This document shows positions 1 through 64,000 of a stretch of DNA of 64,000 nt, one piece after another. Position numbers and translations under genes: made by a program. The first letter of the stretch is position 1, and each line of letters starts with the position of its first letter. Source of the stretch: Candidatus Gottesmanbacteria bacterium GW2011_GWC1_43_10 (GTDB lineage: Bacteria > Patescibacteriota > Microgenomatia > UBA10105). Location: positions 60 to 64,059 of the forward strand of contig LCEX01000001.1 in assembly GCA_000995415.1 (NCBI GenBank), in the 5' to 3' direction. The notes beneath the pieces were generated by a model that saw only the letters and a program-made list of their open reading frames with translations, did no database searches and had not been told where the DNA came from.

Positions 1-9
1 AAAATTTCC

Positions 10-1029
10 GTGATTATAATCAATTTTAATGGCATTAGCGATACACGTGAGTGTCTTATGTCGCTCGCTCAGGCCAAGAAAAAAGGTTTTGAAATCGAGA
101 CCATTGTAGTAGATAACGGTTCAACTGATAATTCAGTTCGGGAAATTAAAAAAGAATTTCCTGAGACAATTTGTTTGGAAAACAGTGATAATTTGGGTTT
201 TGCTGAAGGTAACAATGTTGGCATCCGGTATGCTATAGAACGAGGAGCCGATTATTTATTCCTTTTAAATAATGACACAACTACCCACGAACATATATTT
301 ATCGAGCTTGCTAAAGCCGCTACAGATGCTCCAAGCGGGGGAATTTTTTGTCCAAAAATATATTTCGCGCGCGGATATGAAACACACACGGAAAGATACA
401 AACTTACCGACCAAGGTAAAATTATTTGGTATGCAGGAGGAGTCATTGATTGGAAAAACATGTTGGCCTTTCATAGAGGTGTAGACGAGATCGACAGTGG
501 ACAATACGATGTAATGACCAAAACTGTATACGGGACAGGATGCGCTTTGTTTGTGCGGCGTGGGGTATTTGAAAAGACGGGTCTTTTTGATCGAAAATTC
601 TATCTATATTATGAGGATTTAGACTTCTCACTACGGGCGCGGCAAAAAGGTTTTGAAATCTATTATGTTCCCAAAGCTCTCCTTTGGCACAAAAATGCCG
701 GAAGTGCGGGAGGTACGGGATCAGATCTGCAATCCTATTACATCACCCGTAACCGACTTTTGATCGGTATGCGCTATGCACCCTGGCGAACGAAACTAGC
801 ACTTCTTCGAGAAGCCACCAATCTGGTTATGGGAGGTACTCGGACGCAACGTCAAGCAGTGGGAGATTTTTTACGTAAAAAATATGGCAGCCGCGAGCTA
901 AGCAAGCTTTCCCAGAGTCGTTTTTCAATGCCCAAATTCCCAACGGGTATCAAAATGCCGCATCTACCCAAAATGCCCGATCTCCTTAAATACTTACCAA
1001 AAATAAAACCCAAAAGGAAAAATACATGA
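10..1029 (+). CDS. GT2-family glycosyltransferase (rhamnosyl/galactofuranosyl-transferase-like); GTG start at the window edge, the N-terminus may lie upstream
   Basis: Motifs IINFNG...IVVDNGSTDNS and later YYEDLDFSLRARQKGFEIYYVP are typical of GT2 (DxD/ED region). C-terminus has a K/P-rich tail. Overlaps the next gene by 4 nt (ATGA). Confidence 0.8.
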   Translation: MIIINFNGISDTRECLMSLAQAKKKGFEIETIVVDNGSTDNSVREIKKEFPETICLENSDNLGFAEGNNVGIRYAIERGADYLFLLNNDTTTHEHIFIELAKAATDAPSGGIFCPKIYFARGYETHTERYKLTDQGKIIWYAGGVIDWKNMLAFHRGVDEIDSGQYDVMTKTVYGTGCALFVRRGVFEKTGLFDRKFYLYYEDLDFSLRARQKGFEIYYVPKALLWHKNAGSAGGTGSDLQSYYITRNRLLIGMRYAPWRTKLALLREATNLVMGGTRTQRQAVGDFLRKKYGSRELSKLSQSRFSMPKFPTGIKMPHLPKMPDLLKYLPKIKPKRKNT

Positions 1030-1778
1030 CAAATCTAAGTTGTTTGATACTCGCAAAAAACGAAGCGGAAATGATCGGAGATTGTATAGAGTCTCTTCGT
1101 GCTTTGGAGCCGAAAGAAATCATCGTCATAGACGATAACTCGAGTGATGAAACTGTTTCAATTGCCCAGTACAAAAAGGCTACAGTAATTACCCATCAGA
1201 AAGAAAATTTTGCTGAAGCCCGCGATTTCGCCAAGTCTAAAGCTCGTGGCGAATGGTTGTTTTATATTGACAGTGATGAACGAATGATGCCGGAACTGGC
1301 TCAAGAAATAAAAACACTACTCACCAATAATCCTTTGTGGGACGCGGGAAGAATTAACCGAGTTAATTATTACTTAGGTAAACGTTGGCCAACTGTCGAA
1401 AAGATGGTGCGGTTGTTTCGAAAAACGAAACTCAAAGAATGGTACGGAAAACTCCACGAATCACCAGTAGTAAATGGGACCATTTATGATTTGTCTGGGT
1501 CAATCAAACACTACACACATCGGACACTTTCGGAAATGGTAGAAAATACAATTACGTGGTCAGAGATTGAAGCGAAATCGCGATTTGCCAATAATCATCC
1601 GCCTGTTTCTTGGTGGAGGATTCCGCGAGTCATGTTGCCTGTATTTTTTGACTATTATATTAAGCAAGGGGGATGGAAAGTGGGTACATTAGGTTTGATA
1701 GAAAGCATGTATCAAACATTTAGTATATTCATTACTTACGCCAGGCTTTGGGAATTACAACAGAAAGATAACGAGTAG
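1026..1778 (+). CDS. GT2-family glycosyltransferase
   Basis: N-terminal LILAKNEAEMIGDCIESL...IIVIDDNSSDETV is a GT2 signature. Translationally coupled to the upstream GT2. Confidence 0.8.
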   Translation: MTNLSCLILAKNEAEMIGDCIESLRALEPKEIIVIDDNSSDETVSIAQYKKATVITHQKENFAEARDFAKSKARGEWLFYIDSDERMMPELAQEIKTLLTNNPLWDAGRINRVNYYLGKRWPTVEKMVRLFRKTKLKEWYGKLHESPVVNGTIYDLSGSIKHYTHRTLSEMVENTITWSEIEAKSRFANNHPPVSWWRIPRVMLPVFFDYYIKQGGWKVGTLGLIESMYQTFSIFITYARLWELQQKDNE

Positions 1779-1862
1779 AATAGGTAGAATAAGTAAAAAA
1801 TTTTCTACTTTTGCTACTTTAGCTTGAGCTACGAAATGAAGTTTACCTTCGGATTATAGTTT

Positions 1863-1943
1863 CCTCCTCTTCAAAAGAGGAGGTTAGGAGGAGTTGCCTA
1901 AAGAGCAACTAACTCACCCTAACCCTCTCTTACGAAGAGAGGG
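1863..1943 (+). other. three consecutive short stem-loops in a 236-bp intergenic spacer (possible structured RNA or cis-regulatory element)
   Basis: CCTCCTCTT-caa-AAGAGGAGG at 1863-1883. AGTTGC-ctaaaga-GCAACT at 1892-1910. CCCTCTCTT-acg-AAGAGAGGG at 1923-1943. The first and third are near-copies of each other. No T-run follows any of them. Confidence 0.35.
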
Positions 1944-2014
1944 AATCAATAATCCAAAACTTAGATTTTAATTTCGTAAGTCAGGTTACTTTATCTATTT
2001 TTCCTAACTATATT

Positions 2015-3061
2015 ATGAATGTTGGTATTTACGATCCATATCTACACATTTTGGGTGGAGCCGAGCGGTATATTTTGAACATTGCTTGTTGTTTAAGCCA
2101 GGATCACAAAATCATTCTGTTTTCGGACAACGCCAAATTATTGCTTGAGGCAGAAAAAAAATTCGGCTTGAAACTCGGACAGATTGAAGTCCGAACCTGG
2201 CCAAAAGATCGGAGTGCACGTCAACATGAGTTGAAAGAATTTGACCAGTTTTTTTATGTGACGGACGGTAGCCTATTTTTTTCACCGGCGAAGCAAAATT
2301 TACTGATTATCCAATCTCCTGATCACATTCCGGCAAACAATTTGACTAACAAAATCAAATTTTTGTCCTGGAGAAAAATCATTTGTTATTCAGAATTTAT
2401 GGCTGAAATTATTAAAAAACGCTTAGGTAAAACTGCGCATACGCTATTTGTACCGGTAGCGCAAACGCAAAATTTACACACTGCTAAGGAAAATTTGCTT
2501 ATTTCCGTGGGCCGATTTTTCCCCCACTTACATAATAAAAAGCAAAAGGAAATGGTGGGGATTTTGAGAGCTTTATTAAAGCAAGAGACAATCAAAGTGA
2601 AGCTTTGTTTAGTGGGGTCGGTCGACCCTGACGGAGATGCATATTTTAAACAAGTTACTGAAGAGACAGCAGGTTTACCGGTAGAGATTTTGATAAAAGC
2701 AAGCGCTCAAACGCTCAACGCGCTTTTAGATCGAGCCAAAATCTATTGGCATGCCACCGGATACGGCGAAGATTTGGTCAAACATCCGGAGCGGGCAGAG
2801 CATTTTGGCGTTTCGACAATTGAAGCTATGGCCCACGGCGCCGTCCCGATCGTTTTTCCCGCAGGGGGACAACTGGAGATAGTAAACAATGGTCAAAACG
2901 GTTTCTGGTGGCGTACTCCTCAAGAGTTAATTAAATACACCCTAGAACTTTTGCAAAATGATAAATTACGCGAAAAATTAGCTCAAGCTGCCCAAAAAAG
3001 CAGTGCTAACTACTCCGAAGATAAATTTTGTGAAAAGCTCCATGAAATTCTTAAAAGCTAA
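2015..3061 (+). CDS. GT4-family (GT-B fold) glycosyltransferase
   Basis: C-terminal FGVSTIEAMAHGAVPIVFPAGGQLEIVNNGQNGF is the canonical GT4 E-x7-E nucleotide-sugar binding motif. Confidence 0.85.
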   Translation: MNVGIYDPYLHILGGAERYILNIACCLSQDHKIILFSDNAKLLLEAEKKFGLKLGQIEVRTWPKDRSARQHELKEFDQFFYVTDGSLFFSPAKQNLLIIQSPDHIPANNLTNKIKFLSWRKIICYSEFMAEIIKKRLGKTAHTLFVPVAQTQNLHTAKENLLISVGRFFPHLHNKKQKEMVGILRALLKQETIKVKLCLVGSVDPDGDAYFKQVTEETAGLPVEILIKASAQTLNALLDRAKIYWHATGYGEDLVKHPERAEHFGVSTIEAMAHGAVPIVFPAGGQLEIVNNGQNGFWWRTPQELIKYTLELLQNDKLREKLAQAAQKSSANYSEDKFCEKLHEILKS

Positions 3062-5306
3062 CCTTCATTTATTTATATTTATTTTGTTAATTGGCGGGTT
3101 TAGCTATCCGTTTATTTTTAGTGGTAAATTACCTATCCCCAGTGATGCTCTAGTTGGTTTATATCATCCCTGGCGGGATAGTTTGCAGGGGTCTTTTCCC
3201 AATGGATATCCTTACAAAAACCCGCTGATTACGGATCCAGTGCGGCAGCAGTATCCATATAGGATTTTGGCGATAAATGACTTGAAACAAGGTCAATTGC
3301 CCAAATGGAATCCTTACAATTTTTCCGGTACGCCACTTATGGCCAATATCCAAACTGCTGCTTTTTATCCCTTGAATATTTTATTTTGGCTGCTGCCGGA
3401 TGCAAGCGCTTGGTCGATACTGGTTTTACTTCAACCCATATTAGCCGGAGTCTTCATGTATCTATACCTTAAGAATTTGCGCTTGGTGGAGAGTGCGGCA
3501 GTTTTGGGGGGAATCAGCTTTGCTTTTTCCGGATTTATGGTGGCTTGGTTGACTTGGAATACTATCGGGCATGTTGCTTTGTGGTTACCTTTGATCTTGT
3601 TGGCCAAAGATAAGTTACTTGAAAAATTCAGGTGGCGCTGGGGATTAGTTTTGGTTTTTGCCGAGTCCGCGATGCTGCTAGCCGGACATTTGCAAACTGC
3701 CTTCTACGTAGTCGTATTTTCGACAATTTACCTGATTTTAAGAGCATGGCGACTCTCGAATACCAATTTGCGCGAAACTTGGCGGAAGTTAACGCCGTTT
3801 ATTTTTACTGCGTTGGCAGTTATGCTCTTGGTGAGCGGACAGTTCATCCCGACAGTCAGATTTATTTTGGCTTCCGCGCGCAATTTTGATCTACCTGATT
3901 GGCAGCGGCCGGAATGGTTTTTGCCGGTTGGGCATTTAATCCAATTTATCGCTCCGGATTTCTTCGGAAATCCGGCTACCGGTAATTATTGGGGGTATTG
4001 GAATTACGGCGAGTTTGTAGGATATATCGGAATATTACCTTTAATGCTAGGGATATTTGCCGGTCTGTTTCGCCGCGACAAAAAAACTTTATTTTATAGT
4101 TCGTGTTTAGTCAGTGCCTTGATTTTGGCACTGCCGACACCGCTAGCCAAAATCCCGTATCAACTCAATTTGCCGCTAATAGCGACACTGCAACCATCAC
4201 GGATAATCTTTTTGGTTGATTTTTGCTTTGCGGTATTAGCGGCGCTGGGAATGGATCATTTGTTAAAACAAAACCAAGCAACAGCAAGAAATCTGCAGCG
4301 GATTATCGTAGATCTGGCGCTTGTTTTCGGTTTCTTATGGTTATTTGTGATATTTGCTAGAAATTTGGGGGTTTCACCTGAAAAAGCACTTAAGCTCGTG
4401 ACTTCGAAACGGAATTTAGTTTTGCCTTCGGTTGTCTTTATAGCCGTAAGTGGATGCTTGTGGTTGCTTCATAGTGTAAAAAACCACGCGCGCCAAATCA
4501 TGGTTTTACTGTTGGTTGGCATCACCGCCTGGGAATTGTGGCACTTTGCCAACAAATTCACGCCGTTTACAGATCAAAATTTATTATTTCCGCAAGCCCC
4601 GACGCTTAATTTTCTCAAGGCCAACCTGGGCAACTACAGATTATTGACAACTGACCGGCGCATTTTGCCTCCCAACGTAACAACTTATTACCGACTGGCA
4701 AGCGTTGATGGATACGATCCTTTGTATCTGGCAAATTATGGAGAACTCATGGCTGCCTGGACGCGAAACTCACCCGACATCACTCCCGGCGCATTTAATA
4801 GGATATTGACGCCGGAAGATCCAAACACATTTTTTGCAGATTTGCTGGGAGTAAAATATGTGATTTCCTTAAAAGAAGAGACCGATCCGAAATTGAAGTT
4901 GGTGTTTCAGGAAGGCGAAACCCGCGTATATGAAAATACCCAAGTTTTCCCTCGCGCATTTTTAGCGGAAAAAGTTTACCAGTGGCCGAATCGGGAGACT
5001 CTGATTAAAGACATGTTTTTTAACCAGTCTCAACTCAGGAATGTGGCATTTACTACTGCCGATATTGAACTTCCAGCCAATCCGCTTGTTTCAGATGAGA
5101 CAGCCGAAATCGTAAGTTATTCGGAAAATAATATCATTATCAAAACCAAAACTACCCATGAGCGGTTATTGGTTTTGACTGATATTTACTATCCCGAGTG
5201 GCAGGCATTTATCGATGGCCAAAAAACCCAAATTTATCCGGTAGATTTAAGTTTACGGGGAATAGTTGTGTCGCAAGGCGAACATTTGATAGAATTGCAG
5301 ATTTGA
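3003..5306 (+). CDS. polytopic membrane protein, YfhO-like / GT-C-like; true start probably ATG at 3042
   Basis: More than 12 predicted TM helices. C-terminal YYPEWQAFIDGQKTQIYPVD resembles the YfhO-family C-terminal Y-P-G-W-x-A-x-VDG motif. Confidence 0.6.
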   Translation: MLTTPKINFVKSSMKFLKANLHLFIFILLIGGFSYPFIFSGKLPIPSDALVGLYHPWRDSLQGSFPNGYPYKNPLITDPVRQQYPYRILAINDLKQGQLPKWNPYNFSGTPLMANIQTAAFYPLNILFWLLPDASAWSILVLLQPILAGVFMYLYLKNLRLVESAAVLGGISFAFSGFMVAWLTWNTIGHVALWLPLILLAKDKLLEKFRWRWGLVLVFAESAMLLAGHLQTAFYVVVFSTIYLILRAWRLSNTNLRETWRKLTPFIFTALAVMLLVSGQFIPTVRFILASARNFDLPDWQRPEWFLPVGHLIQFIAPDFFGNPATGNYWGYWNYGEFVGYIGILPLMLGIFAGLFRRDKKTLFYSSCLVSALILALPTPLAKIPYQLNLPLIATLQPSRIIFLVDFCFAVLAALGMDHLLKQNQATARNLQRIIVDLALVFGFLWLFVIFARNLGVSPEKALKLVTSKRNLVLPSVVFIAVSGCLWLLHSVKNHARQIMVLLLVGITAWELWHFANKFTPFTDQNLLFPQAPTLNFLKANLGNYRLLTTDRRILPPNVTTYYRLASVDGYDPLYLANYGELMAAWTRNSPDITPGAFNRILTPEDPNTFFADLLGVKYVISLKEETDPKLKLVFQEGETRVYENTQVFPRAFLAEKVYQWPNRETLIKDMFFNQSQLRNVAFTTADIELPANPLVSDETAEIVSYSENNIIIKTKTTHERLLVLTDIYYPEWQAFIDGQKTQIYPVDLSLRGIVVSQGEHLIELQI

Positions 5307-5315
5307 AAGGCATGT

Positions 5316-5645
5316 ATGTCAAAAAAGAGAAACCAAACGCAGACGGATTTGCAAACAAAACTAATTGAGGAAGTATTAAGAGAAATACATGAGCGATGGC
5401 CCAAATTAAAACCGCAAAACTATAGGGGTTTTGCTAAAGCACTGAAAGCACTGGATGATAAATACAGTGGTTTATCGATAAGTAATGAAGGTGATGACCC
5501 TTTAGTATTGCAGAAGTTAAACACAATTAGAACTCTTCAAAATAGAGTAGATGCTGGCATCATGGATTTAGGAATCATGGGTGAAAGCTTAACTGGCGAA
5601 TGGTCGCGTAAACAGCGGCTCGGACCCGAAAAAAATAGATTTTAA
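5316..5645 (+). CDS. hypothetical small protein (109 aa), charged and helical
   Basis: Intact ORF 7 nt upstream of the nuclease gene on the same strand. No recognisable motif. Confidence 0.45.
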   Translation: MSKKRNQTQTDLQTKLIEEVLREIHERWPKLKPQNYRGFAKALKALDDKYSGLSISNEGDDPLVLQKLNTIRTLQNRVDAGIMDLGIMGESLTGEWSRKQRLGPEKNRF

Positions 5646-5652
5646 ATAGTTT

Positions 5653-6480
5653 ATGAAAGATAAATACACTGCAGTTTGGTTGTCACATTCTTCGATCAAA
5701 GATTATTTGAAGTGCCCGCAGGCATATTATTTAAATAATATTTATAGGAAGCCTGAAACTGGACACAAGATCATGTTGATGCAGCCGCCGTTGGCTCTGG
5801 GACAAGTAGTGCACGAAGTGATTGAAGAAATGTCAAAGCTACCGGCTGCCGAGAGACTACGTGAATCCCCCTTAAAGATTTATGAACGGTTGTGGAAAAA
5901 AGTGTCTGGCAAAATGGGTGGATTTCGAAGTCTGGATGAGGAAACAAAATATCAAAAACGCGGCCAAGAGATGGTCCAGCGGTTGATAGATAACCCCGGG
6001 CCGCTACTTAAAAAAATCATCAAAATCAGAGAAGAATTGCCTTACTTTTGGCTATCTGAAGAAGAAAATTTGATTTTATGCGGCAAGATTGATTGGTTGG
6101 AATACTTGCCCCAAACAGATAGTGTGCGGATTTTGGATTTCAAAACCGGAAAATTTGACGAGGATCCTGACTCATTGCAATTGCCGATTTACAATCTGTT
6201 AGTGACCAATTGCCAAAAGCGGTCGGTGACAGGAGCCAGTTATTGGTATTTGGATCGGGATGACGAACCAAGGCTAGTAAAATTGCCGGATTTGGATAGT
6301 TCGTATAAGCGAGTCATGGAAATCGCCCAAAAGATCGCCCTGGCAAGAAAACTTGAGCATTTCAAGTGCCGCCAGAAAGACGGTTGTCGTGCTTGTTTGC
6401 CTCTGGAGCGGATCGTTGCGGGCCAAGCCGAATACGTAGCCGTAGGCGAATACAAAAAAGACATTTATATCCTCAACTAG
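5653..6480 (+). CDS. PD-(D/E)XK nuclease superfamily protein, Cas4/RecB-exonuclease-like, with Fe-S cysteine cluster
   Basis: N-terminal Cys in KCPQAYYL. Motifs IDWLE and ILDFKTGK give the D...D/ExK core. C-terminal C-x5-C-x2-C (CRQKDGCRAC). The arrangement of one N-terminal and three C-terminal Cys matches Cas4/AddB-type 4Fe-4S nucleases. Confidence 0.6.
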   Translation: MKDKYTAVWLSHSSIKDYLKCPQAYYLNNIYRKPETGHKIMLMQPPLALGQVVHEVIEEMSKLPAAERLRESPLKIYERLWKKVSGKMGGFRSLDEETKYQKRGQEMVQRLIDNPGPLLKKIIKIREELPYFWLSEEENLILCGKIDWLEYLPQTDSVRILDFKTGKFDEDPDSLQLPIYNLLVTNCQKRSVTGASYWYLDRDDEPRLVKLPDLDSSYKRVMEIAQKIALARKLEHFKCRQKDGCRACLPLERIVAGQAEYVAVGEYKKDIYILN

Positions 6481-6503
6481 CTACACTAATTTATCCTCAA
6501 GAT

Positions 6504-6532
6504 TTGCCGCTTTTGATTAATTGTCCTATAAT
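6504..6532 (+). promoter_or_regulatory. sigma70-like promoter (TTGCCG -17 nt- TATAAT) for a leaderless transcript of the 6541 ORF
   Basis: TTGCCG at 6504-6509 and TATAAT at 6527-6532 with 17-nt spacing. The ATG at 6541 is only 8 nt downstream. Confidence 0.35.
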
Positions 6533-6540
6533 ACGGTCTG

Positions 6541-7017
6541 ATGATTGAGATATTACACAATTTACCGGATGCAGCTATAGCAGCTGTGGGGGTGGCAGGA
6601 CTTTTACCAGCATTCCTAACTACGTTTTTAGCAATAGGCAAAAAATATCCGATTGAAGATTTTGAAGTCACATCATTTGGTGATATGAAAGAACCACCAA
6701 GTACCATTCTTATAGATGAGGTTCCCGATTCAAACGTAATCTATATCCAATCTGGAGCTACAGTTACTTGTAGAATTGGCGGTGAGCCATTTATAATCCG
6801 AGACTGGCGGCCACGACCGGATAAACCTGGACGTCAGGGAACAAATGGCAACTGTTCAATTAATTCAGACAACAGAAGACCACTCAATGCTACCGAATCC
6901 GAATCACCCAAGCCTTTTCATAGTTTTCCTGGAGCTCTTCTTAAGTACACGAGTATGCCAAGAAGATTGATTTTAGACATCGCTAGTTATTTACAACCGC
7001 AACAGTCCTTACAGTGA
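6541..7017 (+). CDS. hypothetical protein with N-terminal TM anchor (158 aa)
   Basis: ORF with its own promoter-like sequence. Hydrophobic AAIAAVGVAGLLPAFLTTFLAIG segment. No known motif. Confidence 0.4.
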   Translation: MIEILHNLPDAAIAAVGVAGLLPAFLTTFLAIGKKYPIEDFEVTSFGDMKEPPSTILIDEVPDSNVIYIQSGATVTCRIGGEPFIIRDWRPRPDKPGRQGTNGNCSINSDNRRPLNATESESPKPFHSFPGALLKYTSMPRRLILDIASYLQPQQSLQ

Positions 7018-7041
7018 TTTGACAGTTTTTCCATACATTTT

Positions 7042-8490
7042 TTAGCGGACTTTTATCAAAACGTACTCTTTGTGTTGAGCCAGCAATTCATATTTTTGCG
7101 TCGGTATTTTATCCAGATCCATTTTCCATTTTTCGGAAAGCAATAAAAACGGCTTCGGGCCGTTGTCGATGAAATCCACTAAAGAATAACCCTCGCCGGC
7201 TACCAACGTTACCTGTTTTTGGGAGTAAAAGGTAGCGGACGGAAGAAAATAATCAGCGTAGAGATAAAGTTTTTCCGACCGGTTGCGCGCGGCCTGGGCT
7301 GTATAGGCTAAACCACTTATGTCTTGATCAAATAGTCTGACTTCATTTTTAAACTTGTAAATTTGAAAAAAAGCAAAACCAGCCAAAAAAATTGCGGTCA
7401 AAAAAGTCGATATTTGTTTTCGTTGATAGTTCGAGGAGAAATTCAAGATGCGTAGACCAAAGTAAAACATTTGAAACACAAAAAATGAGGTGAGCAAAGC
7501 CAGAAAAGGATAAAGGGGAAATAAATGCCAAATTTCGGTCTTATTGTTGGAAAGGAAACCAAATAGGAGAAAAATGATCAGCCCGTACAGGGGAACCAGT
7601 CGTTTTTCTTTACGGATAAAAATCACGCATCCAAAAAGGGCTATCAGAAACGGGTAATACCATTTGCGGACACCGAAATGTAAATATTGGAATGTGAGCG
7701 ATGATCCGAGGTCAAACCAATTGGGAGTGATGCGACCAAATGGACGCAATCCGACATAAAAAATATGTTTGATAAAATTTAAATGATACAAATAAGTGTT
7801 GGCGATAATCCAAGGCAAAATAAGAAGGGTCACTAAAAATATGCCCAATAAAATCCGCTTAAAAGAAATAACTTGCTTTTCGATCAGCCACTCAATAGTG
7901 ATAGGGATGAGGATACTCAACCCAACGAGCATTTTAGTCAGCAAAACAGCTGCCAGCGAAAAAACTAAGGGAATGAGAAGCAGCGGGTGGTATTTGAGTT
8001 TGATTGCAATATAAAAAGTCAGCAGGTAAAACATCAGAAAAACCGCGTCCAGATTGCCCGAGCGGGCTCTAAGCACAAACCAAACTGTAGATGCTAGGAT
8101 GAGACTAGCTCCTAGACCGATAGCCCGGTTAAACAGTTCCTTGCCGATAAAATATAGTAGAAGCAGTGAGAAAAAAGCTGATAAAGCTTCAGGCAGGCGA
8201 GCCGCAAACTCGTTGACGCCAAACAAAACAAAAGAAATTGCCATGAGTATAAATCCCAAGGGTGGATGTTCGTTGAAGCTTAAGCCGTTGAAAGTGAGTA
8301 CCAGCGGATTACCACGTTTTAGGATATTGAGTGCTACTTCTGCAAACCAGGCTTCATCAAAATCAACCAAACTGTAACTACCCAAGTTGTATAAAAATAG
8401 CGGCAGAAAAAGTGATAAAAAACTCACCACCAAAAGATCAATTTTATGTTTAATCAGTAAACTTGTGATTGTCTGATTAAATCTTTTCAT
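7042..8490 (-). CDS. ArnT/PMT-like GT-C glycosyltransferase (COG1807-like, GT39/GT83 family)
   Basis: LVDFDEAWFAEVALNILKRGNP...HPPLGF...GVNEFAARLPEALSAFFSLLLLYFIG follows the DEA-x-YA / KPPL / RLPSAL pattern of ArnT-family undecaprenyl-phosphate-sugar-dependent transferases. About 12 TM helices. Confidence 0.75.
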   Translation of the reverse strand: MKRFNQTITSLLIKHKIDLLVVSFLSLFLPLFLYNLGSYSLVDFDEAWFAEVALNILKRGNPLVLTFNGLSFNEHPPLGFILMAISFVLFGVNEFAARLPEALSAFFSLLLLYFIGKELFNRAIGLGASLILASTVWFVLRARSGNLDAVFLMFYLLTFYIAIKLKYHPLLLIPLVFSLAAVLLTKMLVGLSILIPITIEWLIEKQVISFKRILLGIFLVTLLILPWIIANTYLYHLNFIKHIFYVGLRPFGRITPNWFDLGSSLTFQYLHFGVRKWYYPFLIALFGCVIFIRKEKRLVPLYGLIIFLLFGFLSNNKTEIWHLFPLYPFLALLTSFFVFQMFYFGLRILNFSSNYQRKQISTFLTAIFLAGFAFFQIYKFKNEVRLFDQDISGLAYTAQAARNRSEKLYLYADYFLPSATFYSQKQVTLVAGEGYSLVDFIDNGPKPFLLLSEKWKMDLDKIPTQKYELLAQHKEYVLIKVR

Positions 8491-8656
8491 ACTTACCGCT
8501 AGGTCATTTCATCATGGTAAAAACGGTGGATGAAAATCACCATACTTATGGTGCTTACTGCCCAAGTTTTAAATTTAAGACTTTTTTCCAGAGATTTTTC
8601 ATGTGCAAGGAGGCTGATGGATTTTATTAATCAGGTAAGTATAGTATACTAAATTT

Positions 8657-10660
8657 ATGGAAGATACACGAAGTGTTCCGGTTACGCAAAAGGGAAACTG
8701 CGGCAAATGCCGATTCGTGTGGTTAGTGTTTTTGGGGCTGATTATTCTTTATGGTCTAAGCATTTTGGTGACTAAATCAAAAATACCCGAGACACAATCT
8801 GGATCACCAAAACTCGAATTCAAAAAATTTACCTCTGAGAACGAATTCAAAGGCTATTTGTCCGTGATATCACAACAGAGATATGGAGGAGGTATCAGCG
8901 GGTTTGGGGTGCGTCAGGCCTTAACTGCAGATAACGAATTGGGGATGTCACCGGCTTTACCTAAAGCTGCGGGAGGAGTAGATGTGGAGCGGGTATCGGA
9001 GACCAATGTTCAGGTAGCCGGGATCGATGAACCGGATATAGTCAAAACCGACGGGAAAAATATTTATTTATCGAGCGAATTCTCTTTTCGATACGCCTTG
9101 CCGGCGCCACCAGAACCACTTATATTCGAGGGTAAAATCGTCCCACCGGTGTCACTAAACGGAGAAACTAGAGTGATCGAAGCATTTCCGCCGGCTACAT
9201 TGGCCGTTAAAAATAAGTTAGCCGGATCCGGAGATTTACTCTTGACCAAAAAATTGTTGGTGATTTTGACCCGGGAAAATAGAATTGTGGGTTATGATAT
9301 TTCCCAACCGGAAGCGCCTCAGGAAAAATGGACCTTAAATTTGGAAGACAATGTGCAGGTCACGGGCGCCCGACTCTATCATGACAAAATATATTTAGTC
9401 ACCAGCACGCAAATAAACAACGGTAGTCCCTGCCCGGTCCACATCATGTCATCGACTTACAGCGGAAAATTATCTATTCCCTGCGTGGGAATTTATCATC
9501 CGACTGTAGAGGTTCCGGTTGACGTGACATACACCGTAAATGTAATTAACCCGACAAACGGGACTGTTGACAAATCTGTGGCTTTTGTGGGATCCGGCAA
9601 TGAATCGGTCATATACATGTCTCCACAGGCGATATATGTTACTTATACCTATTTTGGTAGCCGTTTGGACTATTTGTACGGCTTTTTTACAACTGATGGC
9701 CAAAAACTCGTTTCCACCGAAGTTCTGGAGAAACTAAAAACGCTGAAAAACTTATCAATCAGTGATAGCGCGAAGGAAGTAGAGTTGGAAGTGATTTTGG
9801 AAAAATACAAAAACAGTTTATCTTCAGATGAAAGTTTGCGGATAGAAAACGAAATTGCCAATCGCTTGAAAGACTACACCAAATTACATTTGCGCGATTT
9901 GGAATTGACCGGAATTGCCAAGATTGGCATTGAAAATTTAGACCTGGTTGCTACCGGAAATGTGTCCGGACAGCCGTTGAACCAATATGCCCTCGATGAA
10001 TTTGCCGGTCATTTGCGGATAGCCACTACTATAACAGACAGCATGTTGGGGACAAGTGAGACTGTAAATGACGTCACGGTTTTGGATAACAACCTTAAAC
10101 CTGTCGGGAAGGTAAAAGATCTGGGTAAAGGTGAACGCATTTATGCTGTGCGTTTCATAGAAAACACGGGTTTTGTGGTGACCTTTAAACAAGTCGATCC
10201 GTTTTATGTTCTGGATCTCGGAAATCCGTCCGATCCTAAATTGGTAGGTGAACTCAAAATTCCTGGTTATTCCGCCTACTTACAGCAACTTACTTCTAAT
10301 AAAATCTTGGGAGTAGGTAAAGAAGGTCAGCAAGTCAAACTGGCAGTTTTTGACGTCGGCAATCCGACTAACCCGTTGGAAGTCGATAAATACTTATTGG
10401 ATGAAAATTGGACAGAACTTCTCCAAAACCAGCACGCATTCTTGTTAGATAGTAAACATCAGGTATTTTTCCTACCCGGTAGTAAAGGCGGTTACATCTT
10501 CAGTTACCAAAATGACAAGTTGCAGTTAGTCAAAGCTGTGAGTGAGATGCGCGCCCGCCGCGCGCTTTACATCAACGACTATCTGTATCTGGTAGGTGAC
10601 GATAAATTGGTAGTAGTAAACGAAACTGATTGGCAAACTGTAAACCAGCTTATTTTCTGA
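8657..10660 (+). CDS. secreted/membrane-anchored protein with predicted beta-propeller domain (COG4880 / PF09826-like)
   Basis: N-terminal signal anchor, then a roughly 600-aa soluble region. C-terminal repeats such as DPFYVLDLGNPSDPKLVGELKIPGYSAYL and VFDVGNPTNP resemble the secreted beta-propeller family. Recognition by eye only. Confidence 0.5.
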   Translation: MEDTRSVPVTQKGNCGKCRFVWLVFLGLIILYGLSILVTKSKIPETQSGSPKLEFKKFTSENEFKGYLSVISQQRYGGGISGFGVRQALTADNELGMSPALPKAAGGVDVERVSETNVQVAGIDEPDIVKTDGKNIYLSSEFSFRYALPAPPEPLIFEGKIVPPVSLNGETRVIEAFPPATLAVKNKLAGSGDLLLTKKLLVILTRENRIVGYDISQPEAPQEKWTLNLEDNVQVTGARLYHDKIYLVTSTQINNGSPCPVHIMSSTYSGKLSIPCVGIYHPTVEVPVDVTYTVNVINPTNGTVDKSVAFVGSGNESVIYMSPQAIYVTYTYFGSRLDYLYGFFTTDGQKLVSTEVLEKLKTLKNLSISDSAKEVELEVILEKYKNSLSSDESLRIENEIANRLKDYTKLHLRDLELTGIAKIGIENLDLVATGNVSGQPLNQYALDEFAGHLRIATTITDSMLGTSETVNDVTVLDNNLKPVGKVKDLGKGERIYAVRFIENTGFVVTFKQVDPFYVLDLGNPSDPKLVGELKIPGYSAYLQQLTSNKILGVGKEGQQVKLAVFDVGNPTNPLEVDKYLLDENWTELLQNQHAFLLDSKHQVFFLPGSKGGYIFSYQNDKLQLVKAVSEMRARRALYINDYLYLVGDDKLVVVNETDWQTVNQLIF

Positions 10661-12227
10661 CAAACATGATGGAATTGGGAATACTTCGGCCTGGACCATA
10701 TACATAAGCCCCATTTACCCACAAAGCCGCCGAGCCGCCACCGTCCAGATTTAAGGCATTGTCAGCTCCGAGTGTGGTAAACACCGAAGCCGAATCAAGT
10801 ATAGATGCTCCACCTACGATGCAGAGATACAAAGTATCACCTTTTTGGGCAAAGGCACTGGTACCGATACGGGCTGTCCGCTGTTTTTCATCAAGCGAGC
10901 TTTCATTGATTATGAATTGTCCATTTTGCACCATCAAAGGATTGCCCGCAATTCCAGCCTGAATGCCAGTATCCCGACCCCACTCCAGACTTCTTGGCAC
11001 AAACCTGGGATTTCCGCCGGATTCAATCACCAAAAACGGAATAGTGCTATAAACATTGTTATCCGAATTAAAATACCGTTTCAGACGGGAATTAAAAAAT
11101 AGGGTATCAAAAGTATTTTTCTTGCTGCTGCACCAACTATAGTCTTGGGGACAAAAGTACATTCCGTTCATAGCTGCGACGGCGCCGTTTCGGGTAGCGT
11201 ATTCACCAACAGACATAATTGGACAATTGTCACTGCAATCTGATTCACTTGCCGAGTCGGTGACGACGCGGATGCTGTTTTTGTTAGCACCATAACAAGT
11301 TAAAGTAAATTGGCCACGATCAGTTTTGACGCTAGACCTGCTGTAACCTTCACTTGGCATCGAACCAAGTTGGGGTATGGGTGGCACTGAAGGCGTTGGA
11401 GAGGGTGAAGGGGTAGGAGTGGGAGAGGGGACGAAAAACTGATCGGTTGTTGATATCAAAGAGATGGTATTGTTATGAAAATTTTCGGCAAATTTATTTA
11501 TTTCCAACCAACGGGTTTCACTAGGTGTCAAACTGACATCGGTAATTGAGAAATTGGCAGCGTTTGCAAAAATCAGCGCCTGCTGGTTTTGGGTCATGAC
11601 GGTCGGAGTTTGATCAAAAGAATTCTCTGCGGAGGCGGTAGATTTAGTTAAACTAACGTTGTTTTGCGTCACCACTACCTTTACCGATTGATCGGGATTC
11701 ACAAAAGTCATAAAAATAGTGCCGGATGTGCGGACTAAAACTGATGGCGTTTCAATGACTATTTCTTCACGTGTCTTTGGTAACCTGGTAAAATTTACAA
11801 ATAAACTACCAGAGGTCTGTTTGAGGCTGATATTGGCCGAATTTGTAGCTAAAATGGACACATTTGTATTTGGCGCAAGTCGGACAAAAGTGCCTTCCTG
11901 GAACTCAATCACAGCTAGAGTGTCAGTATCTGTACTGATTTCATCACCCTGATCGACCGGTTCGGCACTGGCGGTGGCCAAAGCGATTTGAGATTGTTGA
12001 CGTTTTAGGAGCACTTTACCTCTAATGTTGATCAGTTGGTTGGATAGTTTCCAAGTTTGAGGCGAAAGGATTTTTCCAGATTTTACGATCCTTTGAGGAT
12101 AAATCAGAAATCTGAAAAACCACCAAAGTAATAATATTATTCCAATTACCAAACTTGCGCGCACGATGAAAATAGGAACTGATTTGGATTTTTGCAGATT
12201 TGAAAAAAAATTGAGTAACTTTTTCAT
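10650..12227 (-). CDS. phosphodiester glycosidase family protein (NAGPA/uncovering-enzyme-like, PF09992) with N-terminal TM, FecR-like domain and Pro/Thr/Ser linker
   Basis: C-terminal ALNLDGGGSAALWVNG is the phosphodiester glycosidase signature. PSPTPTPSPSPTPSVPP linker. N-terminal region resembles the FecR periplasmic domain. 11-nt convergent overlap with the 8657 gene. Confidence 0.65.
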   Translation of the reverse strand: MKKLLNFFSNLQKSKSVPIFIVRASLVIGIILLLWWFFRFLIYPQRIVKSGKILSPQTWKLSNQLINIRGKVLLKRQQSQIALATASAEPVDQGDEISTDTDTLAVIEFQEGTFVRLAPNTNVSILATNSANISLKQTSGSLFVNFTRLPKTREEIVIETPSVLVRTSGTIFMTFVNPDQSVKVVVTQNNVSLTKSTASAENSFDQTPTVMTQNQQALIFANAANFSITDVSLTPSETRWLEINKFAENFHNNTISLISTTDQFFVPSPTPTPSPSPTPSVPPIPQLGSMPSEGYSRSSVKTDRGQFTLTCYGANKNSIRVVTDSASESDCSDNCPIMSVGEYATRNGAVAAMNGMYFCPQDYSWCSSKKNTFDTLFFNSRLKRYFNSDNNVYSTIPFLVIESGGNPRFVPRSLEWGRDTGIQAGIAGNPLMVQNGQFIINESSLDEKQRTARIGTSAFAQKGDTLYLCIVGGASILDSASVFTTLGADNALNLDGGGSAALWVNGAYVYGPGRSIPNSIMFVRK

Positions 12228-12338
12228 GAGTTATGATATGCTAAAGCTTAGGTTTAGGTAGAAAATAGTAAAGTTCTTACTAAATCCGGTTCTAAGGGCT
12301 CGTTCGTCCGCCCAGAGTGGACGATTACGGCCCTTTGT

Positions 12339-12381
12339 GCCGCATCGTTAAAATGCTTATCACGTTATTGACGGATGCGGC
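12339..12381 (+). promoter_or_regulatory. GC-rich stem-loop in 5' leader/promoter region of GT2 gene at 12404
   Basis: GCCGCATC at 12339-12346 pairs with GATGCGGC at 12374-12381 (8-bp perfect stem, 27-nt loop). A second 6-bp hairpin TCGTCC..GGACGA lies at about 12308-12328. No T-run, so it does not look like an intrinsic terminator. Confidence 0.3.
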
Positions 12382-12403
12382 CTAAACTAGTTTACCTAAG
12401 TTT

Positions 12404-13315
12404 ATGCAAATAAGTCTAGTTATTCCCAATTTTAACGGCCGACACCTGCTAGCCAAAAATTTACCCCACGTCATTAAAGCCTTTTCGGTAGCGGAAATTA
12501 TTGTCGTGGATGATGGTTCAAGCGACGGAAGTGCAAAATTCCTTAAACAAAGTTTCCCAAACGTGAAACTTCTCGAAAAAGCGACCACCAGCGGTTTTTC
12601 TACCAGCGTAAATTTGGGTTTTAAAGCTGCTATAGGCGAAATTGTGGTGCTTTTAAACACCGATGTCGTGCCGAAGGCGGATTTCCTAGGTCCATTACTA
12701 TCTCACTTTGAGGACCCTAATATTTTTGCGGTAGGATGTCTCGAAGAAAGCATTGAAGGCGCGCAAACAACTGCGCGCGGACGGGGAATTGGTCGATTCA
12801 GACGCGGTTTTTTGGAACACCGGCGGGGAGAAGTGGATAAAACCGATACATTGTGGGCTAGTGGTGGAGCCAGTGCCTTTAAGAAAAGTCTTTGGGACAA
12901 ATTGCACGGGTTCAATGAAATTTATGATCCATTCTATTGGGAGGACATTGATGTGTCTTACCGAGCACTCAAGAGTGGATACCAAGTATTGTTCGAATCT
13001 CGCAGTCGTGTCACACACCGACACGAGGAAGGAAGTATCAAGAAACAATATTCTGCCAACGAGGTCAGGACCATCGCCTACCGCAACCAATTTATTTTCG
13101 TGTGGAAAAACATTACTGACTTACAATACTTTAGCCAACATTTATTTTGGTTACCTTATCATTTGTTTTTTGCTTTGATTCGCGGAGATTTAGCGATGTG
13201 GAAAGGTTTTGGGTTAGCTCTTTTAAGATTGCCACGAATTTGGATCAGCCGTGGTTACGAAACTAAACTTTACACTAAAACTGATGCCGAGGTCATACAA
13301 CAATTCACAATTTGA
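12404..13315 (+). CDS. GT2-family glycosyltransferase
   Basis: N-terminal SLVIPNFNGRHLL...IIVVDDGSSDGS. DxD-like region EDIDVSYRA. Confidence 0.8.
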   Translation: MQISLVIPNFNGRHLLAKNLPHVIKAFSVAEIIVVDDGSSDGSAKFLKQSFPNVKLLEKATTSGFSTSVNLGFKAAIGEIVVLLNTDVVPKADFLGPLLSHFEDPNIFAVGCLEESIEGAQTTARGRGIGRFRRGFLEHRRGEVDKTDTLWASGGASAFKKSLWDKLHGFNEIYDPFYWEDIDVSYRALKSGYQVLFESRSRVTHRHEEGSIKKQYSANEVRTIAYRNQFIFVWKNITDLQYFSQHLFWLPYHLFFALIRGDLAMWKGFGLALLRLPRIWISRGYETKLYTKTDAEVIQQFTI

Positions 13316-13331
13316 CTTATTAACTTAAGGA

Positions 13332-14222
13332 ATGAAGAACTTTGTTAAGTCTAAACAGTTTTTAGCAATTTTTTTATTTTCCGCCATAAGTCGACTGCTT
13401 TTTTTGGGAGTAATTCCTCCGGGAGTAAATTCAGCTTTTTGGCTAAGACTGCCGAGTGCAATCGGGGGAATGATTTCTATCATTACCCTGATGTTGGTTT
13501 TATATAAACTTACCGCCAAACCAGTGTTGGCGGAAGTTGCCGGACTGATGCTTGGGTTTATGCCTTGGCACATAGAACAAAGCCGAGTGATATCTCAAGC
13601 TATGTTGGGGATGACTATTTTATTGATCGGAGTATTAGGAGCAGTCACATCTAAATCAAAAATGACGAGATGGACGATCGTTATTCTATGCGGGGTGGGT
13701 TTTTATCTCACGTATCCTTCTATCTGGATGAGGTCCTTGCCAATGATACTTCCGAATTTAGAAAAAGTACTTTCTAACTTATCTAAATTAATTTCGGTTG
13801 AATTTCTTTTTTACAATAATGATTCATTCTGGTGGGGTGGTTTACGGACTATGGGGGCAATGTTACCAACAGTCCTGCCCTTTTATGTTGTCGGGCTATT
13901 AGCGGTCATCCGAAATATACAAGCCAAATACTGGTTTTATTATACCGGTTTTGGAGTGATTTGGTTGATTGCTGCCACAAACCCCCGTTTTCCCGAAGGC
14001 AGGGAGTTTTTTTTAATATCGCCTTATTTAGCTTTTGTTTTAGCTTTAGGAGTAATAAAAGTATTCGAACACATAAAGTCGTCAAAGATGATCTCAAGGG
14101 TTTTTATTTTAATATATTTGATATTCGCAGTTTACGAACAGATTTGGTTTTTGCATATGTATACCACTCATTATGCCCAAAGAGTCAAAAATGAAATACC
14201 GAATTCGCAATTTAGTTTCTAA
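13332..14222 (+). CDS. half-size GT39/ArnT-like paralog lacking the N-terminal DE catalytic loop and the C-terminal domain (possible pseudo-paralog)
   Basis: RLPSAIGGMISIITLMLVLYKL...FMPWHIEQSRV aligns with RLPSAILGTLTVGLVYFLV...ISAWHIAESR of the downstream paralogs. The roughly 55-aa segment carrying YSDE..GYNAYS..KTGRDEYG is absent. 296 aa versus 534-602 aa. Confidence 0.45.
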   Translation: MKNFVKSKQFLAIFLFSAISRLLFLGVIPPGVNSAFWLRLPSAIGGMISIITLMLVLYKLTAKPVLAEVAGLMLGFMPWHIEQSRVISQAMLGMTILLIGVLGAVTSKSKMTRWTIVILCGVGFYLTYPSIWMRSLPMILPNLEKVLSNLSKLISVEFLFYNNDSFWWGGLRTMGAMLPTVLPFYVVGLLAVIRNIQAKYWFYYTGFGVIWLIAATNPRFPEGREFFLISPYLAFVLALGVIKVFEHIKSSKMISRVFILIYLIFAVYEQIWFLHMYTTHYAQRVKNEIPNSQFSF

Positions 14223-15891
14223 CCCGATTCCAGGCTTACTAATTTTAGTTATTCTTTTGGCCGGAGTTTTGCGCGTGTCATTTTTAGACCGGTTTCCGCC
14301 AGCACTTTATTCAGATGAGGTTTCCCAGGGATACAATGCGTACTCCATTTGGAAAACGGGTAGAGATGAATACGGCAAGTTTTTACCGGTATCTTTGCGT
14401 TCTTTTGGGGATTGGAAACCACCGTTGCCCACATATCTGATGATTCCGACGATTGCAATTTTTGGACTGAACGCTTGGGGTGTCAGATTGCCATCGGCAA
14501 TACTGGGAACTTTGACTGTCGGCTTAGTCTATTTTTTAGTTTCCGAGTTATTGCAATTTTTTGAGATGAAAACAACTAGAGATGCTCAAAAAACTGATTT
14601 CAACCGAGGTGTTGCTTTATGGTCTGCTCTGTTCTTAGCAATTTCGGCTTGGCATATTGCAGAAAGTCGTAGTGCTATGTTGGTCGCAGTAGGACTATTT
14701 TGGATATGTATGGCAATATGGAGTTTTCTCAAAGGCCTCAAACAACCAAATTATTGGTATATATCGAGCTTGAGTTTAGTTTTTGGAATTTATACTTATT
14801 ATGGATTGCGATTGGTAGTACCTTTGTTACTTATAGCACTAGCCATCTTTTTCATAAAACCTATTTTACGAAATTGGCAAAAAGCGATCGTTGCAGCTAT
14901 TTTAGGCACAGTTTTATTATTACCTTTAATTGTGGCTTATATCAAAGAACCGGATGTATTGTGGGGTAGAGCCAGAACTGTAAGTATTTTTTATGATCAA
15001 GGAGTGGCTTTAAACGTAAAGGATTTGATAGCTCAAGATGGCATCGGGATGCCGCCAAAACTGGCACAATTTTTTCATAACAAAACTTATGCATATACAG
15101 TCGATATCATACGCCGTTTCTTCCAACATCTGGATGGCAGGTATTTATTTTTGATCGGTGACCAAAGTCCGCCTTTTCAAATCCCAGGAATGGGAATTCT
15201 GTATTTAGGAGATGTCATTCTATTGATCTTTGGTCTAAACTACTTAAGTAAAAACTCACGCTTACTCAAATTTTTGTTGGTTTGGGCAGCAATAACAATT
15301 GTCCCATCGGCATTGACTTTTGTGACACCGGCGTCTAACCGAACTTTCAATTTGGTTGTACCCCTGGTCGTAATTATGGCTTTTGGCGCTGTAAACTTGT
15401 TTGGTCGATTAAACAAATATTTCTTCTGGAGCAGTTTGTTTATAATTTACGGATCGAGTTTCGCCTATTTTAGTTTTAATTATTTTAAAGCACTACCCAA
15501 ACAACATGCTGATTGGTGGCACTACGGTTACCAGGAACTTTATGCCTATCTGGCGACTCAGGAATCACAAGTTGAAACTATTTATATCTCCGGCCATGCG
15601 AGCGTGCCTTATATATTCTTGTTATTTTTTCAAGAAATAGATCCGGCATTAGTTGCGACGCAAATAAAAAGAAATTATAAAGCTGACATATATGGATTTG
15701 AACACGTGGACGAGTTTGGTAAATATCAGTTTCCGCGGTATTTTAAATGGGAAGTAGATAAAGATAATTTAGCAAGTAATTCTTTATTAGTTTTGACTGA
15801 AAGTGAGGTGGCAGGGGAAGGGGCACGGGATATCAAAGACATCATTTACCCGGACGGACGAATTGCCTTCAAAATCTATAAGATTGAATAG
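14191..15891 (+). CDS. ArnT/PMT-like GT-C glycosyltransferase, tandem paralog 1 (ORF opens at 14173; ATG at 14191 preferred)
   Basis: YSDEVSQGYNAYSIWKTGRDEYGKFLPVSLRSFGDWKPP...RLPSAILGTLTVGLVYFLV...ISAWHIAESRS. C-terminal module ...PYIFLLFFQEIDPAL. Multi-TM N-terminal half followed by a soluble C-terminal domain. Confidence 0.8.
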   Translation: MKYRIRNLVSNPIPGLLILVILLAGVLRVSFLDRFPPALYSDEVSQGYNAYSIWKTGRDEYGKFLPVSLRSFGDWKPPLPTYLMIPTIAIFGLNAWGVRLPSAILGTLTVGLVYFLVSELLQFFEMKTTRDAQKTDFNRGVALWSALFLAISAWHIAESRSAMLVAVGLFWICMAIWSFLKGLKQPNYWYISSLSLVFGIYTYYGLRLVVPLLLIALAIFFIKPILRNWQKAIVAAILGTVLLLPLIVAYIKEPDVLWGRARTVSIFYDQGVALNVKDLIAQDGIGMPPKLAQFFHNKTYAYTVDIIRRFFQHLDGRYLFLIGDQSPPFQIPGMGILYLGDVILLIFGLNYLSKNSRLLKFLLVWAAITIVPSALTFVTPASNRTFNLVVPLVVIMAFGAVNLFGRLNKYFFWSSLFIIYGSSFAYFSFNYFKALPKQHADWWHYGYQELYAYLATQESQVETIYISGHASVPYIFLLFFQEIDPALVATQIKRNYKADIYGFEHVDEFGKYQFPRYFKWEVDKDNLASNSLLVLTESEVAGEGARDIKDIIYPDGRIAFKIYKIE

Positions 15892-15912
15892 ATATGTTAG
15901 GCTATTAACTAC

Positions 15913-17721
15913 ATGAATAAGTTGAGTAAGTATTTTTTATTGCTTAATATCGTAGGTTTGGCTTTGGTTTTGCGTCTGGTCAACGTAAGTCAGGTGCCAC
16001 CCGGTTTGAATCGAGATGAGGCAGCTATTGGGTATAACGCTTATTCACTTCTTAAAACCGGCAGAGACGAATACGGCAAGTCTTGGCCCTTATCTTTTAA
16101 ATCTTTTGGTGACTGGAAAGTGCCGGCATATTTTTACATGGTGATGCCCTTCGTCCAGTTGTTGGGCTTAACCGAGTTGGCTGTGCGTTTGCCTTCAGGT
16201 CTGCTCGGTACTGCCACGGTATTTTTAACATATTGTTTAGTTTGCGAAATATTGGCTTTTCGGTCAATAAATCAAAGATCTGATACAACCTCCGTCTTGA
16301 CTCTAGCAAAATCACAAATAGACATGATTGCCTTACTTGCAGCTTTTATCTTAGCTATCACTCCTTGGCATGTGTTCATGTCCCGCAACGCTTCCGAGTC
16401 TAACGTCGCAGTATTTTTTGCAGTTTTGGGCTTGTGGACTTTTTTTCGCAGTTTCCAAAATAAAAAACTACTGCTAGTTTCATTTATTGCATTTGCGCTG
16501 ACTTTATATACCTATCATGGAAATCATATTTTTACGCCATTATTTATTTTGGGGTTGTGTACAATATACTGGCGTGAATGTTTAGCCAACCCGTGGTTTA
16601 AAACTGCTGGCGGTATATTTATCCTGCTCTCGGCTATAATCTTTAGCCAAACACTCCTAGGCGCCGATAAAACAAAAATCTCTGGTTTATTCCCGTTGAG
16701 TGATCAATCAAAAGTTTATGCAGATATCACTCTGCGCCGTCTCGAATACAAAAACAACCAGCTTCTTGCCAAATTGATCCACAACAAACCTCTATATTTG
16801 ATCGAAACAGTTGTCAACAATTACCTTAAAGGTTTTTCTAGCGAATTTTTGTTTATCAAAGGAGGAGACAATGCACAGCACAATATTCCCGGATTTGGAA
16901 ATTTATTAGTTTGGGAAGCTCCGTTTATCTTCTTGGGGATCTGCATTTTATTAAATGCAAAACAAAAAAACGGCTATTTTTTGGTATATTGGTTACTGAT
17001 ATCACCGCTAGCTGCAAGTATTACTCGAGATGCGCCTCATACCGCCCGGATGATGGGTTTTTTACCGTTGCCAGCAATTTTGGCAGCTTACGGGTTAGGT
17101 ATAAGCGGGATGTGGATATGGCGGCGAAAGGTTGGGTGGATATTTAGCATCGGGATGGGAGTCATTATCGGAATTTATTTAATTTTATATCTAGATCAGT
17201 ATTTTGTGCATTTTCCGCTGGTTTCAGCAAAAGATTGGGGGTATGGGTACAAGCAACTTGTTGATGAAACACTCAAGCTTCAAAGTAAATACAAACAAGT
17301 TTTTATTGCCCGACCCGAAGTTTCCCCCTACATATATTTTTTGTTTTACGGTCAACTTGATCCCGAAACATATCAAAAAACTATAGTTCGCTATCCGGAA
17401 ACTACAGAAGGTTTTGCGCATGTACGCCAGATGGATAAACTCTACTTTCAACAAATCGACTGGGCTGATGAACTATTGATCCCTAACCGACTATATATCG
17501 ACTGGGTAGAAGGAGTTCCTAGTGGAGCTACTGCTAGTGCCGTAATAATTGATAAACCTACTTTGGCAAAACTGATTCAGAATGGACAGGACGTCAGCGA
17601 GCTAACCGTTGGAGACAAGGTCGTAAGTCGTATCGTGGATACAATCAAACTGCCTGACCACAAGCCATATATCTACTTGATTGAGACTCGGACGGCGAGT
17701 CCTTCTGCATTACCTTTATGA
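15913..17721 (+). CDS. ArnT/PMT-like GT-C glycosyltransferase, tandem paralog 2
   Basis: NRDEAAIGYNAYSLLKTGRDEYGKSWPLSFKSFGDWKVP...RLPSGLLGTATVFLTY...ITPWHVFMSR...PYIYFLFYGQLDPETY. Confidence 0.8.
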   Translation: MNKLSKYFLLLNIVGLALVLRLVNVSQVPPGLNRDEAAIGYNAYSLLKTGRDEYGKSWPLSFKSFGDWKVPAYFYMVMPFVQLLGLTELAVRLPSGLLGTATVFLTYCLVCEILAFRSINQRSDTTSVLTLAKSQIDMIALLAAFILAITPWHVFMSRNASESNVAVFFAVLGLWTFFRSFQNKKLLLVSFIAFALTLYTYHGNHIFTPLFILGLCTIYWRECLANPWFKTAGGIFILLSAIIFSQTLLGADKTKISGLFPLSDQSKVYADITLRRLEYKNNQLLAKLIHNKPLYLIETVVNNYLKGFSSEFLFIKGGDNAQHNIPGFGNLLVWEAPFIFLGICILLNAKQKNGYFLVYWLLISPLAASITRDAPHTARMMGFLPLPAILAAYGLGISGMWIWRRKVGWIFSIGMGVIIGIYLILYLDQYFVHFPLVSAKDWGYGYKQLVDETLKLQSKYKQVFIARPEVSPYIYFLFYGQLDPETYQKTIVRYPETTEGFAHVRQMDKLYFQQIDWADELLIPNRLYIDWVEGVPSGATASAVIIDKPTLAKLIQNGQDVSELTVGDKVVSRIVDTIKLPDHKPYIYLIETRTASPSALPL

Positions 17722-19343
17722 AGCCACGAATACTGATGCTGTTATTGCTGATCCTGATTTTTGGGAGTGGTTTACGGTTGTGGCAATTGGGTAAAATCCC
17801 TGAAGGTTTTTATTCTGATGAAGCACTTTATGGATACGAAGCCTATTCTCTTTCAAAAACCGGTAGAGATCAGTTCGGATACGAGTGGCCAATATCTGTT
17901 GCCGGGTTTGGCGATTATCGTCCCGCAGCATATATTTGGGCGACAGTGCCTTTCATCAAATACTTCGGACTAACCGAGTTTGCCACCCGTTTACCTTCGG
18001 CACTAGCTAGTATCATGACCTTAATTCTGGTTTTTTATTTTGTGTGGGAGGTGACCAAAAAACCAAAGATAGCCTTGTTTGCTACTTTGTTATTGGCAAT
18101 TTCACCTTTAAGTCTATATTTTGGGAGGATGGCGCATGAGACAAACCTGATGACACTATTTATAGTCGCCGGATGTGTGTGTCTTTGGAAGTGTAGACAG
18201 AAAAATGGTTATGCAGTACCGGCAATGCTATTTTTTGCAGCGGCTGTTTATACTTACCATAGCGCTCGCGTATTTGTGCCGTTGTTTTTGCTTCTGACCT
18301 ACTGGTTATTCAGAAAAACTATTTTTCAAGATAAGCGCATGGTGGTTTTGAGTTTACTCACCCTGTTTGTATTTTCTTTGCCACTAGTTAACGAGCTAAG
18401 AAACCCAGAGTCATGGTCGCGGATTCAAGGCGTGAGCTTGTGGACGGATCCGGGGCTGATCCCGCGGATAAATGAATGGCGCGGGCGAGTGAGTGGCTTT
18501 GGGGTGCCAGTAATCCTCAGTCGGATGTTAGTCAATAAAGTTACGATTTTTAGTCTAAGTTTCGTAAATAATTATCTATCGCATTTCTCACCAGATTTTT
18601 TGTTAAGTAAAGGTGATCCTAATGGCGTATACAATACACCAAAAAGCGGCATTTTATATTGGGTGGATCCACTTTTAATGTTGATTGGCGCTTTAGTTTT
18701 ATATAAACGCGAGCGGCGAACTTTTTGGTGGGTCGGCGGATCCATCTTGCTGGGTTTAATTCCCGATGCGTTGACTCGAGTAGCGCCGGCATCCCCGCGG
18801 ATTCATTTGGTACTGCCGTTCGTGGTTTTACTGTCGGGAATGGGGATGGCAACTTTAGGCAGTCTTAAACCCAAGGCGATTTATTATTTTGTTAGCATCT
18901 TATTAGTAATAAATACCTGGTGGTTTTGGTACCAATATTTGCTTGTTCGTCCCCTAGAGAGATCTGATGCCTGGCAGACGGGGACAAAAGAGATGGTCTT
19001 GACCGCGCAAAAACTGGCTCCGAGATTTGATCAAATTTGGATATCTAGGTCAGGGTGGGGTTGGATCCACCTAGTTTTTCATACTCGTTTGGATCCAGCG
19101 CTTTGGCAAAAGCAAATACGGATAGCGGAAAGAAACGATATGGGTTTTTGGTGGGTAAGAGATGTGGGAAAATATCACCTTGAATGGTTGCCAAAACCAC
19201 TAAACACATCTTTGCACACTTTGTATATTGCCACACCCAGCGAATTTGCCAGCGGAATAGTTCCAATGGCCAAAATCCAAGACCCGCTCCGCCATACAGA
19301 TATTTATTGGTTGGTAGACAGCGAGAATCTAGCAGTAGATTGA
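17718..19343 (+). CDS. ArnT/PMT-like GT-C glycosyltransferase, tandem paralog 3
   Basis: YSDEALYGYEAYSLSKTGRDQFGYEWPISVAGFGDYRPA...RLPSALASIMTLILVFYFV. 4-nt ATGA overlap with paralog 2. Confidence 0.8.
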   Translation: MKPRILMLLLLILIFGSGLRLWQLGKIPEGFYSDEALYGYEAYSLSKTGRDQFGYEWPISVAGFGDYRPAAYIWATVPFIKYFGLTEFATRLPSALASIMTLILVFYFVWEVTKKPKIALFATLLLAISPLSLYFGRMAHETNLMTLFIVAGCVCLWKCRQKNGYAVPAMLFFAAAVYTYHSARVFVPLFLLLTYWLFRKTIFQDKRMVVLSLLTLFVFSLPLVNELRNPESWSRIQGVSLWTDPGLIPRINEWRGRVSGFGVPVILSRMLVNKVTIFSLSFVNNYLSHFSPDFLLSKGDPNGVYNTPKSGILYWVDPLLMLIGALVLYKRERRTFWWVGGSILLGLIPDALTRVAPASPRIHLVLPFVVLLSGMGMATLGSLKPKAIYYFVSILLVINTWWFWYQYLLVRPLERSDAWQTGTKEMVLTAQKLAPRFDQIWISRSGWGWIHLVFHTRLDPALWQKQIRIAERNDMGFWWVRDVGKYHLEWLPKPLNTSLHTLYIATPSEFASGIVPMAKIQDPLRHTDIYWLVDSENLAVD

Positions 19344-19368
19344 TTCTGGTATATGATAGAATTAGACA

Positions 19369-21054
19369 ATGAAACTGGTAAATCTGATTTTGGTATTTGT
19401 TTTGTTGTTGGCTGCAGGACTGCGCCTTTATAAACTCGATACTCACCCAGTTTCTGCATACGGTGACGAAATTTCATTTGCCTGGAATGCGTGGAGTGTT
19501 CTAAAAACCGGAGCAGATGAATACGGAATTAGACTGCCGCTGCAGTTTAAGGCCTTCGATGACTACAAAGCGCCAATCCCCGTGTACCTACTTGTTCCCA
19601 TGTTTGCCGCGTTTGGAATGAACATGTGGAGTTTACGTGTACCAGTGGCAATCGCGGGGACTTTAACAGTTTGGGTAACTTATTTACTCGTTAGGGAACT
19701 TTTAAAAGTAAATAAGTTGCCTCTTAACTATAATCCAAAACTAAAATCAGTTAAAATTGAACAAAATTTGTTTTGGTTACCGATAATAAGCGCCTTATTA
19801 CTAGCCATTTCTCCTTGGCATATCCACTTATCCCGCGGATATTTTGAGGCCACACTAGCTTTATTGTCCTTCATATTGGGAATTTATTTTTATTTGAAGG
19901 GTCTAACCCAGAGTCAGTTTTTTTATGCTAGTGCCGTAAGTTTTGCACTTTCGCTTTATACCTACTTCACGCCCCGGTTACTACTACTGATTTTTCTACC
20001 GTTCCTGTATGTCTATTTCCGAAAACACATGGATAAAGATTCCTATAAACAATTTATCTTAGCGGCAGTTTTATTTGGGGTGATATCTTTACCTTTAGTA
20101 AAATTGGCCATTTTTGACAATGGTGGCAACCGATTGACCTGGTTTTTGAAACAAAGATTGTTGACAGCCTCAGATCAGGCCACTAGAGAACTCGCTACCG
20201 CCGGTGGCCCTCTTATTATCAAGCGCTTATTGCATAATCGATATTCCATCGTAGCTTCGAAGATAGGTAACGATTATTTAGAGCATTTTTCCTTCAATTT
20301 TTGGTATATCTATGGAGACAATAGTCTGCGTTACTTTTTGGGGAATATGGGCATGTTCTATCTGGCCGAAATGCCGTTTTTACTTATCGGTCTATATATG
20401 TTACTTCGGTATCAGCCAAGACTAGCTGGTTTTATTATCGGTTGGTTGTTGCTCGCGCCGATTCCTACTGCGCTTGTTGGCAGGTCATTTGCGGTCAGAA
20501 GCATAGCGATGCTACCGGCGCCATTTATGATCGTGGGTTATGGCATACTCTCGTTAATAGATTATGTCAAAAGTAAATACCCAAGACAGCTTAAATTAAG
20601 TTTGTTGGTTATAGTCGGATTGTTTATATTTAGCCTAGCAAACTATGTATTGCGTTATCATTTGGACTACATTCGTTACGCCGCTACCTGGTGGGGATGG
20701 GAAAACAAAGCCGCCATCGATTATGCGAGAGCTCGTGAAGCCGACTATGACCAAATTTTCCTGTCTGATTTTTATAGCGGAATGCCGCTCGCCTTGGCTT
20801 TTTATACCCAAGCTGACCCGTGGGTTTACCGGCAAGCTCTGGATCACCGTTTAACCGTAGCTGATGGGAAACACGTGATGAGATTGGGTAAATACTATAT
20901 CGGTTCGTTGGATTTGGATGAAGCCAGACTTAAAGCCAAATTTATACCACCGAAGACTTTGTATATAGCTCGACCGGAAGAAGCAGATAGTCCGGAAACG
21001 ATCAATGCCCCTGATGACGGCAGATTGATATTCAAAGTTTATCATACAGAATAA
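19369..21054 (+). CDS. ArnT/PMT-like GT-C glycosyltransferase, tandem paralog 4 (most diverged)
   Basis: YGDEISFAWNAWSVLKTGADEYGIRLPLQFKAFDDYKAP...RVPVAIAGTLTVWVTYLLV...ISPWHIHLSRG. Confidence 0.8.
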   Translation: MKLVNLILVFVLLLAAGLRLYKLDTHPVSAYGDEISFAWNAWSVLKTGADEYGIRLPLQFKAFDDYKAPIPVYLLVPMFAAFGMNMWSLRVPVAIAGTLTVWVTYLLVRELLKVNKLPLNYNPKLKSVKIEQNLFWLPIISALLLAISPWHIHLSRGYFEATLALLSFILGIYFYLKGLTQSQFFYASAVSFALSLYTYFTPRLLLLIFLPFLYVYFRKHMDKDSYKQFILAAVLFGVISLPLVKLAIFDNGGNRLTWFLKQRLLTASDQATRELATAGGPLIIKRLLHNRYSIVASKIGNDYLEHFSFNFWYIYGDNSLRYFLGNMGMFYLAEMPFLLIGLYMLLRYQPRLAGFIIGWLLLAPIPTALVGRSFAVRSIAMLPAPFMIVGYGILSLIDYVKSKYPRQLKLSLLVIVGLFIFSLANYVLRYHLDYIRYAATWWGWENKAAIDYARAREADYDQIFLSDFYSGMPLALAFYTQADPWVYRQALDHRLTVADGKHVMRLGKYYIGSLDLDEARLKAKFIPPKTLYIARPEEADSPETINAPDDGRLIFKVYHTE

Positions 21055-21055
21055 T

Positions 21056-23011
21056 GTGCATATGTGGGAATTTGTGTACTACAGCCTAATTTTCGGATTG
21101 TTTGTTTGTGGATTTTTTTTGCTTCCGGGTTTGACACTTTTAAATTGGGCGAATATAAAACAGATTGCAAACAGAACAAAAATCAGTTGCGGTTTGATCC
21201 TGGGTGTAATCGGGTTTTTGTGGCTGGTTTTAATACTAAGAAGTTTGGGTTTGTCATTTAGACTGATGTGGATTTATGCTGGCGTTGGCGTTTGGTTTAG
21301 CTGGAAGCGTTTGATTCAAAGAAAACTTCAATTGACACACTTCAAGTTAAATATTAAAAAATTTTTTTATTTGCTGGTTTTAACAACTTTAGTTTTGATC
21401 CTCTCCATTTTGCATTTGACCGGCGGAGTGGGATCAGACGGGATGCATCTGGCGGCAGCTCGGGACGGCCTTTGGCGGGTAGCTGTGGTGGGTGAATTAA
21501 TTCATCACTTTCCGCCACAAATTCCGGGTTTCCCTCCGCAACTACTCAAAAATTATCACTTCTTTTATGATTTGTTGGTGGCAAGCACACAATTTTTGAC
21601 TTCAATTCCTACTCTAACTTTATATTTTAAGCTCTTTACTGTATTCTCCGCCGCGCTGTTTGTGCTTTTGATTTATGAAATCCTAGCACTTTTCGTAAAC
21701 AAAAGCGGGTGGGTTTTATACGGTACAGTTCTGACAGTGCTTACCGGGAATTTATCTTACCTGTTACATTTTTTTTCTGCGCAATACAGCTTTCTTTATA
21801 AAGCCAATATCTTTATGTCAGATCAACCTTTTGACCAAGTACATAACCCGTTTAATCTGTTTGCTTACTCTTTGGTGTTACTTAGTATTTACTTACTTTT
21901 TGTCTGGGAAAGAAACTCTAGTCCCAAAACGTTTTTACTTCTGGCATTGGTTATTGGGTTACTTCCCGGGATCAAAATCTATGCTGGAGTATTGGTCTTG
22001 GGCGCATATATAGGTATGGTGGCTTATAAAATTTTTTGGCAAAAATACTTTCGTTTTTATTTACTACTACCCTTTATTTTTGTCTTACCAGTATTAAATA
22101 GCATTCGGGGCAGTGGGTTTTCGATTTTGGTATTTAACCCGGGTTGGTTACTAACTAAAATGATCGAAGATCGGGATCGAATTTATTGGCCCGAGATGGC
22201 ACTAAAATTGCAGTACTATACCCAAACTGGCAACATATTTCGTATATTACAGATCAGAATTACCCAATTATTAGTATATTTTTTAGGTAATTTAAACGTC
22301 CGAGTATTGGGATTGATAGTACTTTTTAGACGGGCTTGGTATAAAGACCAGACCGGAACGAAGGTATTTATTTTACTCATAGCTGTTTTTGCGTTTGGAT
22401 TGCCGCTGTTTTTTAGTCAAAATCGGGCTAGTTATGACAGTATTCAATTTACTCCATACGGTTTGCTGCTAATCAGTTTGTTGTTGGCTGTGGTTTTTAC
22501 AAGTTGGGTCTTGAGGTTAAAGCAAAATCTGCGAACTGCAGTTGGGTGGTTGGGAGGTGGGTTATTGCTAGCTTTAGCCATCCCGACAAATATTTTTGTT
22601 TTAAATCAAAATTTGTTGGCTACACATTACCAGGTAAATAAGGACGAAGTAGCTGCTTTAGCCTATCTATCAAAAAATATGCGTCCGGATGAAATAGTTT
22701 TAACAGACCTGGATCAGGATAAACAAATGTATATGTATGTCGCGGCCCTGCTTGAACGGCGGGTGTTTTTGGCCGGGATAGCATTAAACGAACAGTTGGG
22801 CATAAACTCTGACCCAAGACGCAAGGAAATAAACCAATTCTTTGCAAACCACGATGAAAACCTCGATCAGAAACGGAATTTTTTGCACAGTAATACCATT
22901 GCCTACATTTATATATCTGCCTCAGGGTTGACATATCGGGACTTACTAAATGATCTGGGGTTACAAACGGTTTACCAAAATCAGAAGGTCTATATCTATA
23001 AAGTTCCATGA
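21056..23011 (+). CDS. polytopic integral membrane protein of unknown family interrupting the paralog array
   Basis: More than 14 predicted TM segments and no DE/GYNAYS motif. Starts 2 nt after paralog 4 and overlaps paralog 5 by 4 nt, so it is co-transcribed. Confidence 0.6.
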   Translation: MHMWEFVYYSLIFGLFVCGFFLLPGLTLLNWANIKQIANRTKISCGLILGVIGFLWLVLILRSLGLSFRLMWIYAGVGVWFSWKRLIQRKLQLTHFKLNIKKFFYLLVLTTLVLILSILHLTGGVGSDGMHLAAARDGLWRVAVVGELIHHFPPQIPGFPPQLLKNYHFFYDLLVASTQFLTSIPTLTLYFKLFTVFSAALFVLLIYEILALFVNKSGWVLYGTVLTVLTGNLSYLLHFFSAQYSFLYKANIFMSDQPFDQVHNPFNLFAYSLVLLSIYLLFVWERNSSPKTFLLLALVIGLLPGIKIYAGVLVLGAYIGMVAYKIFWQKYFRFYLLLPFIFVLPVLNSIRGSGFSILVFNPGWLLTKMIEDRDRIYWPEMALKLQYYTQTGNIFRILQIRITQLLVYFLGNLNVRVLGLIVLFRRAWYKDQTGTKVFILLIAVFAFGLPLFFSQNRASYDSIQFTPYGLLLISLLLAVVFTSWVLRLKQNLRTAVGWLGGGLLLALAIPTNIFVLNQNLLATHYQVNKDEVAALAYLSKNMRPDEIVLTDLDQDKQMYMYVAALLERRVFLAGIALNEQLGINSDPRRKEINQFFANHDENLDQKRNFLHSNTIAYIYISASGLTYRDLLNDLGLQTVYQNQKVYIYKVP

Positions 23012-24612
23012 GTAAATATAAAGTTATTCTAGTGTTGGTGATAGTCGTCGGGGCGTTTTTGCGGTTGTATCGTCTGGGCCAAAATCCGCCGGCCCTCTAT
23101 TGGGATGAAGCATCACTTGGGTATAACGCCTTTGCGATCCTTAAAACCGGGCACGACGAACACGGCGAAAAACTGCCGGTAGCGCGATTTATCGCCTTTG
23201 GTGACTATAAACCTCCGGGTTACATTTATGCTACGGTGCCATTCTTAGCCGTGTTTGGCGTAAATGAATTTGCCATCAGATTGCCTTCTGCCGTAGCTGG
23301 CATCTTGATGATCGGATTAACTTATATCTTAGCTTACGCCTTGACGCATGATGAACGGATAGGCCTGGCGGCAGCGGCTGTACTTGCCATTTCACCCTGG
23401 GGACTTCAGTTGTCTCGGGTTGCGTTTGAAGCGCATTTAGCCGCCCTGTTTAACTTAGTAGCAATTGTGATATTTTTAAAATCTCTTAAAGTACGTTGGT
23501 ATTTACCACTTGCCGTGTTTTTCTTCGGGCTTTCTTTTTATACGTTTAATGCAAATCGGATTATAGCTCCATTATTGTTAGGATTGATGTTAGTCGTTTA
23601 CATCAAAGAATTATGGCAAAGCAAGCTTTGGTTACTGGTTTCGGCCGTCGTCGGTTTGATCATGATCTGGCCAAGTGTTGGATATCTTGAGACTCGGGAA
23701 AGCCGGCTGAGATTTCAGGAAGTGTCAATTTTTACAAGTTTGGACGTAGTAAAAAAATCCAACGACCGAATAGCTCGGAGTGGAAATACGTGGTGGGCTA
23801 AACTGCTGTTTAATCGCAGAATATATTTTGCCGAAGAATTTTTGATTCATTATCTGGACAATTTCAGGGGTGACTTTTTGTTTGTCGTGGGTGACCGGAA
23901 TCCCAGACTAGCGACCCAAGATTTGGGTGAGCTCTATCCCTACGAGTTACCGCTGCTGCTTGCCGGAATTTATTTTTTGTTAAAACGGCCCAGTCGAGAA
24001 ACAGCATTGTTTTGGGGATGGATGTTGATTGCGCCTATTCCTGCCGGCATGGCTCGTGAAACACCGCACATGCTGCGGATTGCTTCCATTATCCCCACGT
24101 GGCAGATTTTAGTGGGAATCGGAGTGGTACAAGGAATTCTTTGGCTCAAAGAGCAGAAAGCGTATCTAAAATGGGCAGTGGGAGTAGGATATTCGATTTT
24201 GATTTTAGGTTGTTTAAGTTACTACTTTCACAACTATTGGATTCACTATCCGCGGGATTGGAGTAGCGAGTGGCAGTACGGATACAAACAATTGGTAGAA
24301 AAAGTAAATAGGCTAGAGCCAAATTACGATCGCATATACATCACCAACGATTTGGGCCGGCCATATATCTACTTTCTACTTTATAATCAAATAGACCCGC
24401 TGGTTTACATTGCAGAAAGAAAGGCCGAGCGGGATTGGTATGGATTTTGGACTGTTTTTGGATTTGGTAAATATGATTTTAGTGGGAGTCAAAAAGAAAC
24501 AGGACGAGTTTTGGTAGTGGGTGGAAAAGACACCTTTGTCCATTCTGGTAAGAAATTGGATACAGTTATGGCGCCTGACGGAAGTGCAATTTTTGATATA
24601 GGAGAACCATAA
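23008..24612 (+). CDS. ArnT/PMT-like GT-C glycosyltransferase, tandem paralog 5
   Basis: YWDEASLGYNAFAILKTGHDEHGEKLPVARFIAFGDYKPP...RLPSAVAGILMIGLTYILA...ISPWGLQLSR...PYIYFLLYNQIDPLVY. Confidence 0.8.
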   Translation: MSKYKVILVLVIVVGAFLRLYRLGQNPPALYWDEASLGYNAFAILKTGHDEHGEKLPVARFIAFGDYKPPGYIYATVPFLAVFGVNEFAIRLPSAVAGILMIGLTYILAYALTHDERIGLAAAAVLAISPWGLQLSRVAFEAHLAALFNLVAIVIFLKSLKVRWYLPLAVFFFGLSFYTFNANRIIAPLLLGLMLVVYIKELWQSKLWLLVSAVVGLIMIWPSVGYLETRESRLRFQEVSIFTSLDVVKKSNDRIARSGNTWWAKLLFNRRIYFAEEFLIHYLDNFRGDFLFVVGDRNPRLATQDLGELYPYELPLLLAGIYFLLKRPSRETALFWGWMLIAPIPAGMARETPHMLRIASIIPTWQILVGIGVVQGILWLKEQKAYLKWAVGVGYSILILGCLSYYFHNYWIHYPRDWSSEWQYGYKQLVEKVNRLEPNYDRIYITNDLGRPYIYFLLYNQIDPLVYIAERKAERDWYGFWTVFGFGKYDFSGSQKETGRVLVVGGKDTFVHSGKKLDTVMAPDGSAIFDIGEP

Positions 24613-24621
24613 AAATACAAA

Positions 24622-26259
24622 ATGCAAAAATCAAAAATCAAAATGACGATTCAAAATTCAAAAATTTATTTAGTTTTAATTTTATTTTTGGCAGCCTTTT
24701 TAAGGTTTTATCAACTGGGAATTAATCCTCCATCTTTGGATTGGGATGAGGTATCGCTCGGTTACAATGCGTATTCTCTTTTGAAAACTGGGAAAGATGA
24801 ATTTGGGCGGGCGTGGCCCATATCTATCCGATCTTTTGAGGACTACAAGCCGGCAGTTTATACATACTTGACTATCCCGGCAGTAGCTATTTTTGGGTTA
24901 AACGAATTTGCAGTGCGCTTACCCGGTGCAATTTTGGGTACGCTCACAGTTTTGGTGACATATTTTTTGGTGCGGGAACTGTTCAATCAAAAGATGGGTT
25001 TTGTGGTCACTTTATTGTTGGCCATTTCTCCCTGGCATTTGCAGTTTTCGCGAGTGGCTTTTGAAGCAAGCGCCGCGCTGTTTTTCGTCGTAACCGGCTG
25101 CTGGCTATTTCTCAAAGGTACTAACCGCGGAAAATGGTTGATCTTATCTGTTGTATTCTTGGTCTTATCATTTTATACATATCATAGTCCGCGACTCGTA
25201 GTGCCACTAATTTTATTGGGTTGGGGGGTATACTTTAGACACAAACTGTGGCAGGAGCGCAGGTATGTCGGATTGGCTTGTGGTCTAGGTTTATTCCTTC
25301 TACTACCATTTTTTCAGGAAGCATACGCGGTAGGACGGGCCAGATTTACTTCGGTGACGGTGATGAATTCGGCCGGCAGACTTGATAGCGCGATTAGCCG
25401 AACTGAATATGACCTGTCACAAGGCGATACTCTGGGTGCCTTATTGCACAACCGGCGAATTGTTTACGCTTTGGCTATCCTAAAAGGTTATTTAGATCAT
25501 TTTAATCTGGATTTTTTGTTTTTCACCGGAGACAGCGCAAATAGGCACCATGCACAAGATATGGGAATGTTATATTTTTGGGAAGCGCCTTTTGTGATTT
25601 GGGGAATGTGGCAACTACTCAAGAAACGGCAGGCATTTCCAGTCTGGTGGTGGTACCTGATGGCGCCTTCCGCCGCAGCTATCACTACTGGCACGCCACA
25701 TGCAGTCAGGGCACTAATATACTTGCCCACTTACCAAATATTTACAGCTCTGGGCCTAATTATGTCTTACCAATTCTTCAAAGATAAATTGTGGTCTAGG
25801 AAAAAATTACTTAATTTCGCCAAAGCCGCGCTGTTAGTCATAGTTTTCATAAATGTTTTCTATTATTTGCAAATGTATTATATTCATACCCCAGTTGAAG
25901 TATCTCGAGACTGGCAATATGGCAGTAAGCAGGCAGTTACCGAAATAGCAGCCTGGGATAGTCAAGTCGAAAAAATCATCATGACGTATAGTTATGACCA
26001 ACCGCATACATTTGCGTTGTTCTATATGGCTATTGATCCCAGCTGGTATCAACAACAAGTAGCGGGGAAAGAAGTCAAGCGAGATGTACGCAGTTTTGGT
26101 AAATACGAATTCCGAAATATAGATTGGGAAAAAGATGAAAAATTGCATAACGTTCTCCTCATCGGAACGGGAAATGAGATTCCGGCCGCTGCCATCGGGC
26201 TAGTCAAAGAGATCAAATTTTTGGATGGTACAATTGCCTTTAGAATCGTAAAAAGATAA
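24622..26259 (+). CDS. ArnT/PMT-like GT-C glycosyltransferase, tandem paralog 6
   Basis: DWDEVSLGYNAYSLLKTGKDEFGRAWPISIRSFEDYKPA...RLPGAILGTLTVLVTYFLV...ISPWHLQFSR. Confidence 0.8.
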   Translation: MQKSKIKMTIQNSKIYLVLILFLAAFLRFYQLGINPPSLDWDEVSLGYNAYSLLKTGKDEFGRAWPISIRSFEDYKPAVYTYLTIPAVAIFGLNEFAVRLPGAILGTLTVLVTYFLVRELFNQKMGFVVTLLLAISPWHLQFSRVAFEASAALFFVVTGCWLFLKGTNRGKWLILSVVFLVLSFYTYHSPRLVVPLILLGWGVYFRHKLWQERRYVGLACGLGLFLLLPFFQEAYAVGRARFTSVTVMNSAGRLDSAISRTEYDLSQGDTLGALLHNRRIVYALAILKGYLDHFNLDFLFFTGDSANRHHAQDMGMLYFWEAPFVIWGMWQLLKKRQAFPVWWWYLMAPSAAAITTGTPHAVRALIYLPTYQIFTALGLIMSYQFFKDKLWSRKKLLNFAKAALLVIVFINVFYYLQMYYIHTPVEVSRDWQYGSKQAVTEIAAWDSQVEKIIMTYSYDQPHTFALFYMAIDPSWYQQQVAGKEVKRDVRSFGKYEFRNIDWEKDEKLHNVLLIGTGNEIPAAAIGLVKEIKFLDGTIAFRIVKR

Positions 26260-26298
26260 AATATACTCAAAATAAAACACGTTGGATACAAAAAAGAT

Positions 26299-27222
26299 AT
26301 GAAAATTTTGGTAACTGGCGGAGCGGGATTTATTGGTTCACATATTGTTGATGCCTACATTAATTTAGGCCATGAAGTGATCGTCATTGACAATCTGTCA
26401 ACCGGACAGAAACGATTTCTTAATCCCAAAGCTATATTTTATCAGGTAGACATTCGGGAACGGGCGCAAGTAGAGGAAATCTTTGCCACACATCAACCCG
26501 GAGTTTTAAATCACCATGCGGCGCAAATGGATGTGCGTAAATCTGTAGCTGACCCCATCTTTGATGCTGAAGTAAACATTTTAGGATTGATTCATCTCAT
26601 GGAAATAGGTCGGACTACCGGTTTAAAACAGGTCATTTTTGCTTCATCCGGAGGCACGGTTTACGGAGAAGCCAAACAAATACCGACTCCCGAATCGGCG
26701 CCAACCTTGCCTATATCCCCATATGGGATATCCAAATTAGCGAGTGAAAATTATCTACATTTTTACCGGGCAATTTATGGCATCAAGTTTGCGGCTTTAA
26801 GGTATGGCAACGTCTACGGGCCCAGGCAAAATCCTCATGGTGAAGCCGGGGTGGTCGCGATATTTTGTAAAAAGCTCCTAAAGCAGGAACAGCCGGTAAT
26901 AAATGGAGATGGGGAACAAACACGCGATTTTGTTTACGTCAAAGATGTGGTTGAGGCCAATGTGCTTGCCTTAAATCTAAAGCAACCATTGATCGTCAAT
27001 ATTGGAACTGGCACCGCCACCTCGGTGAATACAGTTTTTGATATCTTAGGTAGGTTGATGCAAAGCACTTTGCCCAAAAAATATGGTCCGGTTAAGCCCG
27101 GTGAACAAAGAACTAGTGTTTTAGAGACAAGTCTAGCTAAGGAAACTTTAAGCTGGAGCCCCAAATTTACGCTTGAACGAGGTTTAAGTGAAACCATCGC
27201 ATTTTTCGAAAATGAAAGTTGA
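26299..27222 (+). CDS. NAD-dependent sugar-nucleotide epimerase/dehydratase (GalE-like UDP-hexose 4-epimerase family)
   Basis: MKILVTGGAGFIGSH Rossmann start. SDR YxxxK region PYGISKLASENY. About 307 aa, typical of GalE. Confidence 0.85.
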   Translation: MKILVTGGAGFIGSHIVDAYINLGHEVIVIDNLSTGQKRFLNPKAIFYQVDIRERAQVEEIFATHQPGVLNHHAAQMDVRKSVADPIFDAEVNILGLIHLMEIGRTTGLKQVIFASSGGTVYGEAKQIPTPESAPTLPISPYGISKLASENYLHFYRAIYGIKFAALRYGNVYGPRQNPHGEAGVVAIFCKKLLKQEQPVINGDGEQTRDFVYVKDVVEANVLALNLKQPLIVNIGTGTATSVNTVFDILGRLMQSTLPKKYGPVKPGEQRTSVLETSLAKETLSWSPKFTLERGLSETIAFFENES

Positions 27223-28705
27223 ACGCCCTTCTCGTCAAGTACTCGTCCTTGGAGCCGGTTTAGCTGGGTTGGCGGCTGGATATGAGCTGGTAAAGGGAGG
27301 TTTTGAAGTAACAATTGTTGAAAAAAATGAAGCAGTCGGAGGATTAGCACGGACAATTGAAAAAAACGGCTTTCGTTTTGATACCGGTCCGCACCGGTGG
27401 TATACGAAGAACGACATGGTAAATAACTGGATGCTAAAACTTCTGGGTAAAGAAGTGATTAAGGTTCCCCGGTTGACCAGAATTTATTTTGACAGGAAAT
27501 TTTTTAATTATCCGATCAAAATCAAAAGCACGATTTTAGGCATGGGTCTAGTCAAAACAATTTTAGCTGTATTAGATTATGGCTTGGTTCGAATACAGGC
27601 GTTTTTTCACTCCCGGCCACCCGTGACGCTTGAAGAAGGTTATGTGTCTAAGTTTGGCCGGACGCTATATGAAATGTTTTTCAGGCGTTACAGCGAAAAA
27701 CTTTGGGGGACCAGTTGTAAAAATATTTCTGCCGATTGGATTGGACAGCGAACAAGAGGATTTAACATCAGCACCATCATCAAAGACATATTATTTAAGC
27801 CCCAAAATGTAGTTTCATTCGTCGATGAATTTTCATATCCGGAGAAAGGCATAGGCCGGATTGCCGAAAAATTGGCTGCGGATTTTAAAAAAGGCGGTGG
27901 TAAAATTCTTTTGTCAAGTGAAGTGGTGACAGTTGAGCACGATCAAAAGCGGGTTACAGCAGTGGTGGTTAAACGAAAAACCGGCGCAAAAAAATTGGTC
28001 ATTCAGGAAGTCATTAGTTCAATCCCAATTTCCGATTTCATCCAATCTCTCAATCCGGTGGTGCCAAGTGAAATCGCCCGCACCAATCACAAACTTACTT
28101 ATCGTGACGAATTGCAGGTGGCAATATTTATCAATAAAACTCATTTAACCGCCGACACCTGGATTTATGTACATTCATTAGATTTGCCGTACGTGCGTTT
28201 CATGGAAATGGACAATTGGAGTGATAAGCTTTCGCCTGAAGGCACCACTACCTTAGTTTTTGAAATAGCCTGCAATGAAGGAGACCAAACCTGGCGACAA
28301 ACAGATCGACAAATAGTAGATTTGGTTGTCAGTGCGTTTATCAAAGAATTCAATTTGATAACTGAGGCTGATATTCTTGGGAGTTTCGTTCATCGGATGC
28401 CCAAGGAATATCCGGTTTATCACCTAGGGTATAGAAAAGATTTATCGTTACTCAAAAATTATTTGAGTCGGTTGGGTAATTTACAGTTAGTTGGTCGAAA
28501 TGGAACTTTTCGCTATAACAACATGGATCATTCCATCGAAATGGGCCTCTATGCAGCTTGGAACATCATTGAAGGTGAACGTAAATTTGATGTCGAATCA
28601 GTCAACATTGAGCGGGAATATTTGGAAGAAAAAAAATTGTTTGATAAAGCACCAGAATTAGCTGAAGACGTGTCAGTGGAAGAAAACGAACCATCACATG
28701 AATAA
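27212..28705 (+). CDS. FAD-dependent oxidoreductase, UDP-galactopyranose mutase-like (ORF opens 27188; ATG at 27212 places GxGxxG at the N-terminus)
   Basis: VLVLGAGLAGLAAGYEL..VTIVEKNEAVGG dinucleotide fold. GPHRWYTKNDMVNNWM resembles the Glf GPH-x-FHT-x-N-x-VW motif. The roughly 500-aa length is longer than canonical bacterial Glf. Confidence 0.6.
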   Translation: MKVERPSRQVLVLGAGLAGLAAGYELVKGGFEVTIVEKNEAVGGLARTIEKNGFRFDTGPHRWYTKNDMVNNWMLKLLGKEVIKVPRLTRIYFDRKFFNYPIKIKSTILGMGLVKTILAVLDYGLVRIQAFFHSRPPVTLEEGYVSKFGRTLYEMFFRRYSEKLWGTSCKNISADWIGQRTRGFNISTIIKDILFKPQNVVSFVDEFSYPEKGIGRIAEKLAADFKKGGGKILLSSEVVTVEHDQKRVTAVVVKRKTGAKKLVIQEVISSIPISDFIQSLNPVVPSEIARTNHKLTYRDELQVAIFINKTHLTADTWIYVHSLDLPYVRFMEMDNWSDKLSPEGTTTLVFEIACNEGDQTWRQTDRQIVDLVVSAFIKEFNLITEADILGSFVHRMPKEYPVYHLGYRKDLSLLKNYLSRLGNLQLVGRNGTFRYNNMDHSIEMGLYAAWNIIEGERKFDVESVNIEREYLEEKKLFDKAPELAEDVSVEENEPSHE

Positions 28706-29447
28706 GCGTAATAAGATCATCGTCGTTATGCCAGCATTCAATGCCGAAAAGACTTTGGAAAAAACGGTTAAGGATTTTCCACCGGGTCTAGTCAGCAAAA
28801 CAATTTTGGTTGATGATGGGTCGACAGATCAAACAGTCAAACTAGCGCAAAAACTGGGTTTAACGGTGTTTACCCATTCAGCAAATTTAGGTTACGGCGG
28901 TAACCAGAAGACTTGTTATTGGGAGGCACTAAAAGAAAACCCGGATGTAGTGGTGATGGTGCATCCTGATTATCAATACGATAGTTCGTTGACGGGCGAA
29001 ATGGTCCGACCGATTTTGGAAGGTAGATACGATATGATGTTTGGTAACCGGATTCGGACTCGAGCTGAAGTACTAGCCGGAGGGATGCCAAGAGCCAAGT
29101 ACTACCTGAATCGAGTATATTGCATTTTGGAAAACATGGTATTAGGTGCCAACTTTCCTGAGTATTTTAGTGGCATGCGAGCATATAGCGGTAAATTATT
29201 AAAAAAAATTCCCTTTCAGCGTTTCTCAAATGACTTTGTTTTCGATCAGCAGTTCATGTTGGTGGCTTATGCTCATGCGTTTCGGATCGGCACTATAGAT
29301 ATCCCGGTCCGCTATTTTTCCGAAGCCTCTTCAATTCAGTTTGTAAAAGGAAGTAAGTTCCTGATTGAGACGCTAGTTATGTTACTTAGGTATTTAGGTT
29401 TTAAATGGCGTTTGACACAAGATGATTTGTTTAGAATCGCGTCATGA
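28698..29447 (+). CDS. GT2 polyprenyl-phosphate sugar synthase (GtrB/DPM1-like)
   Basis: IIVVMPAFNAEKTL...ILVDDGSTDQT...ANLGYGGNQKT...FSGMRAY matches the DPM1/GtrB pattern (NRGKG-like loop). Soluble, 249 aa. 4-nt overlap with the following GT-C membrane gene. Confidence 0.75.
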   Translation: MNKRNKIIVVMPAFNAEKTLEKTVKDFPPGLVSKTILVDDGSTDQTVKLAQKLGLTVFTHSANLGYGGNQKTCYWEALKENPDVVVMVHPDYQYDSSLTGEMVRPILEGRYDMMFGNRIRTRAEVLAGGMPRAKYYLNRVYCILENMVLGANFPEYFSGMRAYSGKLLKKIPFQRFSNDFVFDQQFMLVAYAHAFRIGTIDIPVRYFSEASSIQFVKGSKFLIETLVMLLRYLGFKWRLTQDDLFRIAS

Positions 29448-31102
29448 AAATACGGCCAGTGATCATTTTCAGTTTGTTTTTAATATTCATATCCGTTTGG
29501 GCAATGCGGGCGCTTTTCCATCCGGGTTTTTATACCAGTCATGACGGTTGGCATCAGGTGGCTCGGCTCTACCATTTTGATGTGGCTATCCGGGATGGGC
29601 AATTTCCACCTCGCTTTAGCGCTGAGCTACTTAATAGTTTTGGTTACCCGCTATTTATTTTTTCTTATCACTTGCCGTGGTGGTTGGCCGAGCCGTTGGT
29701 TTTGCTGGGAATGTCCATATTTGATGCGATAAAGGTTGTTTTTATTTTGACTTATGTTCTGTCGGGGTTAGCGATGTTTTGGTGGCTAAGAGAAATTTGG
29801 GGAGATATGGGAGGACTCGCCGGAGCGCTGGTTTACCAATTTACTCCATATCGCTTTGCCAATATTTTGGTCAGAGCAAATATCGGTGAGGCAGTCAGTT
29901 TTATGTGTATTCCGCTGATTTTCTGGGGTTTATATCGTGCCCATAAAAAGCAGTCTGTTCCGGCAATCGTCTTGGGAGCAGTAGGGATAGCAGGTTTTGT
30001 GTTATCCCACATTATGGTGGGATTTTTGTTTGCCTTAACATTAATTATCTATTTTTTAGGGCTTCTTACCAAAGCTACCTCTAAAGGCAAATTTATACTA
30101 AGTGCTTTAGCGACCGTCAGTTTAGGCTTGGGTTTGACTGCATATTATTGGTTGCCAGCAATTTTTTATAAACCGCTGACGGTTTTTTCCGATTTTTACC
30201 ACGGTTTGTATCAAAATCATTTTACGCCGCTATCTAAGCTTATTTATTCAGTTTGGGGATATAGTCCGATTGGGATTCCGGGAGAAATGTCCCGTCAGGT
30301 TGGAGTTGTCATTTGGCTGATGATCGCACTTTCTTTGCTTTCCCTATTGGGAAGAGTATTGTTGGGTCAGTCTAAATCCAGGTTTTCTTTATATAACCTC
30401 TTCACGGGTGCATTTTTGATCAGTTTTATAAGCTCCGTTTTTCTGATGATGAGAGCTTCTGCTCCGATTTGGAAAATGATCGAGTCTTGGTCAATGATTG
30501 ACTTTCCCTGGCGATTTTTAGCCGTGACCACATTTTCGGGCAGTGTTTTGACTGCAGGTGCCGCCTCATTGATTAGGAGTAAGCTCCGTTATCTAGTGAT
30601 AGTTATTTTATTTGGGGCATTGGTATATACCAATCGTAATTACGTGCGCGTCAATCAGTATACAGACATCCCACTTTCACTTTATATTGAATCGGAGTTG
30701 ACGACAAATACCGATGATGAATATCTGCCAAAATGGGTTGATCGTACCTTTGCCAAAAAGAAAAAACCTTTGCTGACATCGGACACAACCACGGTTAGCA
30801 ATTTAACTCAAACCTCAAACGTCACCAAATTGGATTATTCTCAAAATTCCCAAGCAACGGTTAGCCTGTATCAAATGTATTTTCCTGGTTGGCAAGCCTT
30901 GATAGATGGTCGGACGGTTTTAGTTTCTAAAAATAATTTTGGTGGCCTTAATATCGATTTACCTTCCGGTCAACATCAATTATTGCTCAAATATCAACCT
31001 ACTGCGATCATGCGTTTTGGTGATGTGCTAAGTTTAGCGAGTCTAAGTTTGATAGGGTTGTGGATATTTAATCGCTTTATAAAATTGCGCCGAGAATCAT
31101 GA
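29444..31102 (+). CDS. polytopic membrane protein, YfhO-like / GT-C-like glycosyltransferase
   Basis: Multi-TM. N-terminal HDGWHQVARLYHFDVAIRDGQFPPRF loop. C-terminal LYQMYFPGWQALIDGRTV matches the YfhO-type Y-x-PGW-x-A-x-IDG motif. Coupled to the upstream GtrB-like GT2. Confidence 0.6.
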   Translation: MKIRPVIIFSLFLIFISVWAMRALFHPGFYTSHDGWHQVARLYHFDVAIRDGQFPPRFSAELLNSFGYPLFIFSYHLPWWLAEPLVLLGMSIFDAIKVVFILTYVLSGLAMFWWLREIWGDMGGLAGALVYQFTPYRFANILVRANIGEAVSFMCIPLIFWGLYRAHKKQSVPAIVLGAVGIAGFVLSHIMVGFLFALTLIIYFLGLLTKATSKGKFILSALATVSLGLGLTAYYWLPAIFYKPLTVFSDFYHGLYQNHFTPLSKLIYSVWGYSPIGIPGEMSRQVGVVIWLMIALSLLSLLGRVLLGQSKSRFSLYNLFTGAFLISFISSVFLMMRASAPIWKMIESWSMIDFPWRFLAVTTFSGSVLTAGAASLIRSKLRYLVIVILFGALVYTNRNYVRVNQYTDIPLSLYIESELTTNTDDEYLPKWVDRTFAKKKKPLLTSDTTTVSNLTQTSNVTKLDYSQNSQATVSLYQMYFPGWQALIDGRTVLVSKNNFGGLNIDLPSGQHQLLLKYQPTAIMRFGDVLSLASLSLIGLWIFNRFIKLRRES

Positions 31103-31866
31103 AATTGTCAGTAGTATTGGCTACGTACAATGAAGAAAAAAACCTACCAGCTTGTTTGGAAAGTGTAGCTGGTTGGTGTAGTGAAATAGTGGTGATTGAT
31201 GGATCATCAAGAGATCACACTATCGACATTGCCCAAAAATTTGGGGCGCGGGTAACCGTGACCGATAATCCACCGATTTTTCACATCAACAAGCAAAAAG
31301 CGATAGATCTGGCCCGCGGAGAGTGGATATTACAACTGGATGCGGATGAACGAGTGAGTAGAGAACTTAAGACCGAAATAGACGCAGCGATAAAAAACCC
31401 AGACATTGATGGGTATTGGCTTCCCCGGAAAAATTACTTCTTAGGTAGGTTCCTGACGAAAGGAGGGCAATATCCTGACTACACGCTGAGACTATATCGA
31501 AAGGGAAAAGGGAGGCTACCGCTCAAGGATGTACACGAACAGGCTATCGTTTTGGGAGAGGTAGGCTATTTAAAAAATCCCCTCATTCATATGGCAGATC
31601 CCAGTTTTCAAAGATACATAATGCGTTATAAAAGATATGTAGATTTATTAGCGCAACAGATATCTGTGCAAGAAAAGCGGATTAATATTTTTCCCTTGGT
31701 TAATTATTTATTGATAAAGCCGGTCTATTGGTTTCTTTTAATTTATGTCCGGCACAAAGGATTTGTCGATTCATGGCAAGGTTTTGTCTTTGCAGTGTTT
31801 TCAGGACTCCGCTACCCTCTGGCTTATATTAAGTATTTAACTAACTATGCGCGTCGCGATCATTGA
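31099..31866 (+). CDS. GT2-family glycosyltransferase
   Basis: LSVVLATYNEEKNLPACLESV...IVVIDGSSRDHT...LDADE. Confidence 0.8.
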   Translation: MKLSVVLATYNEEKNLPACLESVAGWCSEIVVIDGSSRDHTIDIAQKFGARVTVTDNPPIFHINKQKAIDLARGEWILQLDADERVSRELKTEIDAAIKNPDIDGYWLPRKNYFLGRFLTKGGQYPDYTLRLYRKGKGRLPLKDVHEQAIVLGEVGYLKNPLIHMADPSFQRYIMRYKRYVDLLAQQISVQEKRINIFPLVNYLLIKPVYWFLLIYVRHKGFVDSWQGFVFAVFSGLRYPLAYIKYLTNYARRDH

Positions 31867-32887
31867 GCCACCACTTATGGGACACATGTTGAGAGGAACG
31901 GGTGTTTATACTCGCAATTTGGCACGAGCTTTGGAAGATGTTACAGACATGGAAATAGTGATGTCGGAAATAGAAAGCTTACCTAAAAATGTCGATCTGT
32001 ATCATTTTCCGTATTTCGACCCATTTTTTAGAACTTTACCGGTTATTAGAAATAAACCTACTGTTGTCACAGTTCACGATCTGACACCAATTCGTTTCCC
32101 TGAGCATTTTCCGCGTGGAATCAAAGGAGAACTAAAATGGCAATTGCAAAAATATATTTTGCGCGGGATAGAGGCAGTGATTACGGATTCACAAGCCTCA
32201 AAAGTAGACGTGGAAAAATTCGTGGGTCTTGACCCACAAAAAGTCCACTCCGTATATTTAGCGCCGGAACCAGAATTCTTCGAGAAAAGAGACAAATCCG
32301 AAAAAGAAAATATACGAAAAAAGTATCAATTACCAGGCAAATTTGCAATCTATACTGGAGAAGTGAATTGGAATAAAAATTTACCCAACATCATTAAAGC
32401 TGCGACGTTGGCCAAAATCCACTTACTGATCATCAGTAAGTCTTTTATAGAAAAGCATGAAGAAAGTTATAATCCGTGGAAAGATAGTTTGTTAGAATCA
32501 CAGACTTTGGCCAGAAATAATCCATGGGTAAAAGGATTAGGTTACGTAAAACTTAGTGAACTCGTGACCATTTATCAGATGGCAAGCGTACTACTTCTAC
32601 CGTCGTACTATGAAGGTTTCGGTTTACCGGTAGTTGAAGCGTTTGCCAGCGGTTGTCCGGTAATTACTTCCGATAAAGGCAGCTTGGGAGAAGTAGCTGC
32701 TGGAGCTTCCCTGATCGTAGAACCAGATGATGTTTCAGGCATGGCAAAAGCTATTCATTCAATATTAACTGATCAGGAGTTAGGCCGAAAACTGATAAAA
32801 AAAGGCAAAAATAAGTTAAGTCAATTTACTTGGAAGAAAACAGCGGACCAAACTTTTAACGTGTATAATAGTGTTTTAGATAAGTAA
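31847..32887 (+). CDS. GT4-family glycosyltransferase
   Basis: YEGFGLPVVEAFASGCPVITSDKGSLGEVAG is the GT4 E-x7-E motif. Confidence 0.85.
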   Translation: MRVAIIEPPLMGHMLRGTGVYTRNLARALEDVTDMEIVMSEIESLPKNVDLYHFPYFDPFFRTLPVIRNKPTVVTVHDLTPIRFPEHFPRGIKGELKWQLQKYILRGIEAVITDSQASKVDVEKFVGLDPQKVHSVYLAPEPEFFEKRDKSEKENIRKKYQLPGKFAIYTGEVNWNKNLPNIIKAATLAKIHLLIISKSFIEKHEESYNPWKDSLLESQTLARNNPWVKGLGYVKLSELVTIYQMASVLLLPSYYEGFGLPVVEAFASGCPVITSDKGSLGEVAAGASLIVEPDDVSGMAKAIHSILTDQELGRKLIKKGKNKLSQFTWKKTADQTFNVYNSVLDK

Positions 32888-32902
32888 AAAGCTTACCATT
32901 CT

Positions 32903-34630
32903 ATGGTTAATTCGATTGTTTATGTGAGTACATGGATTTGGCAAAGAAGATACTGGTTGGTTTATTGGGTTGTGGTATTCGGGATATATTGGGCAAACAC
33001 TTTCCATACAAACTTTTCAGACGAATTCGATAACATAGTGGGTGGCTGGTATATAAACCATGGTATCCTGCCCTACATCGGTTTTTTTACACATCACAAT
33101 CCAGGTGCCTACTTCTTATCGGCCCTAATTACTTTATTTACGAAGCAATCATTTGTAGTGTTTCGAATAGTGTGGGGTGGGATGCTGTTTTTGGCCGTAT
33201 GCAGTAGTTATTTTTTTTTGCGTAAGCATGTTGGTATAAAAGACACATGGTTTTTTTTAGGATACACTGTCCTTGTTGGTCTGTCCGCCACATATTATTG
33301 GGGACACATGATGTTATCGGAGACAATCGTTGGGTATCTGTTGATACCTGTTTACGGTCTGGTGTTTATTAAAGCTTTGCGCGGTCAAGTTTTTACTTAC
33401 CGAGACGTTTGGTTCGTATCTATTGGTACAGCTCTAGCTCTTTTTACCTCTTTTACATTCATTTTTTCTACAGCCATATTGGTAGGTTTTGTGGCGCTTC
33501 TTTATCTAAGGCAAATAAGACTCATACAAGATATAAAAAGATTTTGCATAAGTACAGGAAAAATAATGGGTATATTTATCTTGCCTTACGTAATATTTTT
33601 AGCGTATCTCATAGTTTCGGGTAGTTTACCCAAATTTTACTTCCAATCCATTACTTACAATCGGGATTATTACATATACAACTTTCCCAAGGTTTCTGGC
33701 CAGATTTCCAAAAATCCCGCTCGATACGCACTTTCAATTCTTTATGAAACGTCGAACCAATTTAACACTCTATCTTTTCAAGTTCGTGACTTTAATTTTG
33801 CTTATCCCATAAATATCACTCTTTTAGTGGCAAACGTAACTGTATTTATTTATCTCTTTCTGAGAAAGAAGAACTTTCAGGCGGTGGTTATCTATTTATT
33901 TATTGTGTACCTTAATGCCAGAGCAGAACCGTTAAATTCAGGCGAAACAGATTTTCACTCGACTGTCTACATCATGGTGAGTTTATTTAATCTGAGCTTC
34001 ATAGTTTGGGAAGTTTGGCATGCCCTAAACGCCAAGCTTAGCTCCGCAATACGGCTTATTAACAGCACTTTATTTTTGTTCGTAGGTGTATATGGGGTTT
34101 TTCTGACTGCGTTCTTTGCCAGGAATTTTGCGGACAAAACCTATGCCAAAATCATGGGTCAGGCGCCAATTATTTACGATGATCCTGTTGTGGCTCCAAT
34201 AATAAACAAAATTGTATCAAAAGATGAATATTTTTGGATCGGACCGTTTGAATTTCAAGAACTTTTATACATAAACGGACGGTTGCCTTCAAAATATCAC
34301 TGGTTTTTACCCGCCCATGAACGCTCAGAACAAATTCGTACCGAGTTCATATCAGACCTGACGCGGAACCGACCAAAAATAATCGTCTTTAAAGGAAATT
34401 TGGGTTATTTTGGGAAGTTACCTCAGGAATTTAATTATCCGATCGCAAATTTTCTGCGGGATTACTATTTTCGTTTAATAGATCTTGAGGCTGAAAATAA
34501 GAAATTTAAGCCAACACGGACGGATTTGCACAATTTTGATATTGCCGAAAACTTCTACTTCGATAAAAGTAAAAAAAATGAAATAGTAGAACAGCTTTTG
34601 CGCGAAAATATTATTAAACCAGCAGAATGA
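32903..34630 (+). CDS. polytopic integral membrane protein, unknown family (candidate GT-C or polymerase)
   Basis: About 12 predicted TM helices plus a soluble C-terminal tail. No known motif recognised. Confidence 0.55.
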   Translation: MVNSIVYVSTWIWQRRYWLVYWVVVFGIYWANTFHTNFSDEFDNIVGGWYINHGILPYIGFFTHHNPGAYFLSALITLFTKQSFVVFRIVWGGMLFLAVCSSYFFLRKHVGIKDTWFFLGYTVLVGLSATYYWGHMMLSETIVGYLLIPVYGLVFIKALRGQVFTYRDVWFVSIGTALALFTSFTFIFSTAILVGFVALLYLRQIRLIQDIKRFCISTGKIMGIFILPYVIFLAYLIVSGSLPKFYFQSITYNRDYYIYNFPKVSGQISKNPARYALSILYETSNQFNTLSFQVRDFNFAYPINITLLVANVTVFIYLFLRKKNFQAVVIYLFIVYLNARAEPLNSGETDFHSTVYIMVSLFNLSFIVWEVWHALNAKLSSAIRLINSTLFLFVGVYGVFLTAFFARNFADKTYAKIMGQAPIIYDDPVVAPIINKIVSKDEYFWIGPFEFQELLYINGRLPSKYHWFLPAHERSEQIRTEFISDLTRNRPKIIVFKGNLGYFGKLPQEFNYPIANFLRDYYFRLIDLEAENKKFKPTRTDLHNFDIAENFYFDKSKKNEIVEQLLRENIIKPAE

Positions 34631-35832
34631 TATATTTAGCAATTTTAGGAGTATGGAGAATCGTCCTATTTGGTATAGCCGTCACTGCACAGAGATTTCC
34701 GTTTGTACCTCGATTTCCTTATAGCGATATTTATCTTATTCCTTCAAGCTTACCCCCATGGGTTTGGGGATGGGCCAATTTTGACGGGGTACATTATTTA
34801 ACTATTGCCAAAACAGGTTATTCCGCTCAATTTACTCAAACTTTTTTCCCCTTATATCCGATTTTTGTTAGGATAGTGAGCTTGCTCATACACGATAAAT
34901 TTTTGATTCTCAGTGGGATTTTGATTTCTTTTATCGCCATGGCACTGGGTGTACACGTATTTTATAAATTGTTATCCTTGGATTATGACCGTGACCAGAT
35001 CATTTATATTTTACTATTTCTATTTTTATTTCCGACGAGCTTTTATTTTGGCGCTCTTTACACCGAAGCTCTTTTTTTCTTTTTGGTGATAACGGCGTTT
35101 TGGTGTGCACGTACAAACAGATGGTGGTTAAGCGGGATTTGTGGCATGCTCGCTTCAGCTACTAGAATTACCGGTATTTTTTTACTTCCGGCATTACTTT
35201 GGGAATGGCACTATCAAAAATCGTCCACTTTCCGCCGGCATTCTTTACAAAATGATAGCAGAAAAACCAATTCTAAATTCCAAATAAAGGTAGCGCTAAA
35301 ATCTGCTGCGGGGATAATGTGGGATTCGCTGCGGTCACCTGTACTCTATCTTGTCCCATTGGGCTTGATTTTTTACATGGTTTTTTTGCAGTGGAAGTAT
35401 GGTGACGCGTTGCTTTTTTGGCATGCACAATCAGTTTTTGGAGCTGAGAGGGCAAGTAATTCATTTGTATTTCCACTCCAGGTGGTTTGGCGCTATCTTA
35501 AAATCCTAAAAGCAATTCCTTTTCCCGCATATGCTTTTTGGTTGGCTCTAGGAGAGTTAAGCGCTTTTATAGTAAGTGTAGGATTTCTGATCTCTGCCCA
35601 TCTCTCAAGAGTCCGTTTTTCTTATCTAGTTTTTAGTTGGTTAGTGATTATTGTTCCAACTCTGACCGGAACTTTTTCCAGTCTGCCCCGTTACGTTCTG
35701 ATGGTTTTTCCGATGTTTATCAGTCTGGGTTTGATAAAAAATAAGGCAATTAAGCTATTGGTTATGGCGGTAAGCGTTTTGTTGTTGACGTATCTAACTT
35801 CACTTTTCATCCGTGGCTTATGGGTAGCCTAG
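34627..35832 (+). CDS. GT-C membrane glycosyltransferase, PIG-V/GPI18-like (GT76) or DUF2029-like mannosyltransferase
   Basis: WANFDGVHYLTIAKTGYS resembles the W-D-x-x-Y-x-x-IA-x-x-GY motif of PIG-V-family mannosyltransferases. Multi-TM. Assignment by eye, alternatives possible. Confidence 0.45.
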   Translation: MIYLAILGVWRIVLFGIAVTAQRFPFVPRFPYSDIYLIPSSLPPWVWGWANFDGVHYLTIAKTGYSAQFTQTFFPLYPIFVRIVSLLIHDKFLILSGILISFIAMALGVHVFYKLLSLDYDRDQIIYILLFLFLFPTSFYFGALYTEALFFFLVITAFWCARTNRWWLSGICGMLASATRITGIFLLPALLWEWHYQKSSTFRRHSLQNDSRKTNSKFQIKVALKSAAGIMWDSLRSPVLYLVPLGLIFYMVFLQWKYGDALLFWHAQSVFGAERASNSFVFPLQVVWRYLKILKAIPFPAYAFWLALGELSAFIVSVGFLISAHLSRVRFSYLVFSWLVIIVPTLTGTFSSLPRYVLMVFPMFISLGLIKNKAIKLLVMAVSVLLLTYLTSLFIRGLWVA

Positions 35833-35840
35833 CCTTGGGC

Positions 35841-35871
35841 TTGCCAGTTTTGTACCTTTACATGGTATAAT
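35841..35871 (+). promoter_or_regulatory. sigma70-like promoter with extended -10 (TTGCCA ... TGgTATAAT) upstream of the GT2 gene at 35892
   Basis: TTGCCA at 35841-35846. TG at 35863-35864 followed by TATAAT at 35866-35871. The 59-bp gap is the only sizeable intergenic space in the long + operon. Confidence 0.4.
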
Positions 35872-35891
35872 TAAACTTAAAATAGGCGACT

Positions 35892-36575
35892 ATGCCGCGA
35901 TTACTTTTGCTTATTCCAGCCTTTAATGAAGCAGCTATAATTGGTGAGGTGCTTGATGGATTACCTAGACAAATTCATGGAATGGGTAAAATAGATGTGG
36001 TTGTAATTGACGACGGTTCTCAAGATAATACTTTTGAGATTGCGAAACGCAAAAAGGTAAAAGTATTTCGTCACTCGTTAAATTTGGGTTTAGGGGCAGT
36101 TTTGGGAACCGGATTTGAATACGCTGTAAATACAGGCTACGATTTTGTGATCACGGTTGATGCCGATGGTCAACACCAACCAGATGATGTGGTGAATATC
36201 GCCAAATCACTGCTGACAGAAAAGTCGGACATAGTGATTGGGAGTAGGTCATTAAGTAAAAAAAATATGCCACTTGTCAGGCGATTAGTGAACTTTCTAT
36301 CAAATACACTGACGTTTTTGTTATTTAACGTCTGGACGACAGATTCACAATCAGGACTTAGAGGATTCACAAAAGCGGCTCTTAAAAAATTGAAAATTCG
36401 TTCGCAGCGAATGGAAGTTTCTTCCGAAATTTTTAAAGAAATTGGCCGGCTGCATCTGACTTTTGTAGAAGTTCCGATCACCGCGATTTATACAGATTAT
36501 TCTTTGACCAAGGGCCAACCGATCAGTAATGCACCGAACGTTTTTTGGAAATTACTTTTACAAAGATTTGCATAA
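35892..36575 (+). CDS. GT2 polyprenyl-phosphate sugar synthase (GtrB/DPM1-like)
   Basis: LLLIPAFNEAAIIGEVL...VVVIDDGSQDNT...SLNLGLGAVLGTGFEYA...VDADGQHQPDD. Small soluble GT2 of the DPM1/GtrB type. Confidence 0.8.
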   Translation: MPRLLLLIPAFNEAAIIGEVLDGLPRQIHGMGKIDVVVIDDGSQDNTFEIAKRKKVKVFRHSLNLGLGAVLGTGFEYAVNTGYDFVITVDADGQHQPDDVVNIAKSLLTEKSDIVIGSRSLSKKNMPLVRRLVNFLSNTLTFLLFNVWTTDSQSGLRGFTKAALKKLKIRSQRMEVSSEIFKEIGRLHLTFVEVPITAIYTDYSLTKGQPISNAPNVFWKLLLQRFA

Positions 36576-36583
36576 AATTTTTT

Positions 36584-36934
36584 ATGCTGATTCAAATATT
36601 TTTCAGCCTATTTCTGCTATTTGCGTTAAGCCGGGTTATTTTACAGGTAAAATCTGCCAAAATTTCTCCGGGCGGGTTTCTTTTTTGGAGTGCTCTGTTT
36701 ATTTTTGCGTTGGTCGGCGTCATAGAGCCCAAGCTCACTTCTTACATCGCTAATTTTTTGGGCATAGGTCGGGGAGCCGATGTAGTTTTGTATACATCAA
36801 TCGCACTTTTATTTTACTTGATTTTTCGATTATCGATTGCACTTGAAGAAACGCGGCGAGAAATCACAAAATTGGTTAGAAAAATCACCTTGGATGATAA
36901 GTCTCAAGTTAAATCTTCAAGAAGCAGAGGCTAA
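36584..36934 (+). CDS. DUF2304-family small membrane protein (GtrA-like partner of GtrB-type GT2); ORF opens at 36545, ATG at 36584 preferred
   Basis: Three TM helices. GIGRGADVVLYTSIALLFYLIFRL matches the conserved DUF2304 core as I recall it. Immediately downstream of the GtrB-like gene. Confidence 0.55.
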   Translation: MLIQIFFSLFLLFALSRVILQVKSAKISPGGFLFWSALFIFALVGVIEPKLTSYIANFLGIGRGADVVLYTSIALLFYLIFRLSIALEETRREITKLVRKITLDDKSQVKSSRSRG

Positions 36935-36935
36935 A

Positions 36936-38072
36936 TTGAAAATTTTATATCTGACTGAGTTTTTTCCCACGACCTTGAATTTGGATGTTCATGGCGGCAT
37001 TGAAACCCGGACTTATGCCATAGGCAAATTATTGAGCAGCAGACACGAAGTTTATGTTTTGGCTGCCGCCGAAACGGGTAAACCGATGCGTCAAGAGTTG
37101 GCCGGAATAAAAGTTCGTCGTGTCGGTTGGAGTCGGCAGTATTCCCGGCGGGGGGCCATTGGAGAACGAGTAAGTTTTATAATTTCCGCGATTTGGCAAG
37201 GACTATTTTGGAATTTTGATTTAGTAGAAGGATCCGGATTTTTAGGATGGTTACCTGCCTACATACTGGGAGTAGTAAAACGAAAGAAAAAAGTCATCTT
37301 GGTAGCCGACTTATTGGAAAATTATGCAAGTGACACACCAAAACTTGCATACAAGGCGGCGACGGTATTGGAAAAATATTTGTTAAATAGACCGTGGGAG
37401 AGAATAATTTGCATCAGCCAGGTGATTAAAGAAAAGCTGCTAAAAAAACACATTTTAAGTAAAAAAATTTCGGTCATTTACTGTGGGGCAGAAGTTCAAA
37501 GAATCCAAAAGCTCGAATCGGAGAAAAAGCAAATATTTACAATTGGCTGCGTTTCCCGGCTGGTGCCGTATAAGCGGGTGGCTGATTTGATCAGGGCAAT
37601 TCACATATTGAGATCCGATAAGAATTTGGTTGAGTGCGAAATCGTCGGAGATGGAGAGGAGCTGCCAAATCTCAAGCAGTTGGTGAAAGATTTAAAATTA
37701 ACGAGGTTTGTGCATTTGCGTGGTTTTGTTGAGAGTCATCAAGAGGTGATCAAGATAGTCAAAAGTTGCCAGGTGTTTTGTTTGCCGTCAGTCGTCGAAG
37801 GTTTTGGAATATCGACTATTGAAGCTTTGAGTGCCGGCTTACCGGTAGTCTTAGCCGATATTCCCATCAGCCATGAAGTTACCGAAAACCAAGCCGTTTT
37901 GTATTTCAAACCCGGAGATTATCGAGACTTGGCTAGACAACTACATAGACTTTTAAGTGATCAACAACTTTATCAAAAACTAGCGCGTGAGACCGGTTTA
38001 TCTAATAAGTATGATTGGAAACAAATAGCGCGGGAAACGGAAAACCTATATGAGAATTTGTGTACTAGTTGA
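36936..38072 (+). CDS. GT4-family glycosyltransferase (probable TTG start at 36936 giving MKILYLTEFFP; ORF opens at 36837)
   Basis: VVEGFGISTIEALSAGLPVVLADIP GT4 motif. The TTG lies 2 nt after the DUF2304 stop and is in frame. Confidence 0.8.
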   Translation: MKILYLTEFFPTTLNLDVHGGIETRTYAIGKLLSSRHEVYVLAAAETGKPMRQELAGIKVRRVGWSRQYSRRGAIGERVSFIISAIWQGLFWNFDLVEGSGFLGWLPAYILGVVKRKKKVILVADLLENYASDTPKLAYKAATVLEKYLLNRPWERIICISQVIKEKLLKKHILSKKISVIYCGAEVQRIQKLESEKKQIFTIGCVSRLVPYKRVADLIRAIHILRSDKNLVECEIVGDGEELPNLKQLVKDLKLTRFVHLRGFVESHQEVIKIVKSCQVFCLPSVVEGFGISTIEALSAGLPVVLADIPISHEVTENQAVLYFKPGDYRDLARQLHRLLSDQQLYQKLARETGLSNKYDWKQIARETENLYENLCTS

Positions 38073-39189
38073 CGCTTGGAAACCGATGTGGGGCGGTGGA
38101 CAAACACATGTTTGGGAGACAAGTAAGATATTAGTTCGTCAACATGATTTAGAGATCGATGTATTTACTAGATCTATTTGTGATGGCAAAGAAAGATATG
38201 CCACGGACGAAAGTCATTATGGTGGGAAGCTCAATATCAGGCGTATTGGCCCGTGTACGAAGTTTTTTAATTTATTCGGACGTTTAGCTTGGGTCATTAG
38301 TGTGATTTTTTCCGTCATACAGACTCATCGCATAAAGAAGTATGATCTGATCCACGCCCATGCATATATTTCCGGTTTGCCCGGCAAACTGCTTAGTTAT
38401 TTACTCAAGATACCTGTTGTATATACGGTTCATGGCGCCAACAACTTAGACCTAGGTCGGACTAATCCCGTCACTCTGTTGGAGAATATACTCCTGACCA
38501 AAATCAAATACGATCAGGAAATTTCTGTCAGTCACCACTTTCTTAAATACAATAATGTGAATCAAAAAATCTGCGTTATTCCAAATGGCGTGGATGTCTC
38601 TATGTTTGATCGGTACGTCTCCAAAATACGTCGCGATCATTTTTTTACATTGCTCTGGGTAGGTAGATTCGAGACGGTAAAAAACGTGACGGCACTAGTT
38701 TTAGCGTTTCGTAATCTAGTGAATGATTATCCATACTTACGCCTAGTGTTAATAGGCGATGGGAGAGAAAAGGAAGACATCCGTAAGTTATGTCAAAAGC
38801 TTAAACTCAACGATTTGGTGAAATTTAAAGATCAGTTAAAATATACAGAATTAATAAAAGCATACAAAGAAGCAAACTTATTTGTTTTGCCCTCCCTTTC
38901 GGAAGGTCAACCGATTTCTCTGCTTGAAGCCTGGGCGGCGAAACTTCCGGTGGTGGCAACTGACGTTGGTGATGATAAGTTGCTAGTAAAGAAAGACGTA
39001 AACGGGTGGTTAGTTAAACCGGGAGATATCCAATCTCTAGAAAAGGTATTGCACCAGGTCATCAAACGCACAGATTTAGGAAAAATCGGTCAGAGCGGCT
39101 ATGATTTGGTGCGGGCACATTGTAGCTGGGAGAAAAGTTCCTTGGATCTATATCGAATTTATCAACAACTGGTGGATGCAAATGAATAA
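38050..39189 (+). CDS. GT4-family glycosyltransferase
   Basis: MRICVLVDAWKPMWGGGQTH start. SLSEGQPISLLEAWAAKLPVVATDVGD is the E-x7-E motif. Confidence 0.8.
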   Translation: MRICVLVDAWKPMWGGGQTHVWETSKILVRQHDLEIDVFTRSICDGKERYATDESHYGGKLNIRRIGPCTKFFNLFGRLAWVISVIFSVIQTHRIKKYDLIHAHAYISGLPGKLLSYLLKIPVVYTVHGANNLDLGRTNPVTLLENILLTKIKYDQEISVSHHFLKYNNVNQKICVIPNGVDVSMFDRYVSKIRRDHFFTLLWVGRFETVKNVTALVLAFRNLVNDYPYLRLVLIGDGREKEDIRKLCQKLKLNDLVKFKDQLKYTELIKAYKEANLFVLPSLSEGQPISLLEAWAAKLPVVATDVGDDKLLVKKDVNGWLVKPGDIQSLEKVLHQVIKRTDLGKIGQSGYDLVRAHCSWEKSSLDLYRIYQQLVDANE

Positions 39190-40675
39190 GTTGCAAAAAT
39201 GGTTGATTCAATATTGGAATTTAATACTCATTTTAGTATTGGCCGTAATTTTATTGACAGTAAAACTGGACAAAAAATTCATGGGGCAACATGATTGGAA
39301 CAGCACCTGGTACGGCAATGTAGCCCGTAACCATATCCGCTATGGTTTAGCTAACACCAAACTTGGTTCTATCAGTGCCGGTGGTCCGATAGACTTTAAT
39401 TCCAGCAGGTTGTATTTTACTCATTATCCACCTTTATTTCCGTTATTATTAGCTTTAGGTTTTAAACTTTTTGGACCTAGCGAGGTGGCTTTGAGGTTGG
39501 TAGTAATATTTTTTTCTCTTTGGACAATAGTTTTTATCTATTTGCTGGCTAAATTGGTGTTAAATAAAACGGTGGCTTTTTTGGCCAGCATATTTGCAGT
39601 TGTTACACCTTTATTTCTTTACTACGGCAAATTACCCGTACATGAACCGATCATTTTGCCGTTTATTCTTGCCGGCATCTACTTTTACTTACGGTGGTTT
39701 AAAGATCAGAAGTCGAAGAACTTGATCTTGTCTGCCAGTTTTCTATTTCTAGCAGAACTCATTACTTGGCCGGCATATTTTGTACCGCCTTTATTAACCC
39801 TTCATTATTGGTTGTTTCATCCCCAGAAAAAACACCTGAAGCTATTACTGCTTTTGCCTTTAATCATGATTGGAGTCTTTATGTTGCACCTCATGCACGT
39901 AAAATTGTTGACTGGTTCGTTTTTGGGTGGCGGCTTGGTCCAGATATTTTTGACCCGCATCCAATCAAAACAAACGAACGAGATATATCGCCTGACATTT
40001 TTCAAATACCTTACCACCGAGATTCAATATCTCAAAATCTACTTTACGAATATTTTATTAGTTTTGGATTTGGGTTGGGTTATTCACTTAATTATTCGCT
40101 ATCAAAAACGCCAAATTGCTTTGTCAGAAAGTCTTCAGATGCTACTTTTGATATTTGGCAGTGCTTATGTGGTCATTTTTCAAGAGGCAGCCTTTCTGCA
40201 TGATTATTTAATCTATTATCTGTTGCCTTTTATAGTGATAGCTGCAGCTCAAATTTCAGAACAAATTTTGCGACGACTAACCAAAAATTGGCGTTTGCTA
40301 GTTGCAGCCTTGTTGGTTCTACTGGTGGCTACTGAAAGGCTGAAATATGCTAAGGCTATTTTGAACAGCAACAATAGCGAAAAGGGATATAAAATAGGCG
40401 AGTTCATAAATCGTCAAACTTCATTTAACGATCTAGTGCTCGTGGGCTCAAATTTTTATGGAGATTTCTACGCCAGTTTTATTGCTTACTACGGGGATAG
40501 AAGCGTAGGTTACAGCGAAGACCTGAAACTTACGGATTTAGATAAATTCCAGTGGGTGGTGAGGCCCAAAGCCCACGATGCCTTAAGTGAAAAAAGCAAA
40601 GCTATTTTAGACAAAAAATTTCCTCGTTACGAAAACGCAGAATTTGTTTGGTATGATCTACGTAAAAAAACATGA
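39176..40675 (+). CDS. polytopic GT-C-like membrane glycosyltransferase (distant ArnT/PMT-like, COG1807-like); ORF opens 39101
   Basis: QHDWNSTWYGNVARNHIRYG first loop, then FTHYPPLFPLLLALGFKLFGPSEVALRLVVIFFSLWTIVFIYLLAK, parallel to the KPPL / sefa-RLps region of ArnT-like proteins. About 12 TM helices. Confidence 0.5.
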   Translation: MQMNKLQKWLIQYWNLILILVLAVILLTVKLDKKFMGQHDWNSTWYGNVARNHIRYGLANTKLGSISAGGPIDFNSSRLYFTHYPPLFPLLLALGFKLFGPSEVALRLVVIFFSLWTIVFIYLLAKLVLNKTVAFLASIFAVVTPLFLYYGKLPVHEPIILPFILAGIYFYLRWFKDQKSKNLILSASFLFLAELITWPAYFVPPLLTLHYWLFHPQKKHLKLLLLLPLIMIGVFMLHLMHVKLLTGSFLGGGLVQIFLTRIQSKQTNEIYRLTFFKYLTTEIQYLKIYFTNILLVLDLGWVIHLIIRYQKRQIALSESLQMLLLIFGSAYVVIFQEAAFLHDYLIYYLLPFIVIAAAQISEQILRRLTKNWRLLVAALLVLLVATERLKYAKAILNSNNSEKGYKIGEFINRQTSFNDLVLVGSNFYGDFYASFIAYYGDRSVGYSEDLKLTDLDKFQWVVRPKAHDALSEKSKAILDKKFPRYENAEFVWYDLRKKT

Positions 40676-41478
40676 AGAAACAATTACCGTTAGTCAGCAT
40701 CATTATGCCAGTTCACAACGCTCAGGAATTTGTGGCAGAGGCGATAAGAAGTATTTTGGAGCAAACTTATCAACGTTTTAAACTAATTATTATTGATGAT
40801 GCTTCGACTGATAAATCCGCAGAAATTCTAAAAAAGTTGGTTAACCCGAAAATAGTGTATTTTCGAAATCCAAAACAACTTGGAGTAACTAAGTCATTAA
40901 CCCACGCTCTAAAAATGAGTAAAGGCGTTTTTATCGCCCGAATGGATGCTGACGATATAGCTTACCCGACCCGTTTAGAAAGACAAGTCAAGTTTTTGGA
41001 AGGACATTCAGAAGTAGGTGTGTTGGGTACGGCAGTCGAAGTGATTAATGCAGAAGGTAAGTCAGTCGGTTTCAGAAAAATGCCTACAGATAGTTTGGCT
41101 ATAAAACGAACTTTAGCCTGGATGAATCCACTTATTCATCCAACAGTGATGTTTCGAAACAGCTTGGTTCAAAGAATGGGAACTTATGATGAAGATTTGA
41201 ATGGTGCTGAAGACTATGACTTGTGGTTGAGATATGCTAAATCTACGCAAATAGGGAATTTACCTGAGGTGTTACTTAAATATCGAATTCACAGACAACA
41301 AGTATCTTTTTTACAAACGCAACTCGTGAGTCAAGCTCACTGGAAGACACTTTTAAAGGCGGTAAATAAATATCAATATCCCAAATGGTATTTGTTGGCA
41401 GGTTTAAAAGGTCTGTTATTTAGATTGATTCCTGTCGGAATCAAACAAAAAATTTATGCTAAGCTCTTCACAAATTAA
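40672..41478 (+). CDS. GT2-family glycosyltransferase
   Basis: LVSIIMPVHNAQEFVAEAIRSIL..LIIIDDASTDKS...RMDADD...EDYDLWLR. Confidence 0.85.
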   Translation: MKKQLPLVSIIMPVHNAQEFVAEAIRSILEQTYQRFKLIIIDDASTDKSAEILKKLVNPKIVYFRNPKQLGVTKSLTHALKMSKGVFIARMDADDIAYPTRLERQVKFLEGHSEVGVLGTAVEVINAEGKSVGFRKMPTDSLAIKRTLAWMNPLIHPTVMFRNSLVQRMGTYDEDLNGAEDYDLWLRYAKSTQIGNLPEVLLKYRIHRQQVSFLQTQLVSQAHWKTLLKAVNKYQYPKWYLLAGLKGLLFRLIPVGIKQKIYAKLFTN

Positions 41479-42253
41479 AAATAAGTTGTTGACACCAATC
41501 GTCGTCTTCTTACAAAAAACAGCAGTGTTATCTGCAGTAGCATGCCGATTAGTTAAATGGACAGGAAAACACAAGGATCCAATACATCCCAAGCATTTAG
41601 TCAAGATCAGAGATCCCTGGTACTTAGAATATTTACATGCGCAAGATATAGTTTTGGATGTAGGATGCAATAATGGACAACACACTCTTAAGGCTGCCAA
41701 AAAATGTAAGTTTATTTATGGCTTTGATTATGACCGAGGATTATTACAACTAGCTCAAAAGGAGGCTTCAAGGTTGAGTTTAAAAAATGTTGAATTTCAG
41801 ATTGGTAATGCGGAAAAGGCTTATCCATACAAAAAGCAAACTTTCAATATCATACTTTTCTTTGACGTGTTGGAACACTTGTATGAACGGGAGCAGGCGC
41901 TTAAAGAGATCCACCGGGTACTAAAACCAAAAGGAAAGTTACTCTTGTCTGTTCCAAATAAAGATACGAGCTGGAAAAGACTACAAGAAAGACTGGGTCT
42001 ACCATATTATTCAGATCCAGATCACAAAGTGGAGTTTACACAAAAAACGATTGAGCAACTGCTAAATAATACTGGATATAAAGCAACAAAAATTTTGCCA
42101 GTGACTCTGGATACACCGTGGGTAGGGGTAATCGACGTGGTAGGAGGGTTGTCTCTTTCTGCTTATGCCGCCATTTCCCGGTGGCGTCGGCAACAAGCTT
42201 TGTTCAACCCAAAGGAATCAATTGGTTGGGAAATAGTTTGTATCAAAAAATAG
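41456..42253 (+). CDS. class I SAM-dependent methyltransferase
   Basis: VLDVGCNNGQHTL (motif I), FNIILFFDVLEHL, VLKPKGKLLLSVPN (type 11/12 methyltransferase). Confidence 0.75.
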   Translation: MLSSSQIKNKLLTPIVVFLQKTAVLSAVACRLVKWTGKHKDPIHPKHLVKIRDPWYLEYLHAQDIVLDVGCNNGQHTLKAAKKCKFIYGFDYDRGLLQLAQKEASRLSLKNVEFQIGNAEKAYPYKKQTFNIILFFDVLEHLYEREQALKEIHRVLKPKGKLLLSVPNKDTSWKRLQERLGLPYYSDPDHKVEFTQKTIEQLLNNTGYKATKILPVTLDTPWVGVIDVVGGLSLSAYAAISRWRRQQALFNPKESIGWEIVCIKK

Positions 42254-42256
42254 CCT

Positions 42257-43522
42257 ATGAAAATCTTCATGTTGGCGGAATATTTTCATCCTTTTGCCCA
42301 TGGTGGAAGCGAATGGAGCGTTTATTATTTAGCTCAAGCGCTGATTCAACAGGGACACAAGGTGATCGTCTTATCACCGAACTACGGAACAAAAACCAGG
42401 GAAGTCTGGGAAGGGTTGACTATTTCCCGGTTTTGGTTTCCGCTAAAAATAGATCCACAGCAACCAAAATCTTTATCTCCTTTTTGGATAAATAATCTAC
42501 TTTTTTTTGGGTTAGTTGTTATAAACATAATTAGGTTGCTTAAAACAGAAGAGATAGACGTGATTCACGTTCAGAGTAAAAGTATGTTGCCGGGAGCGAT
42601 ACTGGTCAAATGGTTGACAGGAACTCCGGTAGTAGTGACGCTTAGAGATTATTTTTTACTTTGCCCTTATGGAGCGTGTTTGACAAAAGATCGTAATTAT
42701 CGAAGTTGCGACGTAAAATATCTTTTAACTAAAGAATTACCTGAATATTACAAAGATTATGTCATAAATCCAATTTGGTGGAAAAAAGCCTTTCATTTTA
42801 TGGCGGCAGTGAATGCTCGAATAACGAGTTTTGTTCTGCGCTGGTTTCTAAAATTCGCCGATCGTGTGATTTGTATCAGCCTCAAAGAACAACTTATTTT
42901 CGAACAGAACGGAATTACAAATACAAGAATGATCTACAACTTGTTCTCCGAACCAAAAGCAGCGAGTCGACGGACGAATGAACAGAACATTTTGTTTGTA
43001 GGTAGATTAACTCCGGGTAAGGGGTTTGATCTTTTTTTAGAAGCTTGTAGGGGCTTAACTAGCGAAAAGACGCTGCGAATTCAAATAATTGGAGACGGTT
43101 TTCTTAAAAACCTTATGACTAGTCAAAAAGATAAACATAGACAAATTATACTTTTAGGTCAAATTCCGCATGCGCAAACATTAGAATATTTGGCACAAGC
43201 CCAAGTAGTTGTTGTTCCTTCGCGTTGGGAAGAACCTTTTGGCCGGACAGCATTGGAAGCATTGATGTTGGGAGTTCCAGTAGTTGTCACCAATCGCGGG
43301 GGACTTCCGGAAATAGTGACAGATCAACGCACGGGATATATCGTTGAACCAACGATTTCCGACCTCAAACGCGCGATTGGGCTGGCTTTAAAACACAATG
43401 GCGTTTTGCGTAAGCAGATATTGGTAGATATGCCAAAATTAAGTCATATATTTTATACTAGACCCCTGTTACAACACGTTTCTTTATACAAAGAATTATG
43501 TTACCCAAAGTCAAATCAATAA
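42257..43522 (+). CDS. GT4-family glycosyltransferase
   Basis: MKIFMLAEYFHPFAHGGSEWSVYYLAQAL N-terminal GT-B domain. WEEPFGRTALEALMLGVPVVVTNRGGLPEIV motif. Confidence 0.85.
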   Translation: MKIFMLAEYFHPFAHGGSEWSVYYLAQALIQQGHKVIVLSPNYGTKTREVWEGLTISRFWFPLKIDPQQPKSLSPFWINNLLFFGLVVINIIRLLKTEEIDVIHVQSKSMLPGAILVKWLTGTPVVVTLRDYFLLCPYGACLTKDRNYRSCDVKYLLTKELPEYYKDYVINPIWWKKAFHFMAAVNARITSFVLRWFLKFADRVICISLKEQLIFEQNGITNTRMIYNLFSEPKAASRRTNEQNILFVGRLTPGKGFDLFLEACRGLTSEKTLRIQIIGDGFLKNLMTSQKDKHRQIILLGQIPHAQTLEYLAQAQVVVVPSRWEEPFGRTALEALMLGVPVVVTNRGGLPEIVTDQRTGYIVEPTISDLKRAIGLALKHNGVLRKQILVDMPKLSHIFYTRPLLQHVSLYKELCYPKSNQ

Positions 43523-45000
43523 AACATTTGGTATATTGGGGGATTTTTGCATTTCTTGCGATCTTAATTCGTGGTTACGGATATGGCTTAGGTGATCAAG
43601 TATTGCATTTGCCGTTACTTTATAGGTTGGAAGACGCCAATTTGTACCCGACAGATTCATTGTTTCCTTTGATTTTTAGCCACGTCACGCCATTTATCAG
43701 GTTAGTGGTTTTTCTTAATCAAACAGTATTTAAAGACTATTTCACGACATATTTTGTTTTCTATTTTTTGGGAAGTTGGTTGTTTTTTTTAGGTCTCTAC
43801 AAATTGACTTACTTAATAACTGACGATAAAACCGCTGCCCTGCTTAGCGGATGGTTTTTTATTTTACCTTTACATATCGGAGGCACTGCTTTAACTACAG
43901 TTGAGACAACTTTCGTACCACGACATCTCACCAATTTTTTCTTGATTTTAAGTTTAGTAGCACTTTTGCAAAAAAAATACTTACGATTGTTTTTTATTAA
44001 TGCGGTGATTTTACTCATTCATCCAATTACAGCAGTTTTATTATTTATAGCTACCACTTTTTGTATACTGGTATTGGATAAACAACGGTTTTTCCTCACC
44101 CTTTTAAAGGGTATAGGAATAATGTTATTGATTAGTATAAGCTTCTTGCCAGACTTTATTCGCGCTGTTCCGGCAAGTAGACTACCTTTACTGATGCCTG
44201 AGTCCTGGCTAGAAATTATTAAACTGCGCAATACCTATGCCTTTCCGTTACTTTGGACATTTAAAGGCTGGTTAAGCCTGATTTTATTGCTCATACCTAT
44301 AGCAGGTTACTTAGGTTGGAAAAAACATACAGGAAGAAACTTTAATTACGCGGATAAAGTCAGTTTATTTTTACTAGTAGGAGCGGCTTTTATTTTTGTA
44401 GGACAAATATTATTTACTTCATTATTGCCCTTAACTTGGATGATACCACTGCAACTGGGTAGAGTTTGGCAAATCCCGGCGACTTTATCTTTAATCTATT
44501 TAGCTTGGATTTTAAGTAAAATGGTCAAAAGGTTTTCGTTGACGCAAACGCAACTCGGTTTGTTATTAATTGGCTTTTTGCTAATAGCCTACTTTGTAAA
44601 AGATAAAGTCTGGTACCAACATCAATCTTCTGAATGGATTGAGACACAAAGATGGGCTCAAAGACACACCTCAGAGGACTGTACTTTTTTGGTGGATTTT
44701 TATTCTCAAGGATTTCGCGTTTTTTCCCAAAGAGCAATTGTAGGCGAATATAAGGACGGAACGCTGGCTTTTTACTCATCAGAATTTGCCCAGGATTGGT
44801 ACCAGAAATACAATTTATTTGGTGATACAAAAACTCATAGATACATGAACAACTTGGATAAAATATATGCCAATTACCCTTTTTCCTTTGTCGTGAGCGG
44901 GATATCCATTACAGCCAACTTGCCACCGATATACAAAAACAAAAATTATGGCATCTATGAGATGCCTATTAAAGAAAAAGGATGCAGTTTAAGAGTATGA
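43498..45000 (+). CDS. polytopic integral membrane protein, unknown family (candidate O-antigen polymerase/ligase-like or GT-C)
   Basis: More than 10 predicted TM helices plus a C-terminal soluble region. No recognised motif. Confidence 0.5.
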   Translation: MLPKVKSIKHLVYWGIFAFLAILIRGYGYGLGDQVLHLPLLYRLEDANLYPTDSLFPLIFSHVTPFIRLVVFLNQTVFKDYFTTYFVFYFLGSWLFFLGLYKLTYLITDDKTAALLSGWFFILPLHIGGTALTTVETTFVPRHLTNFFLILSLVALLQKKYLRLFFINAVILLIHPITAVLLFIATTFCILVLDKQRFFLTLLKGIGIMLLISISFLPDFIRAVPASRLPLLMPESWLEIIKLRNTYAFPLLWTFKGWLSLILLLIPIAGYLGWKKHTGRNFNYADKVSLFLLVGAAFIFVGQILFTSLLPLTWMIPLQLGRVWQIPATLSLIYLAWILSKMVKRFSLTQTQLGLLLIGFLLIAYFVKDKVWYQHQSSEWIETQRWAQRHTSEDCTFLVDFYSQGFRVFSQRAIVGEYKDGTLAFYSSEFAQDWYQKYNLFGDTKTHRYMNNLDKIYANYPFSFVVSGISITANLPPIYKNKNYGIYEMPIKEKGCSLRV

Positions 45001-46094
45001 ATTTAAGTGTTTTTTTAGCTATTGGTGAAAGTTTTGCTGATTATAAGGCCAAGGGTCAAGATACATTAATCCAAGATTATCTCTTGAAAAATTATAGTCG
45101 TGCTTTTAATAAAGTGTATGTTTTTTCCTACGGTAATGAACGGTTCACGCTTTTCAAAAATGTAGAAATCTTACCAAACAAATGGCGAATTCACCGATAT
45201 TTGTATTGGTTGTTTGCGCCACTACTCTATAAGAAATATTTAAAAAATTGCCAAGTCGTACGCGGATTACAGTTAAGCGGAGGATTACCTGCCTTGGTTT
45301 GCAAATATTTTTGGCATAAACCTTATGTGGTCAATTACGGTTACGACTACGTAAATATGGCAAAAGTAGAAGGCAAACAAATGCAATCCTTGGTTTACCG
45401 GATCGTCTCTCGTCTCGTGTTGGCAGGTGCGGCTAAAATAATCATTACTGCCAGATATTTGAAACCGCAACTTCGGACATATCAAATTGCTTCTAAATTA
45501 AAATGGTTACCCAACGGCGTCAATACGCAACTTTTTTCGCCCAGGCAAGACGTTAAATTAAAACAAATATTATTTATTGGCAGACTGGAAAAGCAAAAAA
45601 ACCTCAAGCAATTGATCACTGCGGTAAGCCAAATCAAGTTCCCCGGAATTGAACTATGCTTCATTGGTCAAGGTAGCCTGCGCCAAGAATTGGAAACCTT
45701 AGCTCAAGAACTTGGAGTAAACCTTAGGATTTTGGGAACGGTTGAACATACAGAATTGCCTAAATGTTTAAATCAGGCTAGCGTGTTTGTACTGGTATCA
45801 CTAATTGAGGGTCAACCAAAAGTCTTGCTGGAAGCCATGAGTTGCGGTTTACCGGTGATCGCATCCCAAATACCAGCTCACGAGGAAATTATTTCACATA
45901 ATAAAAATGGTATACTATCCGACATTAATACCCAAGACATTACACAAGCCTTGCGTTCAGTGATGACTGATCCCAATTTAAGGCAAAAACTGGGAAAAAA
46001 CGCCAGGCAAACAATCATCAAGCATTACAACATGCACGACTTAAATCGGCAGGAAACAATCTTATTGAAACAAGTAGCCACTACTTATGCCTAA
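44982..46094 (+). CDS. GT4-family glycosyltransferase
   Basis: SLIEGQPKVLLEAMSCGLPVIASQIPAHEEII motif. Confidence 0.8.
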   Translation: MQFKSMNLSVFLAIGESFADYKAKGQDTLIQDYLLKNYSRAFNKVYVFSYGNERFTLFKNVEILPNKWRIHRYLYWLFAPLLYKKYLKNCQVVRGLQLSGGLPALVCKYFWHKPYVVNYGYDYVNMAKVEGKQMQSLVYRIVSRLVLAGAAKIIITARYLKPQLRTYQIASKLKWLPNGVNTQLFSPRQDVKLKQILFIGRLEKQKNLKQLITAVSQIKFPGIELCFIGQGSLRQELETLAQELGVNLRILGTVEHTELPKCLNQASVFVLVSLIEGQPKVLLEAMSCGLPVIASQIPAHEEIISHNKNGILSDINTQDITQALRSVMTDPNLRQKLGKNARQTIIKHYNMHDLNRQETILLKQVATTYA

Positions 46095-47010
46095 ACCAAC
46101 AGTCTTAGTTTTGGGTGCAACCGGATTTATCGGTACCAGCTTGTGTCACCGACTGACTCAGAAAAATTTTGAAGTGATTTCTTTTTCCACCAGCCAGAAA
46201 GGACCCAAAAAAACTCGTCACTATCAAGGTGACATTAGAGACCAGCGGTCGATCGGCAGATTATTAGCTTTTAAACCACATGTCGTCTATTTGTTGGCTG
46301 GCATTTCTGGTCAAACCAACACCGATTCTTTGAGGGATTTAAGCTTTGCCGTAAATGTTAAAGCGCAAATGGATTGGTTAAACAGTATTGTGAAGCAGTT
46401 GCCACAAACAAAAGTGATTTTTTCGAGCTCCAGATTGGAGTACGGAAAACCGCAACATCTGCCGGTAGATGAAAAGCACCCCGTAGCGCCATTAAGTACC
46501 TACGGGATCCATAAACTTATGGTGACGCAATATTTATTGTATCTACACAAAAAGCATGGGTTGGACGTAACAATTTTACGGACATCCAATCCTTATGGAC
46601 GACCGATATCTTCAGGTAGTAGCAAATACAATATTATTAATCACTTTCTGGGGGCGGCAAGAAAGAACGGGGAATTGACGATTTTTGGTTCCGGTAAACA
46701 GCTGCGAGATTATCTGTATATTGAAGACTTGATTGATGTTTTTGAAATTTTAATCACAAAAAAAAATCCAGCTGGTGAAATATATAATGTTGGAAGTGGG
46801 CAGGGAATAAGTATAGTGAACATGGCGCAAAAAATAGTGCAAATAAGCGGAGGCGGTAGAATAAAATATTTGCCTTGGCCGCGACAGGAAAAGTCTGTAG
46901 AAACAGGTGATTATATTTCGGATATCACAAAAATTAAACTCGCTCTCGGTTGGGAACCAAAAACTGATTTGGATAGGGGAATAAAATTGTCTCTAGATAA
47001 CCGCGAATAA
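46087..47010 (+). CDS. NAD-dependent epimerase/dehydratase family protein
   Basis: VLVLGATGFIGTSLCHRL Rossmann motif. YGIHKLMVTQY (YxxxK). Confidence 0.8.
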   Translation: MPKPTVLVLGATGFIGTSLCHRLTQKNFEVISFSTSQKGPKKTRHYQGDIRDQRSIGRLLAFKPHVVYLLAGISGQTNTDSLRDLSFAVNVKAQMDWLNSIVKQLPQTKVIFSSSRLEYGKPQHLPVDEKHPVAPLSTYGIHKLMVTQYLLYLHKKHGLDVTILRTSNPYGRPISSGSSKYNIINHFLGAARKNGELTIFGSGKQLRDYLYIEDLIDVFEILITKKNPAGEIYNVGSGQGISIVNMAQKIVQISGGGRIKYLPWPRQEKSVETGDYISDITKIKLALGWEPKTDLDRGIKLSLDNRE

Positions 47011-47012
47011 CT

Positions 47013-48137
47013 ATGCGCATTTGTTCACCTCAACTTGGTTTATCACCTCAAAGTATTTTAGGTGGAGAAATTTATGATCGGGAAATCTTACACTATTTAG
47101 CAAAGTATGGCATTGAATGTGAAATCATTCTGCCTTTAGGCAAACCACATCCGCAAGTTCCCGGGTGGCGCATAACTAGTTTGCCTGTTCCATTTGTATA
47201 CCCGCCGCATATATTTAACTTTTTGGTATTGCCGCAACTTTTCTCTCTTTTTCGCCAAAGGCCTTTTCAGATTTTAAGAATTCACTCACCTGCATTCTTG
47301 GGGGTTGCGGCCGCGATCTTCAAAAAAGTCTATCCCCAAATTCCAATTGTTGGTACCTATCACTGGTTAGGAGAAGGTGGTTCATTCGAGAATTTTTTGG
47401 ACCCGTATCTGATGCAGGTATTCGACTTAATCATTTGCGACAGTTTTTATACCAAAAATCAAATAGAAAAAAAATTTCAGGTGAACTCCGATAAAATTGC
47501 CGCGATCCATAACGGAGTTGATTCAATACTTAAACCGGCTCCCAAATCAAAAACGTTACTTAAAAAATACAACTTGGATGAAGCAACTACCACTCTACTA
47601 TTTATGGGACTTTTTATAGAACGTAAAAATCCCCAGTTTCTCTTGAGTATCATAAGTCAACTTAGAGATTTGGGGCTAAAAGTAAAATTGCTATTGTGCG
47701 GAAAAGGACCTTTGGAGCCAGATTTGGAACTACAGATCAGGCAGCAAGGCTTAACTGAATATGTACAACTGGTTCCGCCGGTGTTTGGGTTGGCAAAGAA
47801 AGAGTTATTTAATACGGTTGACGTATTTGTTCATCCAGCCAAAAACGAAGGATTTTCGCTCGCGGTAGTTGAGGCCATGGCGTGCGGTTTAACGGTAGTG
47901 ATTTCAGACGGATTTTCGGCTCAAGAGGCAGTAGTTGATGGAAGTAATGGTTTCTTATGCAAAACGCAAAACGATTGGGTAACTAACCTAATTACATTAA
48001 CTAAACAACCTAGATTACGACAAACAATGCGCCAATTCGCTTTGGAAAAAGTCAGGAGCGAATTTTCATGGACGAAAGCAGTGCAAAAACAAGTAAAGTT
48101 GTTCCATGAGTTAATCGCGCAAAAGAAAAAAGAGTGA
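47013..48137 (+). CDS. GT4-family glycosyltransferase
   Basis: KNEGFSLAVVEAMACGLTVVISDGFSAQEAVVDGSNGFL motif. Confidence 0.8.
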   Translation: MRICSPQLGLSPQSILGGEIYDREILHYLAKYGIECEIILPLGKPHPQVPGWRITSLPVPFVYPPHIFNFLVLPQLFSLFRQRPFQILRIHSPAFLGVAAAIFKKVYPQIPIVGTYHWLGEGGSFENFLDPYLMQVFDLIICDSFYTKNQIEKKFQVNSDKIAAIHNGVDSILKPAPKSKTLLKKYNLDEATTTLLFMGLFIERKNPQFLLSIISQLRDLGLKVKLLLCGKGPLEPDLELQIRQQGLTEYVQLVPPVFGLAKKELFNTVDVFVHPAKNEGFSLAVVEAMACGLTVVISDGFSAQEAVVDGSNGFLCKTQNDWVTNLITLTKQPRLRQTMRQFALEKVRSEFSWTKAVQKQVKLFHELIAQKKKE

Positions 48138-49388
48138 AATGAGAGGAGACACAAATTTTTCCAGTAAAACTACTGCCACCAAACCACCAATACCCCACTT
48201 CGGAATAAGTACCAGAAACAACAGGATTTTAACAACAGGCGGGACAATTGATACGAATATTTGAGGTTTTTTTTTCTTTTGATAGATGAGCATATCTGCT
48301 AAGACCCAGGCAATAGGCATAGGTAATAAAACCAAGCTTAGCCATTGAGCATAGTTGACTGCTACTTGATACGAGGATTTATAAAAAAACGAGATCAGCC
48401 AGGGGACGACTAACCATAAGCTTCCAGCTAAAAAAGCTCCCAGCAAGACAAGTTTACTGGCGTGTTTTGCAAGCGTATCCAAGTGTCCCCTAACATTTTG
48501 AGTGACTAATTTACCGGTAATGGGTTTGTAAAATACCATAAAACTTTGTTGGGCTATAATATAAAAACTACTGGCTACCGTAAAAATAGCCAAAGCTCTA
48601 GCGTGCAGAAAAAAGGCAAGAATAATATTTCCCAGATAACCGGAAACCCAAGGCAAAATTTGTACTAAGGTAAGAAAAAAGCCATAGTGAGGAAGCTCGG
48701 GATCCGGTTTCTTGTTTGCTACAAACTTGAGTGAAAACCAAAAACTCACAAAAGACGGAATAATGGTGGCGATTATAAAACCTAAAGTTAAACTCAGGGT
48801 GGCGGGCGATACGAAAATGACAGTGCTAAGTAAAATTAGGAAAAAAATCGAAGAAAGAGAAGAGAGGATTGTTATTGTAGTAAAACGCCTTTTTGCAGTG
48901 AGAAAAAATGAATAGTTGGTGAAAGTATAAAGCAGAGGAAAAGATACAGCAGCCACACTCAAAACTTGCGCCAGGTAGCGATTGCCATGAAGGAAATAAT
49001 ACAGGGCGTATAATAATAGACAAGGAATTCCCAGAAGAGAGAATACAAACTTCAGTTTGGCACTTTGGATAAGTGCGCCATCATAGCCTCGTCCAGCTGC
49101 TTGGGTTAGTGCTGTATTTAAACCCGGTAAACTGAGAAAAGTGAACAGCCCGATGATGGATAGAATCAGGTTATACTCTCCAAAAATAGTCTGGGAGACA
49201 AAGTGTCCCAAAAGGTAAGTCAAGATGATACCGCATACACTACCAATTACTTGTTGAATCAACCCGTAAAGACTATTTGTGGCAAAGTAGGTCAGATCTA
49301 AATTCAATTTGTTACCAATTTTTGAAAATAGATCAATAATTTTGTTAAATTTGGAAGAGTCGTCGGGAAAGATGTTGTTGGATTTCAT
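48111..49388 (-). CDS. Wzx-type oligosaccharide flippase (MOP superfamily polysaccharide biosynthesis protein); ATG at 49388 preferred over ORF start 49478
   Basis: About 12-14 TM helices. N-terminal LTYFATNSLYGLIQQVIGSVCGIILTYLLGHFVSQTIFGEYNLILSIIGLF is typical of Wzx/PST family proteins. The ATG at 49388 overlaps the stop of the upstream RmlD-like gene (ATGA). Confidence 0.7.
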   Translation of the reverse strand: MKSNNIFPDDSSKFNKIIDLFSKIGNKLNLDLTYFATNSLYGLIQQVIGSVCGIILTYLLGHFVSQTIFGEYNLILSIIGLFTFLSLPGLNTALTQAAGRGYDGALIQSAKLKFVFSLLGIPCLLLYALYYFLHGNRYLAQVLSVAAVSFPLLYTFTNYSFFLTAKRRFTTITILSSLSSIFFLILLSTVIFVSPATLSLTLGFIIATIIPSFVSFWFSLKFVANKKPDPELPHYGFFLTLVQILPWVSGYLGNIILAFFLHARALAIFTVASSFYIIAQQSFMVFYKPITGKLVTQNVRGHLDTLAKHASKLVLLGAFLAGSLWLVVPWLISFFYKSSYQVAVNYAQWLSLVLLPMPIAWVLADMLIYQKKKKPQIFVSIVPPVVKILLFLVLIPKWGIGGLVAVVLLEKFVSPLISLFFLLRD

Positions 49389-50263
49389 GTTCGCTCCACT
49401 TTCATAGCTTGTAAACCTTGTTTTAAAGATAGAGGAGAAACTCCCAAAACGCGTTCCATTTTTTGGGTGGCGAAACAAGTATTATGAGCGCGGGGAGTAA
49501 GTTGCGCAAAGTAGTTGCTGGTTACTGGTTTTAACAGTTTTTCGTTACAATGAAAGACGCGTGCTAGTTCGCAGGCAAATTGATAACGACTTAAACATTC
49601 TTTACCGGCGATGTGGAAAATTTGTCCCCAGGCGCCAATCTCGATTGCTTTCCAGACCGCCTGTGCTGCCTGACCAACCCAGAGATGATTATTATAGATA
49701 TCTGTTACAACTGGAGTTGGTAATTTTTTAGAAAATCTATCAAGTATCCAGGTGGCAGGATTATTCCGCTCTCTTGAATCGTTCCACCCATACATAGTAT
49801 TTAAGCGAAAAATGATTGCCTGAGGAAAATAAGTAGATACAATTTTTTCTGCCGCTACTTTTGTTTTGCCATAGTAATTAAGAGGATGCATTTGTGACCG
49901 TTCGTTATAAGGAGGTGATTTGCCATCAAAGACAGCGTTGGTAGAGAAAAAAACGCATTTGGCCCGGATGAGTTTGGCTGCCTGAACAATATTTCGCGTC
50001 CCCTCGACGTTTATTTGTTTTGCTTCTTTTTGATGATTTTCACAGTAATCAATATCTCCCAAAGAACTGGTATGAATCACAATTTGCGGATGAATGTCTT
50101 TAACGACTTTCCTGACCTGTATAGGATTGGTAATATCCAGTTTTATTTTTGCCAGATCCGAGGTCTGCGTGTGATATGTAGCAACTATATCGTAGTTAGA
50201 AGTGGTACTTGAGTAAATTTTTCTTCCCAAGAGACTTGTAGCGCCTATCAATAATATTTTCAT
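49385..50263 (-). CDS. RmlD-like sugar-nucleotide reductase (dTDP-4-dehydrorhamnose reductase family) / NAD-dependent epimerase
   Basis: MKILLIGATSLLGRKI, LDITNPIQV, HTSSLGDIDYCENHQKEA, FFSTNAVFDG..PPYNE, YGKTKVAAE follow the RmlD pattern. 292 aa. Confidence 0.65.
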   Translation of the reverse strand: MKILLIGATSLLGRKIYSSTTSNYDIVATYHTQTSDLAKIKLDITNPIQVRKVVKDIHPQIVIHTSSLGDIDYCENHQKEAKQINVEGTRNIVQAAKLIRAKCVFFSTNAVFDGKSPPYNERSQMHPLNYYGKTKVAAEKIVSTYFPQAIIFRLNTMYGWNDSRERNNPATWILDRFSKKLPTPVVTDIYNNHLWVGQAAQAVWKAIEIGAWGQIFHIAGKECLSRYQFACELARVFHCNEKLLKPVTSNYFAQLTPRAHNTCFATQKMERVLGVSPLSLKQGLQAMKVERT

Positions 50264-50386
50264 ACACTTTTAGTCTATCCACCTTCGCAGAGCACCACGG
50301 TTTTAGCCCTAAGTTAATGCGATAAGGTTATGCTCTGCTGCGGTAGGATGCTTGCCCCAACAGGACGTTTGATTGGTACCACGAGT

Positions 50387-51487
50387 TTACCCGTGGAGCT
50401 CCATTTTTATCTGATCAAAAACTGCTCGCAGCTTCTGGCCATACTTCTCTATCGAATAAGATTCGACAATAATCCGCCGGGCGTTTCTTTCGATTTTACT
50501 ACGTTTGGCCTGATATGTATTCAAAAAATGAATTGCCTTATATACTGCGTATTCATCACTTACAGGGACTTTTAGGCAATGAACTAAGTTTTGGAATTGA
50601 TATTCTTCAACCCCTGGGCTCTCGGTAAAAATGACGGCCTTACCGCAACTCATGGCGCGCATCGCCGTGCTTTGGCCGGCAAAGTGATAGTTAAATTTAG
50701 AAAGAATCAGTAAGTATTTTGCTTCCCAGATGCGTTGTCTTAAGTCTAAATAAGACAGATTATATTCAAAAACGACATTTTTAGGCATGTCATGTTTTAC
50801 GATATAAGGGTAAGTGACGACCCGAAATGTCTCTTGCGGAAAGTTGCGGGCAATCTTGGCGTAGAGTTGCCAGTCCCGTGAGGGGTCAGCCCCAATAATC
50901 AAAATTTCATTATTAGATAGAATCTTTTTCGGAGTAAAGAAGTCCGTGTCAATTCCAAACGGAATAAAAGAAAATTTTGAGAGCGGAAATTTGAGCATCT
51001 TAGCCAGTTTTTTACATTCTTGAAAACTTCCTCCTGCCACAAAATGATCAACAGCGCGCAAAATTTGTTGATAGAAATACAAAATTAACGGATTCTTCAT
51101 TGTTAACAGACCATCATACAGTCCTATTGTATTGAAGACCAAAGGTTTACGAACAAGTTTTAAAAACTTAAGTAAAGCAATTGGTAACCCGTAAGTATCA
51201 ACCGTGGCAAAAATTATATCTGACCGATTTAGGTCTTTTAACAAATAAATTGCTGGAAAAAGTGAAAAGCCAAGAGTTATGAATTTAGTAACAAAGATAT
51301 TTAACAAATGTTGACTGAACAATAAAGTTCTTGATTTAAACACTTTGTCACTAACTTTAACTGCACAATATTTATTTATTTCTGTTAAACCGTAAAAGAT
51401 ATCGCGCGGTGAGTCGTGTTGATAAGCGTTTTCGATTTCTTTTGTAACCGGTCTTCTAAAAACATACAAAATGGAGCGTTTTGACAT
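50387..51487 (-). CDS. putative GT-B-fold glycosyltransferase (divergent GT4-like)
   Basis: The C-terminal region FAGQSTAMRAMSCGKAVIFTESPGVEEY resembles the GT-B nucleotide-sugar binding helix. Otherwise no strong motif. Confidence 0.45.
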   Translation of the reverse strand: MSKRSILYVFRRPVTKEIENAYQHDSPRDIFYGLTEINKYCAVKVSDKVFKSRTLLFSQHLLNIFVTKFITLGFSLFPAIYLLKDLNRSDIIFATVDTYGLPIALLKFLKLVRKPLVFNTIGLYDGLLTMKNPLILYFYQQILRAVDHFVAGGSFQECKKLAKMLKFPLSKFSFIPFGIDTDFFTPKKILSNNEILIIGADPSRDWQLYAKIARNFPQETFRVVTYPYIVKHDMPKNVVFEYNLSYLDLRQRIWEAKYLLILSKFNYHFAGQSTAMRAMSCGKAVIFTESPGVEEYQFQNLVHCLKVPVSDEYAVYKAIHFLNTYQAKRSKIERNARRIIVESYSIEKYGQKLRAVFDQIKMELHG

Positions 51488-51610
51488 ATTAAATTGTTAT
51501 ATCATAATCTTACTAAAAAACGTAGTTGGCTTTTTTAAGCATGTCTGCATTAGGTTTTATCCGGCGAGATCTTTCGGTTCGTGATAAAATAAAATTTAAG
51601 ACGGAAAAAT

Positions 51611-52780
51611 ATGAAAAAGCTCATTCCTTATGCTCGGCAGCAGATTGACGAAACTGATATACAGGCAGTAGTAAGGGTACTAAGATCGGATTTTCTTACC
51701 CAAGGAACTGCTGTTCCCCGCTTCGAAGATGCGGTCAGTCGGTACTGCGGAGTCAAGTACGCAGTGGCATACTCTTCAGGGACAGCTGCCCTTCACGGAG
51801 CTTGTTTTGCTGCCGGGATCAATAAAGACGATGAAGTGATCACGTCTCCTTTGACTTTTGCCGCATCGGCTAATTGTGTTTTATATTGCGGTGGGAAACC
51901 CATACTTGCTGATATTCGCTCTGATTTACCCTTGATTGATGTATCGCAAATTGCCAAAAAAATTACTAAAAAGACCAAAGCTATTATTCCCGTTGATTTT
52001 TCAGGGATTCCGGCTGACTATGACGACATAAATCAATTAGCTAGGAAGCATGGACTGATAGTCATTGCCGACAGTGCTCATTCACTAGGAGCTACCTACA
52101 AAGGAAAAAAAGTCGGAACACTGGCTGATATGACAGTATTTTCATTTCATCCGGTTAAACTTATTACGACAGGCGAAGGGGGGATGGTAGTCACGAACGA
52201 TAGAGATTTTTATGAAAAACTGCTACTTTTCAGGACGCATGGGATCACTAAAGATCCGCAAAAATTATTAAATAAAAATGTTGGACCATGGTATTATGAA
52301 ATGCAGGAGTTGGGTTTTAATTACAGATTGACAGATATTCAGGCAGCATTAGGTATTTCCCAGATGGAGAAAATAGAAATATTTATAGAGCGGCGGACAG
52401 AAATAGCCAGAAAATATATCGCGGCTTTCAAAAACGAAAAACACTTCAAAACTCTTAAATTTCTCAAAGACCGGACTTCAGCTTGGCATTTGTTTCCAGT
52501 CCTTTTAACTCCTCGGTTAGTTGATTACAAAAGGCAAATAGTAGAGGATTTACACAAACGAGGTATATTGGTCCAGATCCACTATATTCCTGTTCATTTA
52601 CATCCGTACTACAGAAACACATTTGGATATACAAATAGAAACTACCCGAAAGCGGAAATGTGGTACCACAGTGAGATATCGTTGCCGCTCTTCCCAGCAC
52701 TTACAAAAGAAGAGATAAAATATATTGTGACCACGGTTCTTGAAGAGATGCAAAAATACACTGTAAAATTACAGACTTAA
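51611..52780 (+). CDS. DegT/DnrJ/EryC1/StrS-family PLP-dependent sugar aminotransferase (PseC/ArnB-like)
   Basis: Conserved over the full length of the family. FSFHPVKLITTGEGGMVVTND carries the catalytic Lys region. N-terminal domain DFLTQGTAVPRFEDAVSRYCGVKYAVAYSSGTAAL. Confidence 0.9.
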   Translation: MKKLIPYARQQIDETDIQAVVRVLRSDFLTQGTAVPRFEDAVSRYCGVKYAVAYSSGTAALHGACFAAGINKDDEVITSPLTFAASANCVLYCGGKPILADIRSDLPLIDVSQIAKKITKKTKAIIPVDFSGIPADYDDINQLARKHGLIVIADSAHSLGATYKGKKVGTLADMTVFSFHPVKLITTGEGGMVVTNDRDFYEKLLLFRTHGITKDPQKLLNKNVGPWYYEMQELGFNYRLTDIQAALGISQMEKIEIFIERRTEIARKYIAAFKNEKHFKTLKFLKDRTSAWHLFPVLLTPRLVDYKRQIVEDLHKRGILVQIHYIPVHLHPYYRNTFGYTNRNYPKAEMWYHSEISLPLFPALTKEEIKYIVTTVLEEMQKYTVKLQT

Positions 52781-53821
52781 CAGAAATTTTCGAAACTCCG
52801 CATTAGCTTGAGAATCAGACATTTGTTTGGGAGGAGCTTTCATCAAAAATGAACAAACTTTCCAGGTGTCTTTTTGTTTTCCACGATTAACCAGCAATTT
52901 GGCTATGCGTATCGCATCCACCACAACTCCGGCACCATTGATGCTGATTTCATCTTCAATAACAGAGATAATAGATATAGGAACCCGTCCGAATATTTCC
53001 CCTTCTATTTTGATGTTGACCAACTTGTGCCCGGAAGGTTTACCGGTATAGAAAAATTTTACTGACGGCTCCGCATCTCCTTTTTCCAAAAAGTGTGTTA
53101 ATGCTTCACGTTTTGATTTTTCTTTTGATTTGGCTCGATACAATAAATTGAAGTGATCGGCATTTCCACCACGATTTTCCTGTTCAGATTTTGACACATT
53201 AATCCCGCGCATTTTCAGCAACTCTAATAAAAAACGATTAAGCATAGTTGCACCCAACTGACTTTTGATATCATCCCCTAATAGGACTAGCCCGTTATTT
53301 GTAAACTTCTTTCTCCATTCGGGTATGGTTGCTAGCGGGGTGGGGATACAGTTAATAAAACTGCAGTGTGCTTCAAGCGCCGCTTCTGCATATACATATG
53401 TTGCTTGTTCACCGCCAGATGGGACAAAGTTTACGACAATATCTGCCTTAGATTTTTTGAGAATATTTACAATATCGACCACTGGCGCATTACTTTCATG
53501 TACAAATGATTTTCTCATTTGATCTATGATGCCATCCAGAGTCGGGCCCCGGTGTACTACAGCATCATATTTGAGGGGATCGCATATTTTTAAAGTAACA
53601 TTCGGTTTTGCAGAAATTGCTTCATGAAGTTTTTTATTGACTTTTCGTTCATCCACATCAAAGGCGGCGACGAAGTTGATATCTTGTATCCGGTAGTTTC
53701 CGATTTTAGGATTTATCAGACCTCTGTTCTCTTTTGGATGTTTTGTATAGAATGCAACTCCCTCTACAAGTGCTTTGGTAAAGCTGCCAACACCAATAAT
53801 TGCGACATTGATCTTATTCAC
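52769..53821 (-). CDS. myo-inositol-1-phosphate synthase family (Ino1-like, NAD-dependent) enzyme
   Basis: [22 protein letters not shown] matches [34 protein letters not shown] matches [19 protein letters not shown], and [28 protein letters not shown] matches [28 protein letters not shown], all in the same order as in mycobacterial/archaeal-type MIPS. Confidence 0.75.
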   Translation of the reverse strand: [350 protein letters not shown]

Positions 53822-53879
53822 TAAGTTAAGTTAATCGTTTGATTACACAGGCACCATGTATTCTTGAGTCAATGCGATT

Positions 53880-53888
53880 TGATATAAT
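53880..53888 (+). promoter_or_regulatory. extended -10 promoter element TGATATAAT upstream of the PEP-utilizing gene (with AGGGA RBS at about 53907)
   Basis: TGaTATAAT at 53880-53888, 27 nt upstream of ATG 53916. AAGGGA 5-10 nt upstream of the start. An identical TGATATAAT occurs upstream of 60773. Confidence 0.4.
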
Positions 53889-53915
53889 TGTAGCACAATT
53901 TTGAAAGGGAAATAA

Positions 53916-55220
53916 ATGCACTTAATTAATTATGGTTGCCGGGAGGATGTAGCCGGAAAATTAAGAACAATCAAGTTACTAAAACAAATAAATCAAATCT
54001 TGCCTGGTGAAATCATAGTTCTTAAATTGTCCGGGGATTTATTGATCCCAGTTTTGCAAGCAATTGATAGGGGAGCAGTTGCCTTTATTGCAGATTGCGG
54101 AAAAACAAATCACGGAGTGATCGCTGCCAAAGAACTAGGCTTGCCTTTCTATATCGGTAACCAAAATGATTTGAGAAATGGCTATTATTACTCACTGTTA
54201 GAAAATCAAATTCATCCGGGTAAAATGCCCATAAAAACAAGTAAAAACGCAAACAGAAGATTAGCACCTGCTACTAATAAGAATTTATTTATTAATCTGG
54301 GTTTTCCTAAGCGGGTTTTAAAACACAACCCTCAACTATTTTCTGCAGTTGATGGAGTGGGGTTTGCACGTCTCGAATTTTGCATCGCAGAAATCATCGG
54401 TCGATTGCATCCGGTAGAATACCTGCGACGTTTTGGCGAAGAAAAATTGCTGATAGAAATATACAAAGAGTTTGCAAAGGTGGCTGATAAATTTAGCGGC
54501 AAACGCTTTTGGATCAGAACTGACGATTTCTCCCCTGCACAACTAGTCCAACTTGAAGCCGGAAAAAAATATGAGTCACACATAGGTAATGAACTGGTTA
54601 GTTTTAGAGGCATAAGTCGATCGATACATCCCGACTGGCAAAACTTGGGCAATCTGGAAAAGAAGTTAACCGGAGTAAGCTGGATAGGCATTCAATTTAA
54701 AGCTTTGAACATATTAGCCAGAGATTTTCCCAAAGTAAAATTTGGAGTGTTTGCTCCGATGGTACATGATGTTTCTGAATATAAAGTTTGGCGGAAGATA
54801 GCGGATAAATTTATTAAGCAGCCGATTGATTATGGAGTAATGGTGGAAGTTCCAGCATTGACAGGAAAAGGAATTACGCCGTTTATTAAAAGTAAACTTA
54901 TTGATTTCATGATTTTTGGGACAAACGACTTAACGGCGTTGACTTTGGGTATAGATAGATCTGACAACCGATTAGCATACTTATTTAACGAAGAAAATCC
55001 GGTAGTTCTAAATTCCCTTTATGAAACCATCGCTATTTGTAAAAAGGCAAAAGTACTTACTGCAATTGGTGGAGCAGCAGCTTCAAGGCCAAGTCTGATA
55101 AAAAAATTATTCACAGCCGGGATAGATATTTTTTCGGTGAATCCAGATCGGGAAACTATTAACCAAACTCGGCAATTTATTTATAAATTAGAACGAGGTA
55201 AAAAAAATGCAAAAAATTAA
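53916..55220 (+). CDS. PEP-utilizing enzyme: phosphohistidine mobile domain plus PEP/pyruvate-binding TIM barrel (PEP synthase/PPDK C-terminal half), lacking ATP-grasp domain
   Basis: N-terminal swivel domain ...[31 protein letters not shown], and [21 protein letters not shown] matching the PPDK/PEPS signature [29 protein letters not shown] corresponds to the GLCRTEHMF region. Confidence 0.7.
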   Translation: [434 protein letters not shown]

Positions 55221-56226
55221 AATATTAATTACCGGAGCCAGTGGTGACTTGGGAAGGGTGATGGTTCTATACTTATCCACGTTTAAGAAGTTTGAAATAT
55301 ATGCGGCAGATAGTCAGATTGACTTATTGGCTGCAGCCCCATCTAGTAAAAGATATCTTTTGCCCAAAGCAGATACTCTGGAATATATACAGGAATTGAA
55401 CCAACTCCTAGAGAAAAATCATATAGACATATTATGGTTGGGATCTGACTTGGAAATTAGACGTGTGACACAGGACAAAGATAACATCTCCGCTAAATTT
55501 TGGTACCCACCTCATAAAGCGATTGTTACAATGCAAAATAAATTTTTATGTAATCAGCTTTGGCAAAGTAAAAATGTGGCGGTTCCTAATTCGATTGTTA
55601 TAAAGGAACCGTCCCAGCTTAAGCCAGATGTTTGGTTAAGACCTGTGGATCATATCGGTGGCGGAGGTAAGCTGGCTGTGCACGCTGTCACAAAAATTCA
55701 AGCCAAACAGTGGTTAGATCAACACCATGGATGGGGAAAATTCACCATGAGTGAATTTTTGCCTGGTGTCATGTTTGGTTTTGATTCTCTATGGAAAAAC
55801 GGAAAATTGTTAAGTTTTTCTATCAAAGAAAGAGTGCGTTATTCCAGAGACTCCTCAATCAGTTTTACAACGAGTGTGGTAAAAACCTCAAGCAATCAAC
55901 AGGCGATAAAGATGGCAATTAAAGCAATTAAAACTATCCTACCCCACCCAGATGGCGTTTTTTCTGTGGATTTACGTGAAAACAGTCAGGGGATTCCTTG
56001 CGTAACCGAAATCAATCCAGGCAGGTTTCTTACCACCTCTATTCTGTTATTTAAAGAACTAAGTTATGATCTGCCATTAGATTATCTCAATTTGATTTTA
56101 GGGAAAAAGATACCAGTAAGAAAACAAATAAGAGAAAATCAGTACCTATTCTTTGTTAAAGGCTTAATTAGAGTAGTTGATGAAAAAGATATGTTGGTAG
56201 AGAATGCCCGGAGATACTGGAAATAA
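55207..56226 (+). CDS. ATP-grasp domain protein (pre-ATP-grasp Rossmann-like N-terminus plus ATP-grasp core)
   Basis: WLRPVDHIGGGGKLAV (Gly-rich loop). SEFLPGVMFGFDSLWKNGKLL, and GVFSVDLRENSQGIPCVTEINPGR (E-x-N metal-binding end). 14-nt overlap with the PEP-utilizing gene. Confidence 0.65.
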   Translation: MQKIKILITGASGDLGRVMVLYLSTFKKFEIYAADSQIDLLAAAPSSKRYLLPKADTLEYIQELNQLLEKNHIDILWLGSDLEIRRVTQDKDNISAKFWYPPHKAIVTMQNKFLCNQLWQSKNVAVPNSIVIKEPSQLKPDVWLRPVDHIGGGGKLAVHAVTKIQAKQWLDQHHGWGKFTMSEFLPGVMFGFDSLWKNGKLLSFSIKERVRYSRDSSISFTTSVVKTSSNQQAIKMAIKAIKTILPHPDGVFSVDLRENSQGIPCVTEINPGRFLTTSILLFKELSYDLPLDYLNLILGKKIPVRKQIRENQYLFFVKGLIRVVDEKDMLVENARRYWK

Positions 56227-56227
56227 C

Positions 56228-56935
56228 ATGAAATATGCGTTAATTAGTGATATTCATGCTAATCCCCTAGCCTTAGAGTTAGTGCTTCGAGATATTACTC
56301 TGCATGATATAGACAAGTTACTCATCGCCGGAGATTTCGTGGGTTATTATTATCGCCCTGATGTTTGTTTCGAACTACTTGAGGAATGGAACTGGATAGG
56401 CGTACAGGGCAATCACGACCAAACATTACAAGATTTTGTGAGCGGCAATTCAGTTATGATGCAAATTTACCGTGAGGAATATGGAAGTGGTTTAGATGAG
56501 GCGGTAAAAAGACTTACCTTAAATCAAAGAAAGTTGCTTTCGTCACTTCCGGAAAAGAGGGAACTGTTGATTGATGAGCAAAAAGTTTTGTTGTGTCATG
56601 GTTCACCCTGGTCGATCAATGAACGCATCTATCCTGATGCCAAACTAGAAGTATTTACGCGCATATCCAGTTTAGAGTATGACTGGGTTATTTTGGGACA
56701 TACACATTATCCGTTGGTTCAAGAAACAAATCAAACGTTGATTGTCAATCCTGGATCTGTCGGACAACCGCGCGATATTGGAGGTCTGGCGAGTTGGATG
56801 GTGGTTGATTTTGGTAAGCGTACCTGCCAGTTAAAACGAGTTAAATTTCCTACCCAAAAACTGATTCGGGAAACAAAACTCTTGGATCCAAAAGTCCCAT
56901 ATTTAGCTGAGGTTTTGATGCGTAAACCAAGATAA
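56228..56935 (+). CDS. calcineurin-like metallophosphoesterase (YfcE/MJ0936-like)
   Basis: MKYALISDIHAN, LLIAGDFVGY, GNHD, CHGSP, ILGHTH form the classic metallophosphoesterase motif series D-x-H ... GD ... GNH[DE] ... H ... GH-x-H. Confidence 0.8.
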   Translation: MKYALISDIHANPLALELVLRDITLHDIDKLLIAGDFVGYYYRPDVCFELLEEWNWIGVQGNHDQTLQDFVSGNSVMMQIYREEYGSGLDEAVKRLTLNQRKLLSSLPEKRELLIDEQKVLLCHGSPWSINERIYPDAKLEVFTRISSLEYDWVILGHTHYPLVQETNQTLIVNPGSVGQPRDIGGLASWMVVDFGKRTCQLKRVKFPTQKLIRETKLLDPKVPYLAEVLMRKPR

Positions 56936-56936
56936 G

Positions 56937-58004
56937 TTATTTTTTGGCTATGAATTTCCAAGATAGTGGCGTGCCGGAGGCTATATTTTGAGTTGCCGTG
57001 GCTCCGATAATCTTCTGATAGAACCTTGGGGGTAAACCGTTTGCAGGTCTGATAGAGCGTACATTATCCCATGTAAATTTTTCGCCAACCTTAACAGGCC
57101 GGATGACGAACAGCGATCTTCGCCATCCATATTCGCGCATTTGCGCCTCTCCTTTTTTAACGCCATATTTTACTTTTCCCATGGCCTGTTCGGTGATTCG
57201 GATCGACTTGACCATTTGAGCAAATTCACTTGGTACTAATGAAAAACCTGCATCGACCGCCCCTTTTTTTCTTGAAAGAGTCAGATGTTTTTCGATGATT
57301 GACGCTCCCAATGCGACCCCTGCCACCGGTATTTCCCATCCCAGAGTATGATCTGAGATCCCCACAGGAACACCAAATGTTTGGAGCAAATGAGGGACGG
57401 TTTTTAGATGCATCTCTTCAGGCGGAGCCGGATATGCACTGGTGCATTTAAGCAAAGCTATTTCGCGCGCGCCGGATTTGCGAGCCGCATTCACTGCTTC
57501 CCTGATTTCGGAGAGAGTAGCCATCCCAGTTGAAATAATTAGCGGTTTGCCGGTATGGGCCATTTTTTGGATCAAAGGTATATCCACCAATTCAAATGAA
57601 GCTATCTTGTGTACAGGTGGATTAACCTCTTTTTCTAAGTAGTCGACTGCAGTTTGATCAAAAGCAGTCGAAAAAAAATCCAGGCCCAACTTAGTAGCTA
57701 ATTTTTTGAGTTTGAGGGCCCAATCCCATGGAGTATAAGCTTTTTGGTAGAGGGAGTATAGGTAATTCCCTGACCATAGGGATCCGGGGTCGGAGATTTT
57801 AAACAGCGGACTTCTGACATTAAGAGTCATCGTATCGGCGGTATAAGTTTGGAGTTTGACTGCATCAGCGCCGGCAGTTTTAGCTGCTCTGACAATTTCT
57901 TCTGCCTCTGAATAGTCCTGTTTATGATTACCGGACATTTCGGCAATGATATAAGTAGGATGATCCCGGCCTATCTTTTTACCGCCAATTGCAAAACTTT
58001 TCAT
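56937..58004 (-). CDS. N-acylneuraminate/pseudaminate/legionaminate synthase family (NeuB/PseI/LegI-like), PEP-dependent, with C-terminal SAF domain
   Basis: FAIGGKKIGRDHPTYIIAEMSGNHKQDYSEAEEIVRAAKTAGADAVKLQTY matches the NeuB N-terminal signature. C-terminal RSLFVIRPVKVGEKFTWDNVRSIRPANG is the SAF/antifreeze-like domain. Confidence 0.9.
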   Translation of the reverse strand: MKSFAIGGKKIGRDHPTYIIAEMSGNHKQDYSEAEEIVRAAKTAGADAVKLQTYTADTMTLNVRSPLFKISDPGSLWSGNYLYSLYQKAYTPWDWALKLKKLATKLGLDFFSTAFDQTAVDYLEKEVNPPVHKIASFELVDIPLIQKMAHTGKPLIISTGMATLSEIREAVNAARKSGAREIALLKCTSAYPAPPEEMHLKTVPHLLQTFGVPVGISDHTLGWEIPVAGVALGASIIEKHLTLSRKKGAVDAGFSLVPSEFAQMVKSIRITEQAMGKVKYGVKKGEAQMREYGWRRSLFVIRPVKVGEKFTWDNVRSIRPANGLPPRFYQKIIGATATQNIASGTPLSWKFIAKK

Positions 58005-58038
58005 AGTGACGAGAGGAGTATTGTAAAGAGAAATTATA

Positions 58039-58710
58039 TCAATCTTTGATATTTCTCACAACTTGAAACGCTTCTGCATTTTGAAATCCCACCTCCATAC
58101 CTCTATAGTGAGCGAGCGTTTTGATGCCTTCAGCAGATCGGGGATGGGGAAAAGAGCGAAGTTCATCTTTATAAATTTTCATTAACTTTACTTTTTTTTC
58201 TATATATTGAGAGATATTTATGTATTCTGTTGGAGAAAACATAGTTTGGGGTGATTTGTGTTGCCATTCAGTTGAAGATAGGACTTCAAAAGAAACAATT
58301 TTTTTTACAAAAAATCCAGGTTGGGGTCGGCAGGCAGTCAGTACTGCCTGAAAAGTGAGACGATGATCAATATTTAAATCAGAGGCAAAATGTGTATAAA
58401 CGAGATTGGGTTTGATTTTAAAAATAGTGCGTTCGACAACTTTAGTAATCGTAAGTAATGGCAGTGAATCAAATTTGTTATCGGGAAGTTTTTCAAGAAT
58501 AAGTTCCTTGGCGCCTATTTTTTTTGCCACCTGTTGAGCTTGTTTGGCACGTTTTTGAATACTACCTTGATCATCTCTGGCTGATTCGCCATCTCCTAAA
58601 ATCAGGATGTATAAGAAATCTCTGTCAGCCACATGTTTGAGCATTATTCCCCCGGCGCCTAGAACCTCATCGTCTGGGTGAGCCGCAACAACCATGACTT
58701 TATTTTTCAT
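58039..58710 (-). CDS. PIG-L/LmbE-family N-deacetylase (start at MKNKVMVVAAHPDDE, ATG 58710; ORF opens at 58815)
   Basis: VMVVAAHPDDEVLGAGG is the LmbE/PIG-L zinc-binding signature. ILILGDGES follows. Confidence 0.8.
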   Translation of the reverse strand: MKNKVMVVAAHPDDEVLGAGGIMLKHVADRDFLYILILGDGESARDDQGSIQKRAKQAQQVAKKIGAKELILEKLPDNKFDSLPLLTITKVVERTIFKIKPNLVYTHFASDLNIDHRLTFQAVLTACRPQPGFFVKKIVSFEVLSSTEWQHKSPQTMFSPTEYINISQYIEKKVKLMKIYKDELRSFPHPRSAEGIKTLAHYRGMEVGFQNAEAFQVVRNIKD

Positions 58711-59392
58711 AAACTTCCACTTGGGCGGCCAGCTTATTTTTTCGCAAACGCGCTTTGGAAAATTCGAACCGTAATCCTTTGGTCTGCAAAAAAGCTTTTG
58801 GATATTCAGGCGCATCTAGCATGCGGATAAAATCATAAGCATCAGAAATTGTTTTAACCGGTTCGAGATTACTTTCTTCTGGTAGCCGTCTCTTAAAAAG
58901 AGTAATTTTTCCTGTTTGTGGAGTAGGAGTTGGTTCATTTTTTATAATGTGCGGGATCATGTCTGAAAAAACAATTTGTGAAAGTCGGGCGTAGATTTGT
59001 TCGGCACTACCTTTGAGTGATACTGGTCGTTTAAGATAAATATTTCCTGTGTCCATGCCGTCGCTAACTCGTATTGCCGAAATTTTGGTATTCTTAAAAC
59101 CCCGAATAATTAAATTTTGGAGCGGACTCCCACCTCGGCCAAACGGCAAGTCCGTCATATGAAAAACCACACATTCAAAATTGCGCCAAATCTCTTCCGA
59201 AATGATCCAAGACCAATGAGGGAAAAAAATGTAACGGGGGTGGAGCCGTCTGAGGTGTTCCACCGTCATTTCAGATTTATTTTGAATGAGATGATAGTTC
59301 TTTTTGGCACTAAAATATTTATGGAAGTTAGCAATATTCCAAGGCCTGATAGTAGCGATGATATATGTTTTAGACACCATAGTTTTTCCCAA
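58700..59392 (-). CDS. formyltransferase-domain protein (sugar N-formyltransferase, Fmt/ArnA-N-like)
   Basis: FFPHWSWIIS...FHMTDLPFGRGGSPL matches the formyl_trans_N H-x-S-x-LP-x-x-RG-x-x-P motif. 230 aa with no C-terminal Met-tRNA binding domain. Confidence 0.65.
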   Translation of the reverse strand: MGKTMVSKTYIIATIRPWNIANFHKYFSAKKNYHLIQNKSEMTVEHLRRLHPRYIFFPHWSWIISEEIWRNFECVVFHMTDLPFGRGGSPLQNLIIRGFKNTKISAIRVSDGMDTGNIYLKRPVSLKGSAEQIYARLSQIVFSDMIPHIIKNEPTPTPQTGKITLFKRRLPEESNLEPVKTISDAYDFIRMLDAPEYPKAFLQTKGLRFEFSKARLRKNKLAAQVEVYEK

Positions 59393-59396
59393 ATTG

Positions 59397-60029
59397 TTAT
59401 TTTTTTAATAACCACCAATGGCAGTCATCGAATCCGGCAGAGGCATCCAAAAAACCATGTTTAAGAAGGGTAAGACGGGGATATAACGCCAACCATTCTT
59501 TATCAAACGGACGTTTAAATAAGGCGTCAGTCAATCCGCGGTAGGGGATAACCGTTTTTTCCTGAGCGAAGTATTCGATAGTAAGAATGTACTTTCGGGA
59601 AGCAGTATGGATACGGCGTAGCGCTTGAGCCAAATTGGCGTCTCCGATATGGATGAGTACGCCGATAGTAAATACTAGATCAAAGGCGTTTTTCCACGTA
59701 CTATCAAAAATACTTTTTTCAAAAATACGGGCGCTGGGGACCAGTTTTCGAGCAGTGGCAACAGCTATTTTGTTAGGTTCTAGACCCATGAGTTTGAAAT
59801 CAGGATTAATTTTGTGTAATACATCGAGGTTCCCGCCAATATTACAACCCACCTCCAGAATAGACTTAATATCGGGAAAATCGCGAAATACAGATTTAAA
59901 AAAAGCAGCTCTTTTCCTAAAACGTGAAAGGTCAGAGTTACGTTTAATGTATTCGTTACCAAACGTTCCTTGCCAGTAAGCAAGTTGTTTTGTTTTATTG
60001 ACCATAGTGCTTTTGCTGAACATCAGCAT
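59397..60029 (-). CDS. class I SAM methyltransferase resembling the pseudaminic-acid-biosynthesis-associated methylase family (TIGR03587-like)
   Basis: QLAYWQGTFGNEYIKRN is the N-terminal hallmark of that family as I recall it. ILEVGCNIGGNL is SAM motif I. About 200 aa. Confidence 0.6.
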   Translation of the reverse strand: MLMFSKSTMVNKTKQLAYWQGTFGNEYIKRNSDLSRFRKRAAFFKSVFRDFPDIKSILEVGCNIGGNLDVLHKINPDFKLMGLEPNKIAVATARKLVPSARIFEKSIFDSTWKNAFDLVFTIGVLIHIGDANLAQALRRIHTASRKYILTIEYFAQEKTVIPYRGLTDALFKRPFDKEWLALYPRLTLLKHGFLDASAGFDDCHWWLLKK

Positions 60030-60717
60030 TAAGTTTTGCTATTTTAGGGTGTTTTTCCAACAGCTCAATAATCTCCAAACTGTTTTTTTTATGAGCCTGG
60101 TATTTCTGGATAAGTGTTTTGACTGCCAAAAAATCTTCTTGAGTATCTACTGTAATTCTATATGCAGATTCGTCTTTTGGTTGTGTCAGTTGTTTGATTA
60201 TAAATCGATCGGGATGGTTTCGCCAAATGTAGGGTGTGACATGTTCGCGTTCTAGTAGTTCTGTAGCTTTTTGAAAAGCCTCGGTCAGAGCCGCAAAGGT
60301 AAAGATTTCAAAATCGAACCCCCGGGGATAAGTGCGTTTGACCGTATTGGAAAGATAATCGCAACCAGATTTTTGAAACATCCTCAAACCTTTTGCGATC
60401 AAATCCCCGTCTATCAGAGGGCAGTCGGACGTGATCCTAATTATCGTTGTTAAGTCAAAGGCCTGTGCGCAGTAATAGAACCTGGCCAAAACGTCGTTTA
60501 AATCTCCCCTGAAAACTGGCACTGAAATGGTTTGACAAAGTTGAACGATCGCATCATCTTTACGATCAATGGAGGTGGCTACGATTATAGGTATTTTTGA
60601 CTCTTGGGCTCTTTTTAAATGATATTCCAGAAGGGTTTGATTATTAATTTTGGCTAACACTTTACCGGGTAAACGGATAGAGGACATCCGAGCTTGGGTA
60701 ATAATAGCTGTTTTCAT
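59995..60717 (-). CDS. acylneuraminate cytidylyltransferase family (CMP-nonulosonic acid synthetase; PseF/SpsF/NeuA-like)
   Basis: AIITQARMSSIRLPGKVL matches the SpsF/PseF A-I-I-Q-A-R-M-G-S-T-R-L-P-G-K motif. About 240 aa. Confidence 0.8.
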   Translation of the reverse strand: MKTAIITQARMSSIRLPGKVLAKINNQTLLEYHLKRAQESKIPIIVATSIDRKDDAIVQLCQTISVPVFRGDLNDVLARFYYCAQAFDLTTIIRITSDCPLIDGDLIAKGLRMFQKSGCDYLSNTVKRTYPRGFDFEIFTFAALTEAFQKATELLEREHVTPYIWRNHPDRFIIKQLTQPKDESAYRITVDTQEDFLAVKTLIQKYQAHKKNSLEIIELLEKHPKIAKLNADVQQKHYGQ

Positions 60718-60749
60718 GTCTTGATCTGCCTTATTCTAACATATTGAGG

Positions 60750-60758
60750 TGATATAAT
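60750..60758 (+). promoter_or_regulatory. extended -10 promoter element TGATATAAT upstream of 60773
   Basis: TGaTATAAT at 60750-60758, 15 nt upstream of the ATG, giving a short or absent leader. Same nonamer as at 53880. Confidence 0.4.
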
Positions 60759-60772
60759 GAGAATCTTGAGAT

Positions 60773-62680
60773 ATGGGTAAGAAAAATCGTACAATAATCA
60801 TCTTCGCGTTTACGCAAAAACAGGCAGAATGGGGAGTTGATTACCGCCAAAAACATACTAGTGACCAAACTATCATTTTAGCTCCGACGATTGAGGCTAC
60901 TCTCACGCTCCAAAAATACCAGCAGCAGGCATTTGAGTATTTTAATTTATTGTCACAAAATAGTCCGTTACATTACCCGCAAGTTCTCTTGCCTTATTCC
61001 GAGAAAAGCCAGGAATTAGTGAAGTATTTTAACAAACACGTGGAACAGATCGAGGTGTGCGGTATCAATTTCATCGAGATTTTTGACTATTTACTCTGGG
61101 GAGAGTTTTTAGATGTTTTTTTGGCATATGCGCTCTTCAATGAAATTGAAAAGAAGTGGCACCCGGATGCATTTATCGGATTTAAAGACGCGGCTGATGT
61201 TTCGCTAGCCAGTTGGTCGCCTCGACAATTTTCTTACGCCGCTCTGATTTGTGCTTTTTTTGCCCCACCCGAAAAGGTAAAATGGCAGGAAATTTTAGAT
61301 CCCTCCCACCAATCGAGGATTTTTGATTACACGTTTTATCTACCAACGTTGTTTCGGACAGTTTTAGAAATGGGTGGCGGATGGATTCTAAAAAAATATT
61401 CAAATTTGAAAAATCGCTTATTCAAAATAAAACCACACGAAGTTGACTTTCTCTTGTTCTCCGGCGGATTTAACTTGTATTATAACAAGTCGTTGTTTGA
61501 GCACCTTTTATCAAACCGTAAGTATCTTGTAACTACCGGGGATCATCTTTTGGAACACGAATGGTTACTTAAAACTCAAAGTTTTCACTACACTCCACTA
61601 GCACATTTCTTGACAAGGCAATTATCTGACCAAGTCGATAAAACGCACCAGCAAATTTCCAAAAAAATCGATTCAATTCTCACCCAAACAGAAGTCACCC
61701 AATTACTTTTTCCCAGCTCGCTTCCCGAGGTCTGCAAGCAAGCGTGTTTGGCAAAGTTACGGTTGGTGTTTCGCCAATACACGCTAAAATTTGTCCGCCA
61801 AACTATATTAGCCCAAGAAGTCATCCGCAGCTCTCGACCCAAACTGGTAATTACCACACACGATCCAGGACCCTCTGCATTGCCGTTTGTGTTTTTGGCC
61901 AAGCGCAAACACATACCCACGTTAGTCTTATTACATGGATTTCACGACGTGCATTTTGGAGCCGATCACAAGAGTGACTACATGGCTTTGTGGGGGAAAT
62001 TAGTCCAAAATAGATTTGAAAAAATACTTCATAAACCCCGTAAGACTCTTTTTACTGTGGGTTTTCCCCATTTGGATGAGATTTTTCAAAAAAAGCAGGC
62101 TTTTTGGCAACGAAATCTTGGGCAATTTAAACCACGAAACCCAGTCAAAATAGGATTTCTGTGCACATTATATCCGCCCAATACTTTTATTCTGACAAAA
62201 TACTTTCATGAGGTGATGGAAAAGTTTAAGCAGTTACCATTTCCCATAGAAGTATGGATTCGAACTCATTCCGGGCAAATTGTGCATGAGCTTAGGAGTT
62301 TGGGAGATCATTACGGGGTGAAAACGATGATAAATCCAAAGACGACTTTAAACGAATTCTTGGAATCAACAGATGTGATTGTGTCTTGGGATACGACAGC
62401 CATTTTGTGGCCAATGCTATTTGGCAAACCTTTGTTTTACATGAGTCCTTGGTGGGCGGAAGCCAATATCCCAGCAAACAAATATCAGGCGGCATGGACA
62501 GTAAAAAACGCTGCAGAGTTGGTAAAAGGACTTGATTATTTGGTACATCATCCAGAAGCTGTAACCAAACTTCATCCAGGTCAACGCCAATTTTTAAACG
62601 ACGCATTGGGAGTGATTGATGGAACTTCTGGAGAAAAACTAGCAAATCTGATTGAGCATTTACTGACGAGTTCTGCTTGA
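60773..62680 (+). CDS. large soluble protein of unknown family; candidate GT-B-like nonulosonate transferase or PseG-type hydrolase fusion
   Basis: 635 aa, no TM helices. C-terminal VIVSWDTTAILWPMLFGKPLFYMSP resembles a GT-B C-terminal donor-binding segment. It sits between the CMP-sugar synthetase and PseB genes. Confidence 0.4.
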   Translation: MGKKNRTIIIFAFTQKQAEWGVDYRQKHTSDQTIILAPTIEATLTLQKYQQQAFEYFNLLSQNSPLHYPQVLLPYSEKSQELVKYFNKHVEQIEVCGINFIEIFDYLLWGEFLDVFLAYALFNEIEKKWHPDAFIGFKDAADVSLASWSPRQFSYAALICAFFAPPEKVKWQEILDPSHQSRIFDYTFYLPTLFRTVLEMGGGWILKKYSNLKNRLFKIKPHEVDFLLFSGGFNLYYNKSLFEHLLSNRKYLVTTGDHLLEHEWLLKTQSFHYTPLAHFLTRQLSDQVDKTHQQISKKIDSILTQTEVTQLLFPSSLPEVCKQACLAKLRLVFRQYTLKFVRQTILAQEVIRSSRPKLVITTHDPGPSALPFVFLAKRKHIPTLVLLHGFHDVHFGADHKSDYMALWGKLVQNRFEKILHKPRKTLFTVGFPHLDEIFQKKQAFWQRNLGQFKPRNPVKIGFLCTLYPPNTFILTKYFHEVMEKFKQLPFPIEVWIRTHSGQIVHELRSLGDHYGVKTMINPKTTLNEFLESTDVIVSWDTTAILWPMLFGKPLFYMSPWWAEANIPANKYQAAWTVKNAAELVKGLDYLVHHPEAVTKLHPGQRQFLNDALGVIDGTSGEKLANLIEHLLTSSA

Positions 62681-62711
62681 AGAATTGGATTTTCTATGGT
62701 AGAGTGACGAC

Positions 62712-63698
62712 ATGTTTGATTGGAGTAAACAAGTGATACTTTTGACCGGTGGTACCGGTTCTTTTGGTCAGGCTTTCACTCAATACCTTCTGAAATATCA
62801 TTCTCCCACAGCCCTTAGAATATTTAGCCGAGACGAATTTAAACAGTACGAGATGCAACAGAGATTTCAGCATCCATGTTTACGTTTTTTCATTGGTGAT
62901 GTGCGTGACCCAGAACGGCTAGCTCGAGCTATGGATGGCGTGACGTTGGTGGTTCATGCGGCTGCACTCAAGCAAATTGTCGCTTGCGAATACAACCCAA
63001 ATGAAGCAATCAAAACAAACATCATTGGGACGATGAACGTTTTGAATGCGGCGCTGGATGCTCAAGTTGAACGGGTGTTGGGATTGATCACCGACAAAGC
63101 AGTCAGCCCAATCAATTTATATGGAGCCACAAAGCTATGTATGGAAAAATTGCTGATCCAGGGAAATTCGTATCATGGAAAACACCGAACAGCGATCAGT
63201 TGTGTCAGATACGGAAATGTGGCTAATAGCCGTGGAAGTGTAGTGCCGCTTTTTAGGAAACAGAAAGAAACTGGGACATTGACAATTACTCACAAAGACA
63301 TGACACGTTTTTGGATCACTCTTGAAGAAGGGGTCAAATTCGTGGTTCGGACCATCGAAACCATGCAAGGGGGAGAAGTATTTGTACCCAAAATGTCTAG
63401 TTTCAAAATCATGGATCTAGCTCGGGCAATTGCCCCAGAAGCCAAACACAGATTTGTGGGTATACGTCCTGGAGAAAAACTGCATGAAGATTTGATTAAC
63501 CATCACGAAGCCATAAACGTGGTTGAGTTGGCCGACCATTTTATCATCAAGCCCGGAAACGTTTTTTGGACAAAAGATAAAAGACTAACAGCTTTTGACG
63601 GAAAAACAGTAGTTGCCGATTTCTCATACAATAGTAAAACTAACCCTCATTATTTATCAATACTGGACTTACAAAAAAGTTTAGAGAAACTCTTTTAA
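62712..63698 (+). CDS. pseB: UDP-GlcNAc 4,6-dehydratase, inverting (PseB/FlaA1/CapD-like); first enzyme of pseudaminic/legionaminic-type pathways
   Basis: VILLTGGTGSFGQAF...RIFSRDEFKQYEMQ...FFIGDVRD...HAAALKQIVACEYNPNEAIKTNIIGTMNVLNAA...TDKAVSPINLYGATK...YGNVANSRGSVVPLF...MTRFWITLEE aligns block by block with H. pylori/C. jejuni PseB. Confidence 0.9.
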   Translation: MFDWSKQVILLTGGTGSFGQAFTQYLLKYHSPTALRIFSRDEFKQYEMQQRFQHPCLRFFIGDVRDPERLARAMDGVTLVVHAAALKQIVACEYNPNEAIKTNIIGTMNVLNAALDAQVERVLGLITDKAVSPINLYGATKLCMEKLLIQGNSYHGKHRTAISCVRYGNVANSRGSVVPLFRKQKETGTLTITHKDMTRFWITLEEGVKFVVRTIETMQGGEVFVPKMSSFKIMDLARAIAPEAKHRFVGIRPGEKLHEDLINHHEAINVVELADHFIIKPGNVFWTKDKRLTAFDGKTVVADFSYNSKTNPHYLSILDLQKSLEKLF

Positions 63699-63710
63699 GT
63701 CAAACGAAGA

Positions 63711-64000
63711 TTAAACTTTGAGATGTTTGATAAGATCGCGCAGACGGACAAGATAAGTGTGGTCTTTGGTGGTTCTTTTCCAGCCAGCGCGGGCAATTTT
63801 TTCCCGGGCCGACTCGTTTTTCAGATAAAATTTAGTCTTGGCTAGAGCTTCATCTGGGGTCTTAAAAACTTCTATTTCGTGGCCTATCTTGAAAAATTCT
63901 TCTAACGGATGATTGTACCAAGATAGCACAAATCCGCCTACACCAGTGGCTTCAAACATGCGGTAGTTGACAGAAATAATCGGCACGTTGTCTGTAGCCG
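63711..64000 (-). CDS. C-terminal fragment of a CgeB-like (DUF3880 / GT1-like) glycosyltransferase; gene continues beyond window end
   Basis: YNHPLEEFFKIGHEIEVFKTPDEALAKTKFYLKNESAREKIARAGWKRTTKDHTYLVRLRDLIKHL resembles the CgeB-family C-terminus. The ORF is open at the window edge. Confidence 0.45.
   Translation of the reverse strand, partial: ATDNVPIISVNYRMFEATGVGGFVLSWYNHPLEEFFKIGHEIEVFKTPDEALAKTKFYLKNESAREKIARAGWKRTTKDHTYLVRLRDLIKHLKV

Follow-up and report, generated by a model that had tools for sequence, protein, structure and literature searches.

Related nonulosonate pathways

The canonical route to pseudaminic acid (Pse), described in Campylobacter jejuni and Helicobacter pylori, runs through PseB, PseC, PseH, PseG, PseI and PseF to CMP-Pse5Ac7Ac. 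A formyltransferase-fold enzyme also operates within a Pse cluster in Anoxybacillus kamchatkensis, where PseJ (PDB 6CI2, as cited in PMC11040635) makes CMP-Pse5Ac7Fo. In Candidatus Kuenenia stuttgartiensis, the early nonulosonate genes are separated from the late ones by genes for a deacetylase and a formyltransferase, which are proposed to act at the level of nucleotide sugars, and the CMP-nonulosonates of this organism bear free amine, formyl and methyl groups (bioRxiv 10.64898/2026.04.20.719630). For the last step, genetic evidence from Tannerella indicates that the BFO_1060-type family transfers Pse or legionaminic acid (Leg), the Tannerella forsythia proteins being Tanf_01245, TFUB4_00887 and BFO_1060 (PMC5420450).

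The locus described here lies in a 64 kb stretch of DNA (the window), which we inspected together with 8.7 kb past its end, about 73 kb of the genome in all; the sequence running past the end (L007) matches the window identically from 61139 onward. The locus is a genuine but non-standard Pse pathway, a variant of the known one. It has PseB, PseC and PseI equivalogs, and the Pse-associated methylase of TIGR03587 is common to both pathways. However, it has neither a PseH nor a PseG equivalog, its cytidylyltransferase is SpsF-type rather than PseF-type, and it carries additional genes for a PIG-L deacetylase with a 1ZGH-type formyltransferase-fold protein, for a block comprising a PEP-utilising-enzyme homologue, an ATP-grasp enzyme, a phosphoesterase and a homologue of myo-inositol-1-phosphate synthase (MIPS), and for a probable GT-B transferase. 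The Kuenenia pair can be likened to the deacetylase and formyltransferase-like genes of the window by description, although that cluster is Leg-type and has a NeuC/LegG-type nucleotidase. Another related system is an annotated but uncharacterised Pse cluster on a plasmid of Synechococcus sp. NIES-970 (AP017960.1), which shares with the window the order formyltransferase-like gene, LmbE, PseI as well as the SpsF-type cytidylyltransferase, PseB and PseC. Unlike the window, the plasmid still has a PseG, of the GT28 type, along with a small GNAT, and it lacks both the PEP-utiliser block and the 635-aa GT-B protein.

Core enzymes and related loci

All 12 open reading frames placed by the first-pass annotation were present at their positions. 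Families were assigned with NCBIfam models and their curated cut-offs, scanned against 40 window ORFs, and with Pfam, giving the following core enzymes:

62712-63698, + strand: PseB, inverting UDP-GlcNAc 4,6-dehydratase (TIGR03589, 466.8 bits, cut-off 407.75; Pfam Polysacc_synt_2)
51611-52780, + strand: PseC aminotransferase (TIGR03588, 502.1 bits, cut-off 423.5; next best LegC, 251)
56937-58004, - strand: PseI, pseudaminic acid synthase (TIGR03586, 448.7 bits, cut-off 340.25; Pfam NeuB and SAF domains)
59397-60029, - strand: Pse biosynthesis-associated SAM methyltransferase (TIGR03587, 187.7 bits, cut-off 112.05)
59995-60717, - strand: SpsF-type cytidylyltransferase, probable CMP-Pse synthetase (Pfam CTP_transf_3; PDB 6oew, E=3e-42)

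Because PseB, PseC, PseI and the Pse-associated methylase all pass curated cut-offs, the pathway is assigned by family profile to the Pse type rather than the legionaminic or Kdo type, in agreement with the first-pass annotation, which had also recognised the methylase correctly. As to whether the synthase might group with Kdo8P/DAHP synthases rather than NeuB, it is a PseI equivalog that scores 286.5 with the NCBIfam NeuB model, under that model's cut-off of 399.65, and matches DAHP synthase only at E=2.8e-4.

Scanned against genomes, the formyltransferase-like protein gave hits in 427 species genomes; 80 loci were fetched and subjected to our own ORF calling and clustering. Since the loci were chosen by this protein, all co-occurrence counts are conditional on it; they refer to the 44 loci in which 7 kb or more of sequence was available on each side:

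PIG-L: 44 of 44 loci, in 38 as the gene immediately downstream of the formyltransferase-like one
PseI: 41 of 44
PseB: 37 of 44
PseC: 35 of 44
PseG: 28 of 44
SpsF-type cytidylyltransferase: 27 of 44
PseF: 14 of 44, together with the SpsF type in 1
GNAT: 25 of 44
Type-B formyltransferase: 7 of 44
PseJ-like: 3 of 44
More than one of GNAT, PseJ-like and type-B formyltransferase: 2 of 44

The alternation of the two cytidylyltransferase families across these loci suggests that the SpsF type stands in for PseF in most related clusters. The window enzyme had been described as PseF-like, a label that does not hold: it has no match to TIGR03584 at E<=1e-3, and it fits an SpsF-type profile (1.8e-87) far better than a profile of true PseF homologues (E=7.7e-10).

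The deacetylase and formyltransferase-like pair

Two adjoining genes set this family of clusters apart:

58039-58710 (ORF to 58815), - strand: PIG-L/LmbE-family de-N-acetylase (Pfam PF02585, 79.7 bits, cut-off 28.2)
58700-59380 (ORF to 59392), - strand: formyltransferase-fold protein of the 1ZGH family, type A (PDB 1zgh, E=1.2e-76; Pfam PF21553 and a weak PF00551)

The deacetylase most likely begins at Met36 (58710), which makes it 223 aa long, close to the family median of about 227, and the probable start of the formyltransferase-like gene is the ATG at 59380. The PIG-L start overlaps the formyltransferase-like stop by 11 nt, so that the two genes are coupled, as had been proposed. The metal-site motifs AHPDD and NIDH are kept in the window PIG-L and in 76 homologues, and the gene context suggests a 2-acetamido sugar as its substrate.

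In the type-A protein, the motif FHMTDLPFGRGGSPLQNLI keeps the His and Asp of the Asn-His-Asp triad, with Val replacing the catalytic Asn two residues before the His. None of the 79 type-A members has Asn at this position, the residue there being V, C, I, A, G, T or L. As the Asn is gone throughout, formyl transfer is not assured, and our literature search found no biochemistry for the 1ZGH family. The constant pairing nevertheless supports the first-pass suggestion of a deacetylate-then-formylate swap, and an exchange of N-acetyl for N-formyl by the two proteins is plausible. We also considered whether the window protein could be PseJ. Both would be formyltransferase-fold enzymes of a Pse cluster with an N-formylated product (predicted in the case of the window), but PseJ (PDB 6CI2) is absent among the 31 PDB sequences that the window protein matches at E<=1, whereas the PseJ-like proteins encoded nearby in other loci do match 6ci2 (E=7e-43). 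The window protein has a PF21553 C-terminal domain and lacks the triad Asn, its family is always paired with a deacetylase, and type-A proteins co-occur with PseJ-like genes in six loci, which argues that the two are not equivalent; identity with PseJ was rejected on these grounds.

A proposed tailoring block

Between PseC and PseI lie four further genes:

52769-53821, - strand: MIPS family homologue (TIGR03450, 273 bits, under the cut-off of 638, full-length alignment; Pfam Inos-1-P_synth)
53916-55220, + strand: PEP-utilising-enzyme homologue with phosphohistidine and PEP-binding domains and no nucleotide-binding domain (Pfam PF02896)
55207-56226, + strand: ATP-grasp enzyme (Pfam ATP-grasp_3, ATP-grasp_4)
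56204-56935, + strand: YfcE-type metallophosphoesterase (TIGR00040, 66.9 bits, cut-off 56.25)

The PEP-utiliser aligns to PEP synthase residues 368-791. Its gene is overlapped by the ATP-grasp gene by 14 nt, which is in turn overlapped by the metallophosphoesterase gene by 23 nt. Homologues of the PEP-utiliser (50-51% identity) hold the same block position in two related loci, L088 and L089; the ATP-grasp product shares 48% identity with the product of the L089 gene that follows the PEP-utiliser there, and the MIPS-like product is 72% identical to that of the gene beside PIG-L in L088. In L025 and L082, homologues of the metallophosphoesterase have an ATP-grasp gene as their neighbour; the corresponding position is filled in L088 by a different Metallophos protein and in L089 by a HAD phosphatase. 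This conserved gene context places the metallophosphoesterase in a separate tailoring block, where a HAD phosphatase can substitute for it, and the proposal that it removes the nucleotide was not borne out.

A probable pseudaminic acid transferase

Two further genes are glycosyltransferase-like:

60773-62680, + strand: 635-aa GT-B fold protein, probable CMP-Pse glycosyltransferase (AlphaFold model, Foldseek, C-terminal match to NF046086)
50387-51487, - strand: GT4-like glycosyltransferase (weak GT4 matches)

The AlphaFold model of the 635-aa protein (pLDDT 86.9) matched the GT-B enzymes WecB, TagF, MurG and WaaA in Foldseek with E down to 2e-10, the top structural matches being UDP-GlcNAc 2-epimerases. 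Its C-terminal 115 residues resemble NF046086, the BFO_1060 glycosyltransferase family, at E=1.2e-8. Like the Tannerella transferases, which are GT-B or TagB-like, it is encoded beside nonulosonate genes; however, it is almost twice their length, and with 34.5 bits, far under the cut-off of 200, it falls in a rare family of its own that numbers only 20 homologues among 5.8 billion proteins. The homologues whose context was examined all sit in nonulosonate or 6-deoxy-amino-sugar islands. The GT4-like gene travels with this protein, clustering with genes that adjoin its homologues in L002 and L004. Fold model and neighborhood together make the 635-aa protein most likely a Pse transferase, and the suggestion that this large protein removes the nucleotide found no support, since homologues also occur beside NeuC and other nucleotidase candidates.

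Discussion

On balance, we favor the view that the region encodes a variant route to CMP-pseudaminic acid with added tailoring, and that it belongs to a very large island of surface-glycan genes, probably of a groundwater ultra-small bacterium of the CPR/Patescibacteria. Family assignment shows that PseB and PseC convert UDP-GlcNAc to UDP-4-amino-4,6-dideoxy-L-AltNAc, and that PseI condenses the released hexose with PEP. Comparative genomics suggests the remaining roles: the SpsF-type cytidylyltransferase would act in place of PseF, and PIG-L would strip an N-acetyl group, most likely the GlcNAc-derived one destined to become N5 of Pse. The 1ZGH-type protein, which in the 44 loci never occurs without PIG-L, would re-acylate the freed amine, most likely with formyl, and the methylase would add a methyl group. 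The PEP-utiliser, ATP-grasp, phosphoesterase and MIPS-like block may form another tailoring module, separable from the first, that would likewise draw on the PIG-L product, and the 635-aa protein would transfer the completed sugar from CMP to an acceptor. For the PseH step, in which the 4-amino group is acylated, the candidate is a GNAT some 9 kb downstream with a weak likeness to PseH. Unless UDP is released, the genes present in cis do not make a working pathway; for this PseG step the cluster offers no candidate with real support, a gap that related CPR clusters generally share.

The first-pass annotation had put the formyltransferase-like protein itself in the place of PseH. On such a model it would act on the 4-amino group to give a 7-N-formyl sugar, PIG-L would free N5 for a different acyl group (for example through the ATP-grasp enzyme), and the product would be similar to Pse5(acyl)7Fo. 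We regard this as improbable, and replacement of PseH as probably not the role of this protein. A GNAT, a PseJ-type protein or a type-B formyltransferase stands beside the type-A protein in 33 of the 44 loci, and these three are nearly mutually exclusive and seem to be the true alternatives at the PseH step; a type-A protein beside a GNAT, as in most loci, or beside a member of the proven 7-N-formyltransferase family of PseJ would be redundant at N7. Its constant company with PIG-L and its lack of PseJ likeness and catalytic Asn point the same way. Yet the window cluster is one of those with no in-cluster GNAT, PseJ or type-B formyltransferase, as are 11 of the 44 loci, and for this reason the type-A protein here could act on the 4-amino group. 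A sugar combining 7-N-formyl with a non-acetyl N5, Pse7Fo5(3RHb), is a known natural product (PMC11040635), and Kuenenia nonulosonates bear one free amine and one formyl (bioRxiv 10.64898/2026.04.20.719630). In L088, moreover, a PIG-L 58% identical to that of the window lies inside the block (PEP-utiliser, ATP-grasp, Metallophos and MIPS-like genes) with no formyltransferase-like gene, so it can work with the ATP-grasp block in the absence of that protein. For the route that we favor, the same locus makes PIG-L the step that frees the amine, with the formyltransferase-like protein as one of the users of its product.

The predicted absence of canonical PseG and PseH from the window was confirmed, none of the 40 ORFs matching TIGR03590 or TIGR03585. 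No equivalog of either lies in the 8.7 kb beyond, where the sole relative is the weakly PseH-like GNAT, and a six-frame search of the window and this flank with a PseG profile made from 48 homologues gave a best E of 0.26 in any segment of the window or L007. It is possible, though we lean against it, that the cluster is complete but not in cis, with PseG and a PseH-type acetyltransferase elsewhere in a genome of which about 73 kb was inspected. The downstream GNAT (223 aa, L007:9130-9801) would then perform the PseH step: it scores 31.7 bits with the PseH model, whose cut-off is 93.1, but fits a profile of cluster-associated GNATs at E=2.5e-14. However, it forms part of another sub-cluster, whose other members are a LegC-like aminotransferase, a split transketolase and an ArnC/PgfS-like GT2, and PseG is absent within 10 kb from all 10 CPR loci that have the pair and enough context, whereas most non-CPR loci with the pair carry it in the cluster. 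Less likely still is the release of UDP by a non-homologous enzyme of the window, whether the 635-aa protein as a hydrolase in the manner of PseG and NeuC/LegG or the metallophosphoesterase as a UDP-sugar pyrophosphatase in the manner of UshA and LpxH. PseG and NeuC both have GT-B-type folds, UDP-GlcNAc 2-epimerases are the structures that the 635-aa model matches best, four loci in which neither PseG nor NeuC was seen have a homologue of this protein in translational coupling with a PseB-like dehydratase, and metallophosphoesterase homologues occur only in PseG-less loci. Against this, hhalign of candidate GT-B proteins with the PseG profile gave at most 37% probability, the top being an ordinary GT4, and only 0.5% for the 635-aa protein, whose homologues also lie beside NeuC (L002) or a NeuB-AP_endonuc_2 fusion (L001). 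Each cluster moreover requires a nonulosonate transferase, for which this protein is the sole candidate here. The phosphoesterase, for its part, coexists with DUF218 or TIM-barrel candidates in L088, L025 and L082, and a HAD phosphatase holds its position in L089.

The distribution of PseG, absent from the CPR loci and in-cluster in most others, points to a substitution throughout the lineage and away from a gene scattered elsewhere. A tentative extension of the variant route, one we would not yet back, is that CPR bacteria make Pse with no PseG homologue, unrelated enzymes releasing UDP, and that the Asn-less 1ZGH-type protein with PIG-L yields Pse with a formyl or other non-acetyl group at N5. 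For UDP release, relatives offer as candidates DUF218 proteins or a TIM-barrel protein of the AP_endonuc_2 family; both being absent from the window, a third, unrecognised solution would be needed here. In the literature that we could search, N7-formyl Pse is the sole known N-formyl form and N5-formyl Pse goes unreported. If this reading is true, the widespread, uncharacterised pair of PIG-L and formyltransferase-like protein would lead to a sugar so far undescribed, Pse with a formyl or other non-acetyl group at N5.

Results

The region is a genuine pseudaminic acid (Pse) cluster, and one that is unusual in kind. The twelve open reading frames named in the first-pass annotation are all present where it placed them, and its reading of a Pse-type nonulosonate pathway holds, with four window proteins exceeding the curated NCBIfam equivalog cut-offs:

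51611-52780, plus strand: PseC (TIGR03588, 502.1 against a cut-off of 423.5)
56937-58004, minus strand: PseI (TIGR03586, 448.7 against a cut-off of 340.25)
59397-60029, minus strand: Pse-associated methylase (TIGR03587, 187.7 against a cut-off of 112.05)
62712-63698, plus strand: PseB (TIGR03589, 466.8 against a cut-off of 407.75)

A grouping of the synthase with Kdo8P/DAHP enzymes can be set aside, its PseI score lying well above that for NeuB (286.5, under the NeuB cut-off) and far above that for DAHP synthase (E = 2.8e-4). Scores on the LegC, LegB and FnlA models are far below those on the Pse models, and the pathway is therefore of the Pse type. The minus-strand genes encoding the cytidylyltransferase, methylase, formyltransferase-like protein, PIG-L deacetylase and PseI lie close together; neighbours overlap or are separated by no more than 34 nt.

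The formyltransferase-like protein (230 aa) shares approximately 60% identity (E = 1.2e-76) with PDB 1ZGH, a Clostridium thermocellum structure solved by structural genomics and labelled "Met-tRNA formyltransferase", for which we found no functional literature; this protein and its 1ZGH-family relatives are referred to here as type A. It is not PseJ, named as the known Pse formyltransferase in PMC11040635, as PseJ is absent from its PDB matches and the catalytic Asn is missing. The motif FHMTDLP[FY]GRGGSPLQNLI is common to all 79 type-A members, each of which has a hydrophobic residue in place of that Asn and keeps the His and Asp. For the LmbE-family PIG-L gene (58039-58710, minus strand), the likeliest start is Met36 (58710), giving a protein of 223 aa, close to the family median of approximately 227, and overlapping the stop codon of the upstream gene by 11 nt, in agreement with the translational coupling first described for this pair. 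The AHPDD and xDH metal site is retained in 76 of 76 PIG-L homologues. Neither PIG-L nor the 1ZGH-type protein is covered by a curated NCBIfam family, and a literature search returned nothing relevant on LmbE in Pse clusters or on Pse in Patescibacteria (CPR).

A scan with the formyltransferase-like protein, taking one genome per species, identified relatives in 427 species spanning CPR, Clostridia, Campylobacterota, Alteromonadaceae, Planctomycetota and archaea. We fetched 80 loci, clustered their ORFs locally and took counts from the 44 that are flanked on each side by 7 kb or more; these co-occurrence figures are conditional on the formyltransferase-like query and depend on our own ORF calling and Louvain clustering.

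Gene families in the 44 comparison loci
PIG-L: 44 (directly downstream in 38)
PseI: 41
PseB: 37
PseC: 35
PseG: 28
GNATs weakly similar to PseH: 25
Type B (second type of) formyltransferase: 7
PseJ-like formyltransferases (PDB 6ci2 at E = 7e-43): 3

Just two of the 44 loci carry more than one of the GNAT, PseJ-like and type B proteins, and this near-mutual exclusivity makes them look like alternatives for one step. As the type-A protein accompanies one or more of the three in 33 of 44 loci, the earlier proposal that it replaces PseH is unlikely to be correct. An annotated Synechococcus plasmid shares with the window the order formyltransferase-like, LmbE, PseI, and additionally retains PseG (GT28) as well as a small GNAT.

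The same loci bear on the cytidylyltransferase:

59995-60717, minus strand: cytidylyltransferase (Pfam CTP_transf_3; closest solved relative 6oew)

Its previous label of "PseF-like" does not fit a CTP_transf_3 protein with no match to the PseF model TIGR03584, on which the true PseF of the comparison loci scores 339.9 bits. SpsF-like enzymes, like that of the window, are encoded in 27 of the 44 loci and true PseF in 14 (both in one, neither in four), and of these two alternatives the SpsF type seems the more common in such clusters. Given this alternation, and a 2026 survey of Clostridium in which "PseF" was recognised by its similarity to B. subtilis sps genes (PMC13317340), we infer that the window enzyme is a CMP-Pse synthetase.

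Canonical PseH and PseG are both lacking in the window, as first noted. An NCBIfam scan of 40 window ORFs gave no match to TIGR03590 (PseG) or TIGR03585 (PseH), and a PseG profile built from 48 homologues, one representative of which scores 220.7 bits on TIGR03590, found no match in any six-frame segment of the window. In profile-profile comparison no GT-B protein of the window stands out as PseG; the gene at 50387-51487, a 329-aa gene that continues past the window end and several GT4s, each considered as a divergent PseG, are no closer to it than generic GT4s. JGI contig Ga0209211_10000237 (L007) matches the window exactly from position 61139 to its end and continues for a further 8.7 kb, in which no pseG/pseH pair is found. 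Encoded in this extension are further glycosyltransferases and methyltransferases, a split transketolase, a LegC-like aminotransferase and a GNAT of 223 aa, whose resemblance to PseH is only weak (31.7 bits, cut-off 93.1) and which matches the profile of cluster-associated GNATs at E = 2.5e-14. The GNAT, aminotransferase and transketolase, with an ArnC/PgfS-like GT2, form a second amino-sugar sub-cluster just beyond the window (L007:5261-9801, equivalent to approximately 66200-70750), followed by a second Polysacc_synt_2 dehydratase at L007:11617; in locus L092 a similar transketolase pair adjoins a homologue of the 635-aa protein. The first 194 nt of L007 (L007:1-194, against window 60945-61139) are unrelated to the window, placing the breakpoint inside the 635-aa gene, such that the L007 product is 521 aa with a different N-terminus; this may reflect strain variation or a chimera at the end of the contig.

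CPR clusters systematically lack PseG (10 of 10 CPR loci with usable context), and candidates for its replacement recur. An AP_endonuc_2 protein (259 aa, xylose-isomerase-like TIM barrel) is present in five of the 44 loci, never with PseG, and its profile matches 11 loci in all: L024, L025, L053, L055, L057, L064, L075, L082, L086 and L087, ten Pse clusters in none of which it accompanies PseG, plus L001, where the domain is fused to NeuB (L001:5438-7348). Eleven of the 44 loci, eight of them CPR, have neither PseG nor AP_endonuc_2. A DUF218 protein is found in seven of the 10 CPR loci and also in L088, making it a candidate non-orthologous replacement for PseG. DUF218 recurs in PseG-less Pse clusters either as a separate protein or joined to a formyltransferase domain (L008, L011, L012, L013, L015, L028, L045, L062 and L088, seven of which are CPR). 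The window itself has no match to PseG, AP_endonuc_2 or DUF218, leaving its PseG step either to a gene at another site in the genome or to an enzyme not yet recognised.

Two window proteins had been put forward as the nucleotide-removing enzyme. The large protein of 635 aa (60773-62680, plus strand) has no Pfam match, no PDB relative by sequence or profile, and 20 homologues among 5.8 billion clustered proteins. Its AlphaFold model (pLDDT 86.9, pTM 0.86) adopts a GT-B fold with best structural matches to UDP-GlcNAc 2-epimerases, TagF, MurG, MshA and WaaA, and its C-terminal part is similar to the BFO_1060 family model NF046086 (E = 1.2e-8, under cut-off). BFO_1060 is the orthologue of Tanf_01245, deletion of which removes terminal Pse/Leg from Tannerella O-glycans (PMC5420450). 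The examined contexts of its homologues are nonulosonate or 6-deoxy-amino-sugar islands, often with translational coupling to a PseB-like dehydratase. Against a hidden PseG stand an hhalign probability of 0.5%, an empty PDB profile search and the coexistence of homologues with NeuC (L002); another accompanies the NeuB-TIM-barrel fusion (L001). A transferase role would explain all of these contexts, whereas a hydrolase role, the less likely of the two, would not.

The second candidate, the metallophosphoesterase, belongs to a block between pseC and pseI comprising a PEP-utiliser homologue (phosphohistidine and PEP-binding domains only), an ATP-grasp protein, the phosphoesterase and a MIPS-like protein. 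The 80 loci hold no counterpart save phosphoesterase homologues adjoining an ATP-grasp gene (L025, L082); protein searches located the block in two further loci. L088 encodes DUF218, PEP-utiliser (50% identity), ATP-grasp, Metallophos, PIG-L (58%) and MIPS-like (72%) proteins with PseB, PseC, PseI, a GNAT and PseF, and has no type-A protein. L089 encodes PEP-utiliser (51%) and ATP-grasp (48%) proteins with an HAD phosphatase in place of the phosphoesterase. From this conservation and the HAD exchange, the phosphoesterase is best interpreted as a side-branch phosphatase rather than the enzyme that releases UDP.

More distant PEP-utiliser homologues accompany Asn-synthase-like, nucleotidyltransferase and APS-kinase-like genes. 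In the nonulosonate clusters L090 and L095 they are fused or adjacent to such genes and to B12-radical-SAM genes, recalling the Campylobacter O-methyl-phosphoramidate pathway. Mycothiol and bacillithiol synthesis combines an inositol-phosphate synthase, a phosphatase, an LmbE deacetylase and an ATP-dependent ligase, and the make-up of the block recalls both this logic and the phosphoramidate pathway.

Almost the whole window is given over to glycosylation, with six tandem GT-C paralogues and DUF6798/PMT_2 proteins among its genes, and its gene content resembles that of the CPR loci L004 and L091-L093. The closest relatives of its PseB (65% identity) and of its formyltransferase-like protein (59%) come from Patescibacteria MAGs, as does the family of the 635-aa protein, and the window is probably of CPR origin. 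Further features were observed outside the Pse genes:

14173-26259: six PMT_2/ArnT-like GT-C membrane glycosyltransferases (27-37% identical, 534-602 aa, 5-8 predicted TM segments)
21056-23011: 651-aa protein interrupting this array (12 TM segments, no Pfam match)
10650-12227, minus strand: 525-aa protein with FecR and NAGPA "phosphodiester glycosidase" domains
8657-10660: adjoining beta-propeller protein
5653-6480, plus strand: 275-aa ORF, isolated among glycosylation genes (weak Cas4-like nuclease match, 32.5 bits against a cut-off of 65)

NAGPA chemistry, the cleavage of sugar-1-phosphodiesters, is formally PseG-like, but the protein appears to be extracytoplasmic and is 40 kb away from the Pse genes.

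Discussion

Neither the type of pathway nor the broad concept of tailoring by a deacetylase and a formyltransferase is new; the novelty lies in the composition of the module, together with PseG and PseH steps that have no assigned gene. LmbE-family enzymes (MshB, BshB, PIG-L) act on 2-acetamido sugars, and the amine freed by PIG-L would therefore be the GlcNAc-derived one, later N5 of Pse. In the simplest reading of the gene pairing, the type-A protein would be one enzyme re-acylating that amine, which keeps the earlier deacetylate-then-formylate idea plausible. This model agrees with a 2026 preprint linking a deacetylase and formyltransferase in Kuenenia to formylated, free-amine CMP-nonulosonates (bioRxiv 10.64898/2026.04.20.719630). 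N5-formyl Pse itself was not found in the searchable literature. As one formyl and one methyl group together match an acetyl group in elemental composition, a Pse bearing both would be isobaric with Pse5Ac7Ac (residue 316 Da), and the mass criterion first suggested could not by itself tell the two apart.

The presence of this two-gene module in Pse clusters of hundreds of species, including culturable Clostridia and marine Gammaproteobacteria, provides a testable lead; culturable carriers of the pair include Clostridium sporogenes, Clostridium drakei, Halanaerobium kushneri, Pseudoalteromonas lipolytica and Desulfosporosinus lacus. Pse is found on flagella, pili, capsules and S-layers, its pathway is both a drug and a vaccine target, and enzymes adding non-acetyl N-substituents are sought for chemoenzymatic synthesis. 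For the CPR bacteria themselves, the cluster indicates that a large genomic island is devoted to surface glycans capped by sialic-acid-like sugars.

Follow-up and report, generated by a model that had tools for sequence, protein, structure and literature searches.

The window analysed here, a stretch of 64,000 nucleotides (64 kb) from Candidatus Gottesmanbacteria bacterium GW2011_GWC1_43_10, contains a gene for a protein of the PEP-utiliser family that overlaps a gene for an ATP-grasp protein and lies in a locus for pseudaminic acid (Pse) biosynthesis. This arrangement raises the question of whether the two genes encode a split and permuted PEP synthase that regenerates PEP for the nearby sugar synthase, as was originally predicted from the DNA sequence. 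Both genes and their pairing are real and conserved, yet they probably do not encode a split PEP synthase that supplies the sugar synthase. Three co-directional overlapping genes at positions 53916-56935 are read here, with a probability of about 0.45, as a glycan-decoration cassette of the Pse locus acting by ligation and dephosphorylation. Its apparent components, a PEP-barrel protein, an ATP-grasp ligase that forms amides and a phosphatase, would decorate amino sugars such as pseudaminic acid.

The first gene of the cassette (53916..55220, + strand) encodes a 434-aa Cys-less protein of the PEP-utiliser family with a swivel phosphohistidine domain and a PEP/pyruvate-type TIM barrel. The second (55207..56226, + strand) encodes a predicted 339-aa ATP-grasp carboxylate-amine ligase, which comprises pre-ATP-grasp and ATP-grasp domains and resembles PylC, PurK and L-amino-acid ligases, and the third (56204..56935, + strand) a YfcE-type metallophosphoesterase with intact DIHAN, GDxxG, GNHD and GHTH motifs. 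The first two genes overlap by 14 nt, as predicted, and the third overlaps the second or, with Met9 as its start, begins 2 nt downstream of it. Divergent from the cassette, across a 94-bp spacer, is a gene encoding an Ino1-type cyclitol-phosphate synthase (52769..53821, - strand), which matches M. tuberculosis Ino1 (1gr0, E=7e-73) and is 72% identical to its copy in a Saccharibacteria locus, L004. A scan of positions 53600-57200 for promoters and terminators found such sites no more commonly than in shuffled sequences.

The synthase about 1.7 kb from the pair, predicted to be of the NeuB/PseI type, is the pseudaminic acid synthase PseI (56937..58004, - strand, convergent with the cassette; TIGR03586, 448.7 bits against a cut-off of 340.25). 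Profile cut-offs are also exceeded by the aminotransferase PseC (51611..52780, + strand; TIGR03588, 502.1 against 423.5), the inverting UDP-GlcNAc 4,6-dehydratase PseB (62712..63698, + strand; TIGR03589, 466.8 against 407.75) and a pseudaminic-acid-biosynthesis-associated methylase (59397..60029, - strand; TIGR03587). PseI and the methylase form a tightly packed operon with a PIG-L family de-N-acetylase (58039..58815, - strand; best NCBIfam match BshB1), a formyltransferase-like protein (58700..59392, - strand) and a CTP_transf_3 cytidylyltransferase (59995..60717, - strand), a candidate PseF-like CMP-NulO synthetase whose match to the PseF profile is weak (E=0.005). Profile searches of the locus matched neither a PseG nor a GNAT-type PseH; the formyltransferase-like and PIG-L genes are found instead. 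The PIG-L gene, also present in two Pse-type loci, L004 and L014, is a candidate for uncovering the amine acylated by the ligase.

The 434-aa protein was correctly described as a His domain and a barrel lacking a nucleotide-binding domain. PEP-utilizers_C (Pfam PF02896) covers residues 109-424 (E=2.9e-35), and residues 12-428 align to positions 368-791 of the 798 of PpsA (NCBIfam), that is, to its His domain and barrel without the N-terminal nucleotide-binding part; it scores 174.5 bits with TIGR01418 (cut-off 739.75) and 186 bits with NF005057 (cut-off 598). The swivel domain spans approximately residues 1-105 and the TIM barrel approximately residues 109-424. The PF00391 mobile-domain profile matches only weakly (E=0.25), but about 435 columns of the AF2 model (pLDDT 92.8), across both domains, can be superposed on phospho-EI (2hwg) and PPDK, so the swivel domain is real; in the model it is docked on the barrel, as in phospho-EI. 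Homology to PpsA, PPDK and EI thus extends over both domains (E=3e-37 against the PpsA of 8a8e), and their T-x-H, RxEF, RTxD, EvP, NDLT and DR motifs are conserved. The predicted FGTNDLT signature occupies residues 334-340 (54915-54935), and the TNHG motif lines up with the TSH/TCH that is catalytic in PpsA proteins of solved structure, which places His66 (codon 54111-54113) on the catalytic His of PpsA. This residue is invariant in the family (65/65 members), as are R152, E154, R201, D204, R231, E311, N337 and D338, the ligands of Mg, phosphate and carboxylate.

The position of the catalytic Cys of PpsA, PPDK and EI, which lies in an i-C-G-q motif and serves as general acid/base for the pyruvate enolate, is occupied by Gly385 (55068-55070), and by Gly in 63 of the 65 family members. 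The Cys is kept in PpsA, EI and the next-best database matches, and the Gly substitution marks exactly the Cys-less clade. Of the catalytic His and Cys expected of a PEP utiliser, the first is therefore kept and the second is gone. This substitution, the overlapping metallophosphoesterase gene and the divergent Ino1-type gene had all been overlooked in the original prediction. Cys502 is essential in EI, and without this Cys the turnover of PEP itself by the 434-aa protein may be poor. Unlike PpsA, PPDK and EI, the protein carries neither a PPDK_N nor an HPr-binding domain, and its clade is found in the context of glycan decoration, not of central metabolism. The Pfam search gave no match to PF01326 (PPDK_N) in this protein or the neighbouring ATP-grasp protein, and neither the window nor any of the family loci yielded a PPDK_N-like ORF, while the positive control was detected in outgroup loci. 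Among the best 150 representatives of the Cys-less protein, there are fusions to HAD and NTP_transferase domains only, and none to ATP-grasp. Within the PpsA/PPDK/EI superfamily, the 434-aa protein falls in a small clade whose members consist of swivel and TIM barrel only; no description of this Cys-less family, or of the cassette, was found in the literature searched.

The product of the second gene is predicted by its fold and motifs to be a catalytically intact ATP-grasp carboxylate-amine ligase. It matches ATP-grasp_3 (PF02655, 25.2 bits against a cut-off of 23.2) and PylC-like_N (PF21360), carries the ExN Mg motif TEINPGR and a GGGGK loop, and has conserved K112, G151/G153, D255, E268, N270 and R273. 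In searches of the PDB by sequence it gave a marginal match to 2pn1 alone, while the best Foldseek matches of the predicted structure (pLDDT 92.9) are 2pn1, RizA, PurK, PurD, biotin carboxylase, YwfE and PylC. Almost all of the best 50 structural matches are ATP-grasp ligases and carboxylases, and no PPDK, PpsA or RPH chains are among them. The protein shares its fold, pre-ATP-grasp N-domain and Mg/ATP motifs with PylC, RizA, YwfE, PurK and PurD, but its identity to these enzymes is only 12-18%, and with 38 hits among 5.8 billion clusters it represents a small family of its own; the neighbour-joining tree of the ATP-grasps is weakly resolved. Since this ATP-grasp is not homologous to PPDK_N, the gene order is no permutation of PpsA.

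The ATP-grasp family was found in glycan loci only, usually with a phosphatase gene directly after it. Some relatives paired with a HAD phosphatase occur without a PEP-type gene, directly behind DegT aminotransferases in amino-sugar loci, and at least one of these loci (L025, with FdtA and DegT) shows no acetyltransferase. These arrangements indicate that the ligase and the phosphatase are a core pair acting on sugar amines.

The pairing of the PEP-type and ATP-grasp genes recurs in 12 distinct loci of CPR bacteria, archaea and a gammaproteobacterial MAG, far above chance expectation, and overlap of the genes is frequent, which bears out their predicted functional coupling. The association with NeuB fared less well, as only 4 of the 9 loci with long flanks have this gene within 10 kb. 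What stays constant in the neighbourhood across 38 family loci is not NeuB but an enzyme that forms amides. This position is held by two different ATP-grasp subfamilies (12 loci in total) or by an AsnB-like amidotransferase (15 loci), and an ATP-dependent amide-forming enzyme is encoded within 3.5 kb in 20 of the 21 distinct loci whose flanks reach at least 1.2 kb on either side. An alternative offered in the original prediction, that the ATP-grasp is an unrelated amide ligase decorating the nonulosonate, agrees better with these data as regards the amide ligase, but not as regards its being unrelated, given that the pair co-occurs elsewhere.

The order PEP-type gene, ATP-grasp, phosphatase is observed in the window and in L001/L003, L004, L013, L014 and L048. 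The phosphatase is a Metallophos protein in the window and a HAD protein elsewhere, a non-orthologous swap; in subfamily typing, the HAD proteins gave generic PGP/PpaX-like HAD-IA matches only, below cut-off. No nearby phosphatase was found in 4 of the 12 ATP-grasp loci, namely L010, the truncated L055 and two haloarchaeal loci, L006 and L015, the last of which, with its family member and ATP-grasp, belongs to the cultivable Haloglomus halophilum ZY41. The His/TIM protein has a HAD domain fused to its N-terminus in L016/L017 and in P0161. The cassette is also present in a WbpA/B/E/I-like locus for a diamino-uronic acid with no adjoining NeuB, which suggests that the acid is a portable building block; a NulO-specific substrate, such as an open-chain 2-keto-3-deoxy acid in the barrel, is for the same reason unlikely.

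In the proposed mechanism, the barrel protein would handle a small PEP-like 2-(phospho)oxy-carboxylic acid by phosphohistidine chemistry and supply or process it for the ligase; the candidate acids, PEP, 2-phosphoglycerate or a phospholactate-like compound, are a guess from the conservation of the active site. The ATP-grasp would convert the carboxylate of the acid to an acyl phosphate and then form an amide with a free amino group of Pse or a Pse precursor; PseC would make this acceptor amine, or the neighbouring PIG-L deacetylase would expose it. Acting last, the phosphatase would strip the phosphate 'handle' and so leave Pse of an N-(2-hydroxyacyl) type, such as a glyceroyl- or lactyl-like form. 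N-glyceroyl Pse exists, its genes being unknown (PMC5378307), and the operon for NulO flagellin glycans of Shewanella includes an ATP-grasp protein, SfmE (PMC3765264). In C. jejuni, a phosphorylated block is ligated by the amidoligase Cj1438C and then dephosphorylated by the HAD phosphatase Cj1435, as shown biochemically (PMC11800397). Both this glucuronamide decoration system and the cassette combine an ATP-dependent amide ligase with a phosphatase in a surface-glycan locus, a likeness by enzyme type. However, in the reaction of Cj1438C the sugar gives the carboxylate and serinol-P or ethanolamine-P the amine, whereas in the cassette the amine most likely comes from the sugar, and the Campylobacter system has no PEP-utiliser-type partner. 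Alternatively, the ATP-grasp could, like Cj1438C, amidate the sugar's own carboxylate (C1 of Pse or C6 of a uronate) with an amine-phosphate. Against the cassette model, a dedicated phosphohistidine enzyme seems needless if the acid is an ordinary glycolytic intermediate, and no second phosphotransfer station for His66 was identified.

The 434-aa protein might instead be an EI-like PEP-dependent phosphotransferase, which we consider rather unlikely. It would autophosphorylate from PEP and then donate the phosphate to some acceptor, for instance a hydroxy acid or a sugar, either by a ping-pong reaction in the one barrel site or on a partner, and the ligase and phosphatase would act on the phosphorylated product. 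The invariance of His66 and of all the PEP, Mg and phosphate ligands, and the resemblance of the model to phospho-EI, are consistent with this, and HpeH alone moves phosphate between two substrates in one site (PMC12167813). Members of a distant clade are fused to, or encoded beside, NTP_transferase, APS-kinase-like and CDP-alcohol phosphotransferase genes, which implies nucleotide activation of a phosphorylated product. However, loss of the Cys that protonates the enolate should cripple the PEP half-reaction, an acceptor-binding domain is absent from the protein, and the addition of a phosphate that is then removed would be wasteful.

A two-component dikinase or kinase, in which the ATP-grasp takes the part of the nucleotide-binding domain and transfers phosphate from ATP to His66, after which the swivel phosphorylates a pyruvate-like or hydroxy-acid substrate in the barrel, is improbable. 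In its favour, the genes are closely adjacent and overlap, their pairing is retained across phyla, no other nearby ATP-binding partner is encoded, and the HAD-His-TIM fusions place another domain at the N-terminal 'second station' position. Split dikinases are known, namely HpeHI and phenylphosphate synthase (PMC12167813), and truncated relatives of the three-domain enzyme include M. tuberculosis VadK and the C. jejuni glutamine kinase Cj1418 (PMC12167813, PMC13400623). All of these belong to the superfamily of the 434-aa protein and retain the swivel His, but in them the ATP-grasp that is kept is of the PPDK_N/RPH type, and it is the TIM barrel that has been lost or replaced, whereas here the barrel is kept, PPDK_N is absent and the neighbouring ATP-grasp is of the different, ligase type. 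Moreover, the partner slot is filled by two unrelated ATP-grasp_3 subfamilies and by AsnB-like enzymes, the ATP-grasp relatives work without the PEP-type gene, and no ATP-grasp fusion appears among the 150 representatives.

The variant of this scheme put forward in the original prediction, with PEP for PseI as the product, fails further on the missing Cys for pyruvate/PEP chemistry and the partial linkage to NeuB. A ligase-type ATP-grasp, which converts ATP to ADP and Pi, cannot drive the formation of PEP from pyruvate. The split, permuted PEP synthase regenerating PEP for PseI was therefore rejected. A role of the HAD protein as phosphohistidine phosphatase or swivel 'second station', considered from the HAD-His-TIM order, is unlikely, because ATP-grasp and HAD pairs exist without the PEP-type protein.

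Very unlikely is a pseudo-glycoside pathway like those of mycothiol or bacillithiol, with the PEP-type protein as an accessory (Ino1 cyclitol phosphate, GT4 glycosylation, dephosphorylation, de-N-acetylation by PIG-L and acid-amine ligation by the ATP-grasp), since, although Ino1, the BshB1-like PIG-L, a phosphatase, an ATP-dependent ligase and a GT4-like gene lie within 8 kb and L004 repeats the Ino1, PIG-L and Metallophos set, Ino1 occurs in only 2 and PIG-L in 4 of the 38 family loci, many cassette loci lack Ino1, and the PIG-L gene belongs to the PseI operon. The cassette model, for its part, does not account for the Ino1-like neighbour kept in the window and L004.

That a clade of a textbook superfamily has preserved the phosphohistidine and the entire PEP site while dropping both the Cys and the nucleotide domain implies that its substrate or its phosphotransfer partner is new. 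It is conceivable, though rather unlikely, that the Cys-less His/TIM proteins are a new enzyme class, a phosphohistidine-dependent 2-hydroxy-acid kinase or PEP:hydroxy-acid phosphotransferase, founding two routes of glycan decoration. One would be an amide route of CPR bacteria and archaea, with the ATP-grasp ligase and phosphatase producing N-hydroxyacyl amino sugars such as N-glyceroyl-Pse. The other would be a phosphodiester route of Pelagibacteraceae and other marine microbes, in which an AsnB-like amidotransferase, an NTP transferase and an APS-kinase-like enzyme would yield a nucleotide-activated phospho-acid amide, e.g. glyceramide-2-phosphate, each enzyme type having its counterpart in the MeOPN pathway of C. 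jejuni. A sister cassette with AsnB, NTP transferase and APS-kinase-like genes is indeed observed in marine bacteria, and it suggests a wider, undescribed chemistry of phospho-acid decorations.

N-acyl decorations (glyceroyl, lactyl and similar) of pseudaminic and legionaminic acids and other amino sugars shape antigenicity and recognition by phages or hosts. For most such decorations of nonulosonic acids and amino sugars we know of no genes. The N-glyceroyl group of Pse5Am7Gra from Tannerella has been termed a 'major challenge' (PMC5378307). A portable three-gene cassette whose enzymology is clear and open to testing would offer a handle on these decorations, especially in uncultivated CPR bacteria and archaea. 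The surface chemistry of these organisms is, to our knowledge, almost unexplored.

The PEP-type gene (53916-55220, + strand) encodes a protein of 434 aa and overlaps by 14 nt the gene of a 339-aa ATP-grasp protein (55207-56226, +), coordinates that agree with those of the original prediction. The ATP-grasp gene is in turn overlapped by a metallophosphoesterase gene (56204-56935, +), which stops 1 nt short of the convergently transcribed gene for PseI (56937-58004, -). It is probable, at roughly 0.75, that these three genes form a cassette for glycan decoration that includes an amide ligase, rather than a PEP synthase (PpsA).

The PseB, PseC and PseI proteins and a Pse-associated methylase encoded in the window all exceed curated cut-offs, while neither a GNAT PseH nor PseG was detected in its Pse locus. 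In the PseI operon GNAT PseH is absent, and a PIG-L de-N-acetylase gene overlaps a formyltransferase-like one by about 115 nt (58039-59392, -); this gene content suggests a non-canonical Pse variant, e.g. one carrying an N-formyl plus another N-acyl group. A short Ino1-type cyclitol-phosphate synthase is also encoded inside the locus (52769-53821, -), with similarity to M. tuberculosis Ino1 (E=7e-73) and to the five-membered-cyclitol-phosphate synthase 6k96 (E=4e-43); it shares 72% identity with its counterpart in the Saccharibacteria Pse locus L004 and is the best-conserved gene between the two loci. A 635-aa protein (60773-62680, +) has no Pfam domain, matches weakly at its C-terminus the BFO_1060-family glycosyltransferase model (E=1e-8), has homologues travelling with Pse genes in loci L014 and L017, and is a possible nonulosonate transferase. 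Positions 1-45000, with nearly all genes on the + strand, encode GT2, YfhO, several PMT_2-type membrane glycosyltransferases, a beta-propeller protein, NAGPA phosphodiester glycosidase and GT4 enzymes; a single, very large surface-glycan region takes up nearly the entire window. Taken with the CPR lineages to which the nearest relatives of the cassette genes belong, this region hints at a CPR/Patescibacteria-like origin.

The 434-aa protein, named in databases just 'putative PEP-binding protein' or 'pyruvate, water dikinase', matches PEP-utilizers_C over residues 109-424 (E=2.9e-35) and aligns through residues 12-428 to positions 368-791 of the 798-position PpsA model, that is, to the central His domain and C-terminal barrel with the nucleotide-binding domain left outside; it scores far below the PpsA whole-protein cut-offs. 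An AlphaFold prediction from 24 family sequences (pLDDT 92.8) matches phospho-Enzyme I 2hwg across the two domains (TM 0.69, 435 columns), and likewise PPDK. These data bear out the predicted mobile His domain and PEP/pyruvate barrel lacking a nucleotide-binding domain. On its own, the Pfam model of the mobile domain stays below threshold (E=0.25). When the protein is aligned pairwise to PpsA proteins of known structure, a 17-residue segment pairs with GGRTSHAAIVSRELGIP, which identifies His66 as the swivel histidine.

In an alignment of 65 family members with PpsA and PTS Enzyme I (EI) sequences, His66 is invariant, and so are R152, E154, R201, D204, R231, E311, N337 and D338, which correspond to the Mg2+, phosphate and carboxylate ligands of EI and PPDK. 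The catalytic Cys, without which neither enzyme works, adds a proton to C3 of the pyruvate enolate or takes one away. In alignments with PDB structures the PpsA Cys ('tsiCGqag') lies opposite Gly385 ('taiGGaaa'), and Gly occupies this position in 63 of the 65 members, a loss named beforehand as counter-evidence. When 1.84 billion representatives were searched exhaustively with a profile, Gly coincided exactly with the top-scoring group (about 15 representatives at 50% identity, one HAD fusion included), the next-scoring matches, PpsA-like proteins and some other short His and barrel proteins, retaining Cys. This clade-wide loss speaks against pyruvate/PEP interconversion. Other His domain and barrel proteins of about 420 aa (database proteins P0174, P0179, P0202 and P0234) keep the Cys, match PF00391 strongly and may be genuine split PEP-synthase subunits; they are distinct from the Cys-less family. 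The latter is rare, being found in about nine species genomes of 185,579; its carriers are CPR bacteria (Saccharibacteria, Parcubacteria, Chisholmbacteria, Curtissbacteria), a Pelagibacteraceae SAG, a gammaproteobacterial MAG, Geothermarchaeales and the haloarchaeon Haloglomus.

The 339-aa protein is indeed a stand-alone ATP-grasp, matching ATP-grasp_3, ATP-grasp_4, PylC-like_N and NCBIfam 'carbamoyl-phosphate-synthase-like' models, and none for PPDK_N. Its family is small (38 matches among 5.8 billion clusters) and conserves Lys112, a Gly loop, D255, E268-x-N270 and R273. The structures closest to its AlphaFold model (pLDDT 92.9) are 2pn1, RizA, PurK, PurD, biotin carboxylase, YwfE and PylC, and no PPDK, PpsA or rifampin-phosphotransferase chain is among the best 50. 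A search that did find PPDK_N in outgroup loci found no PPDK_N-like ORF in the 64-kb window or any family locus. Since the protein resembles ligases and not PPDK, PpsA or RPH, the gene order is no permutation of PpsA, and the idea of a PEP synthase inverted and split over two genes is abandoned; the ligase-type structural matches and the missing PPDK_N match likewise mark the ATP-grasp as a ligase and not as the absent PpsA nucleotide-binding domain.

Homologues of window genes and recurrent neighbours were mapped in 59 loci from public contigs, which collapse to 38 distinct family loci. Flanks of 1.2 kb or more on each side are available for 21 loci, of which 20 have an ATP-dependent amide-forming enzyme within 3.5 kb; among all 38, ATP-grasp (at least two separate ATP-grasp_3 subfamilies) occurs in 12 and an AsnB-like glutamine amidotransferase in 15. 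The one exception comprises NTP_transferase, the PEP-type gene and CDP-alcohol phosphotransferase, the order seen in Parcubacteria (L011:9232-12103; also L032, L033), which resembles an IPCT/DIPPS-type logic for the synthesis of a phosphodiester-linked head group. The pairing with ATP-grasp recurs, and the link to NeuB is partial: of 9 loci with long flanks, only 4 have a NeuB/PseI homologue less than 10 kb away, and one cluster that contains the cassette is of a WbpA/B/E/I-like diamino-uronic-acid type and has no adjoining NeuB. A phosphatase is usually next in ATP-grasp loci (HAD in L001/L003, L013 and L014; Metallophos in the window, L004 and L048), and HAD-His-TIM fusions of about 600 aa are known (L017:9281-11104, L016:2995-4818, protein P0161); in these, HAD sits where PpsA and PPDK carry the nucleotide-binding domain. 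Relatives of the window ATP-grasp (~30% identity) accompany HAD phosphatase with no PEP-type gene in the amino-sugar loci L023, L024, L025 and L027, with a DegT aminotransferase beside the ATP-grasp or one gene off in L023, L025 and L027; L025 has FdtA and DegT and lacks an acetyltransferase. Haloarchaea share a conserved version (L006:9980-14557, L015:9968-14194) in which the Cys-less PEP-type protein accompanies a P-loop-kinase-like protein, Amidohydro_2 and a second-subfamily ATP-grasp_3, with no phosphatase adjoining; the sequenced isolate Haloglomus halophilum ZY41, with a complete genome, might serve as a tractable host. What stays constant is the pair 'amide ligase + phosphatase'; the Cys-less His/barrel protein often joins it, in tight coupling.

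The AsnB-type loci, from Pelagibacteraceae and marine metagenomes, represent a distant clade of the Cys-less family with a conserved quartet of PEP-type, AsnB-like, NTP_transferase and APS-kinase-like genes (L007, e.g. 10001-14441, L012, L031, L034, L035, L037, L041, L042, L044, L046, L049, L050, L052); protein P0012 fuses NTP_transferase to the PEP-type protein. The nucleotide-transferase, kinase and phosphotransferase neighbours of this clade, the conserved PEP site and the docked His domain of the predicted model would suit an EI-like PEP-dependent phosphotransferase, a role that we regard as rather unlikely and that must accommodate the loss of the catalytic Cys. That the ATP-grasp phosphorylates His66 as part of a two-component kinase has precedent in split dikinases such as HpeHI (PMC12167813). 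It is nevertheless improbable, as the fold is of ligase type, the partner is interchangeable with AsnB-like enzymes and a second ATP-grasp subfamily, no fusions of the PEP-type protein with ATP-grasp occur among the family members, and ATP-grasp and HAD pairs occur on their own. Its PEP-regenerating version, originally proposed, fails on the missing Cys and also on energetic grounds, since cleavage of ATP to ADP is insufficient to convert pyruvate into PEP. A mycothiol-like pathway, for which Ino1-type synthase, PIG-L, phosphatase, ligase and a GT4-like gene are all present, is very improbable, since Ino1 is found alongside the family at just 2 of its 38 loci.

For the amide-ligase cassette, the logic of the core pair, the absence of GNAT PseH and the presence of formyltransferase-like and PIG-L genes in the PseI operon point to a tentative scheme, which we hold at slightly less than even odds and in which we infer which acid is used, what accepts it and where the phosphoryl group on His66 comes from. 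An amine of Pse or its precursor would be left free, or uncovered by PIG-L; the ATP-grasp would acylate it with a small phosphorylated 2-oxy-acid, and the metallophosphoesterase would remove the phosphate from the product. The fully conserved PEP site of the barrel suggests an acid resembling PEP, 2-phosphoglycerate or phospholactate, and the Cys loss suggests either that enolate protonation is unneeded (a hydroxy acid) or that more room at C3 is needed. The same ligate-then-dephosphorylate logic has been demonstrated in C. jejuni, where the C-terminal domain of Cj1438 couples glucuronate with either (S)-serinol phosphate or ethanolamine phosphate in an ATP-dependent reaction and the HAD phosphatase Cj1435 then strips the phosphate (PMC11800397). 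N-glyceroyl Pse is a known structure, the genes behind which are not known (PMC5378307), and an ATP-grasp has previously been linked to a nonulosonate glycan on Shewanella flagellin (PMC3765264).

The marine quartet matches, type by type, the Cj1418/1417/1416/1415 route of C. jejuni to CDP-phosphoramidate 3'-phosphate, and its product could be a nucleotide-activated phospho-acid amide, e.g. glyceramide-2-phosphate, which is known from Providencia O22. Known truncated relatives (VadK, Cj1418, HpeHI, RPH), the last three similar to VadK in the half kept, retain the half opposite to that of the 434-aa protein, which keeps the barrel. VadK comprises ATP-grasp and His domains, the barrel being absent (PMC13400623). 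Among 8 million full texts searched, none was found to describe the Cys-less family or the cassette. Judged from sequence, the family would represent an unexplored enzyme clade, and the cassette a candidate route to N-acyl sugar decorations.
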